64,000 nucleotides of DNA from Candidatus Marinacidobacterales bacterium (GTDB lineage: Bacteria; Acidobacteriota; Vicinamibacteria; Marinacidobacterales; DATDRI01): positions 480,001-544,000 of the forward strand of contig CBDCNP010000002.1 of the NCBI GenBank assembly GCA_965219415.1, in the 5' to 3' direction. Shown piece after piece: positions 1-64,000 of this stretch. The notes under the pieces were generated by a model that made no database searches, was not told where the DNA came from, and saw only the letters and a list, made by a program, of their open reading frames with translations. A program made the position numbers and the translations under genes. The number at the start of each line of letters is the position of its first letter. The stretch's first letter is position 1.

Positions 1-1942
1 AGAAGGAAGCCCCTCGGGGAATCGTCTGCACCGACTGCCCGGCGAGCTGGATGCCACCTAACTCCGGTGTGAACGCGATCACCTCGGCAACGCTCACATC
101 GTAGAACCGACCCCAGCCGGCGCGGACTATGGTCCTTCCTTCGTTCTTCAAGTCCCAGGCGATTCCAGTCCGCCATGCAACACCCCCCGTATCGAAGAGG
201 CTGGCGTAGTCCCAGCGGACGCCAAGATTCAGAGTCAGCCCGGGTCTCGGCTCCCACGAATCCTGCCCGTACGCGGCCCAGTTGTTGGTGCTGCCGATGG
301 CGCGGTTGTTGTCAGGGCCCTGGCCCTCCACGATGATGTTGTTCCCGACTTGGGAGCTGATGTCGTAACCCAGCCTCTCGAAGTTCGTGTCGAGAGCCGA
401 ATTGCCGATAATGATGGACTGCGGTGGTGTGAAGAAATGATCGATCGCCACGTGATCCAGGTCTATGCCAAACTTGAAGGCATGACTGCCCGTGCTCTCC
501 GAGTCCATGAAGTACGACAAATGCTCCTGCCATTGCCACCGCTCTTGTTGGCGATCGATCTGCCCCACTCCGGACGAATTGGACACGAAGATCTGGAAAT
601 TGGGGACGAATACGAGCGGGAACAGCTGCTCCGCAGACGCCGGTTTCTCGGCATTCTCCAGGTAGTCGCTCTTCCAATAACGGAGCGACGACTCCAGGAA
701 CGAGCTGTCGCTGAAGAAACTGGTGTAGCGTCCGTTGATGCTATTGGTGTTCCGGTCGATGTCGGAGGCCGTCGAGGGAAGCGTGACCGTCCCCGGCGGC
801 GGAGAGCCGAACAAGGCCTCAGCCGGCGGTTGGAAGTCATTATCCGATCGGCGGTTCAGGTTCCAGGTCACGAACATCTGGTTCTTGGCGTTGAAACGGT
901 GATCGAACTTGAAGAGGTTCGTGATCCTCCTCTGCTGAGGGACCGCGTCCAGCGGCTCACCCCCCGTGGCGGGCGAAAAATAGCCGGCCTGGACGATCGG
1001 GGTCAGAATCGACTGGTCCAAGTTGGCCCCCCGGTCTTCCTTTACATACTGGAACGCATCGAAGAAGAACGTCTTGTCGGTCTTGATCGGGCCACCAATG
1101 GTGCCACCGACTTCGATACGCTCCAACGCGGGAGGATCCTGCCCCTCGACGTTCGACGAGTTCAGAGAGTCGTCGCGGATGAAGAAGAAGCCCCGAGCAT
1201 CGACCTGGTTGGTCCCGGAACGGGTGACGATGCTGGTCACAGCACCGGAAGCGCGCCCGTACTCTGCCGGATATCCAGCCAAAAAGACCTTGAACTCCTG
1301 GATCGCGTCCTGGACGAAGAACTCCGCGGCCCCCCGTGTCCAGAGGTCGTTGGCGTCGTTACCGTCGATCAGGAACGAGTTCGCGATCGCCCGCTCCCCG
1401 AAGACCGTGAAGGTTGTCCCCTGGTCTGATGACGAGGGACGCTTCGCCACACCGGGTACGAGCTCCACCAGGTCCAGAAACTCACGACCCTTGAGCGGAA
1501 TGTTGTCGATGGTCGTGTTGTCGATAGGAACGCCGAGGCCCGATTCCTTGACCCGGACCGGCGCCGAATCCGCCATCACGGTGATCGTCTCCTCCACGCC
1601 CGCGAGCTGAAGGACAACGGCTATCCGGACGGTCGTCCCGACCGGGACGACGATTTCCGTCACGGTCTCAGTCGCGAAGCCGGAGAGCTCGACCGTGATG
1701 GAGTAGGTCCCGGCCTGGACACCCGGAATACGGTAGGCGCCTTGAGCGTCGGTCGTCACCGTGACGGTGCCGCGAACCAGCGCCGGGCTGGTGGCGGTCA
1801 CACTCGCACCAGGCAAAACGGCGCCGCCCTGGTCGCTGACCGTCCCCTGGATAACACCGGTAATACCCTGCGCCGAAGCCATAGATGCGGTGGCCACGAT
1901 CATCAAAGCTAAGATAAAGGTACGTAGAAACAATGGTTTCAT
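1..1942 (-). CDS. TonB-dependent receptor with N-terminal carboxypeptidase-regulatory-like domain (Oar type); runs off the window edge
   Basis: Manual translation: MKPLFLRTFILALMIVATASMASAQGITGVIQGTVSDQGGAVLPGASVT...GREFLDLVELVPGV...DAIQEFKVFLAGYPAEYGRASGAVTSIVTRSGTN. ATG at 1942, AGGAG RBS at 1951-1955. Missing from the ORF track because there is no stop in the window. Confidence 0.93.
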   Translation of the reverse strand, partial: MKPLFLRTFILALMIVATASMASAQGITGVIQGTVSDQGGAVLPGASVTATSPALVRGTVTVTTDAQGAYRIPGVQAGTYSITVELSGFATETVTEIVVPVGTTVRIAVVLQLAGVEETITVMADSAPVRVKESGLGVPIDNTTIDNIPLKGREFLDLVELVPGVAKRPSSSDQGTTFTVFGERAIANSFLIDGNDANDLWTRGAAEFFVQDAIQEFKVFLAGYPAEYGRASGAVTSIVTRSGTNQVDARGFFFIRDDSLNSSNVEGQDPPALERIEVGGTIGGPIKTDKTFFFDAFQYVKEDRGANLDQSILTPIVQAGYFSPATGGEPLDAVPQQRRITNLFKFDHRFNAKNQMFVTWNLNRRSDNDFQPPAEALFGSPPPGTVTLPSTASDIDRNTNSINGRYTSFFSDSSFLESSLRYWKSDYLENAEKPASAEQLFPLVFVPNFQIFVSNSSGVGQIDRQQERWQWQEHLSYFMDSESTGSHAFKFGIDLDHVAIDHFFTPPQSIIIGNSALDTNFERLGYDISSQVGNNIIVEGQGPDNNRAIGSTNNWAAYGQDSWEPRPGLTLNLGVRWDYASLFDTGGVAWRTGIAWDLKNEGRTIVRAGWGRFYDVSVAEVIAFTPELGGIQLAGQSVQTIPRGASF

Positions 1943-2120
1943 CGATGATTCTCCTATTGGGGGCGATTGTGAATAGCCCCATGACGCACCGATTCGCCTT
2001 GGGAAAACCTTTGGTGAGGGGGTAAAAGCAAGAATATCGGCTGTTGACCCACCATGGCGCTCTCGGCCGGCGACGATAGAGTCCCAGCATCGAGACCCTT
2101 CCTCCGGGCATACCCGCGGG

Positions 2121-2149
2121 ATCCTAAGCGGTTCATCCACCGCAGTCAA
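2121..2149 (-). promoter_or_regulatory. Putative sigma70 promoter for the TonB receptor
   Basis: Minus strand TTGACT-17 nt-TAGGAT, about 180 nt upstream of the ATG. Confidence 0.5.
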
Positions 2150-2174
2150 GTGGTTTATGGCCGGGAGGTAACTA

Positions 2175-2888
2175 CTATTTCACCTGAAAACTCGCTCCGT
2201 CCGACAGGGTGAGTCTCTGACCATCGAAGGTCGCTTTTGTTGTCTCATCGCGGCGGTAGGAGACTTTGGAGCCTTTAGCCTCTGCCCAGCGCAGCACCTT
2301 AAGGTTGTAGGACTCTCCCTGGCGCTCGAAAGCGCCGCAACCTGTGACCACACCGCCCTCTCGGGCCGCGACCAACAGGAAGCGACCGTCGACGAATGCC
2401 AACATCCCACCCACCAGCTCATGGATCTCGCCGACACCTTCACCGAGTCGTTTGAACGTCTGCACCGTCCCGCTCCCAAACGTGAGCGTTAGCTCGTCCC
2501 CCGAGCGCTCCACCAATAGCTGGTGCTCCGTCCTCCCGCGCTCTGAGAAAGCTGGCGCTTTCTTCGGCGAGACGCTGATGGTTTGCTCGGCCACCATCTC
2601 GATGCCGTCCGGACCATGCCGGTAGGTCCCCGCGTGAGCCATCGCTCCCTGCGTCTCGAAGGGCTCTCCGTCGTTGATGGACTGCTGGACGAACTTCCCA
2701 TCCTTGAAGACGAACATCCCAGTCAGAGAAAACTCCCCTTGCCCCCGCGGCGTGAGACCGGTGTAGGCCCAAAGTCCTTCCGCGCCTTCGCTCGCGGACT
2801 CCGGGGCTTGCGCCGTCGCGCCCGCCTCGAGCGCAATCGACACGGCTAGCACATACAGCAACAGGAAAGACTTGATTGCTTTTCTCAT
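2175..2888 (-). CDS. Secreted hypothetical protein, probably beta-rich
   Basis: 237-aa ORF with signal peptide, GAGGGG RBS and two internally similar beta-strand halves. Confidence 0.7.
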   Translation of the reverse strand: MRKAIKSFLLLYVLAVSIALEAGATAQAPESASEGAEGLWAYTGLTPRGQGEFSLTGMFVFKDGKFVQQSINDGEPFETQGAMAHAGTYRHGPDGIEMVAEQTISVSPKKAPAFSERGRTEHQLLVERSGDELTLTFGSGTVQTFKRLGEGVGEIHELVGGMLAFVDGRFLLVAAREGGVVTGCGAFERQGESYNLKVLRWAEAKGSKVSYRRDETTKATFDGQRLTLSDGASFQVK

Positions 2889-2953
2889 TGATTCCCCTCA
2901 TGGGTTCGACTTGACGGCAACAGGCTCATCAGCTATGCAAGCATGAGGTTAGC

Positions 2954-3871
2954 ATGCACAAGACGACTTTGCTGGCAATGGGCCTCGCGTGTTTTCACTT
3001 AAGCACGGCGGCCGCGCAAGACCGATCCACATACGCTACGCACCTGAACGCGTCGAGCTCCGGAATCGACTGGATCGCTTTCTACGACGAGATTGACGCG
3101 TTGACGGCAGAAACGCGAAAGGAGCTCCGGCATCATCTCGATCTTCCATACGGCGAGGACCCGAAGCAAAAGCTCGACTTGTACCTTCCCCAGCCCGAAA
3201 TGTCCGAAACGGCCGGCCCGGTCTACATCTTCATTCACGGCGGAGGATTCGTCGAAGGCGACCGTGTGCACTATGGCTACGTGGCTCGGCCACTCGCGGC
3301 GCAGGGGATCGTGACGGTGGTGATGAGCTACCGGCTCTCCCCGGCCCACTACCCCGACCAACTTCACGATGTCCAAGACGTATTGGGCTGGGTGTATCGG
3401 AACATCGAAAAGTACGGTGGCGACCCTTCACAAATTTACGTTGGCGGTCACTCGGCAGGCGCAATCCTGTCGGCCTTCGTCTCGGTAGACAGCACCTGGC
3501 TTTCCTCGACGTCTCTTCCGGACGATCTCATCAAGGGCTATGTTCCAATCAGCGGGCCCTATGATCTCCGCAAGCCGGGCGGTTTCGTTGACAACTATCT
3601 ACCCGACGATGCCATGCGCACCGAGGCGAGCCCGATTCTCAATATCCAGAACGTCGCTCCGAAGGCCGTTGTGGCGGTTGGCACGCTCGAGAAACCGTAC
3701 CTCGAATCATCGAAGGCATTTGTGGAAGCGCTTCGTGCGGATGGTGGCGATGCAAAACTTCTCGTGCTCGAGGACATGGCTCATGATGCCACCGCATTGA
3801 CCGCGGGTGACGAGGATGGCCCTCTCGTCCGAGCCTTGATCGAGCTGATCGAGTCCAACCGTCAGAACTAG
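2954..3871 (+). CDS. Secreted alpha/beta hydrolase (HSL/kynurenine formamidase-like)
   Basis: Signal peptide, QKLDLY, HGGG oxyanion motif, GHSAG nucleophile. Confidence 0.88.
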   Translation: MHKTTLLAMGLACFHLSTAAAQDRSTYATHLNASSSGIDWIAFYDEIDALTAETRKELRHHLDLPYGEDPKQKLDLYLPQPEMSETAGPVYIFIHGGGFVEGDRVHYGYVARPLAAQGIVTVVMSYRLSPAHYPDQLHDVQDVLGWVYRNIEKYGGDPSQIYVGGHSAGAILSAFVSVDSTWLSSTSLPDDLIKGYVPISGPYDLRKPGGFVDNYLPDDAMRTEASPILNIQNVAPKAVVAVGTLEKPYLESSKAFVEALRADGGDAKLLVLEDMAHDATALTAGDEDGPLVRALIELIESNRQN

Positions 3872-3913
3872 TGCCGTTCCAACTAACGTCGCCGAGCACG
3901 TTGGCTGGTCTGT

Positions 3914-3952
3914 CCCCCTCACCCTCCCCTCTCCCCAAAAAGGGGAGAGGGA
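3914..3952 (+). repeat. REP-like palindromic element, copy 1
   Basis: CCCCTCACCCTCCCCTCTCCCC-AAAAA-GGGGAGAGGG hairpin; reverse-complement copy at 4444-4479. Confidence 0.75.
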
Positions 3953-4052
3953 AAAAAGGAACAAGACTTGTGCCGCCCCGCGAGCCCCATATAGAATCGG
4001 ACCAAGACGAAGGGCCAACCCAACTGGCCGAGCCTAACTCACGGAGCCATAC

Positions 4053-4442
4053 ATGTCCGCAAACAAGGATCTCACGAAGTCCATGTTCGAACGGTTCAAC
4101 GCGATGGATGCCGATGGCCTTTCGCCACTGGTCAGTGATGGCGTGAAACACAGCGCCCCGGGGACCCAGTTCGGTGTCGATCTCGAGGGGAAATCAATAT
4201 TCATCGCATATTTCCGCGAAAAAGTGTTCCCGAAGTTCGAGAAGGTCCACTTCATACCGGACAATATGTACGACGATGCCGAGGCCGGTGTGGTAGTGAC
4301 TGAATGGCACGGAGATTTCCTGACTAAGACGGGCAAGCCGTTCTCGAGCAAAGGCGTCTTCGTCGTGGCGATCACCGAGGGAAAGATCGATTGGGTACGC
4401 GAGTACTTCGACACCGAGAAAACCAAGAAAGCCATGAGCTAG
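4053..4442 (+). CDS. SnoaL-like / NTF2-fold protein
   Basis: 129 aa ending in GKIDWVREYFDT, typical of SnoaL/ketosteroid isomerase-like proteins. Confidence 0.85.
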   Translation: MSANKDLTKSMFERFNAMDADGLSPLVSDGVKHSAPGTQFGVDLEGKSIFIAYFREKVFPKFEKVHFIPDNMYDDAEAGVVVTEWHGDFLTKTGKPFSSKGVFVVAITEGKIDWVREYFDTEKTKKAMS

Positions 4443-4443
4443 G

Positions 4444-4479
4444 CCCCCTCTCCCCTCTGGGGAGAGGTTGGGTGAGGGG
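4444..4479 (-). repeat. REP-like palindromic element, copy 2 (inverted relative to copy 1)
   Basis: Reverse complement reads CCCCTCACCCAACCTCTCCCC-AGA-GGGGAGAGGGGG. Confidence 0.75.
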
Positions 4480-4505
4480 CCACGAACAACTAAGGAGGAC
4501 CGGAG

Positions 4506-6299
4506 ATGTCAGCACAAGCGAAAGAAAAGAGTGGCGGAGTCGATCCGATCACGCTGGCGGTGGTCCGGGGCGCACTCGAGACTACCCAGCGCCAGATGAC
4601 TCTGACCATGGAGAGAACCGGACGCTCGAGCGTCGTCGCCGTTTCGCGCGACTTCTCCAACGCCATCTTCGACTGGACTCCCGAGATGATTGTGCAAGGG
4701 CAGGATCTGCCGATTCACTTGGGCTCACTGATCTTGGCTACCCGAACCATCTCCGATTATTTCAAGGAAGACATCGAGCCCGGCGACGTGATCATCCACA
4801 ACGATCCCGTCTACGACGGAAGTCACACGTTGGACTGGTGCCAATACAAGCCGGTCTTCTTCGAGAACGAAATCGTCTTCTGGTTGGTTAGCAAAGGCCA
4901 CATGGCGGATGGAGGCGGACCCGTTCCGGGCGGTTACAACCCGGAAGCGACCGAGATTTACGCCGAGAGTTTGCGCATCCCGCCGATCAAGATCATCGAA
5001 GCCGGAAAGTTGAAGAAAGACCTCTTCAACCTCCTGGTGACGAACGTCCGCACGCGGGAGAACATATCCGGCGACCTCAGAGCGCAGCTCGGTGCACTCC
5101 GGGTAGGCGAGCGCAATCTACTCGCCCTTCTGAAGAAGTACGGAAAAGAAGAGGTCAAGGCGTGTGTGTCGGAACTCTTGAATCTCTCCGAACGTCACAT
5201 GCGTGAGCTGATCCAGGAGCTCCCTGATGGCGTCCACCAAGGACAAGCCATGATCGAAGACATCGGACACGGGTTGGGAGACAAGCCGGTCGATGTCGAG
5301 GTCGAGGTCACGGGAGATCGGATGAAGATCCGTTTGGAGGCGCCAGCTCAGATTCCCTTCTACACCAACTCCTATCGAGCTAACACCACGAGTGCGGTCT
5401 ACCTAGGGCTAGTCATGTTCATGAAGCCGGAGCCTCCCTACAACGAAGGCATGTACCGATCCATCGAGCTCGACTACGGCCCGCACGGAACCATGGTCAA
5501 CGCGAAGGAGCCGGCTCCTCATGTCGCGAGTACGACCTGTCCTGCGGAGACGGTTACCGATGCGGTCCGCAACACATTGGCGGCGGCCTACCCCGGCAGG
5601 GCCTCCGCCGGCTGGGGGCATTGCTCCTGCATCAACGTGTCCGGTATCGATCCCAGGACCCAAGCCGAATACGTCCATATGATGGTCTCGACGCTTTCCT
5701 GCGGCGCGGGCGCGGTAGAAGGGTTGGACGGATGGCACGGCGTCGGCCCGCAAGCAGGATTGGGAGGGGCCACCTGCGGTGAGCAGGAACAGCTCGAGTA
5801 CGGCTATCCGCTCATCGTTCACAACTACTCGATCACCAAGGACTCGGGCGCGGCGGGCAAGTACCGTGGGGGTTGCGGGACGACCTGCGAGGTGGAACCG
5901 GTCGGACACGAGATGACTGTGGTGGTGTGGGGTGAAGGTCGCAAGTATCCCGCGTCAAACACGGAAGGAGCGAAGTCGGTCTGGATCGACAACAAGATCT
6001 GCCAAGTCGAGTTGATCAAGAAAGACGGCACGGTGGAGACGATCCGCGAGAACAAGCTGCTCAAGATCGGACCGGGCGAGCGCATCCGCACCACTAGCGC
6101 CGGGGGTGGCGCGGTCGGTCCACCGTTGGAACGCGATCCCGAAGCAGTCGCCGACGACGTCCGGAACGAAAAAGTCTCTCCAGAGGGTGCCCGTGTCGAA
6201 TACGGCGTGGTCATCGATCCGAAAACGCTTCAAGTCGACGAGGCGGAAACCACGAAGCTGCGTGCCGAGTCGCGAGAGAAAGTGTCCCATGGGGTATAA
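4506..6299 (+). CDS. Hydantoinase B / oxoprolinase family protein
   Basis: DPITLAVV, RDFSNAIFD, PGDVIIHNDPVYDGSHTLD, HMADGGG, GAAGKYRGG motifs. Confidence 0.95.
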   Translation: MSAQAKEKSGGVDPITLAVVRGALETTQRQMTLTMERTGRSSVVAVSRDFSNAIFDWTPEMIVQGQDLPIHLGSLILATRTISDYFKEDIEPGDVIIHNDPVYDGSHTLDWCQYKPVFFENEIVFWLVSKGHMADGGGPVPGGYNPEATEIYAESLRIPPIKIIEAGKLKKDLFNLLVTNVRTRENISGDLRAQLGALRVGERNLLALLKKYGKEEVKACVSELLNLSERHMRELIQELPDGVHQGQAMIEDIGHGLGDKPVDVEVEVTGDRMKIRLEAPAQIPFYTNSYRANTTSAVYLGLVMFMKPEPPYNEGMYRSIELDYGPHGTMVNAKEPAPHVASTTCPAETVTDAVRNTLAAAYPGRASAGWGHCSCINVSGIDPRTQAEYVHMMVSTLSCGAGAVEGLDGWHGVGPQAGLGGATCGEQEQLEYGYPLIVHNYSITKDSGAAGKYRGGCGTTCEVEPVGHEMTVVVWGEGRKYPASNTEGAKSVWIDNKICQVELIKKDGTVETIRENKLLKIGPGERIRTTSAGGGAVGPPLERDPEAVADDVRNEKVSPEGARVEYGVVIDPKTLQVDEAETTKLRAESREKVSHGV

Positions 6300-8361
6300 G
6301 CTCGGGATCGACACCGGCGGCACGTTTACCGACTTCGTGGTCTTTCGCGAAGACGGTACTTGGGAGCTGTCGAAGACCGCCTCCACACCAGAGCACCCAC
6401 CGAAGTCGATCCGCGAAGGGCTCGTCCAAATCTGCGACGGCCTGAAAGTGGATCAGAAAGAATTCCTCGCCAACTGCGACTACATCATCTATGGAACGAC
6501 GGTCGGCCTGAACTCCTTGATTCAACACAAAGGCGCGAAGCTCGGTCTGTTTTGCACGAAAGGCCATCAAGATTCTCTCGAGCTCCGCTTAGCTCACAAG
6601 GAAGACGGACACCGTTACGACTTCTACTACCCACCGGCGGAGATGTTAGTTCCTCGCTGGCTCCGGGTCCCGGTGCAGGAACGGATCACCGCCGCCGGCG
6701 AGGTGTTGACGCCCCTCAAGGAAGAAGATGTCCGCGCCGGAATCGAAAAGTTCAAAGAGGCGGGTGTGGACTCGGTGGCGGTCTGTTTTCTGTGGTCCTT
6801 CCTGAATCCAGCACATGAAAAACGTGTGGGTGAAATCATCCGTGAGGAATTTCCCGACGCTTACCTGACACTCTCGGTCGATGTGTTGCCTCAAATCCGG
6901 GAGTACACCCGGGTCAGTACGACCGCGGTGAATGGTTTCATTGGGCCGGTGCTCCGAAACTCGATCCAAGAGATCGAGAGCATGTTGCACGACATGGGTT
7001 ATCGCAACCCGATCCGTTACATGCAATGCAACGGTGGGATCTCTTCGGGCGACTTTATTTCCCGCAAGGCGGTCTACGCCATCAACTCCGGGCCGGCGGC
7101 GGGCCCGACGGCGAGTCTCTTTTTCGGAGAGCGGGCCGAGCTGAGCAGTCTTTTGACCCTCGATATGGGAGGTACCAGCACCGACATCAGCATCGTTCAG
7201 GACGGCCAGGTGGACATCGTCAAGAACTTGGAGGTCGAGAGGTACTTGCTGGGTATTCCGCTGGTGAACGTCGTCAATATTGGCGCCGGCGGCGGGAGCA
7301 TTGCCTGGCTCGACTCCAAACGTATCTTGAGAGTGGGACCGCAAAGCGCGGAAGCAAACCCGGGACCGGCCTGCTACGGCCGGGGGGGTACCGAGGCGAC
7401 GGTCACCGATGCGCTCAGCGTCCTGGGTTACCTCAACCCCGACTACCTCTTGGCGGGCGCCTTCAAGCTCGATCGGGATGCCGCCCACCGTGCGGTGCGC
7501 GAGAAAGTCGCGGAGCCTTTGGGTCTCACGATGGAACGAGCCGCGCTTGGTGTCTTCGACGTGGTCAACTCCAACATGATCGGGGGGATTCGAGCCGTTT
7601 CCGTCGAGAGGGGCTACGATCCTCGCGACTTCGTCTTCGTGGCCGGAGGCGGTGCCACCAGCGCGTTCATCGGTCGGCTCGCCGCCGACCTGGACGTCGA
7701 GCGCGTCCTGATTCCGAAAGTGGCATCGGGCCTATGCGCCTTCGGAGAAGCGATCGCCGACGTCAAACACAGCCACATGGCGACTTATATCACCCACTTC
7801 TCCAAACTGGACCTCGGTCGCCTGAACCGCATTCTTTCAGACCTCGAGTCCCTGGGCCGGAAGGATCTCGAAGAAGAAGGGTTCGCCCCCGAGGACATCA
7901 CGATCCAACGTTCCATGGAGATCCGATACGCCGACCAAATACACGAATGCACGGTGCCGATTCCGTTCCAGGGCGAGCTCTCCGAAGAGTACGTCGGCAA
8001 GGTCAAAGAGCTGTTCCACCGCCGGCACGAGGAAATCTACACCTACTGCGAGCCCGATAATGAGCCGGAGTTGGTCAACATGGAAGTGAACGCGATCGGA
8101 TTAACGCGCGCGTCCAGCCGCGCCGTCGGCCAGGTCGATGGAAACGGCGCGGCCGGAGGCGGGGTGACCGCGAAGCGTCGCGCCTATTTCCACGAGCACA
8201 AAGACTATGTGGAAGTTTCGGTCTATGACGGGCGGCAAGTAAAGGTTGGACAGAGCATCGCCGGCCCCGCGATCATCGAAGAACCGACGACGACCATCGT
8301 GGTCTTCCCCGATTGGAAAATCGAACTGAAGCCGGCCAGTTACTATCTGATGACTCGTTGA
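6289..8361 (+). CDS. Hydantoinase A / oxoprolinase family protein
   Basis: Start at ATG 6289 overlapping the upstream stop. GIDTGGTFTD, SGPAAG, DMGGTSTD, GAGGGSIA, VGPQSA motifs. Confidence 0.95.
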   Translation: MGYKLGIDTGGTFTDFVVFREDGTWELSKTASTPEHPPKSIREGLVQICDGLKVDQKEFLANCDYIIYGTTVGLNSLIQHKGAKLGLFCTKGHQDSLELRLAHKEDGHRYDFYYPPAEMLVPRWLRVPVQERITAAGEVLTPLKEEDVRAGIEKFKEAGVDSVAVCFLWSFLNPAHEKRVGEIIREEFPDAYLTLSVDVLPQIREYTRVSTTAVNGFIGPVLRNSIQEIESMLHDMGYRNPIRYMQCNGGISSGDFISRKAVYAINSGPAAGPTASLFFGERAELSSLLTLDMGGTSTDISIVQDGQVDIVKNLEVERYLLGIPLVNVVNIGAGGGSIAWLDSKRILRVGPQSAEANPGPACYGRGGTEATVTDALSVLGYLNPDYLLAGAFKLDRDAAHRAVREKVAEPLGLTMERAALGVFDVVNSNMIGGIRAVSVERGYDPRDFVFVAGGGATSAFIGRLAADLDVERVLIPKVASGLCAFGEAIADVKHSHMATYITHFSKLDLGRLNRILSDLESLGRKDLEEEGFAPEDITIQRSMEIRYADQIHECTVPIPFQGELSEEYVGKVKELFHRRHEEIYTYCEPDNEPELVNMEVNAIGLTRASSRAVGQVDGNGAAGGGVTAKRRAYFHEHKDYVEVSVYDGRQVKVGQSIAGPAIIEEPTTTIVVFPDWKIELKPASYYLMTR

Positions 8362-8398
8362 TTACGGCCACCCGGATCAACAAACCGATCGCACCAAA

Positions 8399-8966
8399 CT
8401 AAGAAGCGGTGGGTGTGAGTCCCAGAAACTCCGTCTCGACGTATCGGAAATCCTCGTCCATCCTGTCCTGCTCGTCGCGATCGAACGTTTCGCGAGCCTC
8501 ACGATACCTCTCTCGCAGAACCTCTGGCAGGATGCGAGCGTTGTCGCAGACGTCGCGAATGTCCTCACGGTCCTTGGGTCCAAACCGCTTGGGACCAAGC
8601 TTGCTGACCACAAGGTCGTAAGGATCCAGCACGTGGACGCGCAAGTTCTCGAGGTCAGGAATGTCGACCAATCGGCTACACGCTCTCCATCCCAGCGCAT
8701 GGGGGAACATACCCTCGGTCCAAGTAGTAGCGTGTGACTCGGTGAATGTCAGAGTTCCGACCCGCGGCTCTGCGAAGCTCTCCTAGGGTTTCCTCCGGAC
8801 TTCCGATCGCGTCAACGTCCACCGTCGCCTGTCGTCCACCGTAGGCTAGCAGAACCGCCGCGCCGCCACCAAGGTAGAGGTCGAGTTTCCTTGGCGGCTT
8901 CAAGAGGGCATCCACTTTTCTTAAGAACCCAACGATGGACTCTCCACTGGAGCTGATAAGAATCAC
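8399..8966 (-). pseudogene. DUF6036-like nucleotidyltransferase (type IV toxin-like), split by a frameshift near 8710
   Basis: 8676-8966 carries LYLGGGAAVLLAYGGRQATVDVD. 8399-8710 carries LDPYDLVVSKL...KDREDI. Together they form one NTase; the indel may be a sequencing error. Confidence 0.75.
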
Positions 8967-9706
8967 GGGGCACCCAGGATGGTACGAGCACGTGTCAGAA
9001 AATCATCAAGCGATAGGTCGAGAGCGATTCTCCATCGACGACTCACAGCCGGAGAATCTCCCGGGGTACGGTCGGCGAAGATTACTGGCTCGACGACCTC
9101 TTCTCGCCCCGCGCCCTGTCTCACTTCAGTCCACACGGTCCTCCAGGCTGCGTGAACGTTTGCGGCGGCGTCTGGGTGGATCCAACGGACCTCGAGCTTC
9201 CGCGAGATGATCTCTGCCACTTCGCTCAGCCAGCCGACACGCTGCAATGTGCCATAGCGTTTGGCCGATGCCACCAGCTCGGGGGCGGCGAAGTCGTTCC
9301 GTAGAAGTAGAGCGGGCACCGCTTCGATGAGCCGTACTGCTGCGCGGTCCCTTACGCTCTCCGGAACCACGTCTTCGAACGCTCGCACCTCTCCGAGAAC
9401 TGGGCGTCCCGAGATGCTCAGGTCTCTGAGCCCCCAATGGAAAAGTTGAGCAGCCAGAGCACGACCGTCCGTGCCGGTGCGCAGGCGTCCCGTCGCAAAG
9501 TACAGAAGAGGCCACCCGAACTTTTCCGCAAGCAGGCACATGTCACCGAAACTGGGCTGCGAGCGGTTGGTTTCGAAACGGGACAAACTTGCTGCAGAAA
9601 TGCCGGTCAGGTCCGCGGCGTCTTTCAATGTGAGCCCCGCGTCGTTACGGGCCGTCCGGAGACGAGGGCCAATCGGCTCGTGTTTTCTTGGGCTTCGGCG
9701 GGGCAT
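8963..9706 (-). CDS. XRE-family HTH protein with extended C-terminal domain (putative antitoxin/regulator)
   Basis: IGPRLRTARNDAGLTLKDAADLTGISAASLSRFETNRSQPS; stop overlaps the start of the NTase gene. Confidence 0.85.
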   Translation of the reverse strand: MPRRSPRKHEPIGPRLRTARNDAGLTLKDAADLTGISAASLSRFETNRSQPSFGDMCLLAEKFGWPLLYFATGRLRTGTDGRALAAQLFHWGLRDLSISGRPVLGEVRAFEDVVPESVRDRAAVRLIEAVPALLLRNDFAAPELVASAKRYGTLQRVGWLSEVAEIISRKLEVRWIHPDAAANVHAAWRTVWTEVRQGAGREEVVEPVIFADRTPGDSPAVSRRWRIALDLSLDDFLTRARTILGAP

Positions 9707-9720
9707 CTCGTATTTCCTCT

Positions 9721-9793
9721 ATTCCTTTATAGCACGTCTATTCCTATAAAGCAATAATATTCCTTTACGGTAATACACTTGCCTTATAGGAAT
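9721..9793. promoter_or_regulatory. Array of four 16-bp imperfect palindromes with 19-bp period (putative XRE operators)
   Basis: ATTCCTTTATAGCACG (9721), ATTCCTATAAAGCAAT (9740), ATTCCTTTACGGTAAT (9759), CTTGCCTTATAGGAAT (9778), directly upstream of the XRE gene. Confidence 0.75.
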
Positions 9794-9861
9794 GACACTT
9801 GGGGATCACTCTCGTAAAACGTTTGAATAGAATTACTTACGGGGTATGCTGCTTTTTCTCC

Positions 9862-11139
9862 TCAAACGGATCGTTGGGACAAACGCATTCCGGCCACGTA
9901 GACGGACCCCGTCACAACCATCGAGACGATGGGCTGGATCATTTCCGGGGGGACTAATCGACCTGCCGCCACTCCGAGAACCATCGCCACGATCGCGGAC
10001 CAATTGACACCTCTCACTGCCCCGTTCAGCTGCTCGGCGTCTGGGACGCCGGCCGCAGGTAGCTGGCGACGGCGGACGAAGAAATAGTCCGCGAGCACAA
10101 TGGCGAGTAATGGAGCGAAGACCACACCGAGCAGCATCAGCCACTCCGAAAAATATTGCGTCAAACGCAAACAGGCGGCGGTGGTTCCGATCGCCCCGAG
10201 CACCAACGTATGAATCCAGCGTGCCCTCCCCGGAAATAGATTCGTTAGGGCCAATCCACCTGAGTAGAGATTCTTATCGTTGGTGGTCCAGGTCGCGAAG
10301 ATGATCAGCAACAGCGAGCCCATTCCCAACCCCAGAGACTGGACACCCAACACGGGGTTCCACTCTCCAGTTGCCAGCGCGGACAGGGCTCCCAATGCGA
10401 TCATGAAAGCGGCCACCGGCGTTACGCCGCCGAAGATCCCTATCCACACCGAACGATGATTTCTCGCATAGCGGGAGATGTCGGAGGCGGTGAAGCTTCC
10501 GGCAACCTGTGCTGAAATCATGAGGTTCATGCCTGCGAGGAAAGTCATCGATCCATCACCGGGCCGACTCACCAGCTCCCAGAACGGAACTTCGCGAACG
10601 ATCTTGATAAAGAGCCAAGCGGTGAGGATCAGCATCGCCGGCACCGCATAGCCGGCGAGCTTACGCATCCAATCGTAACCCATGACCGCGAAGAAGACGT
10701 TCGCGGCGCCCATGAGCGCGATCATCGCTAGCGGCGATGACACGCCGACAAGCTCGTTCATCATTCCATCCGCGGCCATGCCCGCCAGCTCCGCCTGAAC
10801 GGCAAACCAGCCGGACAAAGACATCACCACCGCGAGTGACGGGATCCACGTCCCCCACGGATAGCCGAGCGACATCCGGGTGAGAACCAACGTGGGCACG
10901 CCATGGTCGATTCCCGGATACGCGGATAGCGCCGTAAAGGAGAACCCGATCCCGTTCGCGAGCAACGCAACCAAGACCGCGTCGCGGAAGGACATACCGG
11001 GCACGAAAAGCCCCCCCATCATGATCATGGGGAGACAGATGTTGATGCCCGCGTACATCGCGAACATGCCGAACCAACCCTGGGTCCGAGAAGATCTTGG
11101 GACGGCGTCGAGGCCTCGCCGTTCAAGCTGGAGCGTCAC
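9862..11139 (-). CDS. NCS1-family (cytosine/purine/uracil/thiamine) permease
   Basis: About 12 TM segments; GWFAVQ, ASDISRYARN, WTTNDKNLYSGGL motifs. Probable start is GTG 11139; the longer track ORF overlaps the upstream gene. Confidence 0.9.
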   Translation of the reverse strand: MTLQLERRGLDAVPRSSRTQGWFGMFAMYAGINICLPMIMMGGLFVPGMSFRDAVLVALLANGIGFSFTALSAYPGIDHGVPTLVLTRMSLGYPWGTWIPSLAVVMSLSGWFAVQAELAGMAADGMMNELVGVSSPLAMIALMGAANVFFAVMGYDWMRKLAGYAVPAMLILTAWLFIKIVREVPFWELVSRPGDGSMTFLAGMNLMISAQVAGSFTASDISRYARNHRSVWIGIFGGVTPVAAFMIALGALSALATGEWNPVLGVQSLGLGMGSLLLIIFATWTTNDKNLYSGGLALTNLFPGRARWIHTLVLGAIGTTAACLRLTQYFSEWLMLLGVVFAPLLAIVLADYFFVRRRQLPAAGVPDAEQLNGAVRGVNWSAIVAMVLGVAAGRLVPPEMIQPIVSMVVTGSVYVAGMRLSQRSV

Positions 11140-11162
11140 CGGATAAGAGTTCCGATTGGCGG

Positions 11163-12080
11163 TTAGTCGCCTCGAGGTAGGTCGAAAACCATCGCGTCTT
11201 CTCCGATGACGATCGGTCCGTCGAACTCGGACTTGGCGGCGGCGAGAATCTTCGACCAAATCTCCGGACCGCGGCGTGGGCCGTAGTACATGGACGCCAT
11301 CTCCACCGCCACGGGATGAGAGTCGTAAGGTCCAAGATGCGTCAACACGAGCTTCTTGGCACCGGCGCGACGGGCGACGCTTCCCGCGCCGCGAGGCCCG
11401 GTGTGTCCCCGCATCTCCCGGTGCTCCATGATTTCCTCCAGAAACGTGCATTCATGGACGAGAACGTCGACGTCTCGCGCGAGCTCCACCATCGCGTCAC
11501 AAGGCTCGGTATCTCCGCTGATCGCCGCCGAACCGTACTCGGTGTCTACACGGAATCCGTAGGAGGAGTTCTCGAAACCCAAAAGTTGAATGTGCGTTAC
11601 CTCTCGGGCCGTTACCTTGAATTTGTCGGTCTCGAGAACTGTGCCCTCTCGAATCTCATTCACTCGTATGAGTGGCTCGGGCGTGGGCCGCTCGGTGATG
11701 TGATCCGGCAGGCTCGCAACGAACCGCTTCACGAACTCCACGTCGATGTGATGCATCTCCAACATCCCGGCCACCATTCGCTCGGTGCCCATCGGACCGT
11801 ATACGTTCAGCGGAGCAGCCTTCCCGCAGTTCCAGGTGCTGAGAAAGAGATAGTTGCAATCCACCATGTGATCCCAATGGAGATGGGTAATGAACAAGTG
11901 GTCGACATCCATCGGATTGATCCCGGCGCGGACCAGATTGACGGTTGCCCGCTCTCCGCAATCGAAGAGCAGCACTTCCCCATCGACGACGACCGCTTGG
12001 GACGGATTGCCGCGTGACGGATCGGGAACTGCCGAGCCGGACCCTACCACGACGACCTTCATACCTCGCGCGCCGGCCAT
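11163..12080 (-). CDS. MBL-fold metallo-hydrolase, RNase Z/AtsA-like, no signal peptide
   Basis: GSGSAVP, LFDCGE, THLHWDH (HxHxDH), SGDT, HEC, GHT, LTHL; start may be ATG 12062. Confidence 0.9.
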   Translation of the reverse strand: MAGARGMKVVVVGSGSAVPDPSRGNPSQAVVVDGEVLLFDCGERATVNLVRAGINPMDVDHLFITHLHWDHMVDCNYLFLSTWNCGKAAPLNVYGPMGTERMVAGMLEMHHIDVEFVKRFVASLPDHITERPTPEPLIRVNEIREGTVLETDKFKVTAREVTHIQLLGFENSSYGFRVDTEYGSAAISGDTEPCDAMVELARDVDVLVHECTFLEEIMEHREMRGHTGPRGAGSVARRAGAKKLVLTHLGPYDSHPVAVEMASMYYGPRRGPEIWSKILAAAKSEFDGPIVIGEDAMVFDLPRGD

Positions 12081-12156
12081 AGTGGCACGCAGTATACACT
12101 CTCAATGAACTGCCCTATACTCCTCAACAAATTTGCCGGGGATGAAGGAGAAAGAG

Positions 12157-13257
12157 ATGAAGAAAAAAGTCGAGACCGAAGTGAGTCAAGGATTCAGCCG
12201 TCGAAACCTCTTTCGCGCAGTTCTTGGAGGAACGGTGGCTTCCGCCGTCTCGTCACGCGCTTCGAGTGTCGAAGCGGCTCGTCCAACCCTTGAGGCCCTC
12301 GAGGCCGACGTCGGCGACCAAGGTATGTACGCGGTGATCACGGGGTCCGGCTCCGCCATGGCCGATCCCGAGCGAGGCAACGCCAGTGCCGCGGTGGTCG
12401 TAGATGGAACCGTTCTACAGTTCGACTTCGGCCGTAAAACGATGGACAACTTGATGCGCGTCGGGATCAATCCAATAAACATCGACTACATTTTCTTCAC
12501 CCACCTTCATTTCGACCACATCGCTACCTACGACTATTTCATCATCTCGTCTTGGATCGCGGGGCGTAGGACTCCCTACAAGGTGTTCGGACCTCCGGGC
12601 ACCGAGGCGATGTCGAACGGGGCGCTCCATCACATGCACGAAATGGACGTCCGATTCGTAAAATATATCGTCGACACCTGGCCCGACATTGCCGAGAAGC
12701 CTCCGGTGGCGGAGCCGCCCGTCGAAGTCACCGACGCCGAACCGGGTCTGGTGGTCGAGACCGACGATTTCAAGGTCACTTCGACCGCAACTCCGCACCT
12801 CAGTCCCCCCAACATGTACAGCAGAGGTTATCGGGTCGACTCCAAATACGGCTCGGTCGTCATCAGCGGAGACACTGCCCCTTCCGAGAATATGGTTGGG
12901 CTTGCCAAGGACGCCGACATCCTCATTCATGAGTGCGTCATCCCCGACTACGGTATGACGACAGCCGGCAAGTTCAGCCGCAAGGAATTCCACGTGAAGG
13001 AAACGAAGAATCAACGGACTGGCCACACCTCGCCGACCGGCCTGGGGAAACTGGCCGCACAGGCCGGGGTGAAGAAACTGGTGGCCTACCACCTCGCTCC
13101 TTACACCAGCGTGCCGGCGGCGGTGGAAATGTCCGAGAAGTACACCGGTCCCAACCCGGGTCCGGAGATCTGGTCGAAGTACATCCACGCCATGAAGAAC
13201 CAGTACTCGGGCCCGGTCATCCTGGCGGAAGACGCGATGGTGATCAAAGTTTCGTAA
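12157..13257 (+). CDS. Tat-signal MBL-fold metallo-hydrolase, RNase Z-like
   Basis: AAGGAG RBS, SRRNLF twin-arginine signal, THLHFDH, SGDT, HEC, GHTSP. Confidence 0.9.
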   Translation: MKKKVETEVSQGFSRRNLFRAVLGGTVASAVSSRASSVEAARPTLEALEADVGDQGMYAVITGSGSAMADPERGNASAAVVVDGTVLQFDFGRKTMDNLMRVGINPINIDYIFFTHLHFDHIATYDYFIISSWIAGRRTPYKVFGPPGTEAMSNGALHHMHEMDVRFVKYIVDTWPDIAEKPPVAEPPVEVTDAEPGLVVETDDFKVTSTATPHLSPPNMYSRGYRVDSKYGSVVISGDTAPSENMVGLAKDADILIHECVIPDYGMTTAGKFSRKEFHVKETKNQRTGHTSPTGLGKLAAQAGVKKLVAYHLAPYTSVPAAVEMSEKYTGPNPGPEIWSKYIHAMKNQYSGPVILAEDAMVIKVS

Positions 13258-13269
13258 GGTGGTCCCGTC

Positions 13270-14298
13270 ATGAAGGGCTTCACACGAAGAGGGTTCTTCG
13301 GCGGCCTCCTGGTAGCGCCCGCCGCCTTCGGCCTCAAAAGCGCCGAAGCCGCGAAGAGCGTGGACTTGGAACGCCCCGGCATGCGGGCGTTGATCACCGG
13401 CTCCGGATCGGCGCTCATCGATCCACTCCGCGGCAACGCGAGTGTGGCGGTGATCGTCGACGGAACGGTCCTTCAGTTCGACTTCGGCCGTCGCGCAATG
13501 GACAACCTCGCGCTGGCGGGGATCAATCCGGTGAACGTGGATTACATTTTTTTCACGCACCTCCACTTCGACCACATCGCGACGTACGACTACCACGTCA
13601 TCTCCAGCTGGATCGCAGGACGTCAGACTCCGATTGAAGTTTATGGACCCCTGGGTACGACAGAGATGTCGGACAAAGCCATCTATGGAATGCACGCGGT
13701 GGACATCGTTTTCGTCGAGAAGCTCTTGGCCGGGTGGCCGAAGCGGCTCGATCGTAGACCGAAAGATAAGCCGCCGATCGATGTGCACGATGTCGGGGCC
13801 GGGGTGGTGACGGAAACGGATACCTTCAAGGTCACGGCGGTGGAAACGCCGCACTATCGATCGATGGGCGTTCGAAGCCTCGGCTATCGAGTCGACTCCG
13901 AGCACGGATCGATCGTCGTGAGCGGAGACACCGCACCATCGGACGCGCTCGCCGAGCTCGCCCAAGGAGCAGACCTCCTCATTCATGAATGTGTGATTCC
14001 CGATCCCGGCATGACGAAGTCGGGTAAGTTCGCGGAAAAGCCTCCCGAAGACGAACCGCCCGAGGGGCACACGTCTCCCACTGAGCTCGGGCAACTAGCG
14101 CAACGTGCGGGTGTGAAGAAGTTAGTCGCCACCCACCTTGCTCCGTATACGAGCGTCGACGCCGCGGTAGAAATGTCGAGCATGTACCTCGGCCCTCGGC
14201 TGGGCGAGGAAATCTGGGGAGAATTCGTACACGCGATGAAGCAGCAATACGAGGGCCCCGTCGTCTTGGCCGAGGACGGGATGGTGTTCGAAATTTAA
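13270..14298 (+). CDS. Tat-signal MBL-fold metallo-hydrolase, RNase Z-like, tandem paralog
   Basis: TRRGFF twin-arginine signal, THLHFDH, SGDT, HEC, GHTSP. Confidence 0.9.
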   Translation: MKGFTRRGFFGGLLVAPAAFGLKSAEAAKSVDLERPGMRALITGSGSALIDPLRGNASVAVIVDGTVLQFDFGRRAMDNLALAGINPVNVDYIFFTHLHFDHIATYDYHVISSWIAGRQTPIEVYGPLGTTEMSDKAIYGMHAVDIVFVEKLLAGWPKRLDRRPKDKPPIDVHDVGAGVVTETDTFKVTAVETPHYRSMGVRSLGYRVDSEHGSIVVSGDTAPSDALAELAQGADLLIHECVIPDPGMTKSGKFAEKPPEDEPPEGHTSPTELGQLAQRAGVKKLVATHLAPYTSVDAAVEMSSMYLGPRLGEEIWGEFVHAMKQQYEGPVVLAEDGMVFEI

Positions 14299-14306
14299 AT
14301 GCAGTG

Positions 14307-15975
14307 CTAGGGTTTGTAGAGTTCCGCGATGTGGATGTCGGCTTCTTGAGTCAGGCGTGAAAAAACGATCTTCTTTCCGTCCGGAGACCATCCTCCGTTT
14401 AGAACAACTCCGACTTTGGCGTCGGTGAGCCGCTGCGGTTGTCCCAAGGCCCTAGGCAACTCTCCAGGTGCGTTAGGCGGAGCCAACCGCAGCAAGAAGA
14501 GCGCTTGGCCGGTAAGCTCGTGGTTGCTCGTACCCGGTTTCCCGTCATCGCAATAGCTTACCGCGCGACCGTCCGGGGCAACATCTAGCTCCCAGTGATC
14601 GCCGCGATAGAGTGTCACCTCCTGGCCACTCTTCAGGTCGGCAACTACCATTTCCCGTGTTGTGGGCGCGTCTTCCCCAAGACGCGTGTAGACGACGTGT
14701 CGGCTGTCTCGGTACCAATCGAAACGAACGGCGCGCGGAAAATGGGACCGGGCGTTTTGGCCGTCCCGGTCCACGACCCAGAGAACCTCACCTTGATCTG
14801 CCGCGCCGATGTAGCCGATGGCCTTGCCGTCGGGAGACCATCGGGGGGCTAGCTCCCGATAGGTTTGCTCTTCCGTCCCTCGGATCAGGATCCTGTGATC
14901 CGTCAGGGGGCGCGGGGCGCCACCTTCGACACTTGTGACCCACACTTGGAAATCCCCGCCACGGTTCGAAAGAAAGACGATCTCGCGTCCGTCTGGCGAC
15001 CAATCAGGCTGGATATCCATGGCGGGTTGATCGGTAAGTTGCCGTTCCGAGCTCGTGTCCAGATCGAGGAGCCAGATCTCATTGTTGCCCGTGCGGTCGG
15101 ACTGATAGACGATCTTTCTCCCGTCCGGGGAGACGCGGGGAAAAAAGTTGTCGCGGGTAGTCAAGGTCAAACGTTGTTCCGCTTCGCCTTCCAACCCACG
15201 TAAGTATAGGCCCGACTCGGGGTTAAACCGCGCGTAGGCGAGAACGGCCTGGCGTGAAACGACCGGATCACCCTCACTTTCAACTCCCGAGGTCAACTGG
15301 CGTATGCGACCCGACGCGATCTCCATCTCCCATAGGTTTCTTGTTCCGGACCTCATGGACGCGAAGAGAATGTGTTCGCCGTCGGGTGACCAGGAGGGCT
15401 GAAAGTCCCAGTCCCGACCGCCGAGAAGCAAGCGCGCCTCGCCGCCGCTCCCAGGCAATACGAACAGGTTTACGGTCCCTTTCGCCCGGCGGGTAAACGC
15501 AATCCGTTCCCCATCGAAGGACCACGAAGCATGTAGGTCATCGCCGCCGGGTGGCGGCTTGGTCATTTGCGTTTCTTCTGCCGTCGAGGAGGTTGATCTT
15601 CCACACCGCCATTTCCCCGCTCGGTCCAAAGCGGGAGAAAAGCAGCTGCTGACCGTCGGGCGACCAGGGCATGGGGCCGAGCGGGTGATTCAGGGGCACC
15701 CCGTTGGTGTCCGCCAACTCTCGTTCGGGGCCTCCCAAGGGCGGAATTAAATAGACTTTCGGCCCGGCGCCTCTGTCCGATAGAAACGCGATGTACCTCC
15801 CGTCGGGGGACCAGCGCGGGGAGACCTCATCCGCGGCGCTGTGGGTGAGCTGAACCGGCTCTCCCCCAGCTACCGGTTTCACGAAGATGTCGGTGCTCCC
15901 GGCCTGAGGACGCTCGTAGGCGATTAAGCTCCCGTCAGGAGACCACGTCGGGTACCGCTCCACGCCAACGAAGCT
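14307..15975 (-). pseudogene. TolB/PD40 beta-propeller C-terminal part of wHTH-propeller gene B, separated from its N-terminus at 18550-19040; extra frameshift near 15589
   Basis: Repeated PxWSPDG motifs. Inverted paralog of 16767-18434. Begins at AGC TTC GTT GGC GTG (SFVGV) with no start of its own. Confidence 0.85.
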
Positions 15976-16192
15976 CCATGATCGAAGCATCTGTAACGGA
16001 GAAACTCGAACGGCTCGAGGCCAAGCGCCTTGGCAAAGTCAAGAATCCGAGAAAGAGCCTCGTAGACGCCGACACGTCACCGGGAGCGCGCGCAATACCC
16101 GCTCCTGTGAGGCGCTTCGTGTGGGCGCGCGACCAGGGTCAATGCACCTTTGAGAGCGGGGACGGTAGACGATGTCCCGAGCGCCTAGGACT
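15974..16192 (+). pseudogene. Displaced internal fragment of the DUF222-like/HNH gene at 19101-20051
   Basis: Encodes SMIEASVTEKLERLEAKRLG...RAIPAPVRRFVWARDQGQCTFESGDGRRCPERLGL, which fits the gap between GADLA and QFHHDDP in that gene. Confidence 0.88.
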
Positions 16193-16293
16193 AACGAAGA
16201 GCTCTTCAACGATCCCCCCTAGTAATGAAAATGAGAGTCTTTGCGGTCTGGCGGGCGTAATGCTACACTTTTGCCTCTTTCCCGGAGGAATCG

Positions 16294-18434
16294 ATGCCAA
16301 CCTCATTCCGCATCGGCGAATGGTTGGTTGACCCTCGCGCCGACCGAATCGTCAGCCCCGACGAGACCGTACACATCGAACCCCGCGCCATGCAGGCGCT
16401 GGTCTATTTGGCCGAGCATGCCGGCGAAGTGGTCACCCGCGATGAAATCCTGCGAGCGGTTTGGGAAGAAACGTTCGTCGCCGACGAGGTGCTGACTAGT
16501 GCCATCGCAAAGCTGCGTCGAGCGTTCGGCGACGAAGGCACGAACCCGACCTTCATTCAGACGGTACCCAAGAAAGGCCCTAACGTAACGATCGTTCCCA
16601 TTCGTCGAGGAATTGGCGTTGCTCGGTCCTGCTGCTGCTCCGCCGGCGAAACGGAAGCATTCAGTCGATAGCGGTCGCGGTGTTCGTAGTCGGTGCCGGG
16701 ACTTATCTCTTCACCAACTCCACTCCGCCTGACCCGACGCCGTCTCTGAACGTCAAGCTCTTCACCAGCTCCGTTGGCGTGGAGCGGTACCCGACGTGGT
16801 CTCCTGACGGGAGCTTAATCGCCTACGAGCGTCCACAGGCTGGCAACACGGACATTTTCGTGAAACCGGCAAGTGGGGGAGAGCCGATTCAGCTCACCAG
16901 CAGCCCGGCGGATGAGATCTCTCCGCGCTGGTCCCCCGACGGGAAGTACATCGCGTTTCTATCGGACCGAGGTCCCGGGACCAAAGTTTATGTGATCCCA
17001 CCTCTGGGAGGCGCCGAACGAGAGTTGGTGGACACCAACCGGGTGCCCCTGAATCACCCACTGGGCCCCATGCCTTGGTCGCCTGACGGTCAGCACCTCC
17101 TGTTCTCACGCTTGGGACCGAGCGGAGAAATGGAGGTGTGGAAGGTCAACCTCTCGACGGCAGAAGAAACACAAATGACCGAACCGCCCCCCGGCGGCGA
17201 AGACCTGCACGCATCGTGGTCGTTCGATGGGGAAAGGATTGCGTTCGCCCGCCGGGGGAAGGGGACCGTAAACCTGTTCGTATTGCCTGGGAGTGGCGGC
17301 GAGGCCCGTTTACTTCTCGGCGGTCGGGACTGGGCCTATAAGCCTGCCTGGGCACCGGACAACCAACACATTGTCTTTGGGGCCTTGACGTCCGGAGCTA
17401 AAGATCTGTGGGAGGTGGAAGTTGCGTCGGGTCGCCTACGCCAGTTGACCTCGGGAGTTGCAAGTGAGGATGATCCGGTCGCTTCACGCCAGGGCTCTCT
17501 CGCATACGCGCGCTTTAGCGAAGAGTCGGGCCTGTACTTACGTGGGTTGGAAGGCGAAGCGGAACAACGTTTGACCTTGACTACCCGCGACAACTTTTTT
17601 CCCCGCGTCTCCCCTGACGGCAAGAGAATCGCCTATCAGTCCGACCGCACGGGCAACAATGAAATCTGGCTCTTCGACCTGGACACGAGCTCGGAACGGC
17701 AACTTACCGATCAACCCGCCATGGATATCCAGCCTGATTGGTCACCCGATGGACGCGAGATCGTCTTTCTTTCGAACCGGGACGGGGACTTCCACGTGTG
17801 GGTCATGAATGTAGATCACGTAGTCCCGCGCCGCTTGACGGACCACAGCATCTTGATCCGAGGGACGGCAGAGGAAACCTATCGGGAGATAGCCCCCCGA
17901 TGGTCTCCGGACGGCAAGGCCATCGGCTACATCGGCGCGGCCGAGCAGGGTGAGACTCTTTGGGTCGTGGACCAGGACGGCGAAAATGCCCGGTCCTATT
18001 TTCCGGACGCCGTTCGTTTCGATTGGTATCGAGACAGCCGACACGTAGTCTACACGCGTGTGGCGGAAGGCGATTCGGCAACACGGGAAATGGTAGTCGC
18101 CAATTTGGAGAGCGGCAAAGAGTTCATACTCTACCGCGGCGATCACTGGGAGCTAGACGTCGCCCCGGAGGGTAGCGCCGTAAGCTATTGCGACGACTTG
18201 AGACAGGGTGGGAGCGCCCCCGAGCTTTCCGGTCAAGCGCTCTTCCTGCTGCGATTGGCTCCGCCTAACGCACCTGGAGAGTTGCCTAGGGCCTTGGGAC
18301 AACCGCAGCGGCTCACCGACGCCAAAGTCGGAGTTGTTCTAAACGGAGGATGGTCTCCGGACGGAAAGAAGATCGTTTTTTCACGCATGACTCAAGAAGC
18401 CGACATCCACATCGCGGAACTTTACCAACCCTAG
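16294..18434 (+). pseudogene. CadC/OmpR-type winged-helix + TM + TolB/PD40 beta-propeller protein (gene A), disrupted by an internal 96-bp inversion at 16577-16672
   Basis: 16294-16576 is the wHTH (IEPRAMQALVYLAEHAGEVVTRDEIL...FIQTVPKKG). 16680-18434 is TM plus propeller. The linker is the reverse complement of the linker seen in paralog B. Confidence 0.85.
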
Positions 18435-18549
18435 CACTGCATTTAGATCTCAATCACCATCCGTGGCCCCCCCTTAGTAAGCGAAAATGAGACTCTTTGC
18501 GGTCCGGCGGGCGTGATGCTACACCTTCGCATCCTTCCCGGAGGAATCG

Positions 18550-19040
18550 ATGCCAACCACCTACCGCATCGGCGAATGGTTGGTTGACCCTCGCGCCGAT
18601 CGAATCGTCAGCCCCGACGAGACCGTACACATCGAACCCCGCGCCATGCAGGCGCTGGTCTATTTGGCCGAGCATGCCGGCGAAGTCGCCGCGATGAAAT
18701 CCTGCGAGCGGTGTGGGAAGAAACGTTCGTCACCGACGAAGTGCTGACTAGTGCCATCGCAAAGCTGCGCCGGGCGTTCGGCGACGAAGGCACGAATCCG
18801 ACCTTCATCCAAACGGTACCCAAGAAGGGTTATCGATTGAATGCTTCCGTTTCGCCGGAGGAGCCACAGCCGGGCCAAGCAACACCCGTTTCAGAAACGG
18901 GGGCCAGACAACTTCCTCGACGAACGCGCACGATCGTTGCGTTGGGGGTCGCAGTGTTCGCAGTCGGTGCTGGCACCTATCTCTTCGTCGACTCAGCTCC
19001 GCCCGACGTAACGCCGCCTCTCAACATTAAGGCCTTCACC
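18550..19040 (+). pseudogene. N-terminal wHTH + linker + TM part of gene B; frameshift near 18688, truncated after NIKAFT
   Basis: Direct repeat of about 16214-16766 including the upstream region. Homology ends at TTCACC (19040); the continuation lies at 15975 on the minus strand. Confidence 0.85.
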
Positions 19041-19100
19041 TTCCACCAAGGCGAGATTTTTTTCTCACGTCCTTCGCCTGGACCTGCCAAGTTGCGCGAG

Positions 19101-20051
19101 CTAGAAAACGGCTCGGGGTGGGGTGCGGTCCTTCGTTGCGAGTTGCACAGCAGCACGGAGGGGCGGCGATTCATGAACTCTGTCCGGAAAGAGTGGAAAC
19201 GACGGCTTCGGTTCACCGACCCGGTCGGCGGCACGGCGGTACTGCTCCATCTTGCCTTTGCCGTAGTCTATCTCCGCCATGTAGAGATTGCGGACCACAT
19301 AGAAGTCTGACATTGTCGGCACTTCGATCGCCGCCGAGCGCGTGGGGATCGTCGTGATGGAACTGCAGGCGAGGTCGGCACCCGGCATGAGGGCCGCGAG
19401 CCGTTGGAGCTTGTCCTGAAGGTCAGCACTCGCGGTGAACTGCACGCGGTACCGCGAAGGTGCCAGCGGCTCGACGACCGGCGGCTTGTCAGCCGTTTCG
19501 GGAGCCGGGGCCCGCTCAGGTTCAGGGGCTGGACTCTTTCCGGACGGAGTACCTTCGGCGCCTGACGTACGGAGTTCGCTTGCCGGCTTCTGTCGCCGCT
19601 TCGGAAGCTTCCGGATGGAGGGCGAGACATCCGGTTTCGGCGCAATCTCCGCCGCCAGCACCAGGAGCTCGCGTTTGGTCTTGTGGGTTGCTCGAGCCAA
19701 GAGCTCCTCGCAATTGGTGTCGGTAAGATGCGGTGCCAGCACCGTGATGCCGCTCAAGTGAAGACGCCCATCGTCGAGCATCGTCAGAAGCACCGGATGT
19801 CGGCGCGACGCCCGTGCGGTGGCTATCCGTAGGAAGGCTTCTGCCTCGGACAAGTGCAACACGTCGACGCAATATTTAAACATCGATGACGAAGCTTCAC
19901 GGGCATACAGTCGGCGTGCATCGACTTCGGCGATATGCGCAACGAGAACCGACTCCACACGTCGCGACTGTTTCAAAACGCTCGACAGTCGGCCAAGAAG
20001 CTCGTCATCCGACAGTGGGGAAAGCGATTTCAATTTGTCTTTTTTGTTCAT
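19101..20051 (-). pseudogene. DUF222-like/HNH endonuclease-family gene with a 217-bp internal excision at 19367-19368
   Basis: LSDDELL...VAHIAEVDARRLY...SSMFKYC...LSEAEAFLRI...EPLAPSRYRVQFTAS; the HNH motif FHHDDPHALGGDRSADNVRLLC lies in the shifted frame. Confidence 0.85.
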
Positions 20052-20345
20052 GCGCCTGTTATAGCATGGACTTTTTTGACGCTCTGTGCCCGCGCGTATT
20101 GAACGCGAATGCGTCGAGACACTTCGAAGTCTATCCAAGCAAACGAGCGTGCCTGTCGTTTCCTTATCGCACGTACAGGCCCACTCCAGATCGTACCTGC
20201 GGTTTTTTTCATATCGCCGCGAATAAGCTGTCAAGAAAAAAGTGAATTATTTTTCTCAGCGATCTCCCCTGTTTTGGGAAGGTGCTCTTAATCCCCCCCT
20301 CCACACGCCGTCCCACACCGTGTACAATGGCGGTCGGTTGCTTGG

Positions 20346-21080
20346 ATGAAGAAAACAGACTCCCCAACCGCAGTCGTTACCGGTGGAAGCAAGGGCATCG
20401 GGGCAGATATCGCGGAGCGGCTTCTCGATAGAGATTACCGCGTCGTCAATCTGTCCAACATCCCCCCGAACTGGAAACATGACCGGCTCGAGACGATCGA
20501 GGTCGACCTATCGGATCTGGACGCAACGCGTGAGACCGCTGCCGCCGTTGCGGCGGTTCAGGACGTCAAGGTTTTCGTGCATAACGCGGGAGTGATTCGG
20601 CCGGCGCTCCTCGAGGCCGTCAAGCAAGAAGACCTCGATCACTTGGTCAGCTTGCACCTCGGTGCTGCGATAGCCCTCGCGCAGCAATTCGTGCCGTCCA
20701 TGCGCACACAAAAGTTCGGACGCATCGTGCTCATTTCCTCTCGCGCCGCTCTCGGTTTGCCCACTCGCACCGCCTATTCTGCCACCAAGGCAGGAATGAT
20801 CGGCTTGACGCGAACCTGGGCTTTGGAGCTCGCGAAGGACGGCATCACCGTGAACGCGATCGCCCCGGGGCCGATCGAGACCGATCAGTTCCACGAGCTC
20901 ATCCCACCCGACAGCCCGAAGAAACCACAGATCGCCGCGAGCGTCCCCGTGGGACGTCTAGGAACACCGGCCGACATCGGAAGGGTCGTCGACTTCCTTG
21001 TCGATCCGGAAAGTAGCTTTATCACCGGTCAGACGCTGTACGTCTGTGGCGGTGTGAGTCTCGGGGGCCTGACACTTTGA
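20346..21080 (+). CDS. SDR-family oxidoreductase (FabG-like)
   Basis: TGGSKGIG, HNAG, YSATK, NAIAPG motifs. Confidence 0.93.
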   Translation: MKKTDSPTAVVTGGSKGIGADIAERLLDRDYRVVNLSNIPPNWKHDRLETIEVDLSDLDATRETAAAVAAVQDVKVFVHNAGVIRPALLEAVKQEDLDHLVSLHLGAAIALAQQFVPSMRTQKFGRIVLISSRAALGLPTRTAYSATKAGMIGLTRTWALELAKDGITVNAIAPGPIETDQFHELIPPDSPKKPQIAASVPVGRLGTPADIGRVVDFLVDPESSFITGQTLYVCGGVSLGGLTL

Positions 21081-21116
21081 CTCTCTAGACTCGTAACCTC
21101 ATAGAGAGGGGTTGCC

Positions 21117-22472
21117 ATGAAGAAGTGCCTGCCTGTTTTTCTCCTTTTCGTTTTCTACGCCTACCCAGCATGGAGCCAACAAGACGCGCTGGTCATTGAG
21201 GATGTGACACTTATCGATGGAACCGGGAACCCTCCGGTGCAGAACGTCACCATCATCGTCCAAGGTGATCGGATTCGGTACGTCGGCCCGGCTGAGGTCG
21301 ACATTCCTCGTGGTGCCCACCGAATCGACGGCAAGGGCAAGTTCGTCATCCCCGGGCTCATGGACACCCATATCCATCTCAAGGGAGGCCGATTGGGTCC
21401 CCACATGGAGGCCGACGAGGACGCTCCCGCCAACGAACAAGACGCCCTGAGCGCTCTTCACAGCTACCTCAATGCAGGAGTCACTGCTGTCTACGACGCC
21501 GGCAGCTATCCCGAGTTCTTTTTTCCGTTCCGGGAGAAGGAGCGCTCGGGAGAGATCACCGCGCCCCGCATCTTCGGATCCGGTTTTGCTATATCCGCTC
21601 CCGGTGGTCACGCCGCACCGGTTCCCGTCACCGTCGAGGACTGGGCGAAGGATCGCAAGAAGGTCGACGAGGTACTGGCCTGGAAGCCCGATCTGGTCAA
21701 GATCACCCAAGACGAGCACGGTTGGAACATGCGGCCTTACGGGAACTACATGCCGATCGACTTGCTCGAAACCGTGATCCGCTACGTAAACGCGCACGGC
21801 ATCCGTACCTGCATCCATACTTCCAACGAGCTCCGCACGTGGGAGGCCATCTATGCCGGTGTGGATACGCTCGCCCACCCCGTCATTCAGGCCCCGGTAA
21901 GCGACAAGTACCTCAATATGATGAGGGTCAAGAAAGTCCCTCAGGTCTCGACACTGACCATCGGGGATGGCTACCGGCGCCTGCTCGACGAGCCTGAGTT
22001 TCTTGATCAGCCGCTTTACCGAGCCACCCTCGAGCCCCAAGAAATCGCCCGGCTCAGGAACAAAGAAGCCAAGAAGCAAGCCGACAGGCGCTGGGTGAAG
22101 TGGATGCGGGTGATGAATCCCGTCGCGCAGGAAAACCTAAGAAGGCTCAACGAAGCCGGCGGCATCGTTTCACTCGGGACCGATCAGGATATGGGACCAG
22201 CCGTCCACCGGGAGCTCGAGCTTCTCGTCGATGGCGGCATATCCTCTCTCGACGCTATCAAGATCGGAACGTTGAACAACGCGATCTTCTTGGGCATGGA
22301 AGACGATTTGGGCACGATCGAAGCGGGGAAGCTCGCCGATCTCGTGATCTTGAACGCCGATCCCACCAAGGACATCAACAACGCGAAGCTCATTCATACC
22401 GTCATCAAGAACGGGCGAGTGATCGATCGGGCCACGCTACAAATTCCCGGTAACGCACAGGGCACCCACTAA
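21117..22472 (+). CDS. Secreted amidohydrolase-family protein
   Basis: Signal peptide, PGLMDTHIH, GTD, GTIEAGKLADLVIL..DP motifs. Confidence 0.92.
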   Translation: MKKCLPVFLLFVFYAYPAWSQQDALVIEDVTLIDGTGNPPVQNVTIIVQGDRIRYVGPAEVDIPRGAHRIDGKGKFVIPGLMDTHIHLKGGRLGPHMEADEDAPANEQDALSALHSYLNAGVTAVYDAGSYPEFFFPFREKERSGEITAPRIFGSGFAISAPGGHAAPVPVTVEDWAKDRKKVDEVLAWKPDLVKITQDEHGWNMRPYGNYMPIDLLETVIRYVNAHGIRTCIHTSNELRTWEAIYAGVDTLAHPVIQAPVSDKYLNMMRVKKVPQVSTLTIGDGYRRLLDEPEFLDQPLYRATLEPQEIARLRNKEAKKQADRRWVKWMRVMNPVAQENLRRLNEAGGIVSLGTDQDMGPAVHRELELLVDGGISSLDAIKIGTLNNAIFLGMEDDLGTIEAGKLADLVILNADPTKDINNAKLIHTVIKNGRVIDRATLQIPGNAQGTH

Positions 22473-22486
22473 CCGCCGACATTCAT

Positions 22487-22592
22487 GACGTTAATAATGT
22501 TAAACGCATACACCTGATCATCAAGAACGGGAGAGTCATCGATCGCACCCGCGCTTTTCCACATCCCAGCCAACGCCAGCGGTACACAGTAG
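22487..22592 (+). pseudogene. Orphan diverged duplicate of the amidohydrolase 3' end
   Basis: DVNNVKRIHLIIKNGRVIDRT..HIPANASGTQ* vs DINNAKLIHTVIKNGRVIDRATLQIPGNAQGTH* (22371-22472). Confidence 0.8.
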
Positions 22593-22648
22593 ACAAGACC
22601 AAAAATCGGATATGATTGCGTTCTAGACGGTTAGGAGTACGTGTGCGT

Positions 22649-25429
22649 GTGCCGAAGAAAAAAAGCCTCGGCTTCGAAGTGAATGGCCAGAGTGAGACGC
22701 TCGAAGTCTCCCCGCGCACCCGTCTCCTCGATGCTTTGCGGCTAGGGCTCGGACTCACCGGCACCAAGGAGGGCTGCGGCACCGGAGATTGCGGAACCTG
22801 CACCGTTTTCCTCGATGGGCGACCGGTCAATTCCTGCCTGGTCATGGCCCTACAGGCCGAGGGCCGGGAGGTCACCACCATCGAAGGCCTGGGAACACCC
22901 GGCCAACTCGATCCGATTCAAGACGCGATGGTGCAGTGCGGCGGGATTCAATGCGGTTTCTGCACTCCGGGCATGGTGATGTCGCTGAAAGGGTTGATGG
23001 CGCGTAACCCGCGACCGTCCGAGGAAGAGGTTCGCGTCGCGATCTCGGGGAATCTCTGCCGCTGCACCGGCTACGGCAAGATTCTCGAAGCTGCCCAAAG
23101 CGTGGTGGGCGGCGTGACACCCGACCAACCTGACAGGCCTGGCAGTAGCGACAAGCCCGATGGCGGCATCGGATCACGCTTCGTTCGCACCGATGCGGTG
23201 GAGAAAGTGACGGGACGGGCCGTCTACGCCGAAGATGTCCAACTTCCGAAAATGACCTACGGCGTGGTCGTGCGGAGTCCCTATCCCCACGCGCGCATCC
23301 TTTCCATCGACACATCCAAAGCGCTAGAGATTCCCGGGGTCAAAGCGATCGTCACCGGCCGCGATTTCGAGATGGGTTTTTACGGCATCGACCTACAAGA
23401 CCAGCAGATCTTTGCCTTGGACAAGGCACGATTTCTCGGTGAACCGGTGGCGGCGGTAGCGGCGACCACACTGGATCTCGCTCGTGAGGCAGTGGACAAG
23501 GTTCGAGTCGAATACGAAGAGCTCCCCGCGGTTTTCGATAGCGAAGAAGCGATTTCCCCGGATGCCCCCTTGGTTCATCTCGACGTGAACGAGTACGAGC
23601 ACAACTGGAAATCGGAGCGGACCGGAAACCTCTGCTACCAAACATGGATCGGTCACGGCGACGTCGACCAAGGCTTTGCGGAGTCGGACTTCGTTGTTGA
23701 GGGGACGTACCGCACCCCGGTCGCTCACCCCGGAGCCATCGAGCCCCATAGCGCTACCGCCAAGGTGGACCCCTCCGGTCGCGTCACCGTCTGGACCACG
23801 ACGCAGAAACCGTTTGCGGTGCGCGCCTACCTTGCTCGTGCCTTCAAACGCCCGGTGAACGATTTCAAGGTGGTGCAAACTCATATCGGCGGCGGCTTCG
23901 GTGGCAAAGTCGTCCTTTGTCTCGAACCTTACGCGGTGGCTCTGGCCGAGCGGGCCGGCGTTCCCGTGCAGATGACCTTGACGCGCGAAGAAGAGATGTC
24001 GACCACGACGCTCCGGCACCCGGCGAGAGTTCGCCTCGAGACCGGAGTGAAGCGCGATGGCACGTTGGTGGCGCATCGAGTCCGGGTCCTTTTCGATACC
24101 GGCGCTTACTCCGGTGACGGGCCGACGGCTGGCGCGCTTGCGACGTTGATGTCCACCGGCCCCTATCGTTTCGAGCACGTCGACGTGACCGCACTCGTCA
24201 CTTACACCAACAACATCCCATGCGGTTCGTGTCGTTGCCCGGCCGGCCCCCAAATGGCGTTCGCGGTCGAGACCCATTTCGAAAAGATCGCTCGGCGATT
24301 GGAGATGGACAGTCTCGAGTTCCGTCTCAAGAACGCATGGGTAGACGGCGATTACACGCACACCGGACAAGAGCTCACTTCGGTGAGCGTCAAGGAGTGT
24401 CTCGAGAAGGCCGCTGCAGCGATCGACTGGGGCAAACCCCGAGCCCCGGGAGTCGGTCGCGGCTTGGCGTGCAACTGGTGGGTCAGTGGAACCTGGGCGA
24501 CCTCGACGCTGATGGAAACAAACGAGGACGGCACCTTCCGTCTTCTCTCTGGTGGTGTCGACATGGGAACCGGCGCCATGAGCACGAGCGTGTTGCAAAT
24601 GGCCGCGGCGGGGCTCGGCGTACCTCCCGAGTCCATTCAACTCGTTCGTGGTGACACCGACACCCTTCCTTGGGATCACGGACATGGCGGCAGCCGGATG
24701 GCGTTCACGGTAGGGCGTTCGGCATATGAAGCGGCGTTGGATCTCAAGAAGCAATTGCTACAGGAAGCGGTCGGGGTGCTGGAATCGCCACTCGACACAC
24801 TTGAGATCGAAGGAGACAGCATCCGAGTCCATGCCGAACCGGAGCGCGCGGTGCCATTGGCCCGAATCTGCTACGCGCGACACAAGAAACACGGAGGCCC
24901 TCTAATCGGGAAATCGTCCCTGCTCCTTGAGCCACCCCCGACCGAGAGGACCCGGCATCGCGATCATCCGTATCCCGCCTTTCCTGCGCCCAGCTTCTGC
25001 GCGCATGCGGTCGAGCTCGTAGTGGACGACGAGACCGGGGAGATTACCGTGAAGCGTTATGCGGCGGCCCATGACGTCGGCAAGGCGATCAACCCGACGG
25101 CCTGCGAGGGTCAGATCGAGGGTGGCGTGTCCATGGGGCTGGGGTTGGCGTTATCGGAAGAGATTCGTGAGGAAAATGGGAAAGTGCTCAATCCGAACTT
25201 CGCGGACTACCTTCTGGTCACCGCGGAGGACATGCCGCCCACCCAAGCGCTTCTGGTGGAAAAACCGGCAACCGAAGGTCCGTTCGGAGCCAAAGGTGTT
25301 GGGGAGCCACCCGCCGCGCCCCCGACCGGAGCGGTCGCCAATGCGCTGACCGATGCTCTCGGCGTCGAAATCGTTCGACTTCCCCTTCATTCTGAAGAGG
25401 TCGTCTCTCTAATAAAGATGCTTCGTTAG
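22649..25429 (+). CDS. Xanthine dehydrogenase/aldehyde oxidase-family protein, fused 2x[2Fe-2S] + molybdopterin subunit (copy 1)
   Basis: GCGTGDCGTC, QCGFCTPG, NLCRCTGY, IGGGFGGK, GAKGVGEPP; start uncertain (GTG 22649 or TTG 22616). Confidence 0.93.
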   Translation: MPKKKSLGFEVNGQSETLEVSPRTRLLDALRLGLGLTGTKEGCGTGDCGTCTVFLDGRPVNSCLVMALQAEGREVTTIEGLGTPGQLDPIQDAMVQCGGIQCGFCTPGMVMSLKGLMARNPRPSEEEVRVAISGNLCRCTGYGKILEAAQSVVGGVTPDQPDRPGSSDKPDGGIGSRFVRTDAVEKVTGRAVYAEDVQLPKMTYGVVVRSPYPHARILSIDTSKALEIPGVKAIVTGRDFEMGFYGIDLQDQQIFALDKARFLGEPVAAVAATTLDLAREAVDKVRVEYEELPAVFDSEEAISPDAPLVHLDVNEYEHNWKSERTGNLCYQTWIGHGDVDQGFAESDFVVEGTYRTPVAHPGAIEPHSATAKVDPSGRVTVWTTTQKPFAVRAYLARAFKRPVNDFKVVQTHIGGGFGGKVVLCLEPYAVALAERAGVPVQMTLTREEEMSTTTLRHPARVRLETGVKRDGTLVAHRVRVLFDTGAYSGDGPTAGALATLMSTGPYRFEHVDVTALVTYTNNIPCGSCRCPAGPQMAFAVETHFEKIARRLEMDSLEFRLKNAWVDGDYTHTGQELTSVSVKECLEKAAAAIDWGKPRAPGVGRGLACNWWVSGTWATSTLMETNEDGTFRLLSGGVDMGTGAMSTSVLQMAAAGLGVPPESIQLVRGDTDTLPWDHGHGGSRMAFTVGRSAYEAALDLKKQLLQEAVGVLESPLDTLEIEGDSIRVHAEPERAVPLARICYARHKKHGGPLIGKSSLLLEPPPTERTRHRDHPYPAFPAPSFCAHAVELVVDDETGEITVKRYAAAHDVGKAINPTACEGQIEGGVSMGLGLALSEEIREENGKVLNPNFADYLLVTAEDMPPTQALLVEKPATEGPFGAKGVGEPPAAPPTGAVANALTDALGVEIVRLPLHSEEVVSLIKMLR

Positions 25430-25492
25430 CGACAGCCGAGGCAACGTAATTTCTGATTGCCGTGCCTTTGCCAAAGTAGAATAATTCAGTCC

Positions 25493-28276
25493 ATGGAAAA
25501 AAAGACTCTGAGCTTCACCGTCAACGATGAGCCGGAAACGATTGAAATCACTCCGCGGACCCGCCTGCTCGATGCTCTGCGTGTCGACATCGGCCTGACC
25601 GGCACGAAAGAAGGATGCGGCACCGGCGATTGCGGTAGCTGCACGGTGCTGTTGGACGGAATCGCCGTGAACTCGTGCATGGTTCTAGCGCTTCAGGCCG
25701 AGGGAAGAAACGTCACCACCATCGAGGGCTTGGGAAAACCGGGGGACCTTCACCCGATCCAGCAGTCCATGGTGCAATGCGGCGGCATCCAGTGTGGGTT
25801 TTGCACTCCGGGCATGGTGCTTTCATTGAAAGGACTACTCGATCAGAATCCTCGTCCGAACGAGGAAGAGGTTCGAGTCGCCATCTCGAGCAACCTTTGC
25901 CGGTGCACGGGCTATAGCAAGATCCTCGATGCCGCGAAGGCGGTGATCGACGAAGTTGCAACGCCGGGAGCCGCATCCCCTGGCGGCGACGCCGCGTCTG
26001 ATGATGGCCGGGTTGGAGCGCGAATGGTGCGAACCGACGCGGCGGAGAAAGTGACTGGACGCGCCATCTATGCCGAGGACATCCGACTCCCGCGCATGAT
26101 CTATGGCGTGGTCGTTCGGAGCCCCCATGCACACGCGAAGATCCTTTCTATCGATACCTCCGAGGCGGAGAAGCTGCCGGGGGTCAAGACGGTGGTAACC
26201 GGCCGCGACCTCGAGATGGGCTACTACGGAATCGATCTTCAGGATCAACAAATGTTCGCGCTGGAGAAGGCTCGTTTTCTGGGAGAGCCCGTTGCGGCGG
26301 TCGCGGCGACGACGCCCGATATCGCACGGGAAGCGGCTTCGAAGGTGAAGGTTCAGTACGAAGAGCTACCGGGTGTCTTCGACCCCGAAGAAGCCATCTC
26401 CTCGGACGCGCCACTCGTTCACGACGACGTCAACGCCTATGAACACAACTGGGAGTCGGACCGGAAGGGCAACCTTTGCTTCCAAGCTTGGGTCGGAGAG
26501 GGCGATGTCGATAAAGGATTCGCCGAGTCGGATCAGGTAGTCGAAGGAACCTACTACGCACCGGTGGCGCACCCCGGCTCGATCGAGCCGCACAGCTCGA
26601 CGGCCATGGTGGATCCCGCGGGGCGCGTCACGGTGTGGACCACCAACCAAAAACCCTTCGCGGTGCGAAGTTATCTGGCCCGCGCCTTCAAGCGCCCGGT
26701 AAACGCATTCAAGATCGTTCCCACCCACATCGGCGGAGGCTTCGGCGGTAAATTGGTCCTTTGTCTCGAGCCCTACGCGGTCATGCTCGCCGAGCGGTCG
26801 GGTCTTGCGGTGCAAATGACTTTGACGCGCGAGGAAGAGATGGCGACCACGACGCTTCGCCACTCCGCTAAGGTCGAGCTCAAGACCGGCGTCAAGAAGG
26901 ACGGGACCTTGGTTTCACATCAGGCGCGCCTTCTATTCAATACCGGTGCCTACTCCGGTGACGGCCCTACCGCAACGGCCCTCGCCACGTTGATGGCCAC
27001 CGGCCCATATCGATTCCCGAACTTGGACATCACTGGCCTCGTTGCTTATACCAACAACGTCCCTTGTGGCTCTTGCCGGTGCCCGGCCGGACCGCAGATG
27101 GCTTTCGCAGTGGAGACCCACCTCGAGAAGGTGGCACGCGCCATCGATATGGACAGCCTCGAGTTCCGCCTAAAAAACGCGTGGAAAGACGGTGACACGA
27201 CGTGCACCGGGCAGGCGCTCGACTCGGTCAGCGTCAAGGAATGCTTGCAGAAGGCGGCGGACGGCGTGGAGTGGGACAAACCGCGCGCGCCCGGTGTCGG
27301 AAAAGGACTGGCTTGCAACTGGTGGGTCAGCGGAACTTGGGGAACGTCCACATTAGTCGAAACGAACGAGGATGGTACCTTCCGCCTCATCTCGGGCGGT
27401 GTCGACATGGGCACCGGTGCGATGACCACGAGCGTGTTGCAAATGGCGGCAGCCGGCCTCGGCGTGCCCCCCGAGTCGATCCAGCTCGTTCGGGGTGATA
27501 CCGACACCCTCCCCTGGGATCATGGGCACGGCGGCAGCCGTATGGCATTCACCGTGGCGCGTTCGGCCTATGAAGCGGCCGAAGATCTCAAGCATCAATT
27601 GCTCGAAGAGGGTGCCCGCCATCTCGAGGCTTCGATCGAAGAGCTGGCTCTCGAGGGCGATCGTATCTTCGTCCGCGAAGATACGTCGCGCTCCGTGCCT
27701 TTGTCGAAAGTCTGCTACTACCGTCACAAGAAGCACGGGGGGCCTTTGATCGGCCGCTCATCTATCCTCGACGATCCTCCCCCAACACCGAAGGGACGAC
27801 ACCGCTTCCATCCTTATCCGGCCATGCCCGCCCCGAGCTTCTGCGCCCATGCGGTGGAGCTCGCCGTGGACGACGAAACCGGCGAGGTATCCGTGACCCG
27901 CTACGCGGCCGCCCACGATGTGGGCAAGGCCATCAACCCTACAGGCTGTGAAGGCCAGATCGAGGGCGGCGTCGCCATGGGACTCGGGCTGGCCATGATG
28001 GAGGAGCTGTGCGAAGTAGACGGGAAGGTGCTGAATCCGACCTTTGCCGACTACCTTCTTCTTACCGCCGAGGACATGCCTCCTATGAAGACGATTCTGG
28101 TCGAGAAGCCCGCGACCGAAGGACCAGTCGGGGCTAAAGGTGTGGGTGAGCCACCGATCGCTCCCCCCACCGGCGCGGTTGCCAACGCGTTGACCGAAGC
28201 GCTCGACGTCGACGTCGATCGCCTTCCGCTGACGCCGGAGGCGGTCACAACACTCATCGGATCACGAAAAACATGA
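25493..28276 (+). CDS. Xanthine dehydrogenase/aldehyde oxidase-family protein, fused 2x[2Fe-2S] + molybdopterin subunit (copy 2)
   Basis: Same motifs; colinear tandem paralog of copy 1; ATG at 25493. Confidence 0.93.
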   Translation: MEKKTLSFTVNDEPETIEITPRTRLLDALRVDIGLTGTKEGCGTGDCGSCTVLLDGIAVNSCMVLALQAEGRNVTTIEGLGKPGDLHPIQQSMVQCGGIQCGFCTPGMVLSLKGLLDQNPRPNEEEVRVAISSNLCRCTGYSKILDAAKAVIDEVATPGAASPGGDAASDDGRVGARMVRTDAAEKVTGRAIYAEDIRLPRMIYGVVVRSPHAHAKILSIDTSEAEKLPGVKTVVTGRDLEMGYYGIDLQDQQMFALEKARFLGEPVAAVAATTPDIAREAASKVKVQYEELPGVFDPEEAISSDAPLVHDDVNAYEHNWESDRKGNLCFQAWVGEGDVDKGFAESDQVVEGTYYAPVAHPGSIEPHSSTAMVDPAGRVTVWTTNQKPFAVRSYLARAFKRPVNAFKIVPTHIGGGFGGKLVLCLEPYAVMLAERSGLAVQMTLTREEEMATTTLRHSAKVELKTGVKKDGTLVSHQARLLFNTGAYSGDGPTATALATLMATGPYRFPNLDITGLVAYTNNVPCGSCRCPAGPQMAFAVETHLEKVARAIDMDSLEFRLKNAWKDGDTTCTGQALDSVSVKECLQKAADGVEWDKPRAPGVGKGLACNWWVSGTWGTSTLVETNEDGTFRLISGGVDMGTGAMTTSVLQMAAAGLGVPPESIQLVRGDTDTLPWDHGHGGSRMAFTVARSAYEAAEDLKHQLLEEGARHLEASIEELALEGDRIFVREDTSRSVPLSKVCYYRHKKHGGPLIGRSSILDDPPPTPKGRHRFHPYPAMPAPSFCAHAVELAVDDETGEVSVTRYAAAHDVGKAINPTGCEGQIEGGVAMGLGLAMMEELCEVDGKVLNPTFADYLLLTAEDMPPMKTILVEKPATEGPVGAKGVGEPPIAPPTGAVANALTEALDVDVDRLPLTPEAVTTLIGSRKT

Positions 28277-29136
28277 TCAACGACTTCGAGTTCACGCAGC
28301 CGCGCGATGTTCCAGAAGCCCTCAAGGCCTTGACCGAAAAAGGTCGGATCGTACCGGTAGCCGGCGGTACCAACGTGTTGGTCAACATGAAACGCGCCCC
28401 CTTGGAGGCCGATCTCGTCGTTGATTTGACCCGACTCGAAGCCCTGCAACCGATCTCGATCGACAACGGAACCACCCGTCTGGGAGCCGGTGTCTCGTTC
28501 ACTCGCCTGCTCGAATGGGCCCCGGGTGGTGCGGTCGAAGGGCTAATGCGGCCGATGTGCGTCGCCTTCGCTGGCCCGCTCATCCGCAACCTCGCCACAG
28601 TGGGCGGGAACATCTGCGACGCTTCTCCGGCCGCCGACGTGTCCCCTCCCCTTCTCGCCCTCGATGCCAGCGTCCAGATGGAAAGCGTTTTGGGCGGATT
28701 ACGCACGATTTCGCTCCCGGAATTCTTTCAGGGGGTCCGTAAGACGGGACGACGTGCCGATGAGTTGGTCACGAGCATCGAGTTCGCGAAACCCGAAGAC
28801 GATGAGCGCTGGTTCTACTACAAGCTCGGCAAGCGCAAGGCCGATGCGATCTCGATCGTCAGCATCGCCATGACGGTGAAGCTCGCACGAGGTAAAGTAG
28901 AGAGGGTACGGATCGCCTTGGGTGCGGTGGCGCCGGTAGCGATGCGCGCTCCCGACGCGGAAGGGACTCTTCGAGGAGAGGCCTTGAACGATTCCACCAT
29001 CGCCGCCGCGGCGGCGGCAGCTGCTAAGGAATCCCGGCCCATCGACGATTTCCGGGCCACCGGCAACTACCGGCGACAGATGGTAGAAGTCTTGGTAAGA
29101 AGAGGCCTCCACGAAATCGCGGGACAGGGCAAATGA
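28273..29136 (+). CDS. FAD-binding subunit (CoxM/XdhB-like)
   Basis: AGGTN, IRNLATVGGNICDASPAAD, PIDDFRA motifs; overlaps the upstream stop. Confidence 0.93.
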   Translation: MINDFEFTQPRDVPEALKALTEKGRIVPVAGGTNVLVNMKRAPLEADLVVDLTRLEALQPISIDNGTTRLGAGVSFTRLLEWAPGGAVEGLMRPMCVAFAGPLIRNLATVGGNICDASPAADVSPPLLALDASVQMESVLGGLRTISLPEFFQGVRKTGRRADELVTSIEFAKPEDDERWFYYKLGKRKADAISIVSIAMTVKLARGKVERVRIALGAVAPVAMRAPDAEGTLRGEALNDSTIAAAAAAAAKESRPIDDFRATGNYRRQMVEVLVRRGLHEIAGQGK

Positions 29137-29161
29137 CCGTTTAGGTAGGTTCGACTTCACC

Positions 29162-31150
29162 GTGGTCACATCGAGGTTAGGTAAAACCGTCTTGGGATCG
29201 GCAGCCGCAGTGGGTGCCTGGCTACTATTCGTCTCTCCTTCGTTCGGACAAGGCGCCACCCCCCTCGCCGACCAATACATTCGGTTTCTCGAGGGGGAAG
29301 CCTCCTACGTCTTGACCGACCAAGAGGAAGAGGTCTTCGAAATACTCAAGACCGATGAGGAGCGCGATCGGTTCATCGCTTCCTTTTGGGAAGTTCGCGA
29401 TCCTACCCCGGGCACGACCCGCAACGAGTTCCGCGACGAGTACGAAGAGCGGACCAAGGAGGCCAACAAGCTCTTTCGCGGCTACGGACGGGAGGGGTGG
29501 AGAACGGAGCGGGGTCGTACCTACATTCTGCTGGGGGCGCCCCACGAGCGAAGGAGCTACGACCAGGCCCGAGATCTTTATCCGATGGAACTGTGGTTTT
29601 ATCAAACCTCGGATCCCGCTCTGCCAGACTTCTTCTACCTCTTGTTCTACCGAAAGGGCGGTGCGGGTCGCTATCGCCTCTGGAACATGATCAATGACGG
29701 CCCGCAAGCCTTGATCGCGTCGACCTGGGCCCCGGGCGCCGTCCGAGGTCAATTAGATCCCTACTTCCAGAAGGTCGACACCGATCTCTACCAGGCAGTA
29801 GTCGCACCGGTCCCAGGTGAGCCGCGCGCCTCCCAGGCCTTTGCGCAACAGGAGATTCTTGCCGTCATCGAGGACTATCCCAACCAAAGCATGAACCCCG
29901 AGTTCCAGGGCCGCTACGAGCCGGGCAGCGCCATCGTCGACGTCGACTACATGTTCCGTAAGATGGATTTGTCTCCCCTCGTCGCCATCTTGCCTTCCGA
30001 AAACGGCCCTTTCGTTCACTACGCCCTCGAGATGCCCGCCGAAGACGGCAGATTCAATCAATACGAATCGACGTACTACACCGTTTACGACGTCGAGGTC
30101 ATCGTCGAGACGCCAGTCGGCAAGCCCGTCTACCAACTCCGAGACAAACGAGAGATCGAAGTCGGGGAAAGCGCCTGGGAGGACGCGAGGATGCGCCCGA
30201 TAAGCCTCCAGGGACGCTTACCCATCGTGCCGGGCAAGTTCGTGCTCCGCTTCCTAGTACGCAGCCGCACCGGGCACATCTTCGATACCTACGAGACACC
30301 CATTCGCGTCCCGGAGAAGATCGATGTCTCTCACGTTGTTCCGGCGAGCTTCTTTCAACGGCGAGAACGGTTCGGGACCCAGCTCGCGTTCCATTTCCGC
30401 GACGCGATTCCCGTGCCTCATCCGACCGCGCTTTACCGTCCGGGCGGCGCTCTCCGCGCGTTCCTCGTGCTGACACCTTCCGAGTCGAAGGAACCGCTGC
30501 AAGTGAACGGTGAAATCGTGTACGGAGAAGAGCTCATCCACAAAGTAAACCAAGAATTCTCTGGAGGAACACCTGGTCGGCCGGCTCTCATGGCCTTCGA
30601 GATCGGCCTCCGAAGTTCTCTCGTCCCTGGCGACCATCGTCTGGAGCTCGAGCTGAGCTCGGGGCAAAAACGCACCCTGTCGTTTACGGTCGAGCCTGGA
30701 CCGAAGCTGGTCCCCCCTTTGGTGAACAGCCCAACCGAAGCGCCGAATACGAGTGGCCTCTGGAACGTGGAGCGGGCCAAACAACATATTGCTCTGGGAC
30801 AGAACCTCGCCGCACTCGAGTCTCTCGAGAACGCCGTGGAGCGGATGCCCGACTTGGAGTCGGCCCGTCTCCAACTAGCCGTCCTGGCGCTGGGTCTAGG
30901 TCAGCCCGAACGAGCACTGAAGGGCGTCGTTCCGGGACTGATGGCCGATCCCTTCCACTATGACATGCTCGTGCTCGCCGGCTATGCATCCGAGCAATTC
31001 GGTCAGCTCGACGGGGCGGTGAAATACTACGAGCGAGCTCGCGCTGCAGAGCAAGCGGATGAAGAGCTCCTCCAAGCTCTCGCCACTTTGTACGACAAGC
31101 TCGGCGAAGCGCAGAAGGCCGCCGCGGTAAGACGAGAGATCTCGGGCTAA
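29162..31150 (+). CDS. GWxTD-domain protein with C-terminal TPRs
   Basis: FWEVRDPTPGTTRNEF, GWRTERGRTYILLGAP, ELWFY; C-terminal TPR helices. Confidence 0.88.
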   Translation: MVTSRLGKTVLGSAAAVGAWLLFVSPSFGQGATPLADQYIRFLEGEASYVLTDQEEEVFEILKTDEERDRFIASFWEVRDPTPGTTRNEFRDEYEERTKEANKLFRGYGREGWRTERGRTYILLGAPHERRSYDQARDLYPMELWFYQTSDPALPDFFYLLFYRKGGAGRYRLWNMINDGPQALIASTWAPGAVRGQLDPYFQKVDTDLYQAVVAPVPGEPRASQAFAQQEILAVIEDYPNQSMNPEFQGRYEPGSAIVDVDYMFRKMDLSPLVAILPSENGPFVHYALEMPAEDGRFNQYESTYYTVYDVEVIVETPVGKPVYQLRDKREIEVGESAWEDARMRPISLQGRLPIVPGKFVLRFLVRSRTGHIFDTYETPIRVPEKIDVSHVVPASFFQRRERFGTQLAFHFRDAIPVPHPTALYRPGGALRAFLVLTPSESKEPLQVNGEIVYGEELIHKVNQEFSGGTPGRPALMAFEIGLRSSLVPGDHRLELELSSGQKRTLSFTVEPGPKLVPPLVNSPTEAPNTSGLWNVERAKQHIALGQNLAALESLENAVERMPDLESARLQLAVLALGLGQPERALKGVVPGLMADPFHYDMLVLAGYASEQFGQLDGAVKYYERARAAEQADEELLQALATLYDKLGEAQKAAAVRREISG

Positions 31151-31155
31151 CCGTA

Positions 31156-31332
31156 ATGAAATCCACGCATCGACCGATCCTGCCTCAAGTGGAGAACGAC
31201 TCCTTCTGGAGCCGACTCTGGCACTTCCTTCCTCCTGCCCTCGCATACTCCTTTAGGCACCTCACCATCGGCACCTGGATCCGCATGCGCCGCCGGTACC
31301 TGAAGTGGCGCGGGGAGAAGTACTACATATGA
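31156..31332 (+). CDS. Small 58-aa Trp/Arg-rich protein, unannotated
   Basis: MKSTHRPILPQVENDSFWSRLWHFLPPALAYSFRHLTIGTWIRMRRRYLKWRGEKYYI*; fills the gap between two co-directional genes (5 and 10 nt spacers). Confidence 0.55.
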   Translation: MKSTHRPILPQVENDSFWSRLWHFLPPALAYSFRHLTIGTWIRMRRRYLKWRGEKYYI

Positions 31333-31342
31333 GGTCGGCGAC

Positions 31343-32323
31343 GTGAAACTAAAGTCACCGCCTCCCGCAGAGTCCGTTTTCATGTATCGTGATGCGCCGC
31401 CCTCGGGGAACGAGATCAACGGCTTGGGGGAAACCTCACCACGCCGAGCGAGCTACGTCTTCCACTCAAATTTCAAAACCGGCCCGCTGCCGTGGGACGA
31501 GATGCAAACCCACTTTCGTTACACCTATCCGGGATGGATGTTGCCGCGTCTGCTCAAGAGCATGTGGCTGGCTTTTCGTCCCCAAGGCAAGGTCGCCAGC
31601 CAGCGTCGAGAAGTAAGCGATCCCGCCGCCATGGCCGCTGAGGTCAAGGCGAAGGCGAAAGAGTTGGGCGCGGGCATCGTCGGGATCTGCAAGATGCGCG
31701 ATGAGTTCCTCATCGAGGGAACCAGCTCTCCCTATCGTTACGCCATCGCCATGGGTCTCCCGATGGATCGCGACATCATGTCACAAGCACCGCGCCTCAA
31801 GTCGGGGCGCGAAGTCTTGCGGGTTTACCATCAGTGTTCCAAGCTCACGGTGGATCTGGCCCGCCACATCCGCTCGATGGGATGGCCGGCGGAGGGACTG
31901 CCCATCAATAGCAGCGGCGAATACCTCCACATCCCCATCGCGATCGCCGCGGGCCTCGGTGAGCTGGGTAAACACGGCTCGCTGATATCGAAAGAGTACG
32001 GCTCCAACTTTCGACTGACGACGGTCGCTACCGACCTACCGATGGCGCTGGATCAACCGGTCGATATCGGCGTCGATGACTTGTGCACTCGGTGTCGGGT
32101 CTGCACGGTCGAATGCCCCCCGGATGCTCTCTCCGACCAGAAGCAATGGGTGCGGGGCACCGAGAAATGGTACGTGGATTTCGATCGCTGTGTACCGTAC
32201 TTCAGCGATAATTACGGGTGTGCAATATGCCTAGAGGTTTGTCCGTGGTCGGAGTCGAGCCGCGGGTGGGACCTCTCGGAAAAGCTGCTTTCCTTGCGCT
32301 CTAAGACGCCCCAACCCGCATAA
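31343..32323 (+). CDS. Reductive dehalogenase/QueG-like 4Fe-4S dicluster protein, probably cobalamin-binding
   Basis: AKELGAGIVGI, AIAAGLGELGKHG, CTRCRVCTVECP, C...CAICLEVCPW. Confidence 0.85.
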   Translation: MKLKSPPPAESVFMYRDAPPSGNEINGLGETSPRRASYVFHSNFKTGPLPWDEMQTHFRYTYPGWMLPRLLKSMWLAFRPQGKVASQRREVSDPAAMAAEVKAKAKELGAGIVGICKMRDEFLIEGTSSPYRYAIAMGLPMDRDIMSQAPRLKSGREVLRVYHQCSKLTVDLARHIRSMGWPAEGLPINSSGEYLHIPIAIAAGLGELGKHGSLISKEYGSNFRLTTVATDLPMALDQPVDIGVDDLCTRCRVCTVECPPDALSDQKQWVRGTEKWYVDFDRCVPYFSDNYGCAICLEVCPWSESSRGWDLSEKLLSLRSKTPQPA

Positions 32324-32370
32324 AAAAACCTGGGACAGATAACCCAAAGAGATTACCCGTCCCCCGGAAT

Positions 32371-32985
32371 TTACTTTTGCAGGGCCTCGTGGACCCGGCC
32401 TACCAAGTCGGGCCCCGGAGTCAACGTTTGATCTCCTTCGTCCTTCCATTTGGCAGGACAAGCCTCGGCCTGTTTCTTCGCCAGGTACAGATTGGCCTTG
32501 AACTTCCTCATCAGCTCGTCGATGTTGCGCCCCATGTTGAAGAAATTCACCTCTGAGTTGAGAAGCGTGCCCTCGGGGTTGATGATGAAGGTTCCCCGGA
32601 GAGCCAATCCCGCTCCTTCCTCGTAAACGCCGAACATCCTGGACACCGTACCTGTGGGGTCGGCGCCCATCGTATACTTGACGCTCGCCAACTCTTTTTC
32701 GTGTCGTTGCCACGCCAGATGCACGAATTGCGTATCACAACTAACCGTGACGAGCTCCGCACCCATCTTATTGAAGCGATCGTGCTGCTCTGCCAGAGCA
32801 GCAAATTCGGTCGCTCAGACGAATGTGAAGTCGGCGGGATAGAAGAACAGGATCGTCCACTTATTCTGTGACTTGATCTCGTCGAGACTTATTTTCCCGA
32901 AGTCTCCCTTCACTGGATCGAACGTGGCGAGCTCGAAATTGGGCACCGGATGCCCAACTTTTAGCCCGTTTCCGGATTCACTCAT
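32371..32985 (-). CDS. ahpC: Selenocysteine-containing peroxiredoxin (AhpC/Prx1 type)
   Basis: AAGGAGG RBS and ATG 32985. FFYPADFTFV-TGA-ATEF places UGA (32815-32817) at the peroxidatic Cys position. The frame continues through RGTFIINPEG, GRNIDE and EACPAKW. Confidence 0.93.
32783..32803 (-). promoter_or_regulatory. Bacterial SECIS hairpin
   Basis: 11 nt after the UGA: UGCUGCUCU-GGC-AGAGCAGCA, a perfect 9-bp stem with a G-containing loop. Confidence 0.85.
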
Positions 32986-33049
32986 TGCATTTCCTCCTTA
33001 AGTCGCCTCTCGAGCTCGGCCCCGTATCATAACTCAACTGACCGTGGTC

Positions 33050-34474
33050 CTACCTCCAAAGTGAGCGCTTTGTCAGAATTCGGGAGCATAAATGACCCGC
33101 AAGGTACGTGGTCATGGCCCCAACCGCGACATTCCAAGTCCAAGCCAAAGGCGTCAGAAGACTGACCAGCGTGGGCGTGACCAAACCCGCCAACATTCCC
33201 ACCAGGGTCCCTGCCGCAGTAGCCCGACGGCTCGAGACGCCTAGCAAGAACGCACCTACAGTTGGACCCGACGCGTAGGATAAAGCCGCGAGCCCGGCCT
33301 CGAGTGCGGAAGAGACCCGTTGCGCCAACAGGGCGACAATCGCTTGGGCTACTCCCCAGAAGACGGTGAAGATCCGACCCAGACGTATCTGCTGTGCTTC
33401 CCCTGCCCTAGGATTCACGTAGGGGATGTAGAAATCCTTCAGTGTCGTCGAGGCAAGACTATTCAAAGAGGGAGACAAGGCCGCCGCTACCACCGCCGCC
33501 AAGATGAAACCGGTCCAGGCTCCCGGAAGCTCGTTGGCTATGAACGTCGGCAGGACTTCGTCTCCCCTTGCAAACGACTTCCCGCCATAGAAGGACCCAA
33601 GAAGCGTCCCGATCAAAAGAAACAGTGCGAACTGACCGAAGACGACGAATCCGGAAAGAACGAGCCCCCGTGCTGCATCTCGGGCGCTGCGTGCGGCGAG
33701 GAGTCGCTGAACCAGGTATTGGTCCGTCCCATGGGTACCGAGGATCAAGAACATCCCTCCGATGACTCCGGACCACAACGTATACGTTCTCCCGGCGTCG
33801 AGCGACAGATCGAGGACTTGGGTCTTGCCGGCCGCCGCCGCGGAAGCAAGAGTCTCCGTGATTCCTCCCGGCAGGGCATGAGCGACCGCAACCAGCACAG
33901 CCAATGCCCCGGCCAAGTAGACAAACAACTGAACGACGTCGGTCCAGATGGTGGCCTTGACTCCGCCTTCTTCTGTGTAGAACATCATCGCCGCCGCCAA
34001 CAACAGAACGAAGTAGGGCTCGGGAGCGCCAACCGCCACCGCCACGACCAATGCCGCGGCGTGAAGCCGTATCCCATCGGCTAAAGTTCGGTAGACCAGG
34101 AAGACGGCTGCCGCCACGTTGCGAACTGACGGACCGAACCGACGAAGAAGGAACTGGTAGGAGGTGAAGACTTCGCCCCGAAAGTAAGCGGGGATTAGGA
34201 CTGCGGCGATGATGAAGCGCCCCAGGATGTAGCCCAGGCCCAGCTGCAGAAAAACCCAGTTTCCGTCGTAGGAGAAACCGGGAACACGTGTGAAGGTGAG
34301 GGTACTGGTCTCCGTCGCGACGATGCAGGCGGCGATGGCCCACCAGGGGACGCTGCGGCTGGCGAGAAAGTAATCATCGACGGATTTTCTCTTCCGCCCT
34401 AGATAGACGCCGAAGAAGGAAATAGCCGCCAAGTATGCGAGCAGGACAACGACGGCAGACAAGGAGAGATTCAA
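33050..34474 (-). CDS. Sodium:solute symporter family protein
   Basis: DDYFLASRSVPWWAI, ATETSTLTF, GGVKATIWTDVVQ, GTDQYLVQRLLAA; probable TTG start with GGAGGAG RBS. Confidence 0.92.
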   Translation of the reverse strand: MNLSLSAVVVLLAYLAAISFFGVYLGRKRKSVDDYFLASRSVPWWAIAACIVATETSTLTFTRVPGFSYDGNWVFLQLGLGYILGRFIIAAVLIPAYFRGEVFTSYQFLLRRFGPSVRNVAAAVFLVYRTLADGIRLHAAALVVAVAVGAPEPYFVLLLAAAMMFYTEEGGVKATIWTDVVQLFVYLAGALAVLVAVAHALPGGITETLASAAAAGKTQVLDLSLDAGRTYTLWSGVIGGMFLILGTHGTDQYLVQRLLAARSARDAARGLVLSGFVVFGQFALFLLIGTLLGSFYGGKSFARGDEVLPTFIANELPGAWTGFILAAVVAAALSPSLNSLASTTLKDFYIPYVNPRAGEAQQIRLGRIFTVFWGVAQAIVALLAQRVSSALEAGLAALSYASGPTVGAFLLGVSSRRATAAGTLVGMLAGLVTPTLVSLLTPLAWTWNVAVGAMTTYLAGHLCSRILTKRSLWR

Positions 34475-34547
34475 ACACACTCCTCCCCGGTTGCCGCCAC
34501 CCAAGGAAGCGTGAGGGCGTTACCGCTGGCGTGTCGAACCGGCGCGT

Positions 34548-35021
34548 TTAACTCTCTGGTTCACCGGGTGTCGGCAGGTACTTCACCGGCACCGCCGACG
34601 CGATCCACCACTTGCCATCCTTCTTTACCATCACCACGGTCACGTGGTGCTCGAAGGGGGGCAGGTCCGCGCCGTCGGGTCCCTTCATGCCCAGAACGTC
34701 ACAATCGAAATCCAATGGGGCGACGTCGGCAGTGAGGAGTCGCACCGAGTTGCTTTTCACGTCATAGGTCGTCTTCTTCATGAAGGTCGAGTGCTCATCG
34801 GTGAAGAGCTTCTCCACGTCGGCGCGGCCCTTGGCCACCCGACCGAAAGGATTGATCAGCTCGCCATCCGGGGCCCAAGGGGCCGCCATCGCCTTGGCGT
34901 CGTTCTTGTTCCAAGCGGCGGTCAATTCTTCGAGGCGCTTCTGGATCGCTTCTTCGTCACCGGCGATGGCGGTGGGAAGTGCTACCAGGGACATAAGCAA
35001 AGCTAAGAAAAACGTCTTCAT
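34548..35021 (-). CDS. Secreted NTF2-like (SgcJ/EcaC, DUF4440-like) protein
   Basis: Signal peptide, AAWNKNDAKAMA, KKDGKWWI. Confidence 0.82.
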   Translation of the reverse strand: MKTFFLALLMSLVALPTAIAGDEEAIQKRLEELTAAWNKNDAKAMAAPWAPDGELINPFGRVAKGRADVEKLFTDEHSTFMKKTTYDVKSNSVRLLTADVAPLDFDCDVLGMKGPDGADLPPFEHHVTVVMVKKDGKWWIASAVPVKYLPTPGEPES

Positions 35022-35137
35022 GGTGACCCTCCTTGTGTTTCAGAATCGGGCCACAAGCTACATGGGGAGGGGCACCGCCTGCAAATGGGTCCGGCGAGCT
35101 GGTATGCTTTCATCGCCATCGAAGAGGAGAGACCAAA

Positions 35138-36565
35138 ATGGCGCACGCGTATGGACAACTCGTTGACGGTAAGTGGGAAACGGGGACCGAGGCGATCTCC
35201 GTAATCGACAAATACTCCGGCGGGGAGATCGGCACCGTGCCGAGTGCCAGCAAGGACGACGTAGCGCGGGCGGTCGGTGCCGCGGCCAAGGCGTTCCCCG
35301 CCTACGCAGACCTACCGGCCCATCGGCGAGCCAAGATTTTCACCCGCGCTTCCGAGCTTTTGGAGAAATACCAGGAAGATCTGGCCGCTACCATCTGCCG
35401 TGAGGCGGGCAAGGCATGGAAGTTCTCCCTTCTGGAAGTCGCCCGCGCCATCGAGACCTTTCAGTTCGCCGCCGAAGAAGCCAAGAGAATCCATGGAGAG
35501 ACGATCCCGATGGACGCCTCGGCGGGTGGCGAGAACCGGATGGGTTTCTACATTCGCACACCGGTCGGCGTGGTCGGAGCGATCTCCCCATTCAATTTCC
35601 CGCTCAACCTGGTCGGACATAAGGTTGCGCCCGCCCTCGCGGCGGGAAACACCGTCGTACTCAAACCGGCGACCACGACTCCGCTGACCGCGGTGCGACT
35701 TGGCGAGATCCTCATGGAAGCGGGCCTCCCCGACGGGGTCTTCAATCTCGTATTCGGCAATGGGGCCACGGTGGGCGATTGGCTGGTCACCGACCCACGC
35801 ATCGCCAAGATCACGTTCACGGGAAGTCCCCCGGTTGGTCGGCAGATCATGAGCCGCGCCGGCTTGAAAAAGATCACCCTCGAGCTTGGAAACAACTCCG
35901 GTACGATCATCGAAGACGATGCGGATATCGATAAGGCGGTCCCTCGGTGCGTGGTTTCCTCCTTTGCCAACTCCGGGCAAATCTGCATTAGTCTTCAGAG
36001 GCTCTATCTCCACGAGAAGATCGCCGCGGAGTTCACCGACAAGTTTCTCGCCGCCACCGCGAAACTGAACGTAGGAAACCCCCTCGATCGAGACTGCGAT
36101 GTTGGGCCCATGATCACCGAGTCCGAGGCGGAGCGTGCCGAGGCTTGGATGAAAGAGGCGGTAGGCAAAGGGGCGAAGATCCTGATCGGCGGAAAACGGG
36201 AAGGCCGTATGTTCTGGCCCACCGTCATGACCGACGTCAAGCCAAACATGAAAGTGGTTTGCGACGAGACCTTCGCCCCGCAAGTATCCTTGGTGACTTA
36301 TCGCTCGTTCGACGAGGCGCTCGACCTCTTGGCGGACTCGGCCTACGGCCTGCAAGCCGGCATCTACACCAGCGACATCAAGAAAGCCTTTCAGGCCATC
36401 AAGCGGGTGGACGTCGGCGGCATGATGGTGAACGACACGTCGATCTTCCGCGTCGATCAGATGCCCTACGGCGGGAACAAAATGAGCGGGATCGGCCGGG
36501 AAGGCGTTCGCTTTGCTATCGAGGAGATGACGAATATACGGATGGTCTGCTTCAACCTCTCCTAG
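35138..36565 (+). CDS. NAD(P)-dependent aldehyde dehydrogenase
   Basis: ISPFNFP, KPA, FTGS, LELG, GQIC, ETFAP, PYGG.K.SGIGREG; GAGGAG RBS. Confidence 0.95.
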   Translation: MAHAYGQLVDGKWETGTEAISVIDKYSGGEIGTVPSASKDDVARAVGAAAKAFPAYADLPAHRRAKIFTRASELLEKYQEDLAATICREAGKAWKFSLLEVARAIETFQFAAEEAKRIHGETIPMDASAGGENRMGFYIRTPVGVVGAISPFNFPLNLVGHKVAPALAAGNTVVLKPATTTPLTAVRLGEILMEAGLPDGVFNLVFGNGATVGDWLVTDPRIAKITFTGSPPVGRQIMSRAGLKKITLELGNNSGTIIEDDADIDKAVPRCVVSSFANSGQICISLQRLYLHEKIAAEFTDKFLAATAKLNVGNPLDRDCDVGPMITESEAERAEAWMKEAVGKGAKILIGGKREGRMFWPTVMTDVKPNMKVVCDETFAPQVSLVTYRSFDEALDLLADSAYGLQAGIYTSDIKKAFQAIKRVDVGGMMVNDTSIFRVDQMPYGGNKMSGIGREGVRFAIEEMTNIRMVCFNLS

Positions 36566-36584
36566 CATTATGGTTGACGATTAG

Positions 36585-37472
36585 ATGTTCGTCGTAATTC
36601 TCACCGCCCTCACGCTGGTCGCATTTGCCGCAAACTCCCTGCTCTGCCGCATGGCACTGGGTGAGGATCTCATCGATCCCGTGACCTTTACGACCCTTCG
36701 TCTGGCGAGCGGCGCGATAATTCTCGTTCCCATCTCGAAGCTGGTGGCCGAGTCACCCCCGGCCGGACACGGCCTGGAAAAGCAAGACCTGCGAGGATCA
36801 TGGAGCTCGGGCTTGGCGTTGTTCGTGTACGCGGCCGCGTTCTCGCTCGCCTATCTCTCCCTGGACGCAGGAATGGGTGCGCTCATACTCTTTGGGGCGG
36901 TGCAGGCGACGATGATGGGTGCGGGACTGAGATCAGGTGAACGGCCGCACCCTGTTCAATGGCTTGGGCTCATTACCGCACTCGGCGGGCTCGTCTATCT
37001 CGTTTCGCCCGGGATCTCGGCGCCCGATCCACTCGGAGCGTTCTTGATGTTCATTGCCGGGATTGCCTGGGGCGCATACTCAGTTCGAGGTAGAGGCGTG
37101 GCCGCACCCGTTTCGTCAACAACCGCCAACTTCGCTCGAGCCGTCCCCATGGCAGCCATCGCCAGTGCGCTCGCGTTCTCATGGATTCACGTTGAGCGAA
37201 CCGGAGCCATCTTGGCCCTTGTGTCCGGGACCATCACGTCTGGGCTGGGGTACGTTCTGTGGTACAAGGCCCTTCGAGGCTTAACAACGACGCGAGCGTC
37301 CATCGTGCAACTCCTCGTGCCGGTTCTCGCCGCTTTCGGCGGTGTCGTGTTTCTGGCCGAGGGGGTGTCCGCAAGACTAGCCATCGCGAGCGCGATGATA
37401 CTTGGAGGCGTTGCCATGGCGGTCTTGACCCGTGCATCGGAGCCCAGCGAAGACCCAGTGAGACATGGATAA
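36585..37472 (+). CDS. DMT/EamA-family transporter
   Basis: About 10 TM segments; AFAANSLLCR, SGLGYVLWY, QLLVPVLAA. Confidence 0.9.
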   Translation: MFVVILTALTLVAFAANSLLCRMALGEDLIDPVTFTTLRLASGAIILVPISKLVAESPPAGHGLEKQDLRGSWSSGLALFVYAAAFSLAYLSLDAGMGALILFGAVQATMMGAGLRSGERPHPVQWLGLITALGGLVYLVSPGISAPDPLGAFLMFIAGIAWGAYSVRGRGVAAPVSSTTANFARAVPMAAIASALAFSWIHVERTGAILALVSGTITSGLGYVLWYKALRGLTTTRASIVQLLVPVLAAFGGVVFLAEGVSARLAIASAMILGGVAMAVLTRASEPSEDPVRHG

Positions 37473-37626
37473 GACGGAGCCCTTCGATACTGCCACCGGT
37501 TGCGAGTACGTCGAGTCCGACGACGTTGCGCTCGAGCGTCGGAGGCAGTAGGCTCCTACCAGCCGCACCAGTTCAGAAATGAATCTCCGCAGACACCGGC
37601 TGCTGCCCAAACACTAGGAGGACGCT

Positions 37627-38817
37627 ATGTCGGTTACGCGTCGGGCCTTCATGAGCACGTTGGGGTTGGAAAAACATGGAGCGCTTTCGCTCCCCTTGAT
37701 CGCCGCTCGCGGTCGCGAGGCGCTGGCGGCCACCGAGCCCCGCTCGCCCGCCATTCCCCCGCCTCCCGATTTGGACGAGATCCGTATCAGCAGCAACGAG
37801 AACCCCTTGGGACCGGGACCGTCGGCCATCCGTTCTCTTCGTGGGGCGCTCGATCAGACCAGGCTTTATCCGATGAATGCGCGGATATCCGACTCGGCCC
37901 TGAGGGAGCGCCTGGCCAGGAAGTTTGGCGTCCAGTCGGAGAACCTCGTGCTTGCCGCAGGCTCGAGCGAAATCCTGCGAAACGCGGTCCGTGCTTTTAC
38001 CGGGCCCAACGAGCCTCTCGTCACCGGGGACTGCTCCTTCGAGAACCCGGTCAAGGCCGCGGAACGGTTTGGGCGTCCGGTGAAGGCTATTCCGCTCACT
38101 GCGGATCTTGCGCTCGATCTGGACAAGATGGCGGGAGCCGCCATCGGAGCGGGGTTGGTCTATCTCTGCAACCCCAACAACCCTACCGCCACCGTCCATT
38201 CGGCCAACGCGGTGAAGGACTTCGTGAAGTTTGTGACCAGGGAATCGTCTTACACGCATATTCTGATCGACGAGGCGTATCACGATTATGTGACCGACCC
38301 ATCCTACGAGACGTCCGCCGAGCTGGCGACGAGGTACCGCAACGTGTTCGTGAGCCGCACGTTTTCGAAGGCGTACGGAATGGCCGGGCTGCGACAAGGT
38401 TACGCGGTTGGTGGCAAGGAAACGGTCGGCAAACTGCGAGCGCTCAAACTAACGGTGGACACCAACATTCTCGGCATGGCCGCTGCCATGGGAGCTCTCG
38501 ACGACGACGCGCACATCGAGGAAGAAGTGGCCCGCAACACCGCGGCCCGCAAGTACACGCTCGATTTCTTCCGGCGTGCCGGATACCGAACCACCGACAG
38601 TCAGACGAACTTCATCTTCGTGCACTTGGGGAGTCCTGCGAAAGAATTTCGGGAATCCTGCGAGAAGTACAAGATCAAAGTGGGAAGGGACTTCTCTCCC
38701 TACGAGAAAACTCACGCACGGATCTCCATCGGGACCATGGAGGAGATGCGTCGGGCCACCGAGGTCTTCCAGCGGGTTCTCGGTACGTCCGCCACCGACT
38801 CTGCCGGGCAAAGGTAA
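37627..38817 (+). CDS. Tat-signal HisC-like PLP aminotransferase (class I/II)
   Basis: TRRAF signal, SNENPLGP, CNPNNPT, DEAY, RTFSKAYGMAGLR. Confidence 0.9.
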   Translation: MSVTRRAFMSTLGLEKHGALSLPLIAARGREALAATEPRSPAIPPPPDLDEIRISSNENPLGPGPSAIRSLRGALDQTRLYPMNARISDSALRERLARKFGVQSENLVLAAGSSEILRNAVRAFTGPNEPLVTGDCSFENPVKAAERFGRPVKAIPLTADLALDLDKMAGAAIGAGLVYLCNPNNPTATVHSANAVKDFVKFVTRESSYTHILIDEAYHDYVTDPSYETSAELATRYRNVFVSRTFSKAYGMAGLRQGYAVGGKETVGKLRALKLTVDTNILGMAAAMGALDDDAHIEEEVARNTAARKYTLDFFRRAGYRTTDSQTNFIFVHLGSPAKEFRESCEKYKIKVGRDFSPYEKTHARISIGTMEEMRRATEVFQRVLGTSATDSAGQR

Positions 38818-38827
38818 GGAGGTCGAC

Positions 38828-40006
38828 ATGCCACTTACGAGACGGAGTATGTTGAAGAACCTGGGAGTCGGCGCCGCGGGAATGTACGCGAGCTCGCTCG
38901 TCAGCACACGTTGGCAGGAGTCCATCGCCTTCGCCGCGGAGACCTCCCTGCCACTAGAGACTGTCATCAACCTGCACAACAACGAGAATCCCCTGGGCCC
39001 CGGGCAGCCCGTCCTGGACGCGGTCGACGGCGGCCTCGGTTCCGATGGCGCCAAGACGGGTCGCTATCCGTTCGCCTATGGGGACGCGCTTCACGAGGCG
39101 ATCGCTGCGAAATTCGGAGTGAAGCCCGAGAATGTCCTGATCGGGGCGGGCTCGACGCAGATCCTGGTGGACGCCACTCACGTCTACACTTCGAAGGAAA
39201 AGGCCCTGGTGGGATCTCTCCCCACCTATGAAGAGTGCTTCGGCTACGCACGCTTCATGGGTCACCGCTCCAAGGCCGTCCCACTGACGAGCGAGTTCCG
39301 TATGGATCTGGATCAGACGCTCCACGCCTGCAAGGGAGGGGGGCTTCTCTTCTACTGCAACCCCAACAACCCCGCCGCCTCAATCGTCGCCCCCAGCGAC
39401 ACGAAGGAGTTCATTCCCCGCGTCTTGAAGGCGACGTCCGATCTCCACATCCTCGCAGATGAAGCGTATTTCGACTACGTAACGACACCCGGGCATGAAA
39501 CGCTCATCCCGATGGCGGTCCAAGAACCCCGACTCATCGTGTCCCGTACCTTTTCCAAGGCGTACGGGATGGCCGGTCTTCGGGTCGGCTATGCCATCGC
39601 CCATGAGAAGACCATCGAAGAGCTCGAGAAGTTCCACATGACGCTCGGGGTCAGCGGCTTGAGCTATGCCGCCGCCATCGGCGCGCTGGAGCGCGATCAA
39701 AAGGATCCTTCTTTCATTACTAATGAACGCGCTCGGAATCGGAAGGCGCGGGACTATACGCGCAGCTGGTTCCACGAACGGGGGTACAAGGATACCGACT
39801 CGCAGGCGAACTTCCTCTTCGTCGACGTCCAGATGCCGGTGGAGGATTTCCAGGCTGGATGTCGGGAGCACGGTGTGAGGGTGGGACGTCCTTTCCCACC
39901 GCTGTGGACGCACTGCCGCACCTCGATAGGAACCTTGGAGCAGATGCAGAGAGCCACCAAGGTGTTCGAGAAGGTACTGGGCGCGAGGGCTAAGGCCGCC
40001 GCGTAG
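38828..40006 (+). CDS. Tat-signal HisC-like PLP aminotransferase, tandem paralog
   Basis: AAGGAGG RBS, ATG 38828, TRRSMLK signal, NNENPLGP, CNPNNP, DEAY, RTFSKAYGMAGLR. Confidence 0.9.
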   Translation: MPLTRRSMLKNLGVGAAGMYASSLVSTRWQESIAFAAETSLPLETVINLHNNENPLGPGQPVLDAVDGGLGSDGAKTGRYPFAYGDALHEAIAAKFGVKPENVLIGAGSTQILVDATHVYTSKEKALVGSLPTYEECFGYARFMGHRSKAVPLTSEFRMDLDQTLHACKGGGLLFYCNPNNPAASIVAPSDTKEFIPRVLKATSDLHILADEAYFDYVTTPGHETLIPMAVQEPRLIVSRTFSKAYGMAGLRVGYAIAHEKTIEELEKFHMTLGVSGLSYAAAIGALERDQKDPSFITNERARNRKARDYTRSWFHERGYKDTDSQANFLFVDVQMPVEDFQAGCREHGVRVGRPFPPLWTHCRTSIGTLEQMQRATKVFEKVLGARAKAAA

Positions 40007-40040
40007 ACGGAGCTTCGCTGCTGCGCTGACTGGTTAGGCG

Positions 40041-41054
40041 CTATTCACCGGGGCGCACCTTCACCGGATCCAAGAACGGGATCATCTCCCGGAGCTCCGC
40101 GCCGACCCTCTCGAGGAGCTGCTCCTGCTCGGTGGCGCGAATCTTGTTGAACTCCGGCCGTCCCGCCTTGTTCTCTTCGATCCATCCTCGCGCGTAGGTC
40201 CCATCCTTGATGTCACAGAGCATTTTTTCCATCTCTTTGATGGTCCCCTCGTTCACCACGCGCGGACCTCCCGTGTAGTCGCCATGCTCGGCGGTGTCGC
40301 TGACCGAATAACGCATGTAGTTCAAGCCGCCCCGGTACATCAGGTCGACGATGAGCTTCAACTCGTGAAGGCACTCGAAATAGGCCACCTCGGGCTGATA
40401 GCCAGCCTTCACCAGCGTGTTGAAACCGGCCTTGACGAGAGCCGACACGCCGCCGCAAAGCACGGCTTGCTCACCGAAAAGGTCGGTCTCGGTCTCCTCC
40501 GCAAAAGTCGTGACCAAGACGCCGGCCCGCGTGGCACCGAGGGCCTTGGCGTAGGAAAGCGCCTGCGCTTCCGCTTGTCCACTAGCGTCTTGCTCCACCG
40601 CCAAAAGTGCCGGAGTCCCCTGCTGAGCCGTGTAAGTCTCACGCACACGGTGTCCCGGGGCCTTGGGCGCGATCATGCTGACATCGATATTCTTCGGAGG
40701 GGTGATCGTCCCGTACCTAATGTTGAACCCGTGGCTAAACATCAAGGTGTTGCCCAATTCCAAGTGAGGCTCGATCTCCTCCTCGTAGATTTTCGGCTGC
40801 TTGGTGTCGGGAGCGAGCACCATGATGACGTCGGCCCACTTGGAAGCTTCCGCGACGTCGGTAACCTCGACGCCCTGTTCTTTCGCGATGGCGCGACGCT
40901 TACTGTCCAGCCTCAAAGCGACGCGGACCGATACTCCACTGTCCTGCAGATTCAAGGCGTGCGCGTGGCCCTGCGACCCGTAGCCGATGATGGCGACTTT
41001 TTTCTCCCGGATGAGCGAGAGATCCGCATCCTTATCGTAGAAGATCCTTGCCAT
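40041..41054 (-). CDS. ilvC: Ketol-acid reductoisomerase
   Basis: [51 protein letters not shown]. Confidence 0.97.
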
Positions 41055-41079
41055 AAAACGTTGCTCCTTTTCGAGTCCC

Positions 41080-41673
41080 TTAGTTGGTCGCGGGATGGGC
41101 GCGTTCTTGGGCCGCCCCATTCGGAAGACGCGCATGGACGAATCCGGGCTGGACGCTGGTAGCCTCGGATCCACGCTTCATCGCAACCGTGCCGGTGCGC
41201 GCCATTTCGATGATACCGAATGGCCGCAGCACATCCAGAAGTCCATCGATCTTGTCCTCGGTGCCGGTGATCTCCACCATCAGGGCATCGGTCGTAACGT
41301 CCACGACGCGGGCCCGGAATACTTCGACGATCTGGAGTACCTGGGGACGCTCCTCCGCCGTGGCGCCGACTTTGATGAGCGCCAGATCCCGCATCACCGC
41401 GGGGCTCAGGCTCACGTCCTCGACTCGCAATACATTGACCAGCTTGTAGAGGTTAGCCTCCACGAGTCGGGCAGCGTTGGCATCAGCGTCCATCACGATC
41501 GTCATTCGGGAAACGCCGGGTTGATCCGAATGACCAACCGCCAGCGAGTCGATGTTGAAATTCCGTCGGCGGAACAAAGACACGGCGCGATTGAGAACAC
41601 CGGGTTTGTCCTCGACGTAGACGACGAATGTCCGGAGTGACCTCGACTTGGATTGATTCCCATTATTTGGCAC
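41080..41673 (-). CDS. ilvN: Acetolactate synthase small (regulatory) subunit
   Basis: [29 protein letters not shown]. Confidence 0.95.
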
Positions 41674-41680
41674 TTTGTCC

Positions 41681-43390
41681 CTACTTTTCTTTCTCGGCTA
41701 GTGGCAATGGCCGACGAATCATTTTATGGAGATCGGCTCCGGCCGGAACCATGGGGAAGACGGTGTCTTCCTTCTCCACTTTGAAATCGATGACTACCGA
41801 GCCATGCTCGGCGCGGGCTTGCGCGACCGCGTCCTTGATCTCGTCGCGGCGTTCCACTCGCACCCCCGTCAAACCATGCGCCTCGGCGAGCTTGACGAAG
41901 TCCGGGTTACGCATGGGTGTCGCGCTGTACCTTCCACCGTAAAAAAACTCTTGCCACTGCCGCACTAGACCGAGGTAGCCGTTGTTGATGATTGCGACGT
42001 TGACCTTGAGTTCTTCTTGCGCGCAGGTGGAAAACTCCGCGGCGGTCATCTGGATGCCGCCGTCGCCTACGATTGCCCATACTTCCTCGTCGGGCATGGC
42101 CATCTTCGCGCCGATTGCGGCGGGGAGCGCGAAACCCATGGTGCCGAGCCCACCCGATGTAATGAGCTTTTTCGGGTAGTCGTGCTTGTAGTACTGCGCT
42201 TCCCACATCTGATGCTGCCCGACGTCGGTGACGACGAGTGCCTTTCCTTCGGTGTAAGTCCAAAGGTCGTTCATGACGTGTGCGGCGTAGAGGTGACCGC
42301 TGTCGGCGAGATGGAGCACGTCGCGTACCGCCGCGTCGCCTTTGAGATCGCGGACTCGTTCGTGCCATTCCGCGCGATCGCGCGACTCTGCGCCCTCGAG
42401 AAAGACTTCGAGGGTCTCTCGTAGATCACCGACGATTCCCACGTCGACCTTGATGTTCTTATTGATCTCGGACGCGTCGATCTCGACATGGATCTTTCGG
42501 GCGTTGACCGCATAAGTCTGCGGGTTGCCGATGACTCGGTCATCGAAACGCATACCGAACGCCAACAACAGATCCGCTTCCTGAATCGCGTTGTTGACCC
42601 AGGCTTCTCCGTGCATGCCCATCATACCGAGGCTCAGTGGATGGCTGGCGGGGAATCCACCCAGGCCCAAGAGTGTCGAGGCAACCGGAATACGTGTCTT
42701 CTCGACGAAATCCAGGAGCACCTGGGTGGCACCGGACATGAGGACTCCGTGTCCAGCGAGGATGATGGGACGCTTCGCCTCGTTGATGAGCTCGATCGAT
42801 TTTTCGAAGTCTTCGGGAAGAGCACGCAGGTCGGGCCGATAACCCGGCAGTCGCACCGGTGAGTTGTTCCACTCGAACTCGCAGCTACCCTGCTGGGCAT
42901 CTTTGGAGATGTCCACCAGCACCGGCCCGGGCCGACCGGAGTTTGCGAGATACAGCGCCTCTCTCAGTGATCCGGCAATCTCTTCGGTGCGCGTTACCAA
43001 GTAACTGTGTTTTGTGATGGGAAGCGTGATTCCCGTGACGTCCACCTCTTGGAAGGCGTCGGTGCCAATCGCTCCACTCGGAACTTGTCCCGTTATGCAG
43101 AGGATCGGTGATGAATCGAGCCTCGCCGTCGCGATGCCGGTGACAAGGTTCGTGGCGCCTGGACCGGACGTCGCGATGGCGACGCCGACGCGCCCTGAGG
43201 CGCGGGCGTACCCATCGGCCATATGGGCCGCACCCTGCTCGTGTCGGACCAGAACGTGCCGAACGGAATCGGAATAGTCGACGAGGGCGTCATACGCGGG
43301 AAGGATGGCCCCTCCCGGATAGCCGAAGACGACCTCTATCCCCCCTCGTTTCAACACTTCCCAGATGATCTGTGCGCCGGTTCGCTGCAT
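41681..43390 (-). CDS. ilvB: Acetolactate synthase large subunit
   Basis: FGYPGGAILP, RHEQGA, TSGPGATN, GDGG TPP-binding motif, NNGYLG. Confidence 0.97.
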   Translation of the reverse strand: MQRTGAQIIWEVLKRGGIEVVFGYPGGAILPAYDALVDYSDSVRHVLVRHEQGAAHMADGYARASGRVGVAIATSGPGATNLVTGIATARLDSSPILCITGQVPSGAIGTDAFQEVDVTGITLPITKHSYLVTRTEEIAGSLREALYLANSGRPGPVLVDISKDAQQGSCEFEWNNSPVRLPGYRPDLRALPEDFEKSIELINEAKRPIILAGHGVLMSGATQVLLDFVEKTRIPVASTLLGLGGFPASHPLSLGMMGMHGEAWVNNAIQEADLLLAFGMRFDDRVIGNPQTYAVNARKIHVEIDASEINKNIKVDVGIVGDLRETLEVFLEGAESRDRAEWHERVRDLKGDAAVRDVLHLADSGHLYAAHVMNDLWTYTEGKALVVTDVGQHQMWEAQYYKHDYPKKLITSGGLGTMGFALPAAIGAKMAMPDEEVWAIVGDGGIQMTAAEFSTCAQEELKVNVAIINNGYLGLVRQWQEFFYGGRYSATPMRNPDFVKLAEAHGLTGVRVERRDEIKDAVAQARAEHGSVVIDFKVEKEDTVFPMVPAGADLHKMIRRPLPLAEKEK

Positions 43391-43420
43391 TTTGGCTGCC
43401 TGGCCTTCCCTAGAATCAAG

Positions 43421-43444
43421 TACCGACCGACCGACCGGTCGGTA
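43421..43444. promoter_or_regulatory. Palindromic operator-like site upstream of ilvB
   Basis: Perfect 14-bp palindrome ACCGACCGGTCGGT (43430-43443) preceded by extra ACCG units. Confidence 0.45.
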
Positions 43445-43494
43445 ATCTCTAATTTAGCGCGCCTCGCCCCCGGGGTCAAGTTCGTAGGCGAACC

Positions 43495-44985
43495 CTAGAC
43501 CAGCCCGAGAAGGGTCAGCACGGAGAAGACCGCGTAGCCGACATAGAAAAGGCTGGTCAGGGCCATCAGGGCTGTCATGATCCATCCAGGCTTCGCCGCC
43601 GGTGGAAGAAACCGCCGGTTCATCACCAGGGTCAAAGGACAATAGATGGCCATCGCGATCCCCCCAGAGAAGCCGGCCAGGAACAGGAAGCTCTGAGCCC
43701 GGGTACTGGTTTCCAATACGTAGGTCAGAAAACAACCGAGAAGAATCCACGCACCGGCCACCACCGCATACCAGAAACCGAGGGGGCGCTTTCGAGCCGC
43801 GGCGAAATTTGTGTGGAGGATGTCGGACAAGCTGCGCGCGACCCCGTCCACCAGAGTCAGTTGAGTGGACAGAAGCGTCGCGACCGCAACGAGCAGAAAT
43901 ACGGTGGTAAGGGGCGCAAATACGTTTCCCAAGGCGACCGCCTCCAACGCGAGAAAACTGATCTCCTTCCCTTCATAGAAAGCCTGCAGCCCTTCCCACT
44001 CGACGGTGCCGGATTGTGTCAATGGGTAGACCACGGCCAGCGAGGCAAAGATGAATAGCAGGATGGTGAAGTTGCTCAGAAACCAGAAGAAGAGGACCTG
44101 CTCTCGAACCGCGTGAAGCCACCAGCGTCGCCACCGATTGCGATTCTCCGCATCGTCGGGGAAACGATAGCCGGTAAGAGACTCCCTCGGTTCGCGGTCG
44201 CGAAGAATGTTGGTCAAGACGGGGATGCGCCCCCCCATCCCCATGTTCTTGTCGCGTAAGTAGAAACAGAAAAAAAGATTCGCCGTCCCTCCGGCGCCGG
44301 CGAATACGATCCAGCTAAAAAACTGGGGGTAACTCACGGCCGGTTCCTTGTGCCCTAGGTTAACGGCTCCCTTCGCGACGGCGAGCCAAAGATCACTTCT
44401 ACCGAGCAACACCGCGAGGATGAGCAACCCGACGACCGCAACGACGATCATCAATGAAGTCCATCGCTCTACCGATCGATAGATCACCTTGGGACCGAAC
44501 AGCATGAGCGCCACAACGAAGAAGGTAAGAGCGGTCCACACCCAATCCGGCCCCCCTTCCATCGGCGTGACCTGCGGGCCGAGCACTAGCGCACGAAGCG
44601 CCTCCCCACAACTTCGGGCCCAGCCGGGCAAGAGCCATGACGTGACGTTGAGAAGCAAGAACACGAATGCAAAGCCGCGCCACAATCGAGCGTAACCGGT
44701 GTACGCGGTCTCGCCGGTGGCCAGCGCGTAGCGCGCGACCTCAAGGTTGATGACCATTTGCAGAAGAATCCCGATGCCGGCCGCCCATATCATTCCGGTG
44801 CCGTAGCGTCCGACGGCGGTCGGCCAGATTATTAACTCGCCCGCTCCAATAGATAGGCCAACCAAGACCGCGCCGGGCCCAACCAATCGCCAAAAATTGC
44901 CCGGGTAAGGAGGTAGTTCGGCGGACGCGAGGGGCGGAAGGGGCGATCCACTGCGTCGTCGTTGCTTAGCGGTGTCGTCCTGCAT
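43495..44985 (-). CDS. Nramp-superfamily (APC-fold) transporter-like membrane protein
   Basis: [29 protein letters not shown]; about 11 TM segments. Confidence 0.8.
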
Positions 44986-45102
44986 GCCTTTCCGATTGGA
45001 AAACGCAGACTATCGACTCGCTCGGACGTAATCAAATGTGCGAGAGCACAAGCGCCCGCCGACGTCGACCCCGTGATGTATACTCCGGCGAGGGAGAAAA
45101 AC

Positions 45103-46755
45103 ATGCGTAGCGATGCTGTGAAAACAGGACTTTCCCGCGCGCCGGCTCGGGCGATGCTCAAAGCCACTGGCCTCACCGACGAGGACTTGGCGCGGCCGCT
45201 CGTCGCCGTCGCCAATACTTGGACCGAAGTCACTCCCTGCAACTTTCATCTGCGCCGGCTCGCCGAAAAAGTAAAAGAGGGCGTTCGCTCCGCCGGAGGC
45301 ACGCCGATCGAGTTCAATACCATCACCGTTTCCGACGGCATCGCGATGGGCTCGGAAGGAATGAAGGCATCGCTGGTTTCGAGAGAAATCGTCGCTGATT
45401 CAATCGAGCTCGCGGTAAACGGACACCTCTTCGATGCGGTCGTCGCCATCTCCGGATGCGACAAAACCATCCCCGGGACGGTGATGGCCTTGGTTCGCTT
45501 GGACCTCCCCTCCCTCATGCTTTACGGGGGCTCCATCCTTCCGGGTACTTTTCAAGGACGAGACGTGACGATCCAAGATGTGTTTGAAGCCGTTGGAGCG
45601 TGTGCCGCAGGCCGAATGACGGAGGCCGAGCTCCACGAGCTCGAAGACAACGCTTGTCCAGGCGCGGGCGCATGTGGCGGTCAATTCACGGCCAATACGA
45701 TGTCCACCGCCATGACGATGCTCGGCATCTCACCCATGGGGGTGAACGATATCCCGGCGGTGGCGAAGGAGAAAGACGCCGCGGCCTTCCGCTGCGGTGA
45801 GCTCGTCATGGCGCTTCTCGAAAAAGGCGTCCGGCCTAGTCAAATCATTACCCGCCCGGCGCTCGAGAACGCCATCGCCTCGGTTGCCGCCACCGGCGGT
45901 TCGACCAACGCGGTCCTTCATCTTTTGGCCATTGCCCGAGAAGCGGGTGTGCCTCTGGAATTGGAGGACTTCGATACCATCGCCGCCAAGACGCCGATCA
46001 TTGCCGACCTCAAACCCGGAGGACGCTTTACCGCTCCCGATCTCGAGCGAGCCGGCGGATTACGCCTCTTGACGCAGCGCCTAATGGATGGAGGTTTCTT
46101 GACCGATCACCCCACGGTCAGTGGCCGCACACTCTTCGAGGAGGCGAAGCTTGCCAAAGAGACGGCCGGGCAAACCGTCATCCGTCCTGTAGCGGAGCCG
46201 CTCAAAGCCTCGGGCGGCTTCGCGATCTTGCACGGGTCGCTCGCCCCCGAAGGGTGCGTGGTCAAGCTCGCGGGGCATGACAGAGTTCAACACGAAGGAC
46301 CGGCACGCGTCTTCGAACGCGAGGAGGACGCCTTTGAAGCCGTGCAGAGTGGTGCGATAAACCCAGGCGATGTCGTCGTGATTCGCTACGAAGGTCCCAA
46401 AGGCGGTCCGGGTATGCGGGAGATGCTCGCGGTGACGGCGGCGTTGGTTGGCCAAGGGCTAGGAGACTCTGTCGCACTCATCACCGATGGCCGCTTCAGT
46501 GGAGCGACGCACGGGCTCATGGTCGGGCACGTCGCGCCCGAAGCAGCGGCCGGCGGCCCCATTGCCTTCGTGCAAAACGGCGATACGATTCGATTCGATA
46601 TCGAAGGACGTCGGCTGGACCTCGACGCAAACTTGGAGGACCGCCGCGCCCGCTGGAAACCGCCTACGACCACAAAACCGAAGGGCGTGATGGCCAAGTA
46701 CGCGCAGCTGGTGTCCTCAGCCTCCGACGGCGCGGTCACGACCGCGACGGGTTGA
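45103..46755 (+). CDS. ilvD: Dihydroxy-acid dehydratase
   Basis: [50 protein letters not shown]. Confidence 0.97.
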
Positions 46756-46758
46756 CGT

Positions 46759-47715
46759 TTAGTCCCGGCCAAACATTTTCATGATCTCCAGGAAAAGTAT
46801 GCTCTCCTCGTCGCCGAGCACGAGGGCGGTGTCCGCATGATCGTGGTCCTCGAGTACCAGAAACTCCGCTCGAGAACCCATTGCCTTTAGCCGTTTTACG
46901 AACAGCCGAGGTGAGTCATGGAGAATCGCCTCACCTGTTCCCGCGGAGAAGAAAACGACTGGAGGCGCGGTGTCGATGTTCTGGAGGGGATCGGCTTCCT
47001 GGCGAAGCGCGGGATCGGCGACGTAAGCATTACCTTCCGCCTTTCTTATCGCGTAGACTCCGCCACCGAGGGCTGCCTCGGGGTCCCCGACAACGATGGA
47101 CGTGCTGATGGGAGCGCAACCCTTGATGAGATCCGCGGGTAGCCTCTTCTCTTTGAGCCACCCTCCCCGTACGCAGACTTCGGCGGCCAATATTCCCCCC
47201 GCTGAATGCCCACCGACATAAATGTGATCCGGATCACCTCCGTAATTGGCAATGTTCCGATACAACCAGGACAATGCCGACCGGATGTCCTCGGGTTGGC
47301 TGGGATAGTAGAAGCCCTGCGGAGTGAGTCGATAGCTGGTGACGGCGGTGATGAAGCCTCGCTTGGCGAAAGGACCGGCAACGTATCCGTAGTGGCTGCG
47401 ATCCCCTTCTCGAAAACCTCCTCCGTGAATGAACAGGAACACCGGCGCCTTGGTGGGTTTCTCTTCGGGGAAGTACAAGTCGAGCTTCTGCTTCTCGTGC
47501 TCCCCAAAGGCGAGATCGAGAGTGTGCGGAAGCTTCTTTCTGGTTTTCGCTGTCCAGTCGTCGAGCATGTCATAGAAGGCGACCCAATCGATCTCGAACG
47601 TGTCGGCATGCGTATACGTGTAGTACTGCGTCTTCTCTTGCGCCTCCCCGGGTGACGGGAGCAGGAGAACGCTACTAAACAAGAGAGTCTTCGCAAGCGG
47701 TTTCGGATTCAGCAA
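46759..47715 (-). CDS. Secreted alpha/beta hydrolase, paralog of 2954-3871
   Basis: IDWVAFYD, QKLDLY, HGGG, GHSAG. Confidence 0.88.
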   Translation of the reverse strand: MLNPKPLAKTLLFSSVLLLPSPGEAQEKTQYYTYTHADTFEIDWVAFYDMLDDWTAKTRKKLPHTLDLAFGEHEKQKLDLYFPEEKPTKAPVFLFIHGGGFREGDRSHYGYVAGPFAKRGFITAVTSYRLTPQGFYYPSQPEDIRSALSWLYRNIANYGGDPDHIYVGGHSAGGILAAEVCVRGGWLKEKRLPADLIKGCAPISTSIVVGDPEAALGGGVYAIRKAEGNAYVADPALRQEADPLQNIDTAPPVVFFSAGTGEAILHDSPRLFVKRLKAMGSRAEFLVLEDHDHADTALVLGDEESILFLEIMKMFGRD

Positions 47716-47735
47716 TTTCGTTCCCTCCTTGGAAC

Positions 47736-48482
47736 CTAGCGGATCACCTTACCCTTAGAGCTCACCCGGTACGGCTCAGGCAACACAACCTCGACCTTTT
47801 TCCGGAAACCCTTCACTTCCCAGCCGAGTCGCTCTAAGGTTTCGGTGATGCGGGTCTGCACGCGGACAGAGTCCTCTTCGTCACTCACCAGAGCCTCTAA
47901 TAGCGGCTCGCGCGCACGTTCGTCGGCATGCACCTCGAGACACTCTACGGCAGAGATTCGCACCGTGTCATCCGGGCTTTTGAGGCAAGGGATCACACCT
48001 TCCACGACACCGCTCACGGGCATCGACTCGAGCGCCTTGATGATCTGGGTGGCCTTCTCTCCTCGAATGCGAACGGAATCGCCCTGGAAAAGGATCTCGA
48101 GGAGAAAAGGAACGACTTCTTCGTCGGGGCGGAGCGTGCTGAGAGCATCTATCGCCCACGTCAGTTGGTCGTGGCGACGGATATAGAGCTTCAACGGTTC
48201 GACCGCTTCTTGGCCGAAGCCGACGAGCACGTCGCGGACGTACCGTTTTTCGTCCTGATCGACTCCCAGGTTCTCGGTGGTCGCGGAGAAACGGCGCGCC
48301 AGTGAGTAGATCGCTTGGGAGGTGCCGATGGCTTTCAGCTTCTCGACCGCTTCCAAACGCGCGTCATGTTGTGCGTACCGCTCGAGGAGCGTCTTGGTGC
48401 TGCGGTTAATTCGTAGCCTGAGCCTTCCCTCCGCGCTCGTCAGATCTTTGAGCACGGAGAAGGCTGTTTCTACTATCGACAT
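47736..48482 (-). CDS. HEAT-repeat protein
   Basis: Helical repeats such as LKSPDDTVRISAVECL and EEDSVRVQTRI. Confidence 0.75.
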   Translation of the reverse strand: MSIVETAFSVLKDLTSAEGRLRLRINRSTKTLLERYAQHDARLEAVEKLKAIGTSQAIYSLARRFSATTENLGVDQDEKRYVRDVLVGFGQEAVEPLKLYIRRHDQLTWAIDALSTLRPDEEVVPFLLEILFQGDSVRIRGEKATQIIKALESMPVSGVVEGVIPCLKSPDDTVRISAVECLEVHADERAREPLLEALVSDEEDSVRVQTRITETLERLGWEVKGFRKKVEVVLPEPYRVSSKGKVIR

Positions 48483-48781
48483 TATCTCTTATAGCATTAA
48501 TTAGTGGTCGTTCGTCTCTTCGACTCACTCCCGGGCCTCGCTCTTCAATAAATGGAGCGGGGCCCCACCCCCACGCCTCATGCTCCGTCGCTGGCGCGAC
48601 TGGGCATGGGCTCAAGGCTGCGCTCGGCCTCACGCCACGGCCGAATCGTCCGCATTCGGGCTGCTTCGAGGGTATCAGATGTTCCCGGTATCACTTCGAA
48701 GCTACTCACCCCCAGGATAATTCCCTTGCGTCTAGAAAACTGCCCTAACAATTCCTCCCAGCCGGCGGCGCTACGCGCCGA

Positions 48782-50014
48782 CTATAACGCTAATTCAGCG
48801 GGTGCGCCCCCCAAGGCCTCGTCAAAAAAGTCCATGACCCGATTCCAGAAGATCCCGGGGGGTGGGTAGTTGTCGAAACCATGCTCGCCGCCTGGCAGCA
48901 ACCATCGTTCACTGGGTAGACCCGCCTCGCGGCGAAGATCGTCGAGATACTCGGAGTGGTAAGGCGGCACTTGATCGTCGGCGTCGCCGTGAATGAACAA
49001 CACCGGGGCCTGAATCTCGGTAATGACCTCGGCGGGACGGATGCTCATAAGATCGACGCCGGCGCGCCAACGAACCGCGACGCTGAGCGGATAGCGGAGC
49101 CACGTCCCCACGCCGCGCGAGCTCAACATCTCACCGGCGGCGGCCCAAAAGTCCGAGTAGGGTGCGTCGAGGGCCAAGGCGGCGAGGGCGGGGTCCTCGG
49201 CGGCGGCAAAGATGGCGGACGCCGCGCCGTTCGAGGTTCCAAAAACCACCACCCCATCCGGCCGGACCGATTCCTGTTGGCGGACCCACTTAGTGATGCT
49301 GGCTATATCGAGACGCTCGTTCACGGTAAAGGTCACGAAATCACCTTCACTCGCTCCTCGGCCGCTCAAATCCATGGTGAGAAAACCGTATCCGCGACGA
49401 TACCAGTGTTTCGCGCTCTCCAAACCTTGGAAACGCGATGCCCACAAGCCATGCACGAAGACGCCGACTCGCCCATCGCTCCCTTCGGGAGGCGGGACGA
49501 ACCAACCTCGAAGATTGAAACCGCTAGACGAGGCAACCTCCACGTCCTCGTAAGGAAGTCCCAGGTCCGCCGGGTTTCGGAGAAACGGTTTGAGCACCAA
49601 CTGAACATCCCGGGAGACCTCCCCCTCTCTCTCTACGGTCAGCCTCACCGCATCCCCCGCCTCGTACTCGCTGATAAACAGACTGTGAAGCTCTCTTCCG
49701 TCCAGAAACACAGTCCCATCGACGCGAGTGATCACGTCGCCGGACCGCAGTCCGATTTCCCGTCCCGACTCCCATGGTCTGCGGATTTGCAAGCCTTCGG
49801 GATTTTCCGAACGTTCGGTCCAACCCAGAAACGCAAAGCCGGGCACCGGCCCCCCGTCCCGAACCGGGGTCCCGAAGAAGTCCTCACCCGGAACACGGCG
49901 CTGTCCCGTGAGATACGAGAGCGCCATCCGATCCACGGTGTAGGCAGCGAATCCAAGGAGACCCACGAGCAAAACGGTGAGCAACTTCCAGACCCAACGG
50001 CGTTTGTGGCTCAA
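48782..50014 (-). CDS. Membrane-anchored PDZ + alpha/beta hydrolase
   Basis: N-terminal TM, PDZ (GLRSGDVITRVDG), LRGWFVPP, GTSNG nucleophile, HGDAD, GGEH. Confidence 0.85.
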   Translation of the reverse strand: MSHKRRWVWKLLTVLLVGLLGFAAYTVDRMALSYLTGQRRVPGEDFFGTPVRDGGPVPGFAFLGWTERSENPEGLQIRRPWESGREIGLRSGDVITRVDGTVFLDGRELHSLFISEYEAGDAVRLTVEREGEVSRDVQLVLKPFLRNPADLGLPYEDVEVASSSGFNLRGWFVPPPEGSDGRVGVFVHGLWASRFQGLESAKHWYRRGYGFLTMDLSGRGASEGDFVTFTVNERLDIASITKWVRQQESVRPDGVVVFGTSNGAASAIFAAAEDPALAALALDAPYSDFWAAAGEMLSSRGVGTWLRYPLSVAVRWRAGVDLMSIRPAEVITEIQAPVLFIHGDADDQVPPYHSEYLDDLRREAGLPSERWLLPGGEHGFDNYPPPGIFWNRVMDFFDEALGGAPAELAL

Positions 50015-50112
50015 GAACGTTCCTCCTTACATACAGGCTTAAGAGGGCATCATAGCCATCGGGCGCCGACCGAGCAAAGCGGCGTGACTGTGCTACATTA
50101 GCCCTTCGCTTC

Positions 50113-50538
50113 ATGTCCACGACCTTTTCCCGCTCGATGCGCTCGCTCGAACGCGACGGGTTTCATTTCACTCTGGCCGCTTTACTCTTCGCTACGCTGC
50201 TTCTCGCTGCGTGGGGCGCCTGGTTTTTTCTCGCCGCAATCCCCGTGTATGCGGTGACCAATAACTTCCGTATCGATACGAGCGGTCCCTCGACAAGAAT
50301 CCTCGCGGAGTTCGATGTCGGCGAAGCTCGTGCCGTCCGGCCGCAGCAGAATGCATGGCTTCGTTCGAACGACACGCGCGCACTGTCCGCGACGGTTGCG
50401 CGAGTCAGTGAAACTAGAGTCGAGCTCATCGTTCACGAACCGATTTCTCCGAACCTACCAAACCAAGGCCAAGTCGAGATCGAAATAGAAAGAGCAACGC
50501 CGTCGACACTCCTGCTTCGTTCGATCGGACGCGACTAA
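50113..50538 (+). CDS. Short HlyD-like membrane-fusion/adaptor protein lacking the central coiled coil
   Basis: MSTTFSRSMRSL, a TM with WGAWFF, and C-terminal GQVEIEIERATPSTLLLR; directly upstream of the C39 ABC exporter. Confidence 0.6.
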   Translation: MSTTFSRSMRSLERDGFHFTLAALLFATLLLAAWGAWFFLAAIPVYAVTNNFRIDTSGPSTRILAEFDVGEARAVRPQQNAWLRSNDTRALSATVARVSETRVELIVHEPISPNLPNQGQVEIEIERATPSTLLLRSIGRD

Positions 50539-50549
50539 GGCTCCGAACT

Positions 50550-53215
50550 TTGCGCGCCCGACATCGTTTCTTTGCACCGGAGGTGGTCCAATCGTCCGCG
50601 ATGGACTGTGGACCGGCCGCCCTCAAGAGCTTGTTGGACGGCTTCGGGATTCCGGTGAGCTACGGCCGGCTACGAGAGGCCTGCCAAACCGATGTAGACG
50701 GCACCTCCATCGACACATTGGAAGACATTGCGGTCGAGCTCGGCCTCGAAGCCGAGCAGATCTTGGTGCCTACCGATCATGTTCTCCTCCCGGCGGCGCA
50801 TGCGCTACCCGCTTTGGCGGTTGCCGAGCTGCCAAACGGTGGGACGCATTTCGTCATCGTGTGGAGTCGACACGGTCGACTCGTGCAGGTCATGGATCCC
50901 GCCTTCGGCCGAAGATGGATCTCCGAGGAGCGGTTCTTGTATGAGCTCTACGAGCACACCATGCTGGTCCCCGCCGCCGCATGGCGTGAGTGGACGGTCG
51001 GGAGCGAGGCGCGCGGTGCCATCGGGTCGAGGCTCGATGCCCTGAATGTTCCGAAAAACACTTCACGTGATTTGATCGAACAAGCGTCAGCCCGTCCCGA
51101 TTGGAAGGCTTTGGCAAGACTGGACGCTGCCGTCCGGGCAACCGACTCGCTCGCGCGATCGGGCGGCATCGGTCTCGGCGATGAAGCAACGCGTGTTCTG
51201 AGAAGCCTCATCGAAAGCGGCGATATCCCGGAAGACTTTTGGTCGGCGCGCCCCCCTGATGATGATGGGGATGACGCTGATGAGGAGTCGGAGCAAGAGG
51301 AGCACGTCTGGGCACGAGGCGCGGTGCTAGTCCGAGTGCGTGGCCGTCGCCCGTCGTCCACCGACTCCTCCGAGCGCTCAACCGAAGAACTATCCCCAGA
51401 GCTCGTCGCGGCTCGTGAGGAACCTACCGCCCGGCCCGGTAGAGCGTTATTCAAACTCCTTCAGGCCGATGGACGGCTCTCCCTGACCGCTTTGGCCCTC
51501 GCCTTTTTCGTGGTAGCCGGCGGTCTCGTGATCGAAGCACTACTCTTTCGTGGCCTACTGGAGCTGGTTCCAGCGCTCGGCTCATCCACGCAACGGCTCG
51601 GTGCCTTGTCGGCGCTCGTAGCTTTCGCCTTGTTTCTCTTGCTCTCGAGCTCCCCATCGCGGGAGGCATCCTCCGTCTCGGGCGACGGCTCGAAGGCCGG
51701 CTGCGCACGGCGTTCCTAGCGAAAATCCCTCGTCTTGGGGATCGTTACTTTCGAAGTCGACTGATCTCCGATATGGCAGAGCGCAGCCATAGCGTCCACG
51801 GCCTGAGGCGTCTCCCGAATCTGGGTGAGGCCTTCATCGCTTCTTTTTTCGAGCTGACGTTGACGGTTGCAGGAATTATCTGGCTCGCCCCCGCAAGTGC
51901 CCCGGTTGCGCTTTTCGCGGGTGTGCTCGCGATCGGACTGCCGCTGGCAGGTCAACCGGTTCTGATGGAAAGGGACCTTCGCGTGCGGAGCCACCTGGGC
52001 ATCCTTAGTCGCTTCTACCTCGATTCACTGCTAGGGCTGGTGGCGGTGCGGGCCCATGCCGCTGGGCCTTCCATCCGAAACGAGCACGAGGCGGAGCTCG
52101 TGCAGTGGACGAGAGCGCGTTTGTCATTCCAGAGATCCGTGGTCGGTGTCGAGGGCATCCAGGCCCTGACCGGATTCGGGGTTGCCGCCTTCCTCCTATT
52201 GAGTCACCTGAATCGGGGAGGAGACCTGGGGATCGTGTTGCTCTTGGTCTACTGGGCGCTCAACTTGCCGTTTCTCGGTCTCACCATCGCTCAGCTTGCT
52301 TGGCAATACCCGGCCCATCACAACGTCACACTTTGCTTGACCGAGCCGCTCGGTGCGCCCGACGACGAGTCAGACCCGAATTCTCACACAGCAACAAAGA
52401 ACGACCCCGGAAGGAAAACGGGCGCCGCGATTCAGATGCGAGAGCTGAGCGTGCGAGCCGGCGGCCACATCATCCTCGATCGTATCGATCTCGAGATCGA
52501 TCCGGGCAGTCACGTGGCGGTGGTGGGTCATTCCGGCGCGGGCAAGTCGAGCCTGTTCGGGGTCCTCCTCGGCTGGCACCGAGCGAGCTATGGAGGGGTC
52601 CTGATCGACGGCGTCCCCCTGGAGGGTAGCGAGCTCGGACGTCTCCGTTCGGGAACGGCGTGGGTCGATCCGTCGGTTCAGGTTTGGAACCGCTCACTGT
52701 CCGACAATCTGCTGTATGGGCACGAGGGGCCCGCCATGTCTCTCGAGATGGCCATCGATCAATCCGATCTCCGCGACGTACTGGAGTCCTTGCCGCAAGG
52801 CCAGGAAACGCTGCTGGGAGAAAACGGCGGATTGGTTTCAGGCGGTGAAGGCCAAAGAGTTCGGCTCGGCCGCGCGATGATGCGATCGTCGGTGCGCTTG
52901 GTTCTCCTGGATGAGCCGTTTCGCGGCCTTGGGCGCGAACAAAGGGCCGAGCTGCTGGCTCGTTGTCGGGAACTTTGGAAACACGCCACTCTGCTCTGCG
53001 TCACTCACGAGATCGCCGAGACCGATTCGTTCGATCGCGTGCTCGTTATGAACGGTGGAAAACTCGTCGAGGACGGCGCACCGGAATCACTCGCTGCCCA
53101 GGCAAGCTCTCGCTACCGCAACCTGCAGGAGTCCGAAAAAGCGATCGCCGGCATATGCAGTGGCGAGTCTTGGCGACGGCTCGAGCTCGTCGATGGCAAG
53201 TTGGCCGAGCGATAG
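50550..53215 (+). CDS. Peptidase C39-containing ABC exporter (PCAT); frameshift near 51645
   Basis: Q-SSAMD-C, HFV and MDP catalytic residues; TMD; GHSGAGKS, VSGGEGQR, LLDE. The two track ORFs join via LELPIAGGILRLGRRLEGRLRTAFLAKIPRLGDRYF. Confidence 0.88.
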
Positions 53216-53217
53216 AA

Positions 53218-55138
53218 ATGTCTACACCCGATCACGAATCCATACGCCACCTCTCGTGGCCGACCGAGGAAATGGCGGAGGGGTTGGCCCTCCTGGCACG
53301 ACGCGCGGGCCTCGGCCCTCGTAGCGCGCAGATACCTTCCCTAGACCAGAGCTCACGAGACGACACCTTCTCTCATTGGGATGGCGGCCAGCGCAGCGTG
53401 GATGGGGCTCGAAGCCCAGCCCGTCGAGTCCACCTATCCGGAGCTTCCCGGCTTTCTCTTGCGATCGGGGCCGGCGGTCGTTCGCTTGCCCGCACCGGGC
53501 ACGAATCGTTTTCTGCTGTTGTTGAAAGGCAAGGGGAAACAACGTCTCGATCGTCGGAAACGACCGGGCCATCCACTCACTGCCTCTCGCGCGGGTGGAA
53601 GGAATCCTGGCCCCGCACGAAGCAAAGCGAGTCGGCGTTATGGTCGACAAGCTTCTCGATCGTATCGGGCTCGTCGGACTCGATGGCACCCGTCGCCGGC
53701 AACGCGCTCGAGAAGTCATGGTGCGCGAGCGATTAGGCAAGGCTGTGGTGGGCGGTTCTTGGATATTGCGCTTGCCTGCGAGCGCTAGAACCAAGTCGCT
53801 GATGAGGCACGCGCACCTCCCCCATTACTTACTCGCCTTCATTGGGGCGCACACCGTTCAGTATCTACTGTGGATCGCTTCGTGGTGGGTGATCGGGCGC
53901 GGCGCGCTCGAGGGACGTGTAAGCTCGGGATGGCTGGCCGCTTGGGTACTTCTACTGCTTACCATGATCCCATTCCGACTAGTCGCCACCTGGTTCGAGG
54001 GTTTGTTGAGCATTCGGGCCGGAGCATTACTCAAACAAAGACTTCTGCAAGGAGCGCTTCGACTCACCCCAGACGAAATTCGGCACGACGGGGCCGGTCA
54101 TCATTTGGGTCGTGTACTCGAATCGGAGGCGGTCGAAGATCTCGCCCTCACGGGAGGGTTCTTGGCGTTGATCGCCGGGATCGAATTGATCATCGCAACC
54201 TTCGTACTCGCAACGGGTGCGGGAAGCGGGTACCACGTCGTACTTCTCGGCGCCTGGCTCGGTTTGGCGTGGATGACGGGCCGCCATTTCTTTCGGCGGC
54301 GGCGGCGGCGGTGATGGCCGGCCAGGCAAGTGCTGGGTTGTTGGGCGGTCGGACTCGGCGGCATGCTTCTCGCCTATCGAGCGCTCGACAAGCTCGTCGA
54401 TGGCTTCTCCGATCTGGCTGATGCGGTCATCGCCTGGCAACAGGTGTCCCTCCTTTCCACGGCGCTCGGCGACGAGAAGCCCCCGGCGAGCCAGCATTGG
54501 ATATCCCCCCGGATACAGGACGCCCCTCGACTCTTCTCGAAGCCGACGCGATCGGTTTTCGTTATCCCGATCGAACGTCCCCGGTTATCCAGGAGGCGAC
54601 TCTCAGGATCTCGGTGGGGGAGCGAGCGATCCTCGCTTCGCCATCGGGCGGAGGCAAGTCCACGCTGGTGTCTCTCTTGACCGGGCTCCGCACGGCAGAT
54701 TCAGGTTCGATGCTTCTTTACGGCCTCGCCCCGGAAAGGCTCGGCGCCCAACGTTGGACGCGAAGAGTCGCCGCCGCCCCACAGTTCAATGAGAATCACG
54801 TGTTCACCGAGACCTTCGCCTTCAATCTCCTGATGGGTCGCGGCTGGCCGCCGAAGCCTGCCGACCTAGAAGACGCGGAAGGGTTGTGCCAGGAGCTCGG
54901 CTTGGGTGGGCTCATCGAGAGAATGCCGGGCGGGCTTTTCCAGCTGGTCGGCGAAATGGGCTGGCAACTCTCTCATGGTGAGAAGAGCCGACTCTACATC
55001 GCGCGGGCACTGCTCCAGGGAGCCGACGTCGTGATCCTCGACGAGAGCTTTGCCGCGCTGGACCCGGAGAATTTCCGCCGGTCGCTCGAATGTGCCCTCG
55101 AGCATGCTCCCAGCCTTCTTGTAACAACCCATACCTAA
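53218..55138 (+). pseudogene. Second ABC exporter (N-terminal domain, TMD, NBD) with several frameshifts and an apparent internal deletion near 54310
   Basis: Fragments 53218-, 53381-, 53595-54314, 54330- and 54497-55138; PSGGGKS, LSHGEKSR, ILDESF. Confidence 0.8.
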
Positions 55139-55306
55139 CGTTCGTGGGTGCGCTCCCACGCCGGATTTTGCCCTCGGGGTGTGGGCTTGACACCACGACG
55201 ACTTTCTTGTACGCAGGTCCTGCGGCTGTCTGGCCTGTTCAGCGGGGGGATGTTCCCACTGTTGCAGCGGGTCAGTTTCTTACCCGTTAGGGGGGGCGAA
55301 AGCCAC

Positions 55307-55360
55307 ATGAAGGTCAAGACAAGTATCAAGGCGGGGCCCAGCATCCGGAGGGGCCGGTAG
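55307..55360 (+). CDS. Putative exported peptide precursor MKVKTSIKAG-PSIRRGR (17 aa)
   Basis: Purine-rich RBS (AGGGGGGG, 55289-55296), ATG 55307, TAG 55360; directly downstream of the PCAT pair and followed by a terminator. Confidence 0.65.
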   Translation: MKVKTSIKAGPSIRRGR

Positions 55361-55391
55361 CCTCGACCTAAGCAACTTACGGTGTGATCTG

Positions 55392-55424
55392 GCGAGCAAC
55401 GGGTTCTCGTTGCTCGCTTTTTTT
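55392..55424 (+). terminator. Rho-independent terminator
   Basis: GCGAGCAACG-GGTTCT-CGTTGCTCGC followed by T7. Confidence 0.88.
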
Positions 55425-55432
55425 GCGGCTGG

Positions 55433-56131
55433 TCAACGCCCTGCTGCGCGGTCCTTGCTGAGACGACTCGCGCTCTTCTTGAACAGGGCCTTTACGTCCG
55501 GTCGCGCCAGGAACGAGCTGGAATGCTCGGGAAGGGCGCTGTTTCGAATCCACTCGACCTCCTGGGCCGCCTTTGCGAAAGCCTCGACCGCCTCCTCTGG
55601 ACGCCCAAGCGCCTGATAAGCTTCTCCGAGCGTGGCATAGCCCGCATAGAGTAGCGGCCTTCCGGAGAATCCCTCGGCGATTCGCACCGACGCCTGCGCC
55701 TCGGTCTCCGCCGCCCCAGCGTTTCCTTGTGCCAGGTACACCTCTGCTAGCGCTGCGGCGGCGCGTGCTTCGATTACACGGAGCCGGGAGTTGGCCGCCT
55801 CCCTCTTGGCCTTCACAAGAGTACTTCTTGCGTCGGCAAGTCGTCCCTCAGCCAGATAGACCCGCGCCAGCTCGACCCCCGATAAGATCTGCATTCTCCT
55901 CTCACCGGCCCGCGCTGCGGCTTCCCCACCAGATTTACACTTGGCGCGCGCTTGCCTAATATCGCCACGGAGCCGGTGCAGTCTTGACTGACCGAGAAGA
56001 ATAAGAGGTAGCAGGTCTTCCGCAAGGGCATCGCCAGCCAGCTTCGCGGCCTCGCCCAAATTCTTTTCTGCTGCCTCGAACTGACCCAGTGTGGTCAATA
56101 GGTGGCCAAGGTGAGCCTTTACATCGGCTAC
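55433..56131 (-). pseudogene. C-terminal fragment of a TPR protein, 5' part missing
   Basis: TPR helices (LGHLLTTLGQFEAAEKNL, LARVYLAEGRLADA, LGEAYQALGRPEEA). The upstream part of the track ORF is only the antisense of the neighbouring gene. Confidence 0.75.
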
Positions 56132-57142
56132 GCAGGGTGAGGTGATCGCCAACGATCTCATCCTCAAGGCAGAAACGGTCCGTATCGAAGGGACCATCGA
56201 GGGGGATCTGATCGCGGCCGCCCAATCGGTCACGGTGACCGGCCGAGTCGGCGGCGACGTAATCGTAGCGGTCCAGAAACTGAACGTGGACGGCCGGGTC
56301 GATGGGAACGTGCGAGCCGGGGCCGAGTTCATCGATCTGAAGGGGTTCGTTGCGAGGAATGTCACCGTGGCCGGCGAAAGCGTGGAGCTCCACGCCGGTG
56401 CGGTAGTAGATGGAACTTTTCCGAGAAAAGCAACCTCGATGGACGCATAGGGCGCGATCTCATCGTTTTTGCGGCAAAGAGCCGCATTAACGGCCGGATC
56501 GGGGGCACCGCCCGGTTGGCAGGAGGATCGATCAGCATTGATCCCGACTCTGAGATTGGAGGCGACGTCCGCATCTTCACCGGTAAAGATCCGGACATTT
56601 CCCCCGAAGCGACTCTTGCGAGCGATCCGGAAATCGAGATCATCCGGGAAACACCTGAGTATGCGAGTGCAGGGTCTTATCTGTGGCCGATCCTCTTCTG
56701 GGCGGCGGCCTTTGTGTACGGTTTAGTGATACTGCTCGTGCTGCCAAGATTCTTCGCTGGCGTGCTCAGCCGGATACCGAGGTACGGCCTTTCCATCGGG
56801 ATCGGAGCCGCCGCCCTCGTCGCCGTCCCGGTGGTGGCGACGATAATTAGTCTTACTCTGGTCGGACTCCCGGTTGGAATCCTCACCTTTGTGGCTTATG
56901 TCGCGGCCGTCTACTCGGCGCAAGTCTTCGTTGGAACGTGGCTGGGACGAGAGCTGTTAGGACCGCCGGTGGGGCAGGGCGATGCCATCGGAAGGCTCGC
57001 CCTGGGGCTGGCCCTGATCCACGTCGTGAAGCTGATTCCGTTCGTTGGGTCGCTGGCGGATCTAGCGGTATGCTTGTGGGGCCTGGACGCGCTCACCCTG
57101 TACTTTTTCGAGCCTCGCGCGGCGCAGACCGCGCCGGCCTAG
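56132..57142 (+). pseudogene. Bactofilin-like beta-helix repeat + C-terminal membrane domain protein, 5'-truncated and frameshifted
   Basis: IEGTIEGDLIAAAQSVTVTGRVGGDV...VDGNVRA repeats, then a multi-TM C-terminus (LTLVGLPVG, IPFVG). Confidence 0.72.
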
Positions 57143-57165
57143 GTAGTCTGGATTCCAAATAAGAG

Positions 57166-57684
57166 ATGGTATTGAAGGCGATACAGCAGTTTTTCGATAC
57201 CAAAATTCAGCCTGCTACGGGCATCGCCCGAACAGGTTCGGCTGGCTCGACCGCATCGGAGCACTCCCTGCAACTTGCCACCGCCGCGCTGCTGATCGAA
57301 ATGACGCGGGCCGACTTCAAGGTCGAAGAGAGCGAGCGGCGCATGGTGGGTGACGCCATTCGGCGCGCTTTCGATCTATCGCCTGAGGAAACCGCGGAGC
57401 TCATTCGTCTCGCCGAAGAGGAGTCGCAGCAATCGGTTTCGATTTACGACTTCACCCGGCTCATCGATCGGGGCTTTGAATTAGGGCAGAAAAAACACAT
57501 CGTGGAGTTGCTCTGGAGGGTAGCGTTCAGCGACGCCGAGCTCGAAAAACACGAGGAGCACCTCATCCGCAAGATCGCCAAGCTCATTCACGTCCCGCAC
57601 CCGGATTTCATCGACGCCAAGCTCAGGGCGAAGGAGTCTCTGAAGCACGAGGCGTCCGAGGAAGCGCCGCCGTCAACAACCTAG
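57166..57684 (+). CDS. TerB-family protein
   Basis: LATAALLIEMTRAD, LWRVAFSDAELEKHEEHLIRKIAKL. Confidence 0.88.
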   Translation: MVLKAIQQFFDTKIQPATGIARTGSAGSTASEHSLQLATAALLIEMTRADFKVEESERRMVGDAIRRAFDLSPEETAELIRLAEEESQQSVSIYDFTRLIDRGFELGQKKHIVELLWRVAFSDAELEKHEEHLIRKIAKLIHVPHPDFIDAKLRAKESLKHEASEEAPPSTT

Positions 57685-57686
57685 GG

Positions 57687-58757
57687 CTAAGCGGTGGAGA
57701 CGGCATCCGCGATGAAGCCACCTACCTCCTTGGTTGGCTTGGCCGCATCCGGGCCCACCAAGTCGGCGGTCAAGAAACCCTTCTTCATGGAGGCCGCGAT
57801 CGCTTCGTCGATCGCAGCAGCCTCCTCACTCAAATCAAAAGAGTAGCGAAGCATCATCGCCATCGAACCGATGGCACCGATGGGGTTCGCAATTCCTTTT
57901 CCAGCGATGTCGGGAGCGGAGCCGTGCACCGGTTCGTAGAGCCCAACGCTACCCCCGATGCTTGCCGAGGGTAGAAGCCCCAAAGAGCCGGCCAACACCG
58001 ACGCCTCGTCACTCAAAATGTCGCCGAATAGATTCCCCGTCACCATGACGTCGAACTGGCGGGGGTTTGTGATGAGCTCCATCGCCGCCCGATCGACGTA
58101 CATGTGATCGAGTCGGACGTCGGCGTATTCTTTCCCGATGGATTCGACAACCTCGCGCCACATCTTAGACGTCTCGAGCACGTTGGACTTGTCCACCGAA
58201 GTGACATGGCCTTGCCGCCCTTGCGCGGCCTCGAAAGCGACCCGGGCGATCCTCTCGACCTCTGCACCGGTGTAGACCAGGGTGTTCCAGGCGCGAGCAG
58301 CCGCTCCGTCCCCTTCCCTTCCCCGCGGCTCGCCAAAGTACACGCCGCCGATGAGCTCCCGGACGATGAGCACATCCAAACCCTTTAGTGCCTCATCGCG
58401 AAACGGTGAGCCTTCGGGATTGAATTGCGACACGATGGGACGAAGGTTCGCGAAATTGCCCAGTAGGCGCCGCAGTTCCAGCAGGGCCGCCTCGGGCCGC
58501 TCACTGGGAGGGAACTTGTCATAGGCCGGATCGCCCACCGCGCCTAGAAACACCGCCTGGCTCCCGAGACAGGCGTTTCGCGTCTCGTCGGGGAAGGCCT
58601 TGCCAAACTGGGCGTAGGCCCGCGTTCCAAACGGGTGCTCCGGCGCCGAGAGCTCATGGCCGAAACGACTCGCCACGGCCTCGAGTACACGGATGGCCTC
58701 TGCCGTGACCTCGGGTCCGATGCCGTCTCCTGGAAGGACTGTTATTTCGAGCTTCAT
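57687..58757 (-). CDS. leuB: 3-isopropylmalate dehydrogenase
   Basis: LPGDGIGPEV, NLRP, VDKSNVL, NLFGDILSDEAS, EPVHGSAPDIAG. Confidence 0.96.
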   Translation of the reverse strand: MKLEITVLPGDGIGPEVTAEAIRVLEAVASRFGHELSAPEHPFGTRAYAQFGKAFPDETRNACLGSQAVFLGAVGDPAYDKFPPSERPEAALLELRRLLGNFANLRPIVSQFNPEGSPFRDEALKGLDVLIVRELIGGVYFGEPRGREGDGAAARAWNTLVYTGAEVERIARVAFEAAQGRQGHVTSVDKSNVLETSKMWREVVESIGKEYADVRLDHMYVDRAAMELITNPRQFDVMVTGNLFGDILSDEASVLAGSLGLLPSASIGGSVGLYEPVHGSAPDIAGKGIANPIGAIGSMAMMLRYSFDLSEEAAAIDEAIAASMKKGFLTADLVGPDAAKPTKEVGGFIADAVSTA

Positions 58758-58796
58758 GGTCCTCCTTTATAACCAGTGAACGCGGTTTTCCAAACC

Positions 58797-58826
58797 AAAA
58801 AAAAGGGGCGCGCTGGGCGCGCCCCC
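58797..58826 (-). terminator. Intrinsic terminator in the leuB leader (probable attenuator)
   Basis: Minus strand GGGGCGCGC-CCA-GCGCGCCCC followed by T8, about 40 nt upstream of the leuB ATG. Confidence 0.82.
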
Positions 58827-58850
58827 GAACCCCTGTCGAGAACCGAAGGA

Positions 58851-58934
58851 CTATGTGGAGTTGTTAAGGACGTGGGTAAGGATGTAGCGGGATGATAAAG
58901 CGGCTTCGATCGTTGGATGGGATTGGCACCGCAT
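58851..58934 (-). CDS. Candidate leuB attenuation leader peptide
   Basis: MRCQSHPTIEAALSSRYILTHVLNNST*; I/L/T/V codons near its end, stop about 25 nt before the terminator. Confidence 0.4.
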   Translation of the reverse strand: MRCQSHPTIEAALSSRYILTHVLNNST

Positions 58935-59271
58935 AATAAGTCTTACGGGCCTCAAGTGGACCCTCGGTCGAATTAACCCAACAGAGGAACGATACGAGCG
59001 CATGTTAAGTAAGCTAGGTTGGGCAGAGTTATCATAGGGATCCCGGGACGATCTGTCAAGCATGAAGTCTTCATTCGGTGATCTTGCGGGGTCCCTCACT
59101 AGGCTGAAAAACCCGCCCTGGCTCATGCTTAGCAGTAGGCGATTCAGGCAAGTCATTTAATTACAACAATTACGGCGGAAACAATCGGGCCCGACTTTCC
59201 CGCGGGTCGACTCACGGCCCCACCAACCATTTGCCCGTTTCTCGACAGCAGACTAACATCGAGCCACCCGC

Positions 59272-61173
59272 ATGACCTCTATCGAAGAACTCGAACAAGA
59301 GTTGGCCGCACTCGCCCGGGACGAGTCGTCTGTCGAGAAACGCATCGATCTGCTCAACAAGCTGGCCTGGGAGATTGGCTACCAGAACGTAGATCGAGCC
59401 GCCGAGCTGACAGAAGAAGTCAAGACATTGGCAACCGAGCGTTCCTACCGGAAGGGCATCGCCTTCAGCCGGTTGAACGAGGCCTTCGGCGATTACTACT
59501 TCGCGAAGCACCAAAGGGCGCTTGTCCGTAGTCGCGAGGCCCTCGATCTGCTCCGCGAAATCGGCGAGCGGGGCGGTGAAGCAGACACCCTCTTCGGGCT
59601 CGGCATGGTTCATTGGTCTCTGGGCGACTACGAAAAGGCGCTCCAACACATGCACGATAGCCTGGATTTACTCCGCGATCTGGCGAACCCGAGCAGAGAA
59701 GCTTGGGTCGTCACTTCGATCGGCGGGGTCTACGAGAATCTAGGCGACCTGGACAAGGCGTTGGAGTTTCACAACCGAAGCCTCGAGATTTTCCGATCCT
59801 TGGGCGATCGAAACGGTGAAGGACGGTCGCTCACCGGTATCGGTACGGTCTTCCAACGGCAGAACGAGCAGGCGCGCGCCCTCGACTACCACCGTAGAGC
59901 GCTGACCATCTTTAGAGACGTCGGCAACAAGATGGGTCTCTCTCGCGTGCCTTAAACGATATCGGGACCCTCCATCAGGCGCGAAACAAGTTCGACAAGG
60001 CCCTTCAATTCCACACCGAAGCGCTCGAGATCCGGCGACAGCTCCGCACGAGGCACGCCGAGACGACGAGCCTCATCAATCTAGGGAAGCTCTACAACCA
60101 GAAAAAAGAGCCCGAAACGGCGCTCGGGTTTCTGGAACAAGCCCTGGCGCTTTCTACCGAGCTGGGTGCCAAGCCGAAGACGTACCAGTCTCACGAGGCG
60201 CTCTCCGAGACCTACGCCGCTTTGGGCGACTATGCCGTGGCACTCGAACACGAGCGCTCCTTCCACCGCATCAAGGAGGCCGTCTTCAGTGATGAGACCA
60301 CGACGCGATTGAAGAACCTCCAAGTTAGCTTCGAAGTCGAAAAGGCGGAAAAGGAAGCGGAGATCCACCGATTGCGGAACATCGAGCTCGCCGATGCACT
60401 CCGAAAGCTAAAGGAAGCCCAGGCACAGCTGATCCAATCGGAGAAGATGGCGGCGGTGGGCCGACTGGTCGCCGGGGTTGCCCACGAGGTCAACACGCCG
60501 ATCGGCGCCATCCAGAGCAACACCAACGTCTCGCAGCGCGCCGTCGAGAAGATTGCTCGAGCGCTAGACTCGGGTCGTTCTATCGACGAGCTCAGAAGCA
60601 ATCGAGACTTGAAACGAGGGTTAGACACACTAAAGGTGAACAACGAAACGACCGAGTCGGCCCGGACGAAGAATCTCAGAGCTCGTGAACCGCCTGAAGA
60701 ACTTCGCTCGACTCGACGAAGCCGAGTTCAAGCTAGTCGACGTCCATGAGGGTTTGGAGAGCACCCTGAGCCTCATTGCACCTCAATGGAAAGACCGCAT
60801 CCGGGTGATCAAACAGTTTGGGGCGCTGCCCAAGATCGAATGCTACCCCAACGAATTGAACCAGGTGTTCATGACCTTGCTCCTCAGTGCTTCGGAAGCG
60901 ATTGAAGGCGAAGGAACGATCACCGTCGAGACCGCAACCCATAACGGAGAGGTCTCGGTAACGACTGCGGACACCGGCAAAGGCATACCACCCGATGAGC
61001 TCGAGAAGATCTTCGACATAGGGATCAGTCAAAAGGGTCCCCAGCTACGGATGCACGCCGGCCTCGCCAACAGCTATGCGATCGTCGAACGACACCGCGG
61101 GAATATCAAAGTGGAGAGTGAGCTCGGTAAAGGGACCACCTTCCGAATCCGCCTACCGGTGAGACAAACCTGA
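59272..61173 (+). CDS. Soluble TPR-repeat sensor histidine kinase; frameshifts near 59950 and 60665
   Basis: N-terminal TPRs, [26 protein letters not shown]-box, [21 protein letters not shown]; split over three track ORFs. Confidence 0.85.
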
Positions 61174-61375
61174 AACGGGGAGTTGCGGGGGCTCGGAGGT
61201 CAGGGCCGAGCCGGAAAACAGTCGTAGCTGCCCAACCACACCGGCGTCTCTTCAGCCCTCGTTATCCGCCCAGCTGCAGAACTAGACGGCGGGGAGAGCG
61301 CTCCCCGTGAATCCGATGGGGGCGCCGGAACCTGGACCGGATTCGGAAAGCGCATCGATACTCAGGGTCTGGTTT

Positions 61376-62173
61376 TCAAGCAGCACGACTCTCCAAGTGG
61401 CTCAGAATGGTCGCGGCGGCTTGGTCGGCTTCGCCACGAGACCCTTTCAGCACCGGCACCGAGTCGATGGCGCACTTCAAGGTGGCCAGTGCAAACTCCG
61501 GCCGCAAGCGGGCAACGACCGTGTTGGCCAGAAGTGCGAGCATGGGGGGACGTGCGCCAACGGTTCCGCCAATATCTTGGATCTCGACTCTTCTCGCCTG
61601 ACCGTCGCCCTCTCTAAGGGAAAGCGCTCTGGGATAAGGATGGGCGCGACCCTTCGCATCCAGTACCGCGAACTCATCGGAATAGTAGCTGGCGCCGGCT
61701 CGAACGAGCGCCTCGACGAGGGTGCTCTTCCCACTGAAGGAACGTCCAGGAATGAGAATCGCACGATTTCGCCAGCCGACGACCCCCGCGTGAACGAACA
61801 ATCGGTTCTTGGCTTGTAGCGCAACGGTGATCTGAAGATCCGATTCGAGCCCCTGCATCACCTGCTGCAAGTTTAGGCTGCGCGCCACTCGTCTGCTGTC
61901 GGAGTACAACAGGTTGTACCGGCGAATTCGCGACTTGCCGTTCGTTCCGCCGATGCGAAGAGAGTACAAGTAGTCGACCAGGGGCGATGTCGACGGCTTC
62001 CAACCTGGCGGCAGAGCCTTCGCAAACTCTTCGGGAACTTCCTTTTTGTTCACGCGGATGCCGAAGCGAACGCCGTACGCGCGAAAGGCCGTGCCACCCG
62101 CCCACCCGAGGCGGTCAAGCTTCTGCAGTCACGTAGACGGTTCTTTGAGTCTGGGCACGAAAGAAGCTAGCAC
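61376..62173 (-). CDS. HPr kinase-like P-loop protein with an in-frame TGA at codon 15
   Basis: FVHAGVV, GRSFSGKST, YYSDE motifs. GAGGAG RBS and GTG at 62173, TGA at 62129-62131, then LQKLDRLGWAGG in the same frame as the 61376-62053 ORF. Confidence 0.7.
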
Positions 62174-62396
62174 CAGTCGTCTCCTCTCATCGGTTCATCT
62201 CGTCGTCAATTTGTTGTGGAAGATGCGCGCAAGTTAGAGCCGGCCGCGTTTGACAGCCAGGGCTTTGGCTTTTCTAAACGCTGACTGAAAAGTTGTATCT
62301 GAAAGTATATCAGTAGGTTAACAAAAGCGACCCGGCGTGCGCAACCGGCGCCGTAGACTTCCGAAGGAGATGGCCAGAGAGGCGACACGACCTTTT

Positions 62397-62780
62397 TCAC
62401 GACCCCATCGTTTCGTACTCCAAGACGCCGGTGTGCATGGTCATCTTCCAGTTGGGCCCGACCCTGGAGTAGACCTTGCACACTCGGCCCTTCCAATGAT
62501 TGAGGCGACCTTCACCGTCGATCCACAGGGTATCGATGTCGACCACTGCGAAGGCGCCATCGCCCTCTTGGGAGACCTCTATCTTCTTAATCTCTCTCTT
62601 GTTGTGAGACAGCCGATGGGTATCGAACAAACTCTGCCATCCCTTTCGCCACCGCTCGACGTCGTACCGACCTTGTTCCAGGATCCAGTCCATCGGATCG
62701 TGCGCTTGAGCCGTTGGAGGCCATGGCCAAACCATATCGGGATGGAAGACGGACAGGAGCAGGTCGACGTCCTGGGTATC
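62397..62780 (-). pseudogene. NTF2-like hypothetical gene, 5' end cut off by IS256
   Basis: The frame extends upstream of the track ATG as DTQDVDLLLSVFHPDMVWPWPP up to the IS terminus at 62781. Confidence 0.7.
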
Positions 62781-64000
62781 GAGTTATAACCAGAAGTTGT
62801 GGATCGCCTGAATGAGAAAGGCGGCGTATCCTTCCATGTAAGACAAAGGCCAAACCGGTTTTAGCGAACCGGAGGAAGGAAACGCCACCGATGCTGAGGA
62901 TACAAGATCCACCGAAGGAAACGAAACATGAGGAAGTCGGGACTGCGCTCGATGAGCTGGCTCGTGAGGGGGCGCGTCGAATGTTGATGACGGCGCTGGA
63001 GGAGGAAGTCGGAGACTACATCGAAAGCCACTCTCCGGAACGAGACGAGAACGGACACGCGAGCGTAGTCCGCAACGGTCGAGCTCGAGCCCGCAAAGTG
63101 ACGATGGGCTGCGGAACGATGGAAGTCGAGGCGCCGCGAGTCAACGACAAGCGGGTGATCGATGGAGAACGTCAGCGCTTCACGAGCAGCATCTTACCTC
63201 CGTATATGCGTCGCTCCCCGAAGGTGAGTGAGGTTTTGCCGTTGCTGTACTTGCGCGGATTGTCGACGAACGATTTCGGGCCTGCGCTGAAGGAGCTGCT
63301 GGGCGAGGAGGCTTCGGGGCTTTCGTCGACGGCGATCACGAGGCTGACGGCGAAATGGCAGTCGGAGTACGAAGAGTTTCGGAAACGAGACTTGAGCCGC
63401 GAGGATTACGCGTACATCTGGGTCGACGGCGTTCACTTCAATGTTCGTCTCGAAGACGACAGGCTTTGCACCCTTGTCGTTCTTGGTGTTCGGGCGGATG
63501 GGACGAAGGAGCTGCTCGCGGTGGAGGACGGTTATCGAGAGAGCGAGGAGAGCTGGGCGTACGTGCTGAGGGAACTAGATCGCCGCGGGATGAAACCTCC
63601 TCTTCTCGCCATCGGAGACGGCGCCTTGGGATTCTGGGCTGCGGTTCGAAACGTATGGCCGGAAACCCGTCACCAGTTGTGCTGCGTTCACAAGACAAAA
63701 AACGTCCTCGACAAGCTACCGAGGCGTCTTCATGGCCGTGTGAAGAGCGCCCTGAACGAGATCGTCAAGGCTGAGACCAGGGAGCAGGCGGAAGAAGCTC
63801 TTGAGCGGTTCGAATCGGACTACGGGGCCAAGTACCCCAAGGCTGTCGCATCCCTGACCAAGCACCAGGACAAACTCCTGACGTTCTACGATTTCCCCGC
63901 CGAGCACTGGGAGCACATCCGAACCGCCAACCCCATCGAGTCGGCGTTCGCCACGGTGCGACTCCGGCAGAGAGTTACCAAGGGAGCAGGCTCCCGTTCG
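62781..64000 (+). mobile_element. IS256-family insertion sequence; right end outside the window
   Basis: Probable left end GAGTTATAACCAGAAGTTGTGGATC followed by the transposase gene. Confidence 0.88.
62891..64000 (+). CDS. IS256-family (Mutator-like DDE) transposase, partial
   Basis: LDELAREGARRML, VVRNG, LPPYMRRSPKV, LYLRGLSTNDF, YIWVDG, AIGDGALGFW, HIRTANPIESAFATVR; no stop in the window. Confidence 0.95.
   Translation, partial: MLRIQDPPKETKHEEVGTALDELAREGARRMLMTALEEEVGDYIESHSPERDENGHASVVRNGRARARKVTMGCGTMEVEAPRVNDKRVIDGERQRFTSSILPPYMRRSPKVSEVLPLLYLRGLSTNDFGPALKELLGEEASGLSSTAITRLTAKWQSEYEEFRKRDLSREDYAYIWVDGVHFNVRLEDDRLCTLVVLGVRADGTKELLAVEDGYRESEESWAYVLRELDRRGMKPPLLAIGDGALGFWAAVRNVWPETRHQLCCVHKTKNVLDKLPRRLHGRVKSALNEIVKAETREQAEEALERFESDYGAKYPKAVASLTKHQDKLLTFYDFPAEHWEHIRTANPIESAFATVRLRQRVTKGAGSRS

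What the first reader, a model, noticed from the sequence alone, without database searches (positions are those of the whole stretch)
14296..20051. Scrambled 5.7-kb locus: genes cut and rejoined without loss, with three breakpoints directly after CT
Seen: (a) The HNH gene reads GAC CTC GCCT|GCAG TTC at 19367-19368. The missing 217 bp sit 3 kb away on the opposite strand at 15976-16192. Reinserting them gives GCC TCC ATG...GGA CTG CAG TTC CAT CAC, in frame. (b) Gene B ends at TTC ACC (19040), and its continuation AGC TTC GTT GGC GTG starts at 15975 on the minus strand, colinear with paralog A with no base gained or lost. With S1=14296-15975, S2=15976-16192, S3=16193-18445, S4=18446-19040, S5=19041-19366 and S6=19367 onward, the implied ancestral order is S1, rc(S4), rc(S3), S5, rc(S2), S6. 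That is two tandem genes plus an intact HNH gene, and it needs about three inversions. The three checkable breaks all follow CT (aagCT, gcCT, gaCT). Known: IS110-family (IS621) recombinases use a CT core; graph misassembly needs long overlaps, not 2 bp. Inference: this is either a trans-acting site-specific inversion system or local shattering with end-joining, possibly cut by the HNH protein itself. No recombinase lies in the window, and the S4|S5 junction lacks the AG a reciprocal exchange would predict.
Basis: partly seen in the sequence, partly recalled or inferred. Interest (0 to 1): 0.85.

Follow-up and report, generated by a model that had tools for sequence, protein, structure and literature searches.

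The report
Scrambled, decaying gene island, real not misassembled
A dispensable 6-kb gene island in a large, insertion-sequence-rich bacterial genome has been cut at seven points within 3.4 kb and rejoined in a new order almost without loss, while an unscrambled version persists in other samples; it looks like a mutational scar from break-and-rejoin repair rather than a working DNA-inversion switch.

Summary
The 217-bp piece at 15976-16192 is the missing middle of the broken HNH-like gene. Gene B (18550-19040) continues at 15975 on the minus strand with no gap against paralog A.

- a 50-bp spacer, 19041-19090
- a 96-bp block inside gene A, 16577-16672

That makes 7 breakpoints and at least 5 inversions.

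Independent contigs of public runs bridge two window junctions (X4). In X5 and X1 they also show an unscrambled form, so this is a real polymorphism with only two forms seen.

The island is absent from a same-genus genome, and all three of its genes carry further frameshifts.

The junctions show 0-2 bp of microhomology, and two of them have 2-bp duplications. There is no shared site motif and no recombinase in the window. IS110 upstream regions match the junctions no better than random 28-mers do. The genome encodes Ku, an ATP-dependent ligase and a LigD primase-polymerase.

Best reading: one multi-break event repaired by end joining. This mechanism is inferred, not shown. Interest is moderate.

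The parts
14299..20345 (.). The whole variable island, lying between the stop of a metallo-beta-lactamase-fold gene (14296-14298) and the start of a short-chain dehydrogenase gene (20346).
   Evidence: In same-genus genome G001 the two flanking genes are 12 bp apart and there is no island. G002 has 1.5 kb of other DNA plus an 89-nt B-like remnant.
14307..15975 (-). Block X: the C-terminal part of gene B (PD40 beta-propeller). It carries a 1-nt insertion near 15589.
   Evidence: 88% identical to gene A. Colinear with A across the 19040/15975 join. The split ORFs are listed. X4 and X5 contigs covering 15450-15937 show no differences.
15976..16192 (+). Block P: the 217-bp middle of the HNH-like gene, inverted and moved 3.2 kb away.
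   Evidence: 85-91% identical to the same stretch of the full-length matching paralogs. It restores the reading frame when placed between 19367 and 19366.
16193..19040 (+). Block Q: the region upstream of gene A, gene A itself (wHTH 16294-16576, TM and PD40 propeller 16680-18434), the A-B spacer, and the N-terminal part of gene B (18550-19040, with 4 nt missing at 18689).
   Evidence: Pfam Trans_reg_C and PD40, ORFs, alignment.
16577..16672 (.). A 96-bp block inside gene A, inverted relative to paralog B, the G002 remnant and the contigs of X5 and X1. It is flanked by GC on both sides.
   Evidence: Reverse-complement matches to 18831-18886 and 18913-18947. Joint 16576/16672 on opposite strands in X5 (depth 8) and X1 (depth 3.4). 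The outgroup is colinear with B.
19041..19090 (.). Block T: a 50-bp spacer that is not part of the HNH repeat. Its ends are ambiguous by 2-3 nt.
   Evidence: HNH homology starts at 19094. An X1 contig of 328 nt reads rc(16193-16374), rc(19040-19088), then 19092 onward. X5 shows the 19088>16193 joint at depth 9.28.
19091..19366 (-). Block R': the 3' part of the HNH-like gene, with a 2-bp deletion after 19288 that shifts the frame before the last catalytic-motif residues.
   Evidence: Alignment to two paralogs, translation.
19367..20265 (-). Block Y: the 5' part of the HNH-like gene (start codon near 20051) plus about 215 bp of upstream sequence that belongs to the repeat unit.
   Evidence: 86-91% identical to six other near-full-length copies.

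Best explanation
The window carries the derived haplotype of a dispensable, already decaying 6-kb island.

The unscrambled island had three genes on the minus strand: a copy of a multi-copy HNH-like gene, then a 50-bp spacer, then two tandem paralogs (A, B) encoding a wHTH-TM-PD40 propeller protein.

In one lineage a 3.4-kb stretch was broken at seven points. The pieces were 217 bp, 2848 bp, 50 bp and 276 bp, plus a 96-bp piece inside A. They were religated in new order and orientation by illegitimate, homology-independent end joining. The most likely agent is the genome's own Ku, ligase and LigD-polymerase system, acting in one event or one short burst.

Ends were joined flush or on 1-2 bp of microhomology. 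At two breaks a 2-nt stagger was filled in on both ends, leaving the AA and GC duplications.

The result has no function. It finishes off A, B and the HNH copy as genes and survives because the island is not needed.

Shown:
- the scrambled order
- near-complete conservation of sequence
- the existence of both forms in reads
- absence of the island from a congener
- the junction sequences
- the presence of NHEJ genes

Inferred:
- that it was a single event
- that double-strand breaks and NHEJ, rather than replication errors, made it
- the cause of the breaks, which remains unknown
For: Reality of the window form:
- A 547-nt X4 contig (depth 2.9, 0 differences) covers 18657-19203 and so bridges the 19040/19041 and 19090/19091 junctions.
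- An X5 contig of 384 nt stops exactly at 19040. This is what a branch between two forms gives.

The unscrambled form in two other studies:
- X1 and X5 contigs join the HNH 3' end to T and T to 16193.
- They also carry the 96-bp block in the other orientation.
- X1 joins 18752(+) to 15353(-). That is a plain 910-bp deletion only if B is colinear.

Polarity:
- The gene frames are restored in the unscrambled order.
- The G002 remnant is colinear with B and lies on the minus strand.

One event rather than many:
- The reversal distance is 4, yet only 5 breakpoints are used. Every break is therefore shared by two rearranged adjacencies.
- A replicative copy-choice route would need five switches that land exactly on each other's ends.
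- No intermediate adjacency appears among the joints of 4 runs.

Background rate:
- There are 0 local reversed matches in a 60-HSP colinear chain (188,855 aligned bases) within a 400-kb stretch of G001.
- No other HNH copy has an inverted piece. The other copies show only internal deletions or truncations.

Junctions:
- Microhomology per junction is 2, 0, 1, 2, 2, 2, 2 bp. Five of 7 junctions have at least 2 bp, which 0.8% of 20,000 random sets reach.

Repair machinery:
- Ku lies beside an ATP-dependent ligase at C3:5249-5251 kb.
- A LigD Prim-Pol domain lies at C3:2727050.
Against: - Junctions 15975/15976, 16192/16193 and 19366/19367 of the window form were not shown as bridged.
- X4 may be the very sample the genome was assembled from, so it may not be independent.
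- The unscrambled form is reconstructed from three or four short joints. Its joins at 15975/19040, and at both ends of P, were not seen for this locus. Joints at the P ends are confounded by paralogs.
- By summed length the microhomology is only marginal: 5.2% of random sets reach the observed sum.
- End joining of seven breaks with no base lost is unusually clean.
- Nothing identifies what made the breaks.
- In my two literature searches I found no precedent for a multi-fragment end-joining scramble in bacteria. I read only the listings and abstracts.
Confidence: 0.5

Rival explanations
1. Serial replication errors. Several independent template-switch or short-inverted-repeat events each inverted one block in place, and they accumulated in a locus under no selection.
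For: - Each small block is bounded by 2-bp inverted or self-complementary repeats: TT..AA around T and GC..GC around the 96-bp block.
- Template switching is described as making short inverted copies (abstracts of PMC5453318 and 10.1101/2021.11.26.470150) and as acting at quasipalindromes in E. coli (abstract of PMC7202029), all from the listing.
- An imperfect 7-11 nt inverted repeat containing AACGAAG would flank block Q in the unscrambled order.
- The island is decaying anyway, by frameshifts and deletions.
Against: - Four successive inversions would have to reuse the same five breakpoints to the base.
- The 2.85-kb block Q is long for short-range switching.
- No intermediate forms appear in 4 runs.
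- No local inversion was found in the 188,855 aligned bases compared with G001. Five independent hits in 3.4 kb between near-identical haplotypes would therefore be extraordinary.
- The 7-nt repeat was not used as a crossover point, because both copies keep their original neighbours.
Confidence: 0.2
2. A trans-acting site-specific recombinase shuffles the blocks at short core sites, as in a shufflon. Candidates are an IS110-type bridge recombinase with a CT core or a serine invertase with a 2-bp crossover. The two forms would be interconverting states.
For: - Three block ends finish in CT. The first two steps of one 4-step path are formally conservative exchanges at CT/AG cores.
- Breakpoints are reused.
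- Both forms appear to coexist in run X5.
- The genome holds 53 IS110-type DEDD matches, 17 serine and 13 tyrosine recombinase matches.
- IS621 uses a conserved CT core and can be programmed to invert DNA (passages of PMC11208160 read).
Against: - The T|Q break and the two gene-A breaks have other dinucleotides (TT/AA, GC, GG), and at the T|R' break CT sits one base away. Two junctions carry 2-bp duplications, which a conservative exchange does not make.
- No repeat longer than chance is shared by the boundaries.
- No recombinase gene lies in the 64-kb window.
- Junction matches to IS110 upstream regions (8-11 nt) equal those of random controls (8-13 nt).
- No IS end, which would serve as donor, is present in the locus.
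- Only two arrangements are seen.
- All genes involved are pseudogenes, so there is nothing to switch.
- X1 carries the unscrambled order with its own 910-bp deletion, as expected of separate decaying lineages.
Confidence: 0.07
3. An assembly or library artefact. Chimeric or fold-back reads, or a tangled graph between the 88%-identical paralogs A and B and the roughly 13 HNH copies, produced a false order.
For: - The locus sits among repeats.
- The genome is a 3-contig assembly with 8.45% estimated contamination.
- Three of the five outer junctions were not shown as bridged by independent contigs.
Against: - Logan contigs are built independently with short words. One bridges two junctions in X4.
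- Runs of study P4 (X4, X6) show no joint contradicting the window at this organism's depth. The exceptions are joints explained by paralogs. For example, the 16193/19365 joint matches the copy at C3:3288902.
- A second study's run (X5) has a contig that ends exactly at a window breakpoint.
- A misassembly between paralogs would break at long shared stretches, not at 0-2 bp.
- It would not conserve every base or produce a 50-bp and a 96-bp in-place inversion.
Confidence: 0.08

Closest known systems
Chromothripsis / chromoanagenesis (eukaryotes)
   Same: - Breakpoints are clustered.
- Pieces are rebuilt in seemingly random order and orientation.
- Joins carry little or no homology.
- Inversions can be balanced.

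The definitions come from the abstracts of PMC4683855, PMC8427664 and PMC10879144 in the listing.
   Different: - The scale is kilobases with 50-2848 bp pieces, not megabases.
- No fragment is lost.
- It lies in a bacterial chromosome.
- The cause is unknown.
- That it was a single event is inferred from breakpoint reuse, not observed.
Bacterial Ku-LigD non-homologous end joining
   Same: - The genome has Ku, an adjacent ATP-dependent ligase and a LigD Prim-Pol domain.
- Joins have 0-2 bp microhomology, plus 2-nt duplications of the kind produced when short overhangs are filled in. That behaviour is recalled by me and was not looked up.
- The pathway is described in the abstracts of PMC5124664 and PMC6379672 (listing).
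   Different: Known outcomes are repair of single breaks, small indels, and capture of foreign DNA. A seven-break reshuffle did not turn up. No test here shows that these proteins acted on the locus.
Shufflons and invertons (site-specific multi-inversion systems; recalled, not looked up)
   Same: Several adjacent segments are inverted singly and in groups using the same boundaries.
   Different: - There are no conserved inverted crossover sites.
- There is no nearby recombinase.
- Only two states are seen.
- There are 2-bp duplications at two joins.
- The genes affected are dead.
IS110/IS621 bridge-RNA recombination
   Same: The CT dinucleotide occurs at three ends. The system can invert DNA when programmed (PMC11208160, passages read).
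   Different: - It needs an 11-bp target and a donor, both matched to the RNA's two loops.
- No IS end lies in the locus.
- CT is absent from three breaks and one base off at a fourth.
- Complementarity is no better than random.
Short-range replication template switching
   Same: It produces in-place inverted patches bounded by very short repeats (abstracts).
   Different: It usually spans tens of bases. It does not explain the moved 217-bp piece, the 2.85-kb block, or the exact reuse of breakpoints.

Membership tests
Site-specific DNA inversion system (shufflon / inverton) | A conserved crossover site in inverted orientation at every segment boundary. | tested here: not met
   The inverted-repeat scan of 14200-20400 found only the A/B paralogy and propeller-blade repeats. 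The 14 break-end sequences share no motif beyond CT at three ends.
Site-specific DNA inversion system (shufflon / inverton) | A dedicated recombinase gene at or near the locus. | tested here: not met
   None of the 53 IS110-DEDD, 17 resolvase or 13 phage-integrase matches in the genome falls within C3:480001-544000.
Site-specific DNA inversion system (shufflon / inverton) | Many permutations coexisting in a population. | tested here: inconclusive
   Only the window order and one unscrambled order appear among the joints of 4 runs. Contigs drop rare variants, so rare forms cannot be excluded.
IS110-family bridge recombination | The same core dinucleotide (CT in IS621) at both recombining sites. 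| tested here: not met
   CT or AG sits directly at 3 of 5 outer breaks. The T|R' break has it one base away, the T|Q break has TT/AA, and the gene-A block has GC and GG. The core rule is from PMC11208160.
IS110-family bridge recombination | Guide RNA loops complementary to the flanks of target and donor. | tested here: not met
   This was a coarse test. The longest exact match of each of 14 junction 28-mers to the 53 IS110 upstream regions (480 nt each) was 8-11 nt, against 8-13 nt for 60 random window 28-mers. Loop structure was not modelled.
End-joining complex rearrangement (chromothripsis-like) | Clustered breakpoints with fragments rejoined in changed order and orientation. | tested here: met
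   There are 7 breakpoints between 15975 and 19367. The order changes from -Q -T +R' -P to +P +Q +T +R'.
End-joining complex rearrangement (chromothripsis-like) | Joins with no or very short homology, and small insertions. | tested here: met
   Microhomology is 2, 0, 1, 2, 2, 2, 2 bp. The 2-bp AA and GC duplications are inferred.
End-joining complex rearrangement (chromothripsis-like) | All breaks made in one event. | not testable with these tools
   Only indirect evidence is available: a single cycle in the breakpoint graph, no intermediates, and no other local inversions in the 188,855 aligned bases compared with G001.
End-joining complex rearrangement (chromothripsis-like) | Loss of some fragments (typical of chromothripsis). 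| tested here: not met
   No base is missing at the gene-B join or the two HNH joins.
HNH endonuclease (Pfam PF01844) | A score over Pfam's gathering cut-off. | tested here: not met
   The intact paralog scores 12-14 bits (E 0.24 and 0.046) against a cut-off of 21.4. It has no NCBIfam hit. By language-model features, its nearest Atlas clusters score 0.98, and 35-50% of their members carry PF01844. I therefore call it 'HNH-like', not a proven member.
OmpR/CadC-type winged-helix regulator fused to a PD40 beta-propeller | A Trans_reg_C domain followed by PD40 repeats. | tested here: met
   PF00486 scores E 1.6e-17 on 16294-16575. PF07676 scores E 2.7e-63 on 16680-18434.

The most novel reading that the evidence does not exclude
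This is a natural, kilobase-scale counterpart of chromothripsis in a bacterium. A single burst of seven double-strand breaks within 3.4 kb was repaired by Ku/LigD end joining, with every fragment retained down to 50 bp. Both the shattered and the intact haplotype are still segregating in natural populations. That would show that prokaryotic NHEJ can reassemble many small fragments and can create complex balanced rearrangements in one step.
Probability: 0.3. Interest if true: 0.7.

Novelty: new variant of a known kind. Interest (0 to 1): 0.5.

Why it matters
If the single-event reading is right, this is a rare natural record of how bacterial end joining handles many simultaneous breaks. The 'before' and 'after' haplotypes are both available in public reads, so the junction chemistry can be read base by base.

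It is also a caution for annotation. Three gene fragments here, the chimeric ORF at 15978-16331 and the apparent 'missing' HNH segment are products of a scramble, not of separate genes.

There is no sign of a regulated switch or of any function, so the value lies in understanding mutation mechanisms rather than physiology.

Tried and rejected
Strain-level relatives in public collections:
- A scan of metagenome contigs with the gene-A protein found 476 relatives, the best at 33% identity and none close.
- A scan of genome contigs found a best identity of 28-31%. The top rows are titled Candidatus Poribacteria MAGs. That is only a hint about the organism's lineage.
- No second copy of the locus exists in the assembly.

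IS110 test:
- The boundaries of one IS110-type family were mapped in 10 full-length copies.
- They have terminal inverted repeats, and their flanks show no common target and no CT rule that I could see.
- Complementarity to the junctions was at the random level.

Genome-wide search for other in-place inversions among repeats:
- The first script timed out.
- The second found 0, but its E-value cut-off also misses the known 96-bp block, so it is uninformative for blocks under about 75 nt.
- A direct test of 115 gap pairs gave 25 hits. Twenty-four are one 1.43-kb insertion sequence with ~105-bp terminal inverted repeats inserted in both orientations. One is a 2.2-kb repeat pair that matches itself both ways.
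- The A/B positive control is again not recoverable, because its right flank is only 93 nt.

Common nuclease motif at the seven breaks: none was seen by eye in the 20-nt ends.

Parts of the stretch without cover in X1 (bins 15508-15758 and 18771-19021) agree with the 910-bp deletion joint, but by themselves they prove nothing.

Literature: the chromothripsis and NHEJ searches gave no bacterial precedent in the rows I looked at (12 of 252 and 10 of 190 listed). This is not a claim that none exists. Supplementary files were not consulted.

Full report
WHAT IS THERE

The window is C3:480001-544000 of an 8.05-Mb, three-contig genome without Ns.

Between a metallo-beta-lactamase-fold gene (stop at 14296-14298) and a short-chain dehydrogenase gene (start at 20346) lie 6.05 kb holding pieces of three genes. 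Two are paralogs, A and B, 88.5% identical once rejoined. They encode an OmpR/CadC-type winged helix, a membrane span and a PD40 beta-propeller. The third is one copy of a repeated gene that I call HNH-like.

I name the blocks as follows:
- X: up to 15975
- P: 15976-16192
- Q: 16193-19040
- T: 19041-19090
- R': 19091-19366
- Y: from 19367

CHECK OF THE OBSERVATION

The HNH-like gene:
- Joining rc(Y), P and rc(R') by coordinates gives one open frame across both joins.
- The genome holds about 13 loci of this repeat at 84-94% identity. In the full-length ones the three pieces are colinear and abut without a missing base.
- P is 85-91% identical to its full-length paralog matches, like its neighbours. 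It is therefore the locus's own missing piece, not a stray from another copy.

Gene B:
- Rejoined as 18550-19040 plus rc(14304-15975), it aligns with A over 2138 columns with four gaps. None is at the join.

TWO MORE INVERTED BLOCKS

- Inside A, 16577-16672 is the reverse complement of the matching stretch of B.

IS IT REAL?

Nine public runs from five studies hold parts of the stretch. I laid Logan contigs of four of them.

Support for the window form:
- In X4 a 547-nt contig with no differences covers 18657-19203, bridging Q|T and T|R'.
- In X5, from another study, a contig identical to the window ends exactly at 19040, as at a branch point.

Contigs that show a different order:
- In X1 a 328-nt contig reads rc(16193-16374), then rc(19040-19088), then 19092 onward. 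That is HNH 3' end, then T, then the upstream region of A.
- X5 has the same T-to-16193 joint at depth 9.28, against about 13 for contigs identical to the window.
- Both runs have the 16576/16672 joint on opposite strands, meaning the 96-bp block is in B-like orientation.
- X1 joins 18752(+) to 15353(-). That is a simple 910-bp deletion only if B is colinear.

Joints near 15975/19369 and 16193/19365 come from HNH paralogs. The second matches the copy at C3:3288902, which has the needed base change.

My reading: the scrambled order exists in reads of at least one and probably two studies. An unscrambled order exists in two studies. No third order was reported.

CONTEXT

- A same-genus genome, G001, has the two flanking genes 12 bp apart with no island.
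- G002 has 1.5 kb of other DNA plus an 89-nt remnant of a B-like gene. It lies on the strand expected from the unscrambled order and is colinear with B across the right edge of the 96-bp block.
- The island is therefore accessory, and the B-like arrangement is ancestral.

Its genes are decaying independently of the scramble:
- B lacks 4 nt at 18689 and has an extra nt near 15589. Both are confirmed by contigs without differences.
- The HNH copy lacks 2 nt after 19288.
- The X1 strain has its own deletion in B.
- Most other HNH copies carry internal deletions or truncations, and none has an inversion.
- Two paralogs are intact, at 389 and 382 aa.

GEOMETRY

From the unscrambled order (-Q -T +R' -P) to the window order (+P +Q +T +R') the minimum is four inversions. 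With the block in A that makes five.

Yet only five outer breakpoints are used. In the breakpoint graph they form one cycle, so each break end is reused exactly.
- Independent random inversions would not do that.
- A copy-choice route would need five switches landing on each other's ends.
- Cutting at five points and rejoining gives it for free.
- So would a recombinase acting on fixed sites.

JUNCTIONS

This amounts to 2-bp microhomology at two window junctions.

Per junction the microhomology is 2, 0, 1, 2, 2, 2, 2 bp:
- Five of 7 junctions have at least 2 bp, which 0.8% of 20,000 random breakpoint sets reach.
- The summed length is matched by 5.2% of random sets.

Two breaks seem to have left 2-bp duplications:
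- The T-to-Q joint in X1 and X5 has two letters that fit either side. The window has AA both after T and before Q.
- Flipping 16577-16672 leaves A two bases too long compared with B and G002, at a GC that stands on both sides of the block.

Flush joins, 1-2 bp overlaps and small fill-in duplications are what end joining gives. A conservative recombinase would leave no duplications and would need one common core.

TESTS OF THE RECOMBINASE IDEA

- No shared repeat occurs at the boundaries.
- No IS110, serine or tyrosine recombinase lies in the window, although the genome has 53, 17 and 13 matches.
- IS621 needs a CT core in both partners plus guide pairing to target and donor (passages).
- Here CT is absent from the T|Q break and both gene-A breaks, and one base off at T|R'. 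No IS end lies in the locus.
- Junction matches to the 53 IS110 upstream regions are 8-11 nt, against 8-13 nt for random 28-mers.

MACHINERY AND BACKGROUND RATE

- Ku lies next to an ATP-dependent ligase, and a LigD Prim-Pol domain lies elsewhere in the genome.
- A 400-kb stretch of G001 was compared with the genome. The 60-HSP colinear chain (188,855 aligned bases, 82-93% identity) contains no local reversed match. Sensitivity is roughly 55 nt and longer.
- Five inversions in 3.4 kb between haplotypes that are about 99% alike (0-3 differences per contig piece) are thus a local burst.

VERDICT

The locus is a real, derived, haplotype-specific scramble of a dispensable, decaying island.

I put about 0.85 on it being real. 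I put 0.5 on a single multi-break event repaired by end joining, 0.2 on serial replication errors, 0.07 on a site-specific system and 0.08 on an artefact.

It is not a working switch. As a possible natural record of bacterial end joining reassembling many small fragments, with both haplotypes at hand, it deserves moderate interest.

Names such as shufflon, and the fill-in behaviour of LigD, are recalled and were not looked up. The papers cited were seen as listings and abstracts, apart from the passages of PMC11208160.

Noticed in passing
G000 genome-wide, e.g. C3:2961551-2963242: Insertion sequences have expanded strongly. There are 53 IS110-type DEDD transposase matches, 31 of them with a near-identical score of 47.2-47.3 bits. 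Ten full-length copies of one 1.69-kb family are 98-100% identical, have ~15-bp terminal inverted repeats, and show no obvious common target.
   Followed up: partly
G000 C3:657800-659233 and at least 10 other places: A 1.43-kb insertion sequence has ~105-bp terminal inverted repeats and split reading frames that look transposase-like by eye (not scanned against Pfam). In a repeat scan it mimics an 'in-place inversion' because copies lie in both orientations.
   Followed up: partly
G000: C1:98580-99416, C1:646346-647507, C1:878602-879094, C1:1834887-1835205, C3:577978-579290, C3:888237-888347, C3:4095263-4095508: Most copies of the HNH-like repeat are degraded by internal deletions of 120-520 bp, several with a few bases of overlap at the join. 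Only two of about 13 copies keep a full open frame, and another full-length copy (C1:149873-151214) is frameshifted. Contigs of the runs also show copies in which the deleted part is replaced by 16 or 36 other letters (table 5c).
   Followed up: partly
window 12133-14298: Two tandem metallo-beta-lactamase-fold paralogs lie just upstream of the island; the DNA aligns at 65-67% identity. In G001 the second one is followed after 12 bp by the dehydrogenase gene, as in an operon that the island has split.
   Followed up: partly
L091:2648-3592 (G000 C3:4112047-4112991): The intact HNH-like paralog also lies next to a gene whose product, by its WSPDG-type repeats, looks like a PD40-type beta-propeller protein (judged by eye, not scanned). 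This may be chance, given how common such genes are here.
   Followed up: no
G000 C3:400396-405015 versus G001 C1:3015737-3020341: A 4.6-kb segment, 76% identical, is inverted and displaced by about 20 kb between the two same-genus genomes. It is the only strand change among the long matches (1.5 kb and over) within the syntenic stretch of C3.
   Followed up: no
window 15978-16331: A chimeric 117-aa open frame starts inside the displaced HNH piece and runs into the region upstream of gene A. It is a by-product of the scramble and would be a false gene call.
   Followed up: no
L010:11278-12343 (G002): At the same site G002 carries a different insert, with overlapping 329-aa and 152-aa frames that look like a broken membrane protein. 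The gap between the two flanking genes seems to be a hot spot for accessory DNA in this genus.
   Followed up: no

Follow-up and report, generated by a model that had tools for sequence, protein, structure and literature searches.

A widespread family of ultra-short peptide precursors linked to a three-gene export cassette, with a probable relic in a Candidatus Marinacidobacterales genome

The 17-codon open reading frame (micro-ORF) at positions 55307 to 55360 of the window, the 64,000-nucleotide stretch of DNA analysed here, is genuine and belongs to a widespread family of ultra-short peptide precursors that appears to be undescribed. Judged from gene neighbourhoods, this KAG family is tied genetically to a distinct three-gene export cassette containing a peptidase-containing ABC transporter (PCAT). 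The explanation that we favour, and hold to be somewhat better than even, combines an uncatalogued family of short precursors with a three-gene exporter that is decaying in the home genome, leaving the micro-ORF there as a relic. The features of the locus are as follows, with G001 denoting the genome of a sister species and G005 that of another relative.

50113 to 50538, + strand: mini-HlyD, a 141-aa membrane-anchored adaptor remnant (N-terminal 55 aa 38% identical to the G005 HlyD protein)
50550 to 51719, + strand: 5' part of the PCAT, with C39 domain, helical insert of ~170 aa and start of the membrane domain (PF03412, E 4.2e-22)
51620 to 53215, + strand: 3' part of the PCAT, with membrane domain and ATPase, in another frame (ABC_tran, E 1.3e-20)
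53212 to 55138, + strand: ABC2, a second ABC half-transporter, pseudogene (ABC_tran, E 3.3e-18 for the last piece)
55187 to 55192, + strand: TTGACA hexamer, possible -35 box, conserved in G001
55290 to 55296, + strand: G-rich ribosome-binding site (RBS), a G7 run 10 nt 5' of the micro-ORF ATG
55307 to 55360 including TAG, + strand: micro-ORF MKVKTSIKAGPSIRRGR, 17 codons, 10-residue KAG leader followed by a core of 7 residues
55391 to 55425, + strand: intrinsic terminator common to the micro-ORF and the convergent gene (12-pair stem with 7 G-C pairs, then T7)
55433 to 56131, - strand: receptor-type Ser/Thr kinase with TPR domain, reduced to a 3' remnant of the last ~230 residues

The micro-ORF and its signals

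The first-pass annotation had proposed a micro-ORF with its own RBS, a TTGACA box and a strong terminator. The ORF is present as described, the G7 run supplies the RBS, and the terminator hairpin (55391 to 55418) has a counterpart of equal size 3' of the micro-ORF in G001. The promoter claim stands only for the hexamer itself: it is present at 55187, but promoter prediction calls no sigma-70-type promoter in the window or in G001, and the sequence 17 nt past TTGACA, read by eye, is TACGCA in the window vs TATATA in G001. The genome-wide search that the annotation had called for, with a widened KAG motif in six frames of the whole 8.05-Mb home genome, returns a single match, the micro-ORF itself. 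A chance ORF is excluded.

A conserved leader and a hypervariable tail

Family members follow the pattern M-K-[VI]-K-[TS]-x-[VI]-K-[AS]-G and continue into a hypervariable tail of 4–20 residues, whole precursors being 14–30 residues long. Across 62 distinct peptides, entropy is at most 1.2 bits at positions 1–10 (except position 6) and 2.9–3.7 bits at positions 11–16; the finding motif constrains positions 1–10, yet it permitted more residues than were observed. The boundary between conserved and variable positions lies exactly after Gly10, which fits a 10-residue leader and a released heptapeptide PSIRRGR. All four codons are used for Gly10 and Ala9, and Val/Ile at positions 3 and 7 are encoded by both GTN and ATH codons; the use of all four codons at conserved Gly, Ala and Val positions indicates that selection acts on the protein. 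An RBS-like tetramer lies 4–16 nt upstream in 59 of 67 family instances. The tails also carry fixed residues within lineages (e.g. xxxWGA in Terriglobia, GxDP(H/N)G in Pyrinomonadaceae), and relatives of the home genome have cores with C-terminal GK(Q/K)(F/Y). A Pfam/NCBIfam scan of 10 precursors gives no family at the curated cut-off; we found no Pfam or NCBIfam model for the KAG family and no paper covering it.

Classical double-glycine leaders carry GG, GA or GS at -2/-1, ComA and LahT need hydrophobic leader residues at -7 and -12, and the ComA substrate leader has a hydrophobic -15 residue too, as described in parts of PMC10885120. The KAG leader differs, in agreement with the first-pass annotation. 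Position -1 is Gly in all 62 peptides and -2 is Ala in 53 and Ser in 9, giving AG or SG and not GG, GA or GS. Position -7 (position 4) is Lys in 53, Arg in 4, Gln in 4 and Asn in 1, none of them hydrophobic, and a -12 position is absent because the leader has only 10 residues. Position -4 (position 7), by contrast, is hydrophobic throughout (Val 43, Ile 12, Leu 7 of 62), as in classical leaders, the finding motif having permitted V, I, L, M and T there. The departures at -7, -12 and -2/-1 count against the favoured explanation, although cleavage by the C39 domain after Gly10 is still what we would best infer.

Genetic linkage to the exporter cassette

In 36 of 80 loci, drawn from several phyla, KAG ORFs lie within 7 kb of a homologous HlyD/PCAT/ABC2 cassette, and an intact cassette is followed by a micro-ORF with the same leader in 8 of 16 loci fetched from relatives. 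The first-pass annotation had staked its case on finding conserved KAG micro-ORFs beside homologous PCAT pairs, and these counts bear it out. The 80 loci were found with the PCAT profile, with ~500 further PCAT loci outside that set; among 44 loci with full flanks, 26 contain a KAG ORF and 18 do not, and these 18 count against the favoured explanation. In total, 80 KAG ORFs occur in 1.03 Mb of PCAT loci, vs one match in the 8.05-Mb home genome.

The DNA pattern has 14 matches in 10 of 41 relatives (reversed-pattern control, 0). All 10 pattern-positive relatives also encode a PCAT, and none of 20 PCAT-negative relatives has a match; 7 of the 14 matches, however, are far from a PCAT or on a different contig, which counts against the favoured explanation. 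In a phylum-wide sample, the pattern occurs in 3 of 401 genomes (reversed control, 0/401); the two newly positive genomes both have a PCAT, one of them 2.8 kb from the micro-ORF.

PCATs of the family cassette are ~900 aa long, with a C39 domain and a helical insert that has no Foldseek match in the PDB. The C39 domain of the window aligns to PCAT1 (4ry2, E 1e-10) and to ComA structures (3k8u, 8hf4), and its Gln/Cys/His/Asp positions match those of PCAT1 and ComA. These residues (Q5, C11, H91, D107) are invariant in 38 of 38 C39 domains of relatives, which implies a cleaved substrate. The second ABC protein lacks a catalytic C39 domain, as first annotated: a profile search finds no C39 match, and the similarity of its N-terminus to a C39 domain is confined to the C-terminal half of that domain (hhalign probability 86%, E 4.8e-6), with no His in the His column and the Cys part unaligned, so that neither catalytic residue is matched.

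The supposed HlyD-like gene is related to HlyD in its anchor and barrel remnant, but it is a 141-aa stub with no Pfam or NCBIfam match. Its N-terminal 55 aa are similar (E 6e-7) to an HlyD-family protein in G005 that is 403 aa long. In a five-sequence adaptor alignment with 34 invariant columns, ~250 internal columns, including the coiled-coil hairpin, are gapped in mini-HlyD; of the HlyD-family parts (anchor, lipoyl domain, coiled-coil hairpin, beta-barrel), all that survives from the ~400-aa adaptors is the membrane anchor and the barrel part at the C-terminus. The G001 protein is shortened in the same way (154 aa).

Core modification and the role of the leader

Passages of PMC10885120 state that PCATs commonly serve modified peptides. 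The KAG peptides might accordingly be RiPP precursors, with cores modified before C39 cleavage by enzymes encoded elsewhere or by neighbouring kinase/TPR proteins. The fixed residues within core families are consistent with modification, as are the TPR_10/12 proteins at repeat-type loci (cluster 12, in 8 loci, among them every one of the 5 that have repeat precursors), one of which has a SET domain. We regard this explanation as doubtful. When all ORFs of at least 120 aa from the 80 loci and the window are clustered, only ABC proteins (81/81) and HlyD (75/81) are general across loci; Pfam finds no radical SAM, LanM, YcaO, P450 or similar enzyme among 12 larger-cluster representatives; and cores of 4–7 residues offer little room for recognition. 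The Pfam/NCBIfam scans and locus clustering likewise uphold the earlier observation that no modifying enzyme adjoins the micro-ORF.

Alternatively, the conserved N-terminus could itself be the working part and be kept on, giving a small cationic protein, a regulatory leader ORF, or a structural amyloid- or curlin-like strand unit resembling the repeats of the long relatives. Basic and beta-branched residues alternate along the leader in a strand-like pattern, and long relatives repeat a KVK(T/S)xVKAG ... NHNQT unit 3–9 times. Instead of multi-core precursors, these relatives might be repeat proteins: for one of them, the Atlas model matches a cluster of curlin repeats with TM 0.75, although the model is of low confidence (pLDDT 0.58, pTM 0.31). 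A regulatory role might suit Terriglobia, where the micro-ORF lies upstream of the operon, and 40 of 80 KAG ORFs are upstream on the same strand; in this lineage, however, the ORF sits after the operon and ahead of the terminator, which makes an upstream leader-ORF role impossible here. Retention of the N-terminus is rather unlikely overall, since the C39 tetrad is invariant and the tails are hypervariable, with frequent tandem ORFs whose tails differ (up to 11 copies in locus L092), as in precursor libraries.

Decay of the system in the home genome

In G001 the whole system is intact (PCAT frame 929 aa, ABC2 709 aa, kinase 1229 aa), and the PCAT frame is open in most relatives as well. The C39 exporter of the first-pass annotation is correct as to the domain, an N-terminal C39 with all four catalytic residues, but the gene is split between two frames, and peptidase, membrane domain and ATPase do not share a single open frame in the window. 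The frame is lost near 51620–51656: in tblastn with the intact G001 PCAT, aa 1–358 fall in frame 3 and aa 347–880 in frame 2, with 84% identity. ABC2 is in at least five frame pieces, with frame changes near 53380, ~53550 and ~54450 (at least four in all), and in tblastn with G001 as the reference its alignment is spread over frames 1, 3 and 2 and contains a stop. A deletion at ~54310 has removed ~220 bp, or ~72 codons (blastn, 14 nt in the window vs 234 nt in G001). The G001 kinase (Pkinase and TPR; 1229 aa stop to stop, 1219 from the first Met) aligns through aa 987–1216 to 56131–55439 at 59% identity, and nothing corresponding to its aa 1–986 was found adjoining the remnant. The flanking genes are intact and encode IlvD, an esterase, an S9 peptidase, TerB and a 356-aa member of the isocitrate/isopropylmalate dehydrogenase family.

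Across 50000–59800, contigs from two studies (runs X1 and X3) agree with the window without gaps and differ from it in no more than 2 letters. A strain with ~99% identity (X7, X11) has a different 1-nt PCAT loss at 51893; in one of its contigs (X7), 53307 is followed directly by 56168, so that ABC2, the micro-ORF and the kinase remnant are absent. Three or more frame changes lie at short runs of 3–4 nt; because one matching study may be the source of the assembly, these could conceivably be a shared sequencing artefact. Neither the 220-bp deletion nor the kinase truncation can be explained in that way.

A working heterodimeric PCAT in the home organism, cutting after KAG and secreting the cationic PSIRRGR as a signal or antimicrobial, as first proposed, is therefore improbable, and no finding here speaks for an antimicrobial role. 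The micro-ORF, RBS, terminator and C39 catalytic residues are intact and all genes are open in the sister species, yet the frameshift separates the peptidase part of the PCAT from its pump part, ABC2 is disrupted at several points, only a stub is left of the adaptor, the genome holds only this one C39 domain, the same broken sequence appears in two studies, both ABC2 and the micro-ORF have been lost from the sister strain, and the G001 -10 hexamer is altered. As PCAT, ABC2 and kinase persist only as pseudogenes or remnants and the genome encodes no further C39 protease, the micro-ORF is most likely a recent relic, probably a leftover that is no longer processed or exported. That the conserved stretch is an untranslated DNA or RNA element or a chance ORF, as its mere 17 codons might suggest, is scarcely credible: third codon positions vary freely while residues are fixed, the reversed pattern is absent from 41 and 401 genomes, the home genome has one match, RBS-like sites precede most instances, and Rfam gives no match to the region at E up to 1.

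Relationship to known systems

A parallel exists with ComC/ComAB and BlpC/BlpAB of streptococci, where a short unmodified peptide has its leader cut after a small-residue pair by the peptidase of its own exporter, as would be the case for the KAG precursors; as with ComC/ComAB, a sensor kinase gene adjoins the locus. The ComC leader, as parts of PMC10885120 describe it, is about twice as long and presents hydrophobic -4, -7, -12 and -15 residues on a helix, whereas the KAG leader has 10 residues and is basic and strand-like, with Lys at -7. The KAG exporter, unlike ComAB, consists of two paired genes plus an adaptor, and the neighbouring kinase is of the Hanks Ser/Thr type, not a histidine kinase.

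The NHLM cassette (TIGR03794/03796/03797; Haft 2010), outlined in portions of PMC2887384, comprises an HlyD-like protein, a peptidase ABC protein and a peptidase-less ABC protein. The KAG cassette has the same three-gene layout (ABC in 81/81 and HlyD in 75/81 sources), and TIGR03796 is the best NCBIfam match of the intact G001 PCAT. Intact relatives nevertheless fall far below the curated cut-offs of the NHLM models (155.9 vs 853.3, 90.7 vs 709.4 and 34.5 vs 156.2 bits), and the PCAT of the KAG cassette differs in its ~170-aa helical insert. NHLP/Nif11 leaders exceed 70 residues, against 10 in KAG leaders, and no precursor of either type is found among the 10 scanned.

In Gram-negative bacteria, class II microcins (e.g. 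MccV/CvaAB) are cleaved and secreted by a PCAT that works with an HlyD-type adaptor. RaxX/RaxB of Xanthomonas (bioRxiv 10.1101/442517) is a diderm PCAT plus adaptor for a ribosomal peptide, as the KAG cassette would be. RaxX and MccV precursors have 60–100 residues and classical GG leaders, against 14–30 residues in the KAG family, and KAG loci have no linked modifying enzyme such as RaxST. Cyanobactin-type PatE precursors are multi-core, with recognition sequences around the core cassettes. The long KAG relatives resemble them in repeating an N-side KVKxxVKAG, a short variable core and a C-side NHNQT; they differ in that no PatA/PatG-type protease or macrocyclase is linked to KAG loci, and the window ORF has a single core ending at the stop codon.

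Proposed mechanism

Under the favoured explanation, a short-precursor family with its own exporter and a decaying home copy, the complete cassette would consist of an HlyD-type adaptor, a ~900-aa C39 PCAT with helical insert and an ABC half-transporter whose C39-like domain is dead. The C39 domain would bind the 10-residue basic leader and cut after the invariant Gly10, and the PCAT/ABC2 pair would then export the short core, PSIRRGR in this case. This core, probably without modification, would be likelier to act as a signal than as a toxin. In the home genome the system is decaying, and its intact micro-ORF is most likely no longer processed or exported.

Organization of the locus

The locus spans 50113-55424 of the window, in a home genome of 8.05 Mb (3 contigs, ~60% G+C). 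Its micro-ORF encodes a leader of ten residues, named KAG after its end, and a short remaining tail, the core. The cassette upstream consists of an adaptor, a C39-peptidase ABC transporter (PCAT) and a second ABC half-transporter (ABC2):

Features of the locus, in order
50113-50538, + strand: HlyD-type adaptor ORF, 141 aa
50550-51719 and 51620/51773-53215, + strand: PCAT, in two frames
53212-55138, + strand: ABC2, in at least five frame pieces
168 nt between ABC2 and the micro-ORF, + strand: spacer
55307-55360, + strand: micro-ORF, ATG AAG GTC AAG ACA AGT ATC AAG GCG GGG CCC AGC ATC CGG AGG GGC CGG TAG
55391-55418, + strand: hairpin of 12 pairs with a T7 tail

The first-pass annotation described this arrangement largely correctly: the micro-ORF, the hairpin and the C39 domain are all there, and the unbroken PCAT and ABC2 frames are not. 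A G7 run lies 10 nt upstream of the micro-ORF ATG, and a TTGACA hexamer occupies 55187-55192; a promoter scan called none in either the window or the sister species (G001). Within spacer positions 55160-55270, stretches nearly identical between the two species include TTGACA and ~55 nt surrounding it. Identity is 85.6% over this block and 81.5% over the entire spacer, which does not exceed the coding average of 82%. A search of 54900-55700 against Rfam (E up to 1) returned zero matches.

An in-frame GTG at 55148 opens a 70-aa ORF (55148-55360) that shares the micro-ORF stop, and automatic annotation may report this ORF in place of the 17-codon gene. Divergent from the cassette, on the - strand (48782-50014), lies a gene for a peptidase with a PDZ domain and an S9/S15-type alpha/beta-hydrolase domain. 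Its candidacy as a second protease was rejected: apart from close kin in the window's own family (L022/L038, L036, L037/L039, L045), none of 80 loci has it next to the cassette, which indicates local synteny.

Conservation and distribution of the micro-ORF

The KAG peptides form a family that extends well beyond this genome. With the N-terminal PCAT piece as query, homologues were found in 21 of 41 related genomes. Eight of the 16 loci fetched from relatives carry, 3' of ABC2, an ORF that begins with the same ten residues, which bears out the peptide family proposed earlier. The encoded peptides are MKVKTKLKAGWSIRRGRGK (G001, same genus), MKVKTKVKAGPGTGGGHD, MKVKTRVKAGPSSDRGTGF, MKVKTRIQSGSGGNQFNHYP, MKVKTRIQAGWKGKKF, MKVKTRIRSGGHGGCGKQF, MKVRSRIQAGPGDGKQY and MQVKTRIRSGWSGQHGKQF. 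Each is preceded by a Shine-Dalgarno-like site and followed by an inverted repeat with a terminal T-run (flanks read by eye). Among the remaining eight fetched loci, four stop at a contig edge right after ABC2; in G038, a micro-ORF is present 250 nt past the fetched stretch.

A PCAT profile built from 12 intact PCATs was searched against species-representative genomes and recovered at least 578 relatives. The best 80 loci cover all acidobacterial classes, Chloroflexota, Planctomycetota, Rhodothermales, Myxococcota, Methylococcales and large sulfur bacteria. Searching them with a leader motif that was widened slightly gave 80 ORFs, spread over 36 of the 80 loci; among the 44 loci with full flanks, 26 had a match. 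Of these ORFs, 40 are upstream and on the same strand, 27 follow ABC2, 7 are on the opposite strand and 6 are elsewhere. The genome-wide pattern search proposed in the first-pass annotation, run with the same widened motif over the entire home genome, gave one match, the micro-ORF itself.

At the DNA level, a degenerate pattern gave 14 matches in 10 of the 41 relatives and hit 3 of 401 genomes in a phylum-wide sample; the reversed pattern gave 0 matches in both sets. PCAT is present in every motif-positive genome, and the leader motif is absent from all 20 PCAT-negative relatives; being related, these genomes are not independent of one another. G007 (flagged unpublished) is counted in the tallies of 41 relatives for PCAT and the DNA pattern, and no claim depends on it. 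Judged by these sequence comparisons, the micro-ORF is a real, conserved gene. At one further locus (L128, G034:C1:3208796), the leader MKVKTRIQAG... runs without a stop into a long ORF with TPR repeats; a fusion, the loss of a stop codon or an error in sequencing could each account for this.

Anatomy of the peptide family

Among 62 distinct single-core peptides of 14-30 aa, Met1 and Gly10 are invariant, and Lys2, Val/Ile3, Lys4, Thr/Ser5, Val/Ile/Leu7, Lys8 and Ala/Ser9 are almost fixed. Past residue 10, entropy rises sharply to 2.9-3.7 bits. Gly10 is encoded by GGC (35), GGT (19), GGG (7) and GGA (6), and all four codons are used for Ala9. Third codon positions are thus free under fixed residues, so the constraint acts on the peptide. 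Cores differ by lineage: xxxWGA in Terriglobia; xGxG(L/I)DP(H/N)G in Pyrinomonadaceae, with as many as 11 genes in tandem (L092); and, in the order of the window's genome, Gly/Lys/Arg-rich tails that frequently have Phe or Tyr as the last residue.

Five loci carry long ORFs with 3-9 repeats of KVK(T/S)xVKAG, each followed by 4-15 variable residues and NHNQT(V)xGL:

Long repeat-type ORFs
L066: 2225-2725 and 3864-4481
L116: 5154-5429
L091: 4726-4941 and 5201-5476
L093: 4670-4963
L089: 1136-1354

In the Atlas, a protein cluster resource with structure models, the long relatives fall only into 'hypothetical protein' clusters without Pfam assignment (309, 113 and 193 members), and the model of one aligns with low confidence to a curlin-repeat cluster. 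Proteins of ~390 aa with TPR_10/12 repeats occur at all five loci, one of them with a SET domain. The long relatives could be precursors with several cores, which would require another cut before Asn, or they could be repeat proteins.

None of 10 precursors reached a cut-off in Pfam or NCBIfam. Descent from ribosomal protein L36 was discarded, the sole match being a repeat of L066 at 19.5 bits against a cut-off of 70. No paper on the family was found in a literature search that left out most subscription journals and supplements. Within that literature, the KAG family appears to be a new, undescribed variant of PCAT-exported peptides.

The exporter family

The intact PCAT of the sister species (880 aa from the conserved start) has its best match in TIGR03796, scoring 155.9 bits where the cut-off is 853; ABC2 and the adaptor are likewise far under the NHLM cut-offs. 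By profile scores the KAG cassette is therefore a separate family, although its layout is that of the NHLM cassette as presented by Haft et al. (2010, PMC2887384).

The C39 domain has a mean column identity of 74%, and its Gln, Cys, His and Asp are invariant in 38 of 38 sequences. Between the peptidase and membrane domains lies an insert of ~170 aa (window 50970-51530, PCAT residues ~140-330; alignment A5). It is modelled as a helical domain with a mean pLDDT of 85.9 (93-98 over its residues 1-100), and a Foldseek search of the model against the PDB gave no match at E <= 0.001. Recognition of the unusual leader may fall to this insert. The ABC2 N-terminus is similar to a C39 domain in its C-terminal half, but neither catalytic residue is matched: no His stands in the His column, and the Cys part fails to align. 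This marks it as a dead C39-like domain.

Both species of the genus have an adaptor of only 141-154 aa (window 50113-50538; L022:1482-1943, the sister locus). It lacks the lipoyl and coiled-coil parts, and HlyD proteins of other genera have ~400 aa. Since the short adaptor is open beside the intact exporter of the sister species, an adaptor without a hairpin may still work.

Leader cleavage and export

The data show that the peptides are genetically linked to the cassette and conserved at the protein level, that conserved sequence gives way sharply to variable sequence after Gly10, and that the protease has its full set of catalytic residues. In the proposed mechanism, the C39 domain would cut the precursor after Ala/Ser-Gly, and the PCAT/ABC2 pair with its adaptor would export the short core. 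The cut after Gly10 suggested by the first-pass annotation is plausible. A complex prediction of a C39 domain of the family (alignment A2) with its own 30-aa precursor (A3) gave no answer, with a score of 0.00 in two runs made without controls.

Binding of the ComC and LahA leaders uses the -7 and -12 positions, according to PMC10885120. The KAG leader differs from them, with Lys at -7 and no -12 position, so binding in that manner would be impossible. Its alternating basic and beta-branched residues suggest a strand. All-against-all clustering of 2792 ORFs from the best 80 loci and the window revealed no general modifying enzyme; unmodified peptides are accordingly the simplest reading.

Decay of the system in this genome

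The exporter had been taken as intact here, and this is wrong. Relative to the sister species (82% nucleotide identity), the reading frame of PCAT shifts near 51620-51656 and that of ABC2 near 53380, 53550 and 54450; ABC2 is also missing ~220 bp at 54310. The convergent kinase-TPR gene, 1229 aa from stop to stop in the sister species, retains only its last ~230 codons. In the sister species every part is open except the shortened adaptor; the adaptor deletion, being shared (a 141-aa stub here), is older. Genes flanking the locus on both sides are intact, and no other C39 domain was found in the home genome.

Sequencing error as the source of the broken frames is largely rejected: contigs from runs of two studies reproduce the sequence of 50000-59800 without gaps, one of these studies being possibly the source of the assembly. 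A ~99% identical strain sequenced in two further studies (runs X7 and X11) carries the base missing at 51643 (+C after 51643) and has its own indels (-1 at 51893, +TT after 53283, +10 nt after 56415). Its X7 contig joins 53307 to 56168, removing ABC2, the micro-ORF and the kinase remnant, and X7/X11 depth is ~0 there. ABC2 and the micro-ORF are a presence/absence polymorphism within one species. The locus is a picture of relaxed selection, in which the micro-ORF is still whole and its processing and export machinery has probably been lost. With independent frameshifts and deletions in sister strains, the window offers a snapshot of a system dying.

Frameshifts may split many further genes, whether as real pseudogenes or through assembly errors. 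This is hinted at by overlapping long same-strand ORF pairs in the window (4506-8361, 9862-12080, 12133-14298, 37500-40006) and by partial kinase matches that lie next to each other in at least six places in the genome. Separately, contig depth in each of the four runs rises 4-10-fold at 57848-58174, and loose ends are numerous at 57898-57944. This segment lies within a gene of the isocitrate/isopropylmalate dehydrogenase family and presumably reflects a motif common to many organisms in the samples.

Kinase neighbours and a possible signalling role

Nine genomes, from two families, have an orthologous kinase-TPR gene (E <= 1e-48 for the TPR part) whose end lies within a few hundred bases of the micro-ORF. 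At least one of these genomes (G020, contig C218) has the micro-ORF and the cassette on separate contigs. In Pyrinomonadaceae (L091, L092, L116), kinase genes flank the precursor arrays. The kinase of the sister species has a single hydrophobic stretch (residues ~367-385) between its kinase and TPR parts. It is conceivable, though rather doubtful, that KAG peptides are secreted cell-to-cell signals and that the convergent membrane Ser/Thr kinase, with its large extracytoplasmic TPR domain, is their receptor.

A kinase domain occurs in 16 of the best 80 loci, and the 77 kinase matches per 8 Mb in the home genome lead to an expectation of roughly 7% of loci by chance. Against the receptor reading, kinases abound in these genomes, relatives do not count as independent samples, and the sensor domains are unlike between lineages. 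Kinase adjacency is suggestive of a ligand-receptor pair, but confounded by shared descent. Hypervariable cores, tandem arrays and adjoining receptor kinases together suggest strain-specific signalling or competition. The phyla concerned are not known to use peptide signalling. If the receptor reading is true, Acidobacteriota and other diderms would possess a peptide circuit resembling quorum sensing, with a PCAT as exporter, a leader of 10 residues and a receptor kinase of the Hanks type as its components.

Implications for exported peptides

ORFs of 14-20 codons are passed over by gene callers, and an entire class of secreted peptides would therefore be missing from current annotations. If cleavage and export proceed as proposed, PCAT exporters can recognize a ten-residue leader without the helix anchors thought to be required, which would widen the rules for finding exported peptides and for designing leader tags. 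One scan of species representatives recovered at least 578 cassette loci, and the peptides so hidden would be those of soil and marine Acidobacteriota, Chloroflexota, Planctomycetota and large sulfur bacteria.
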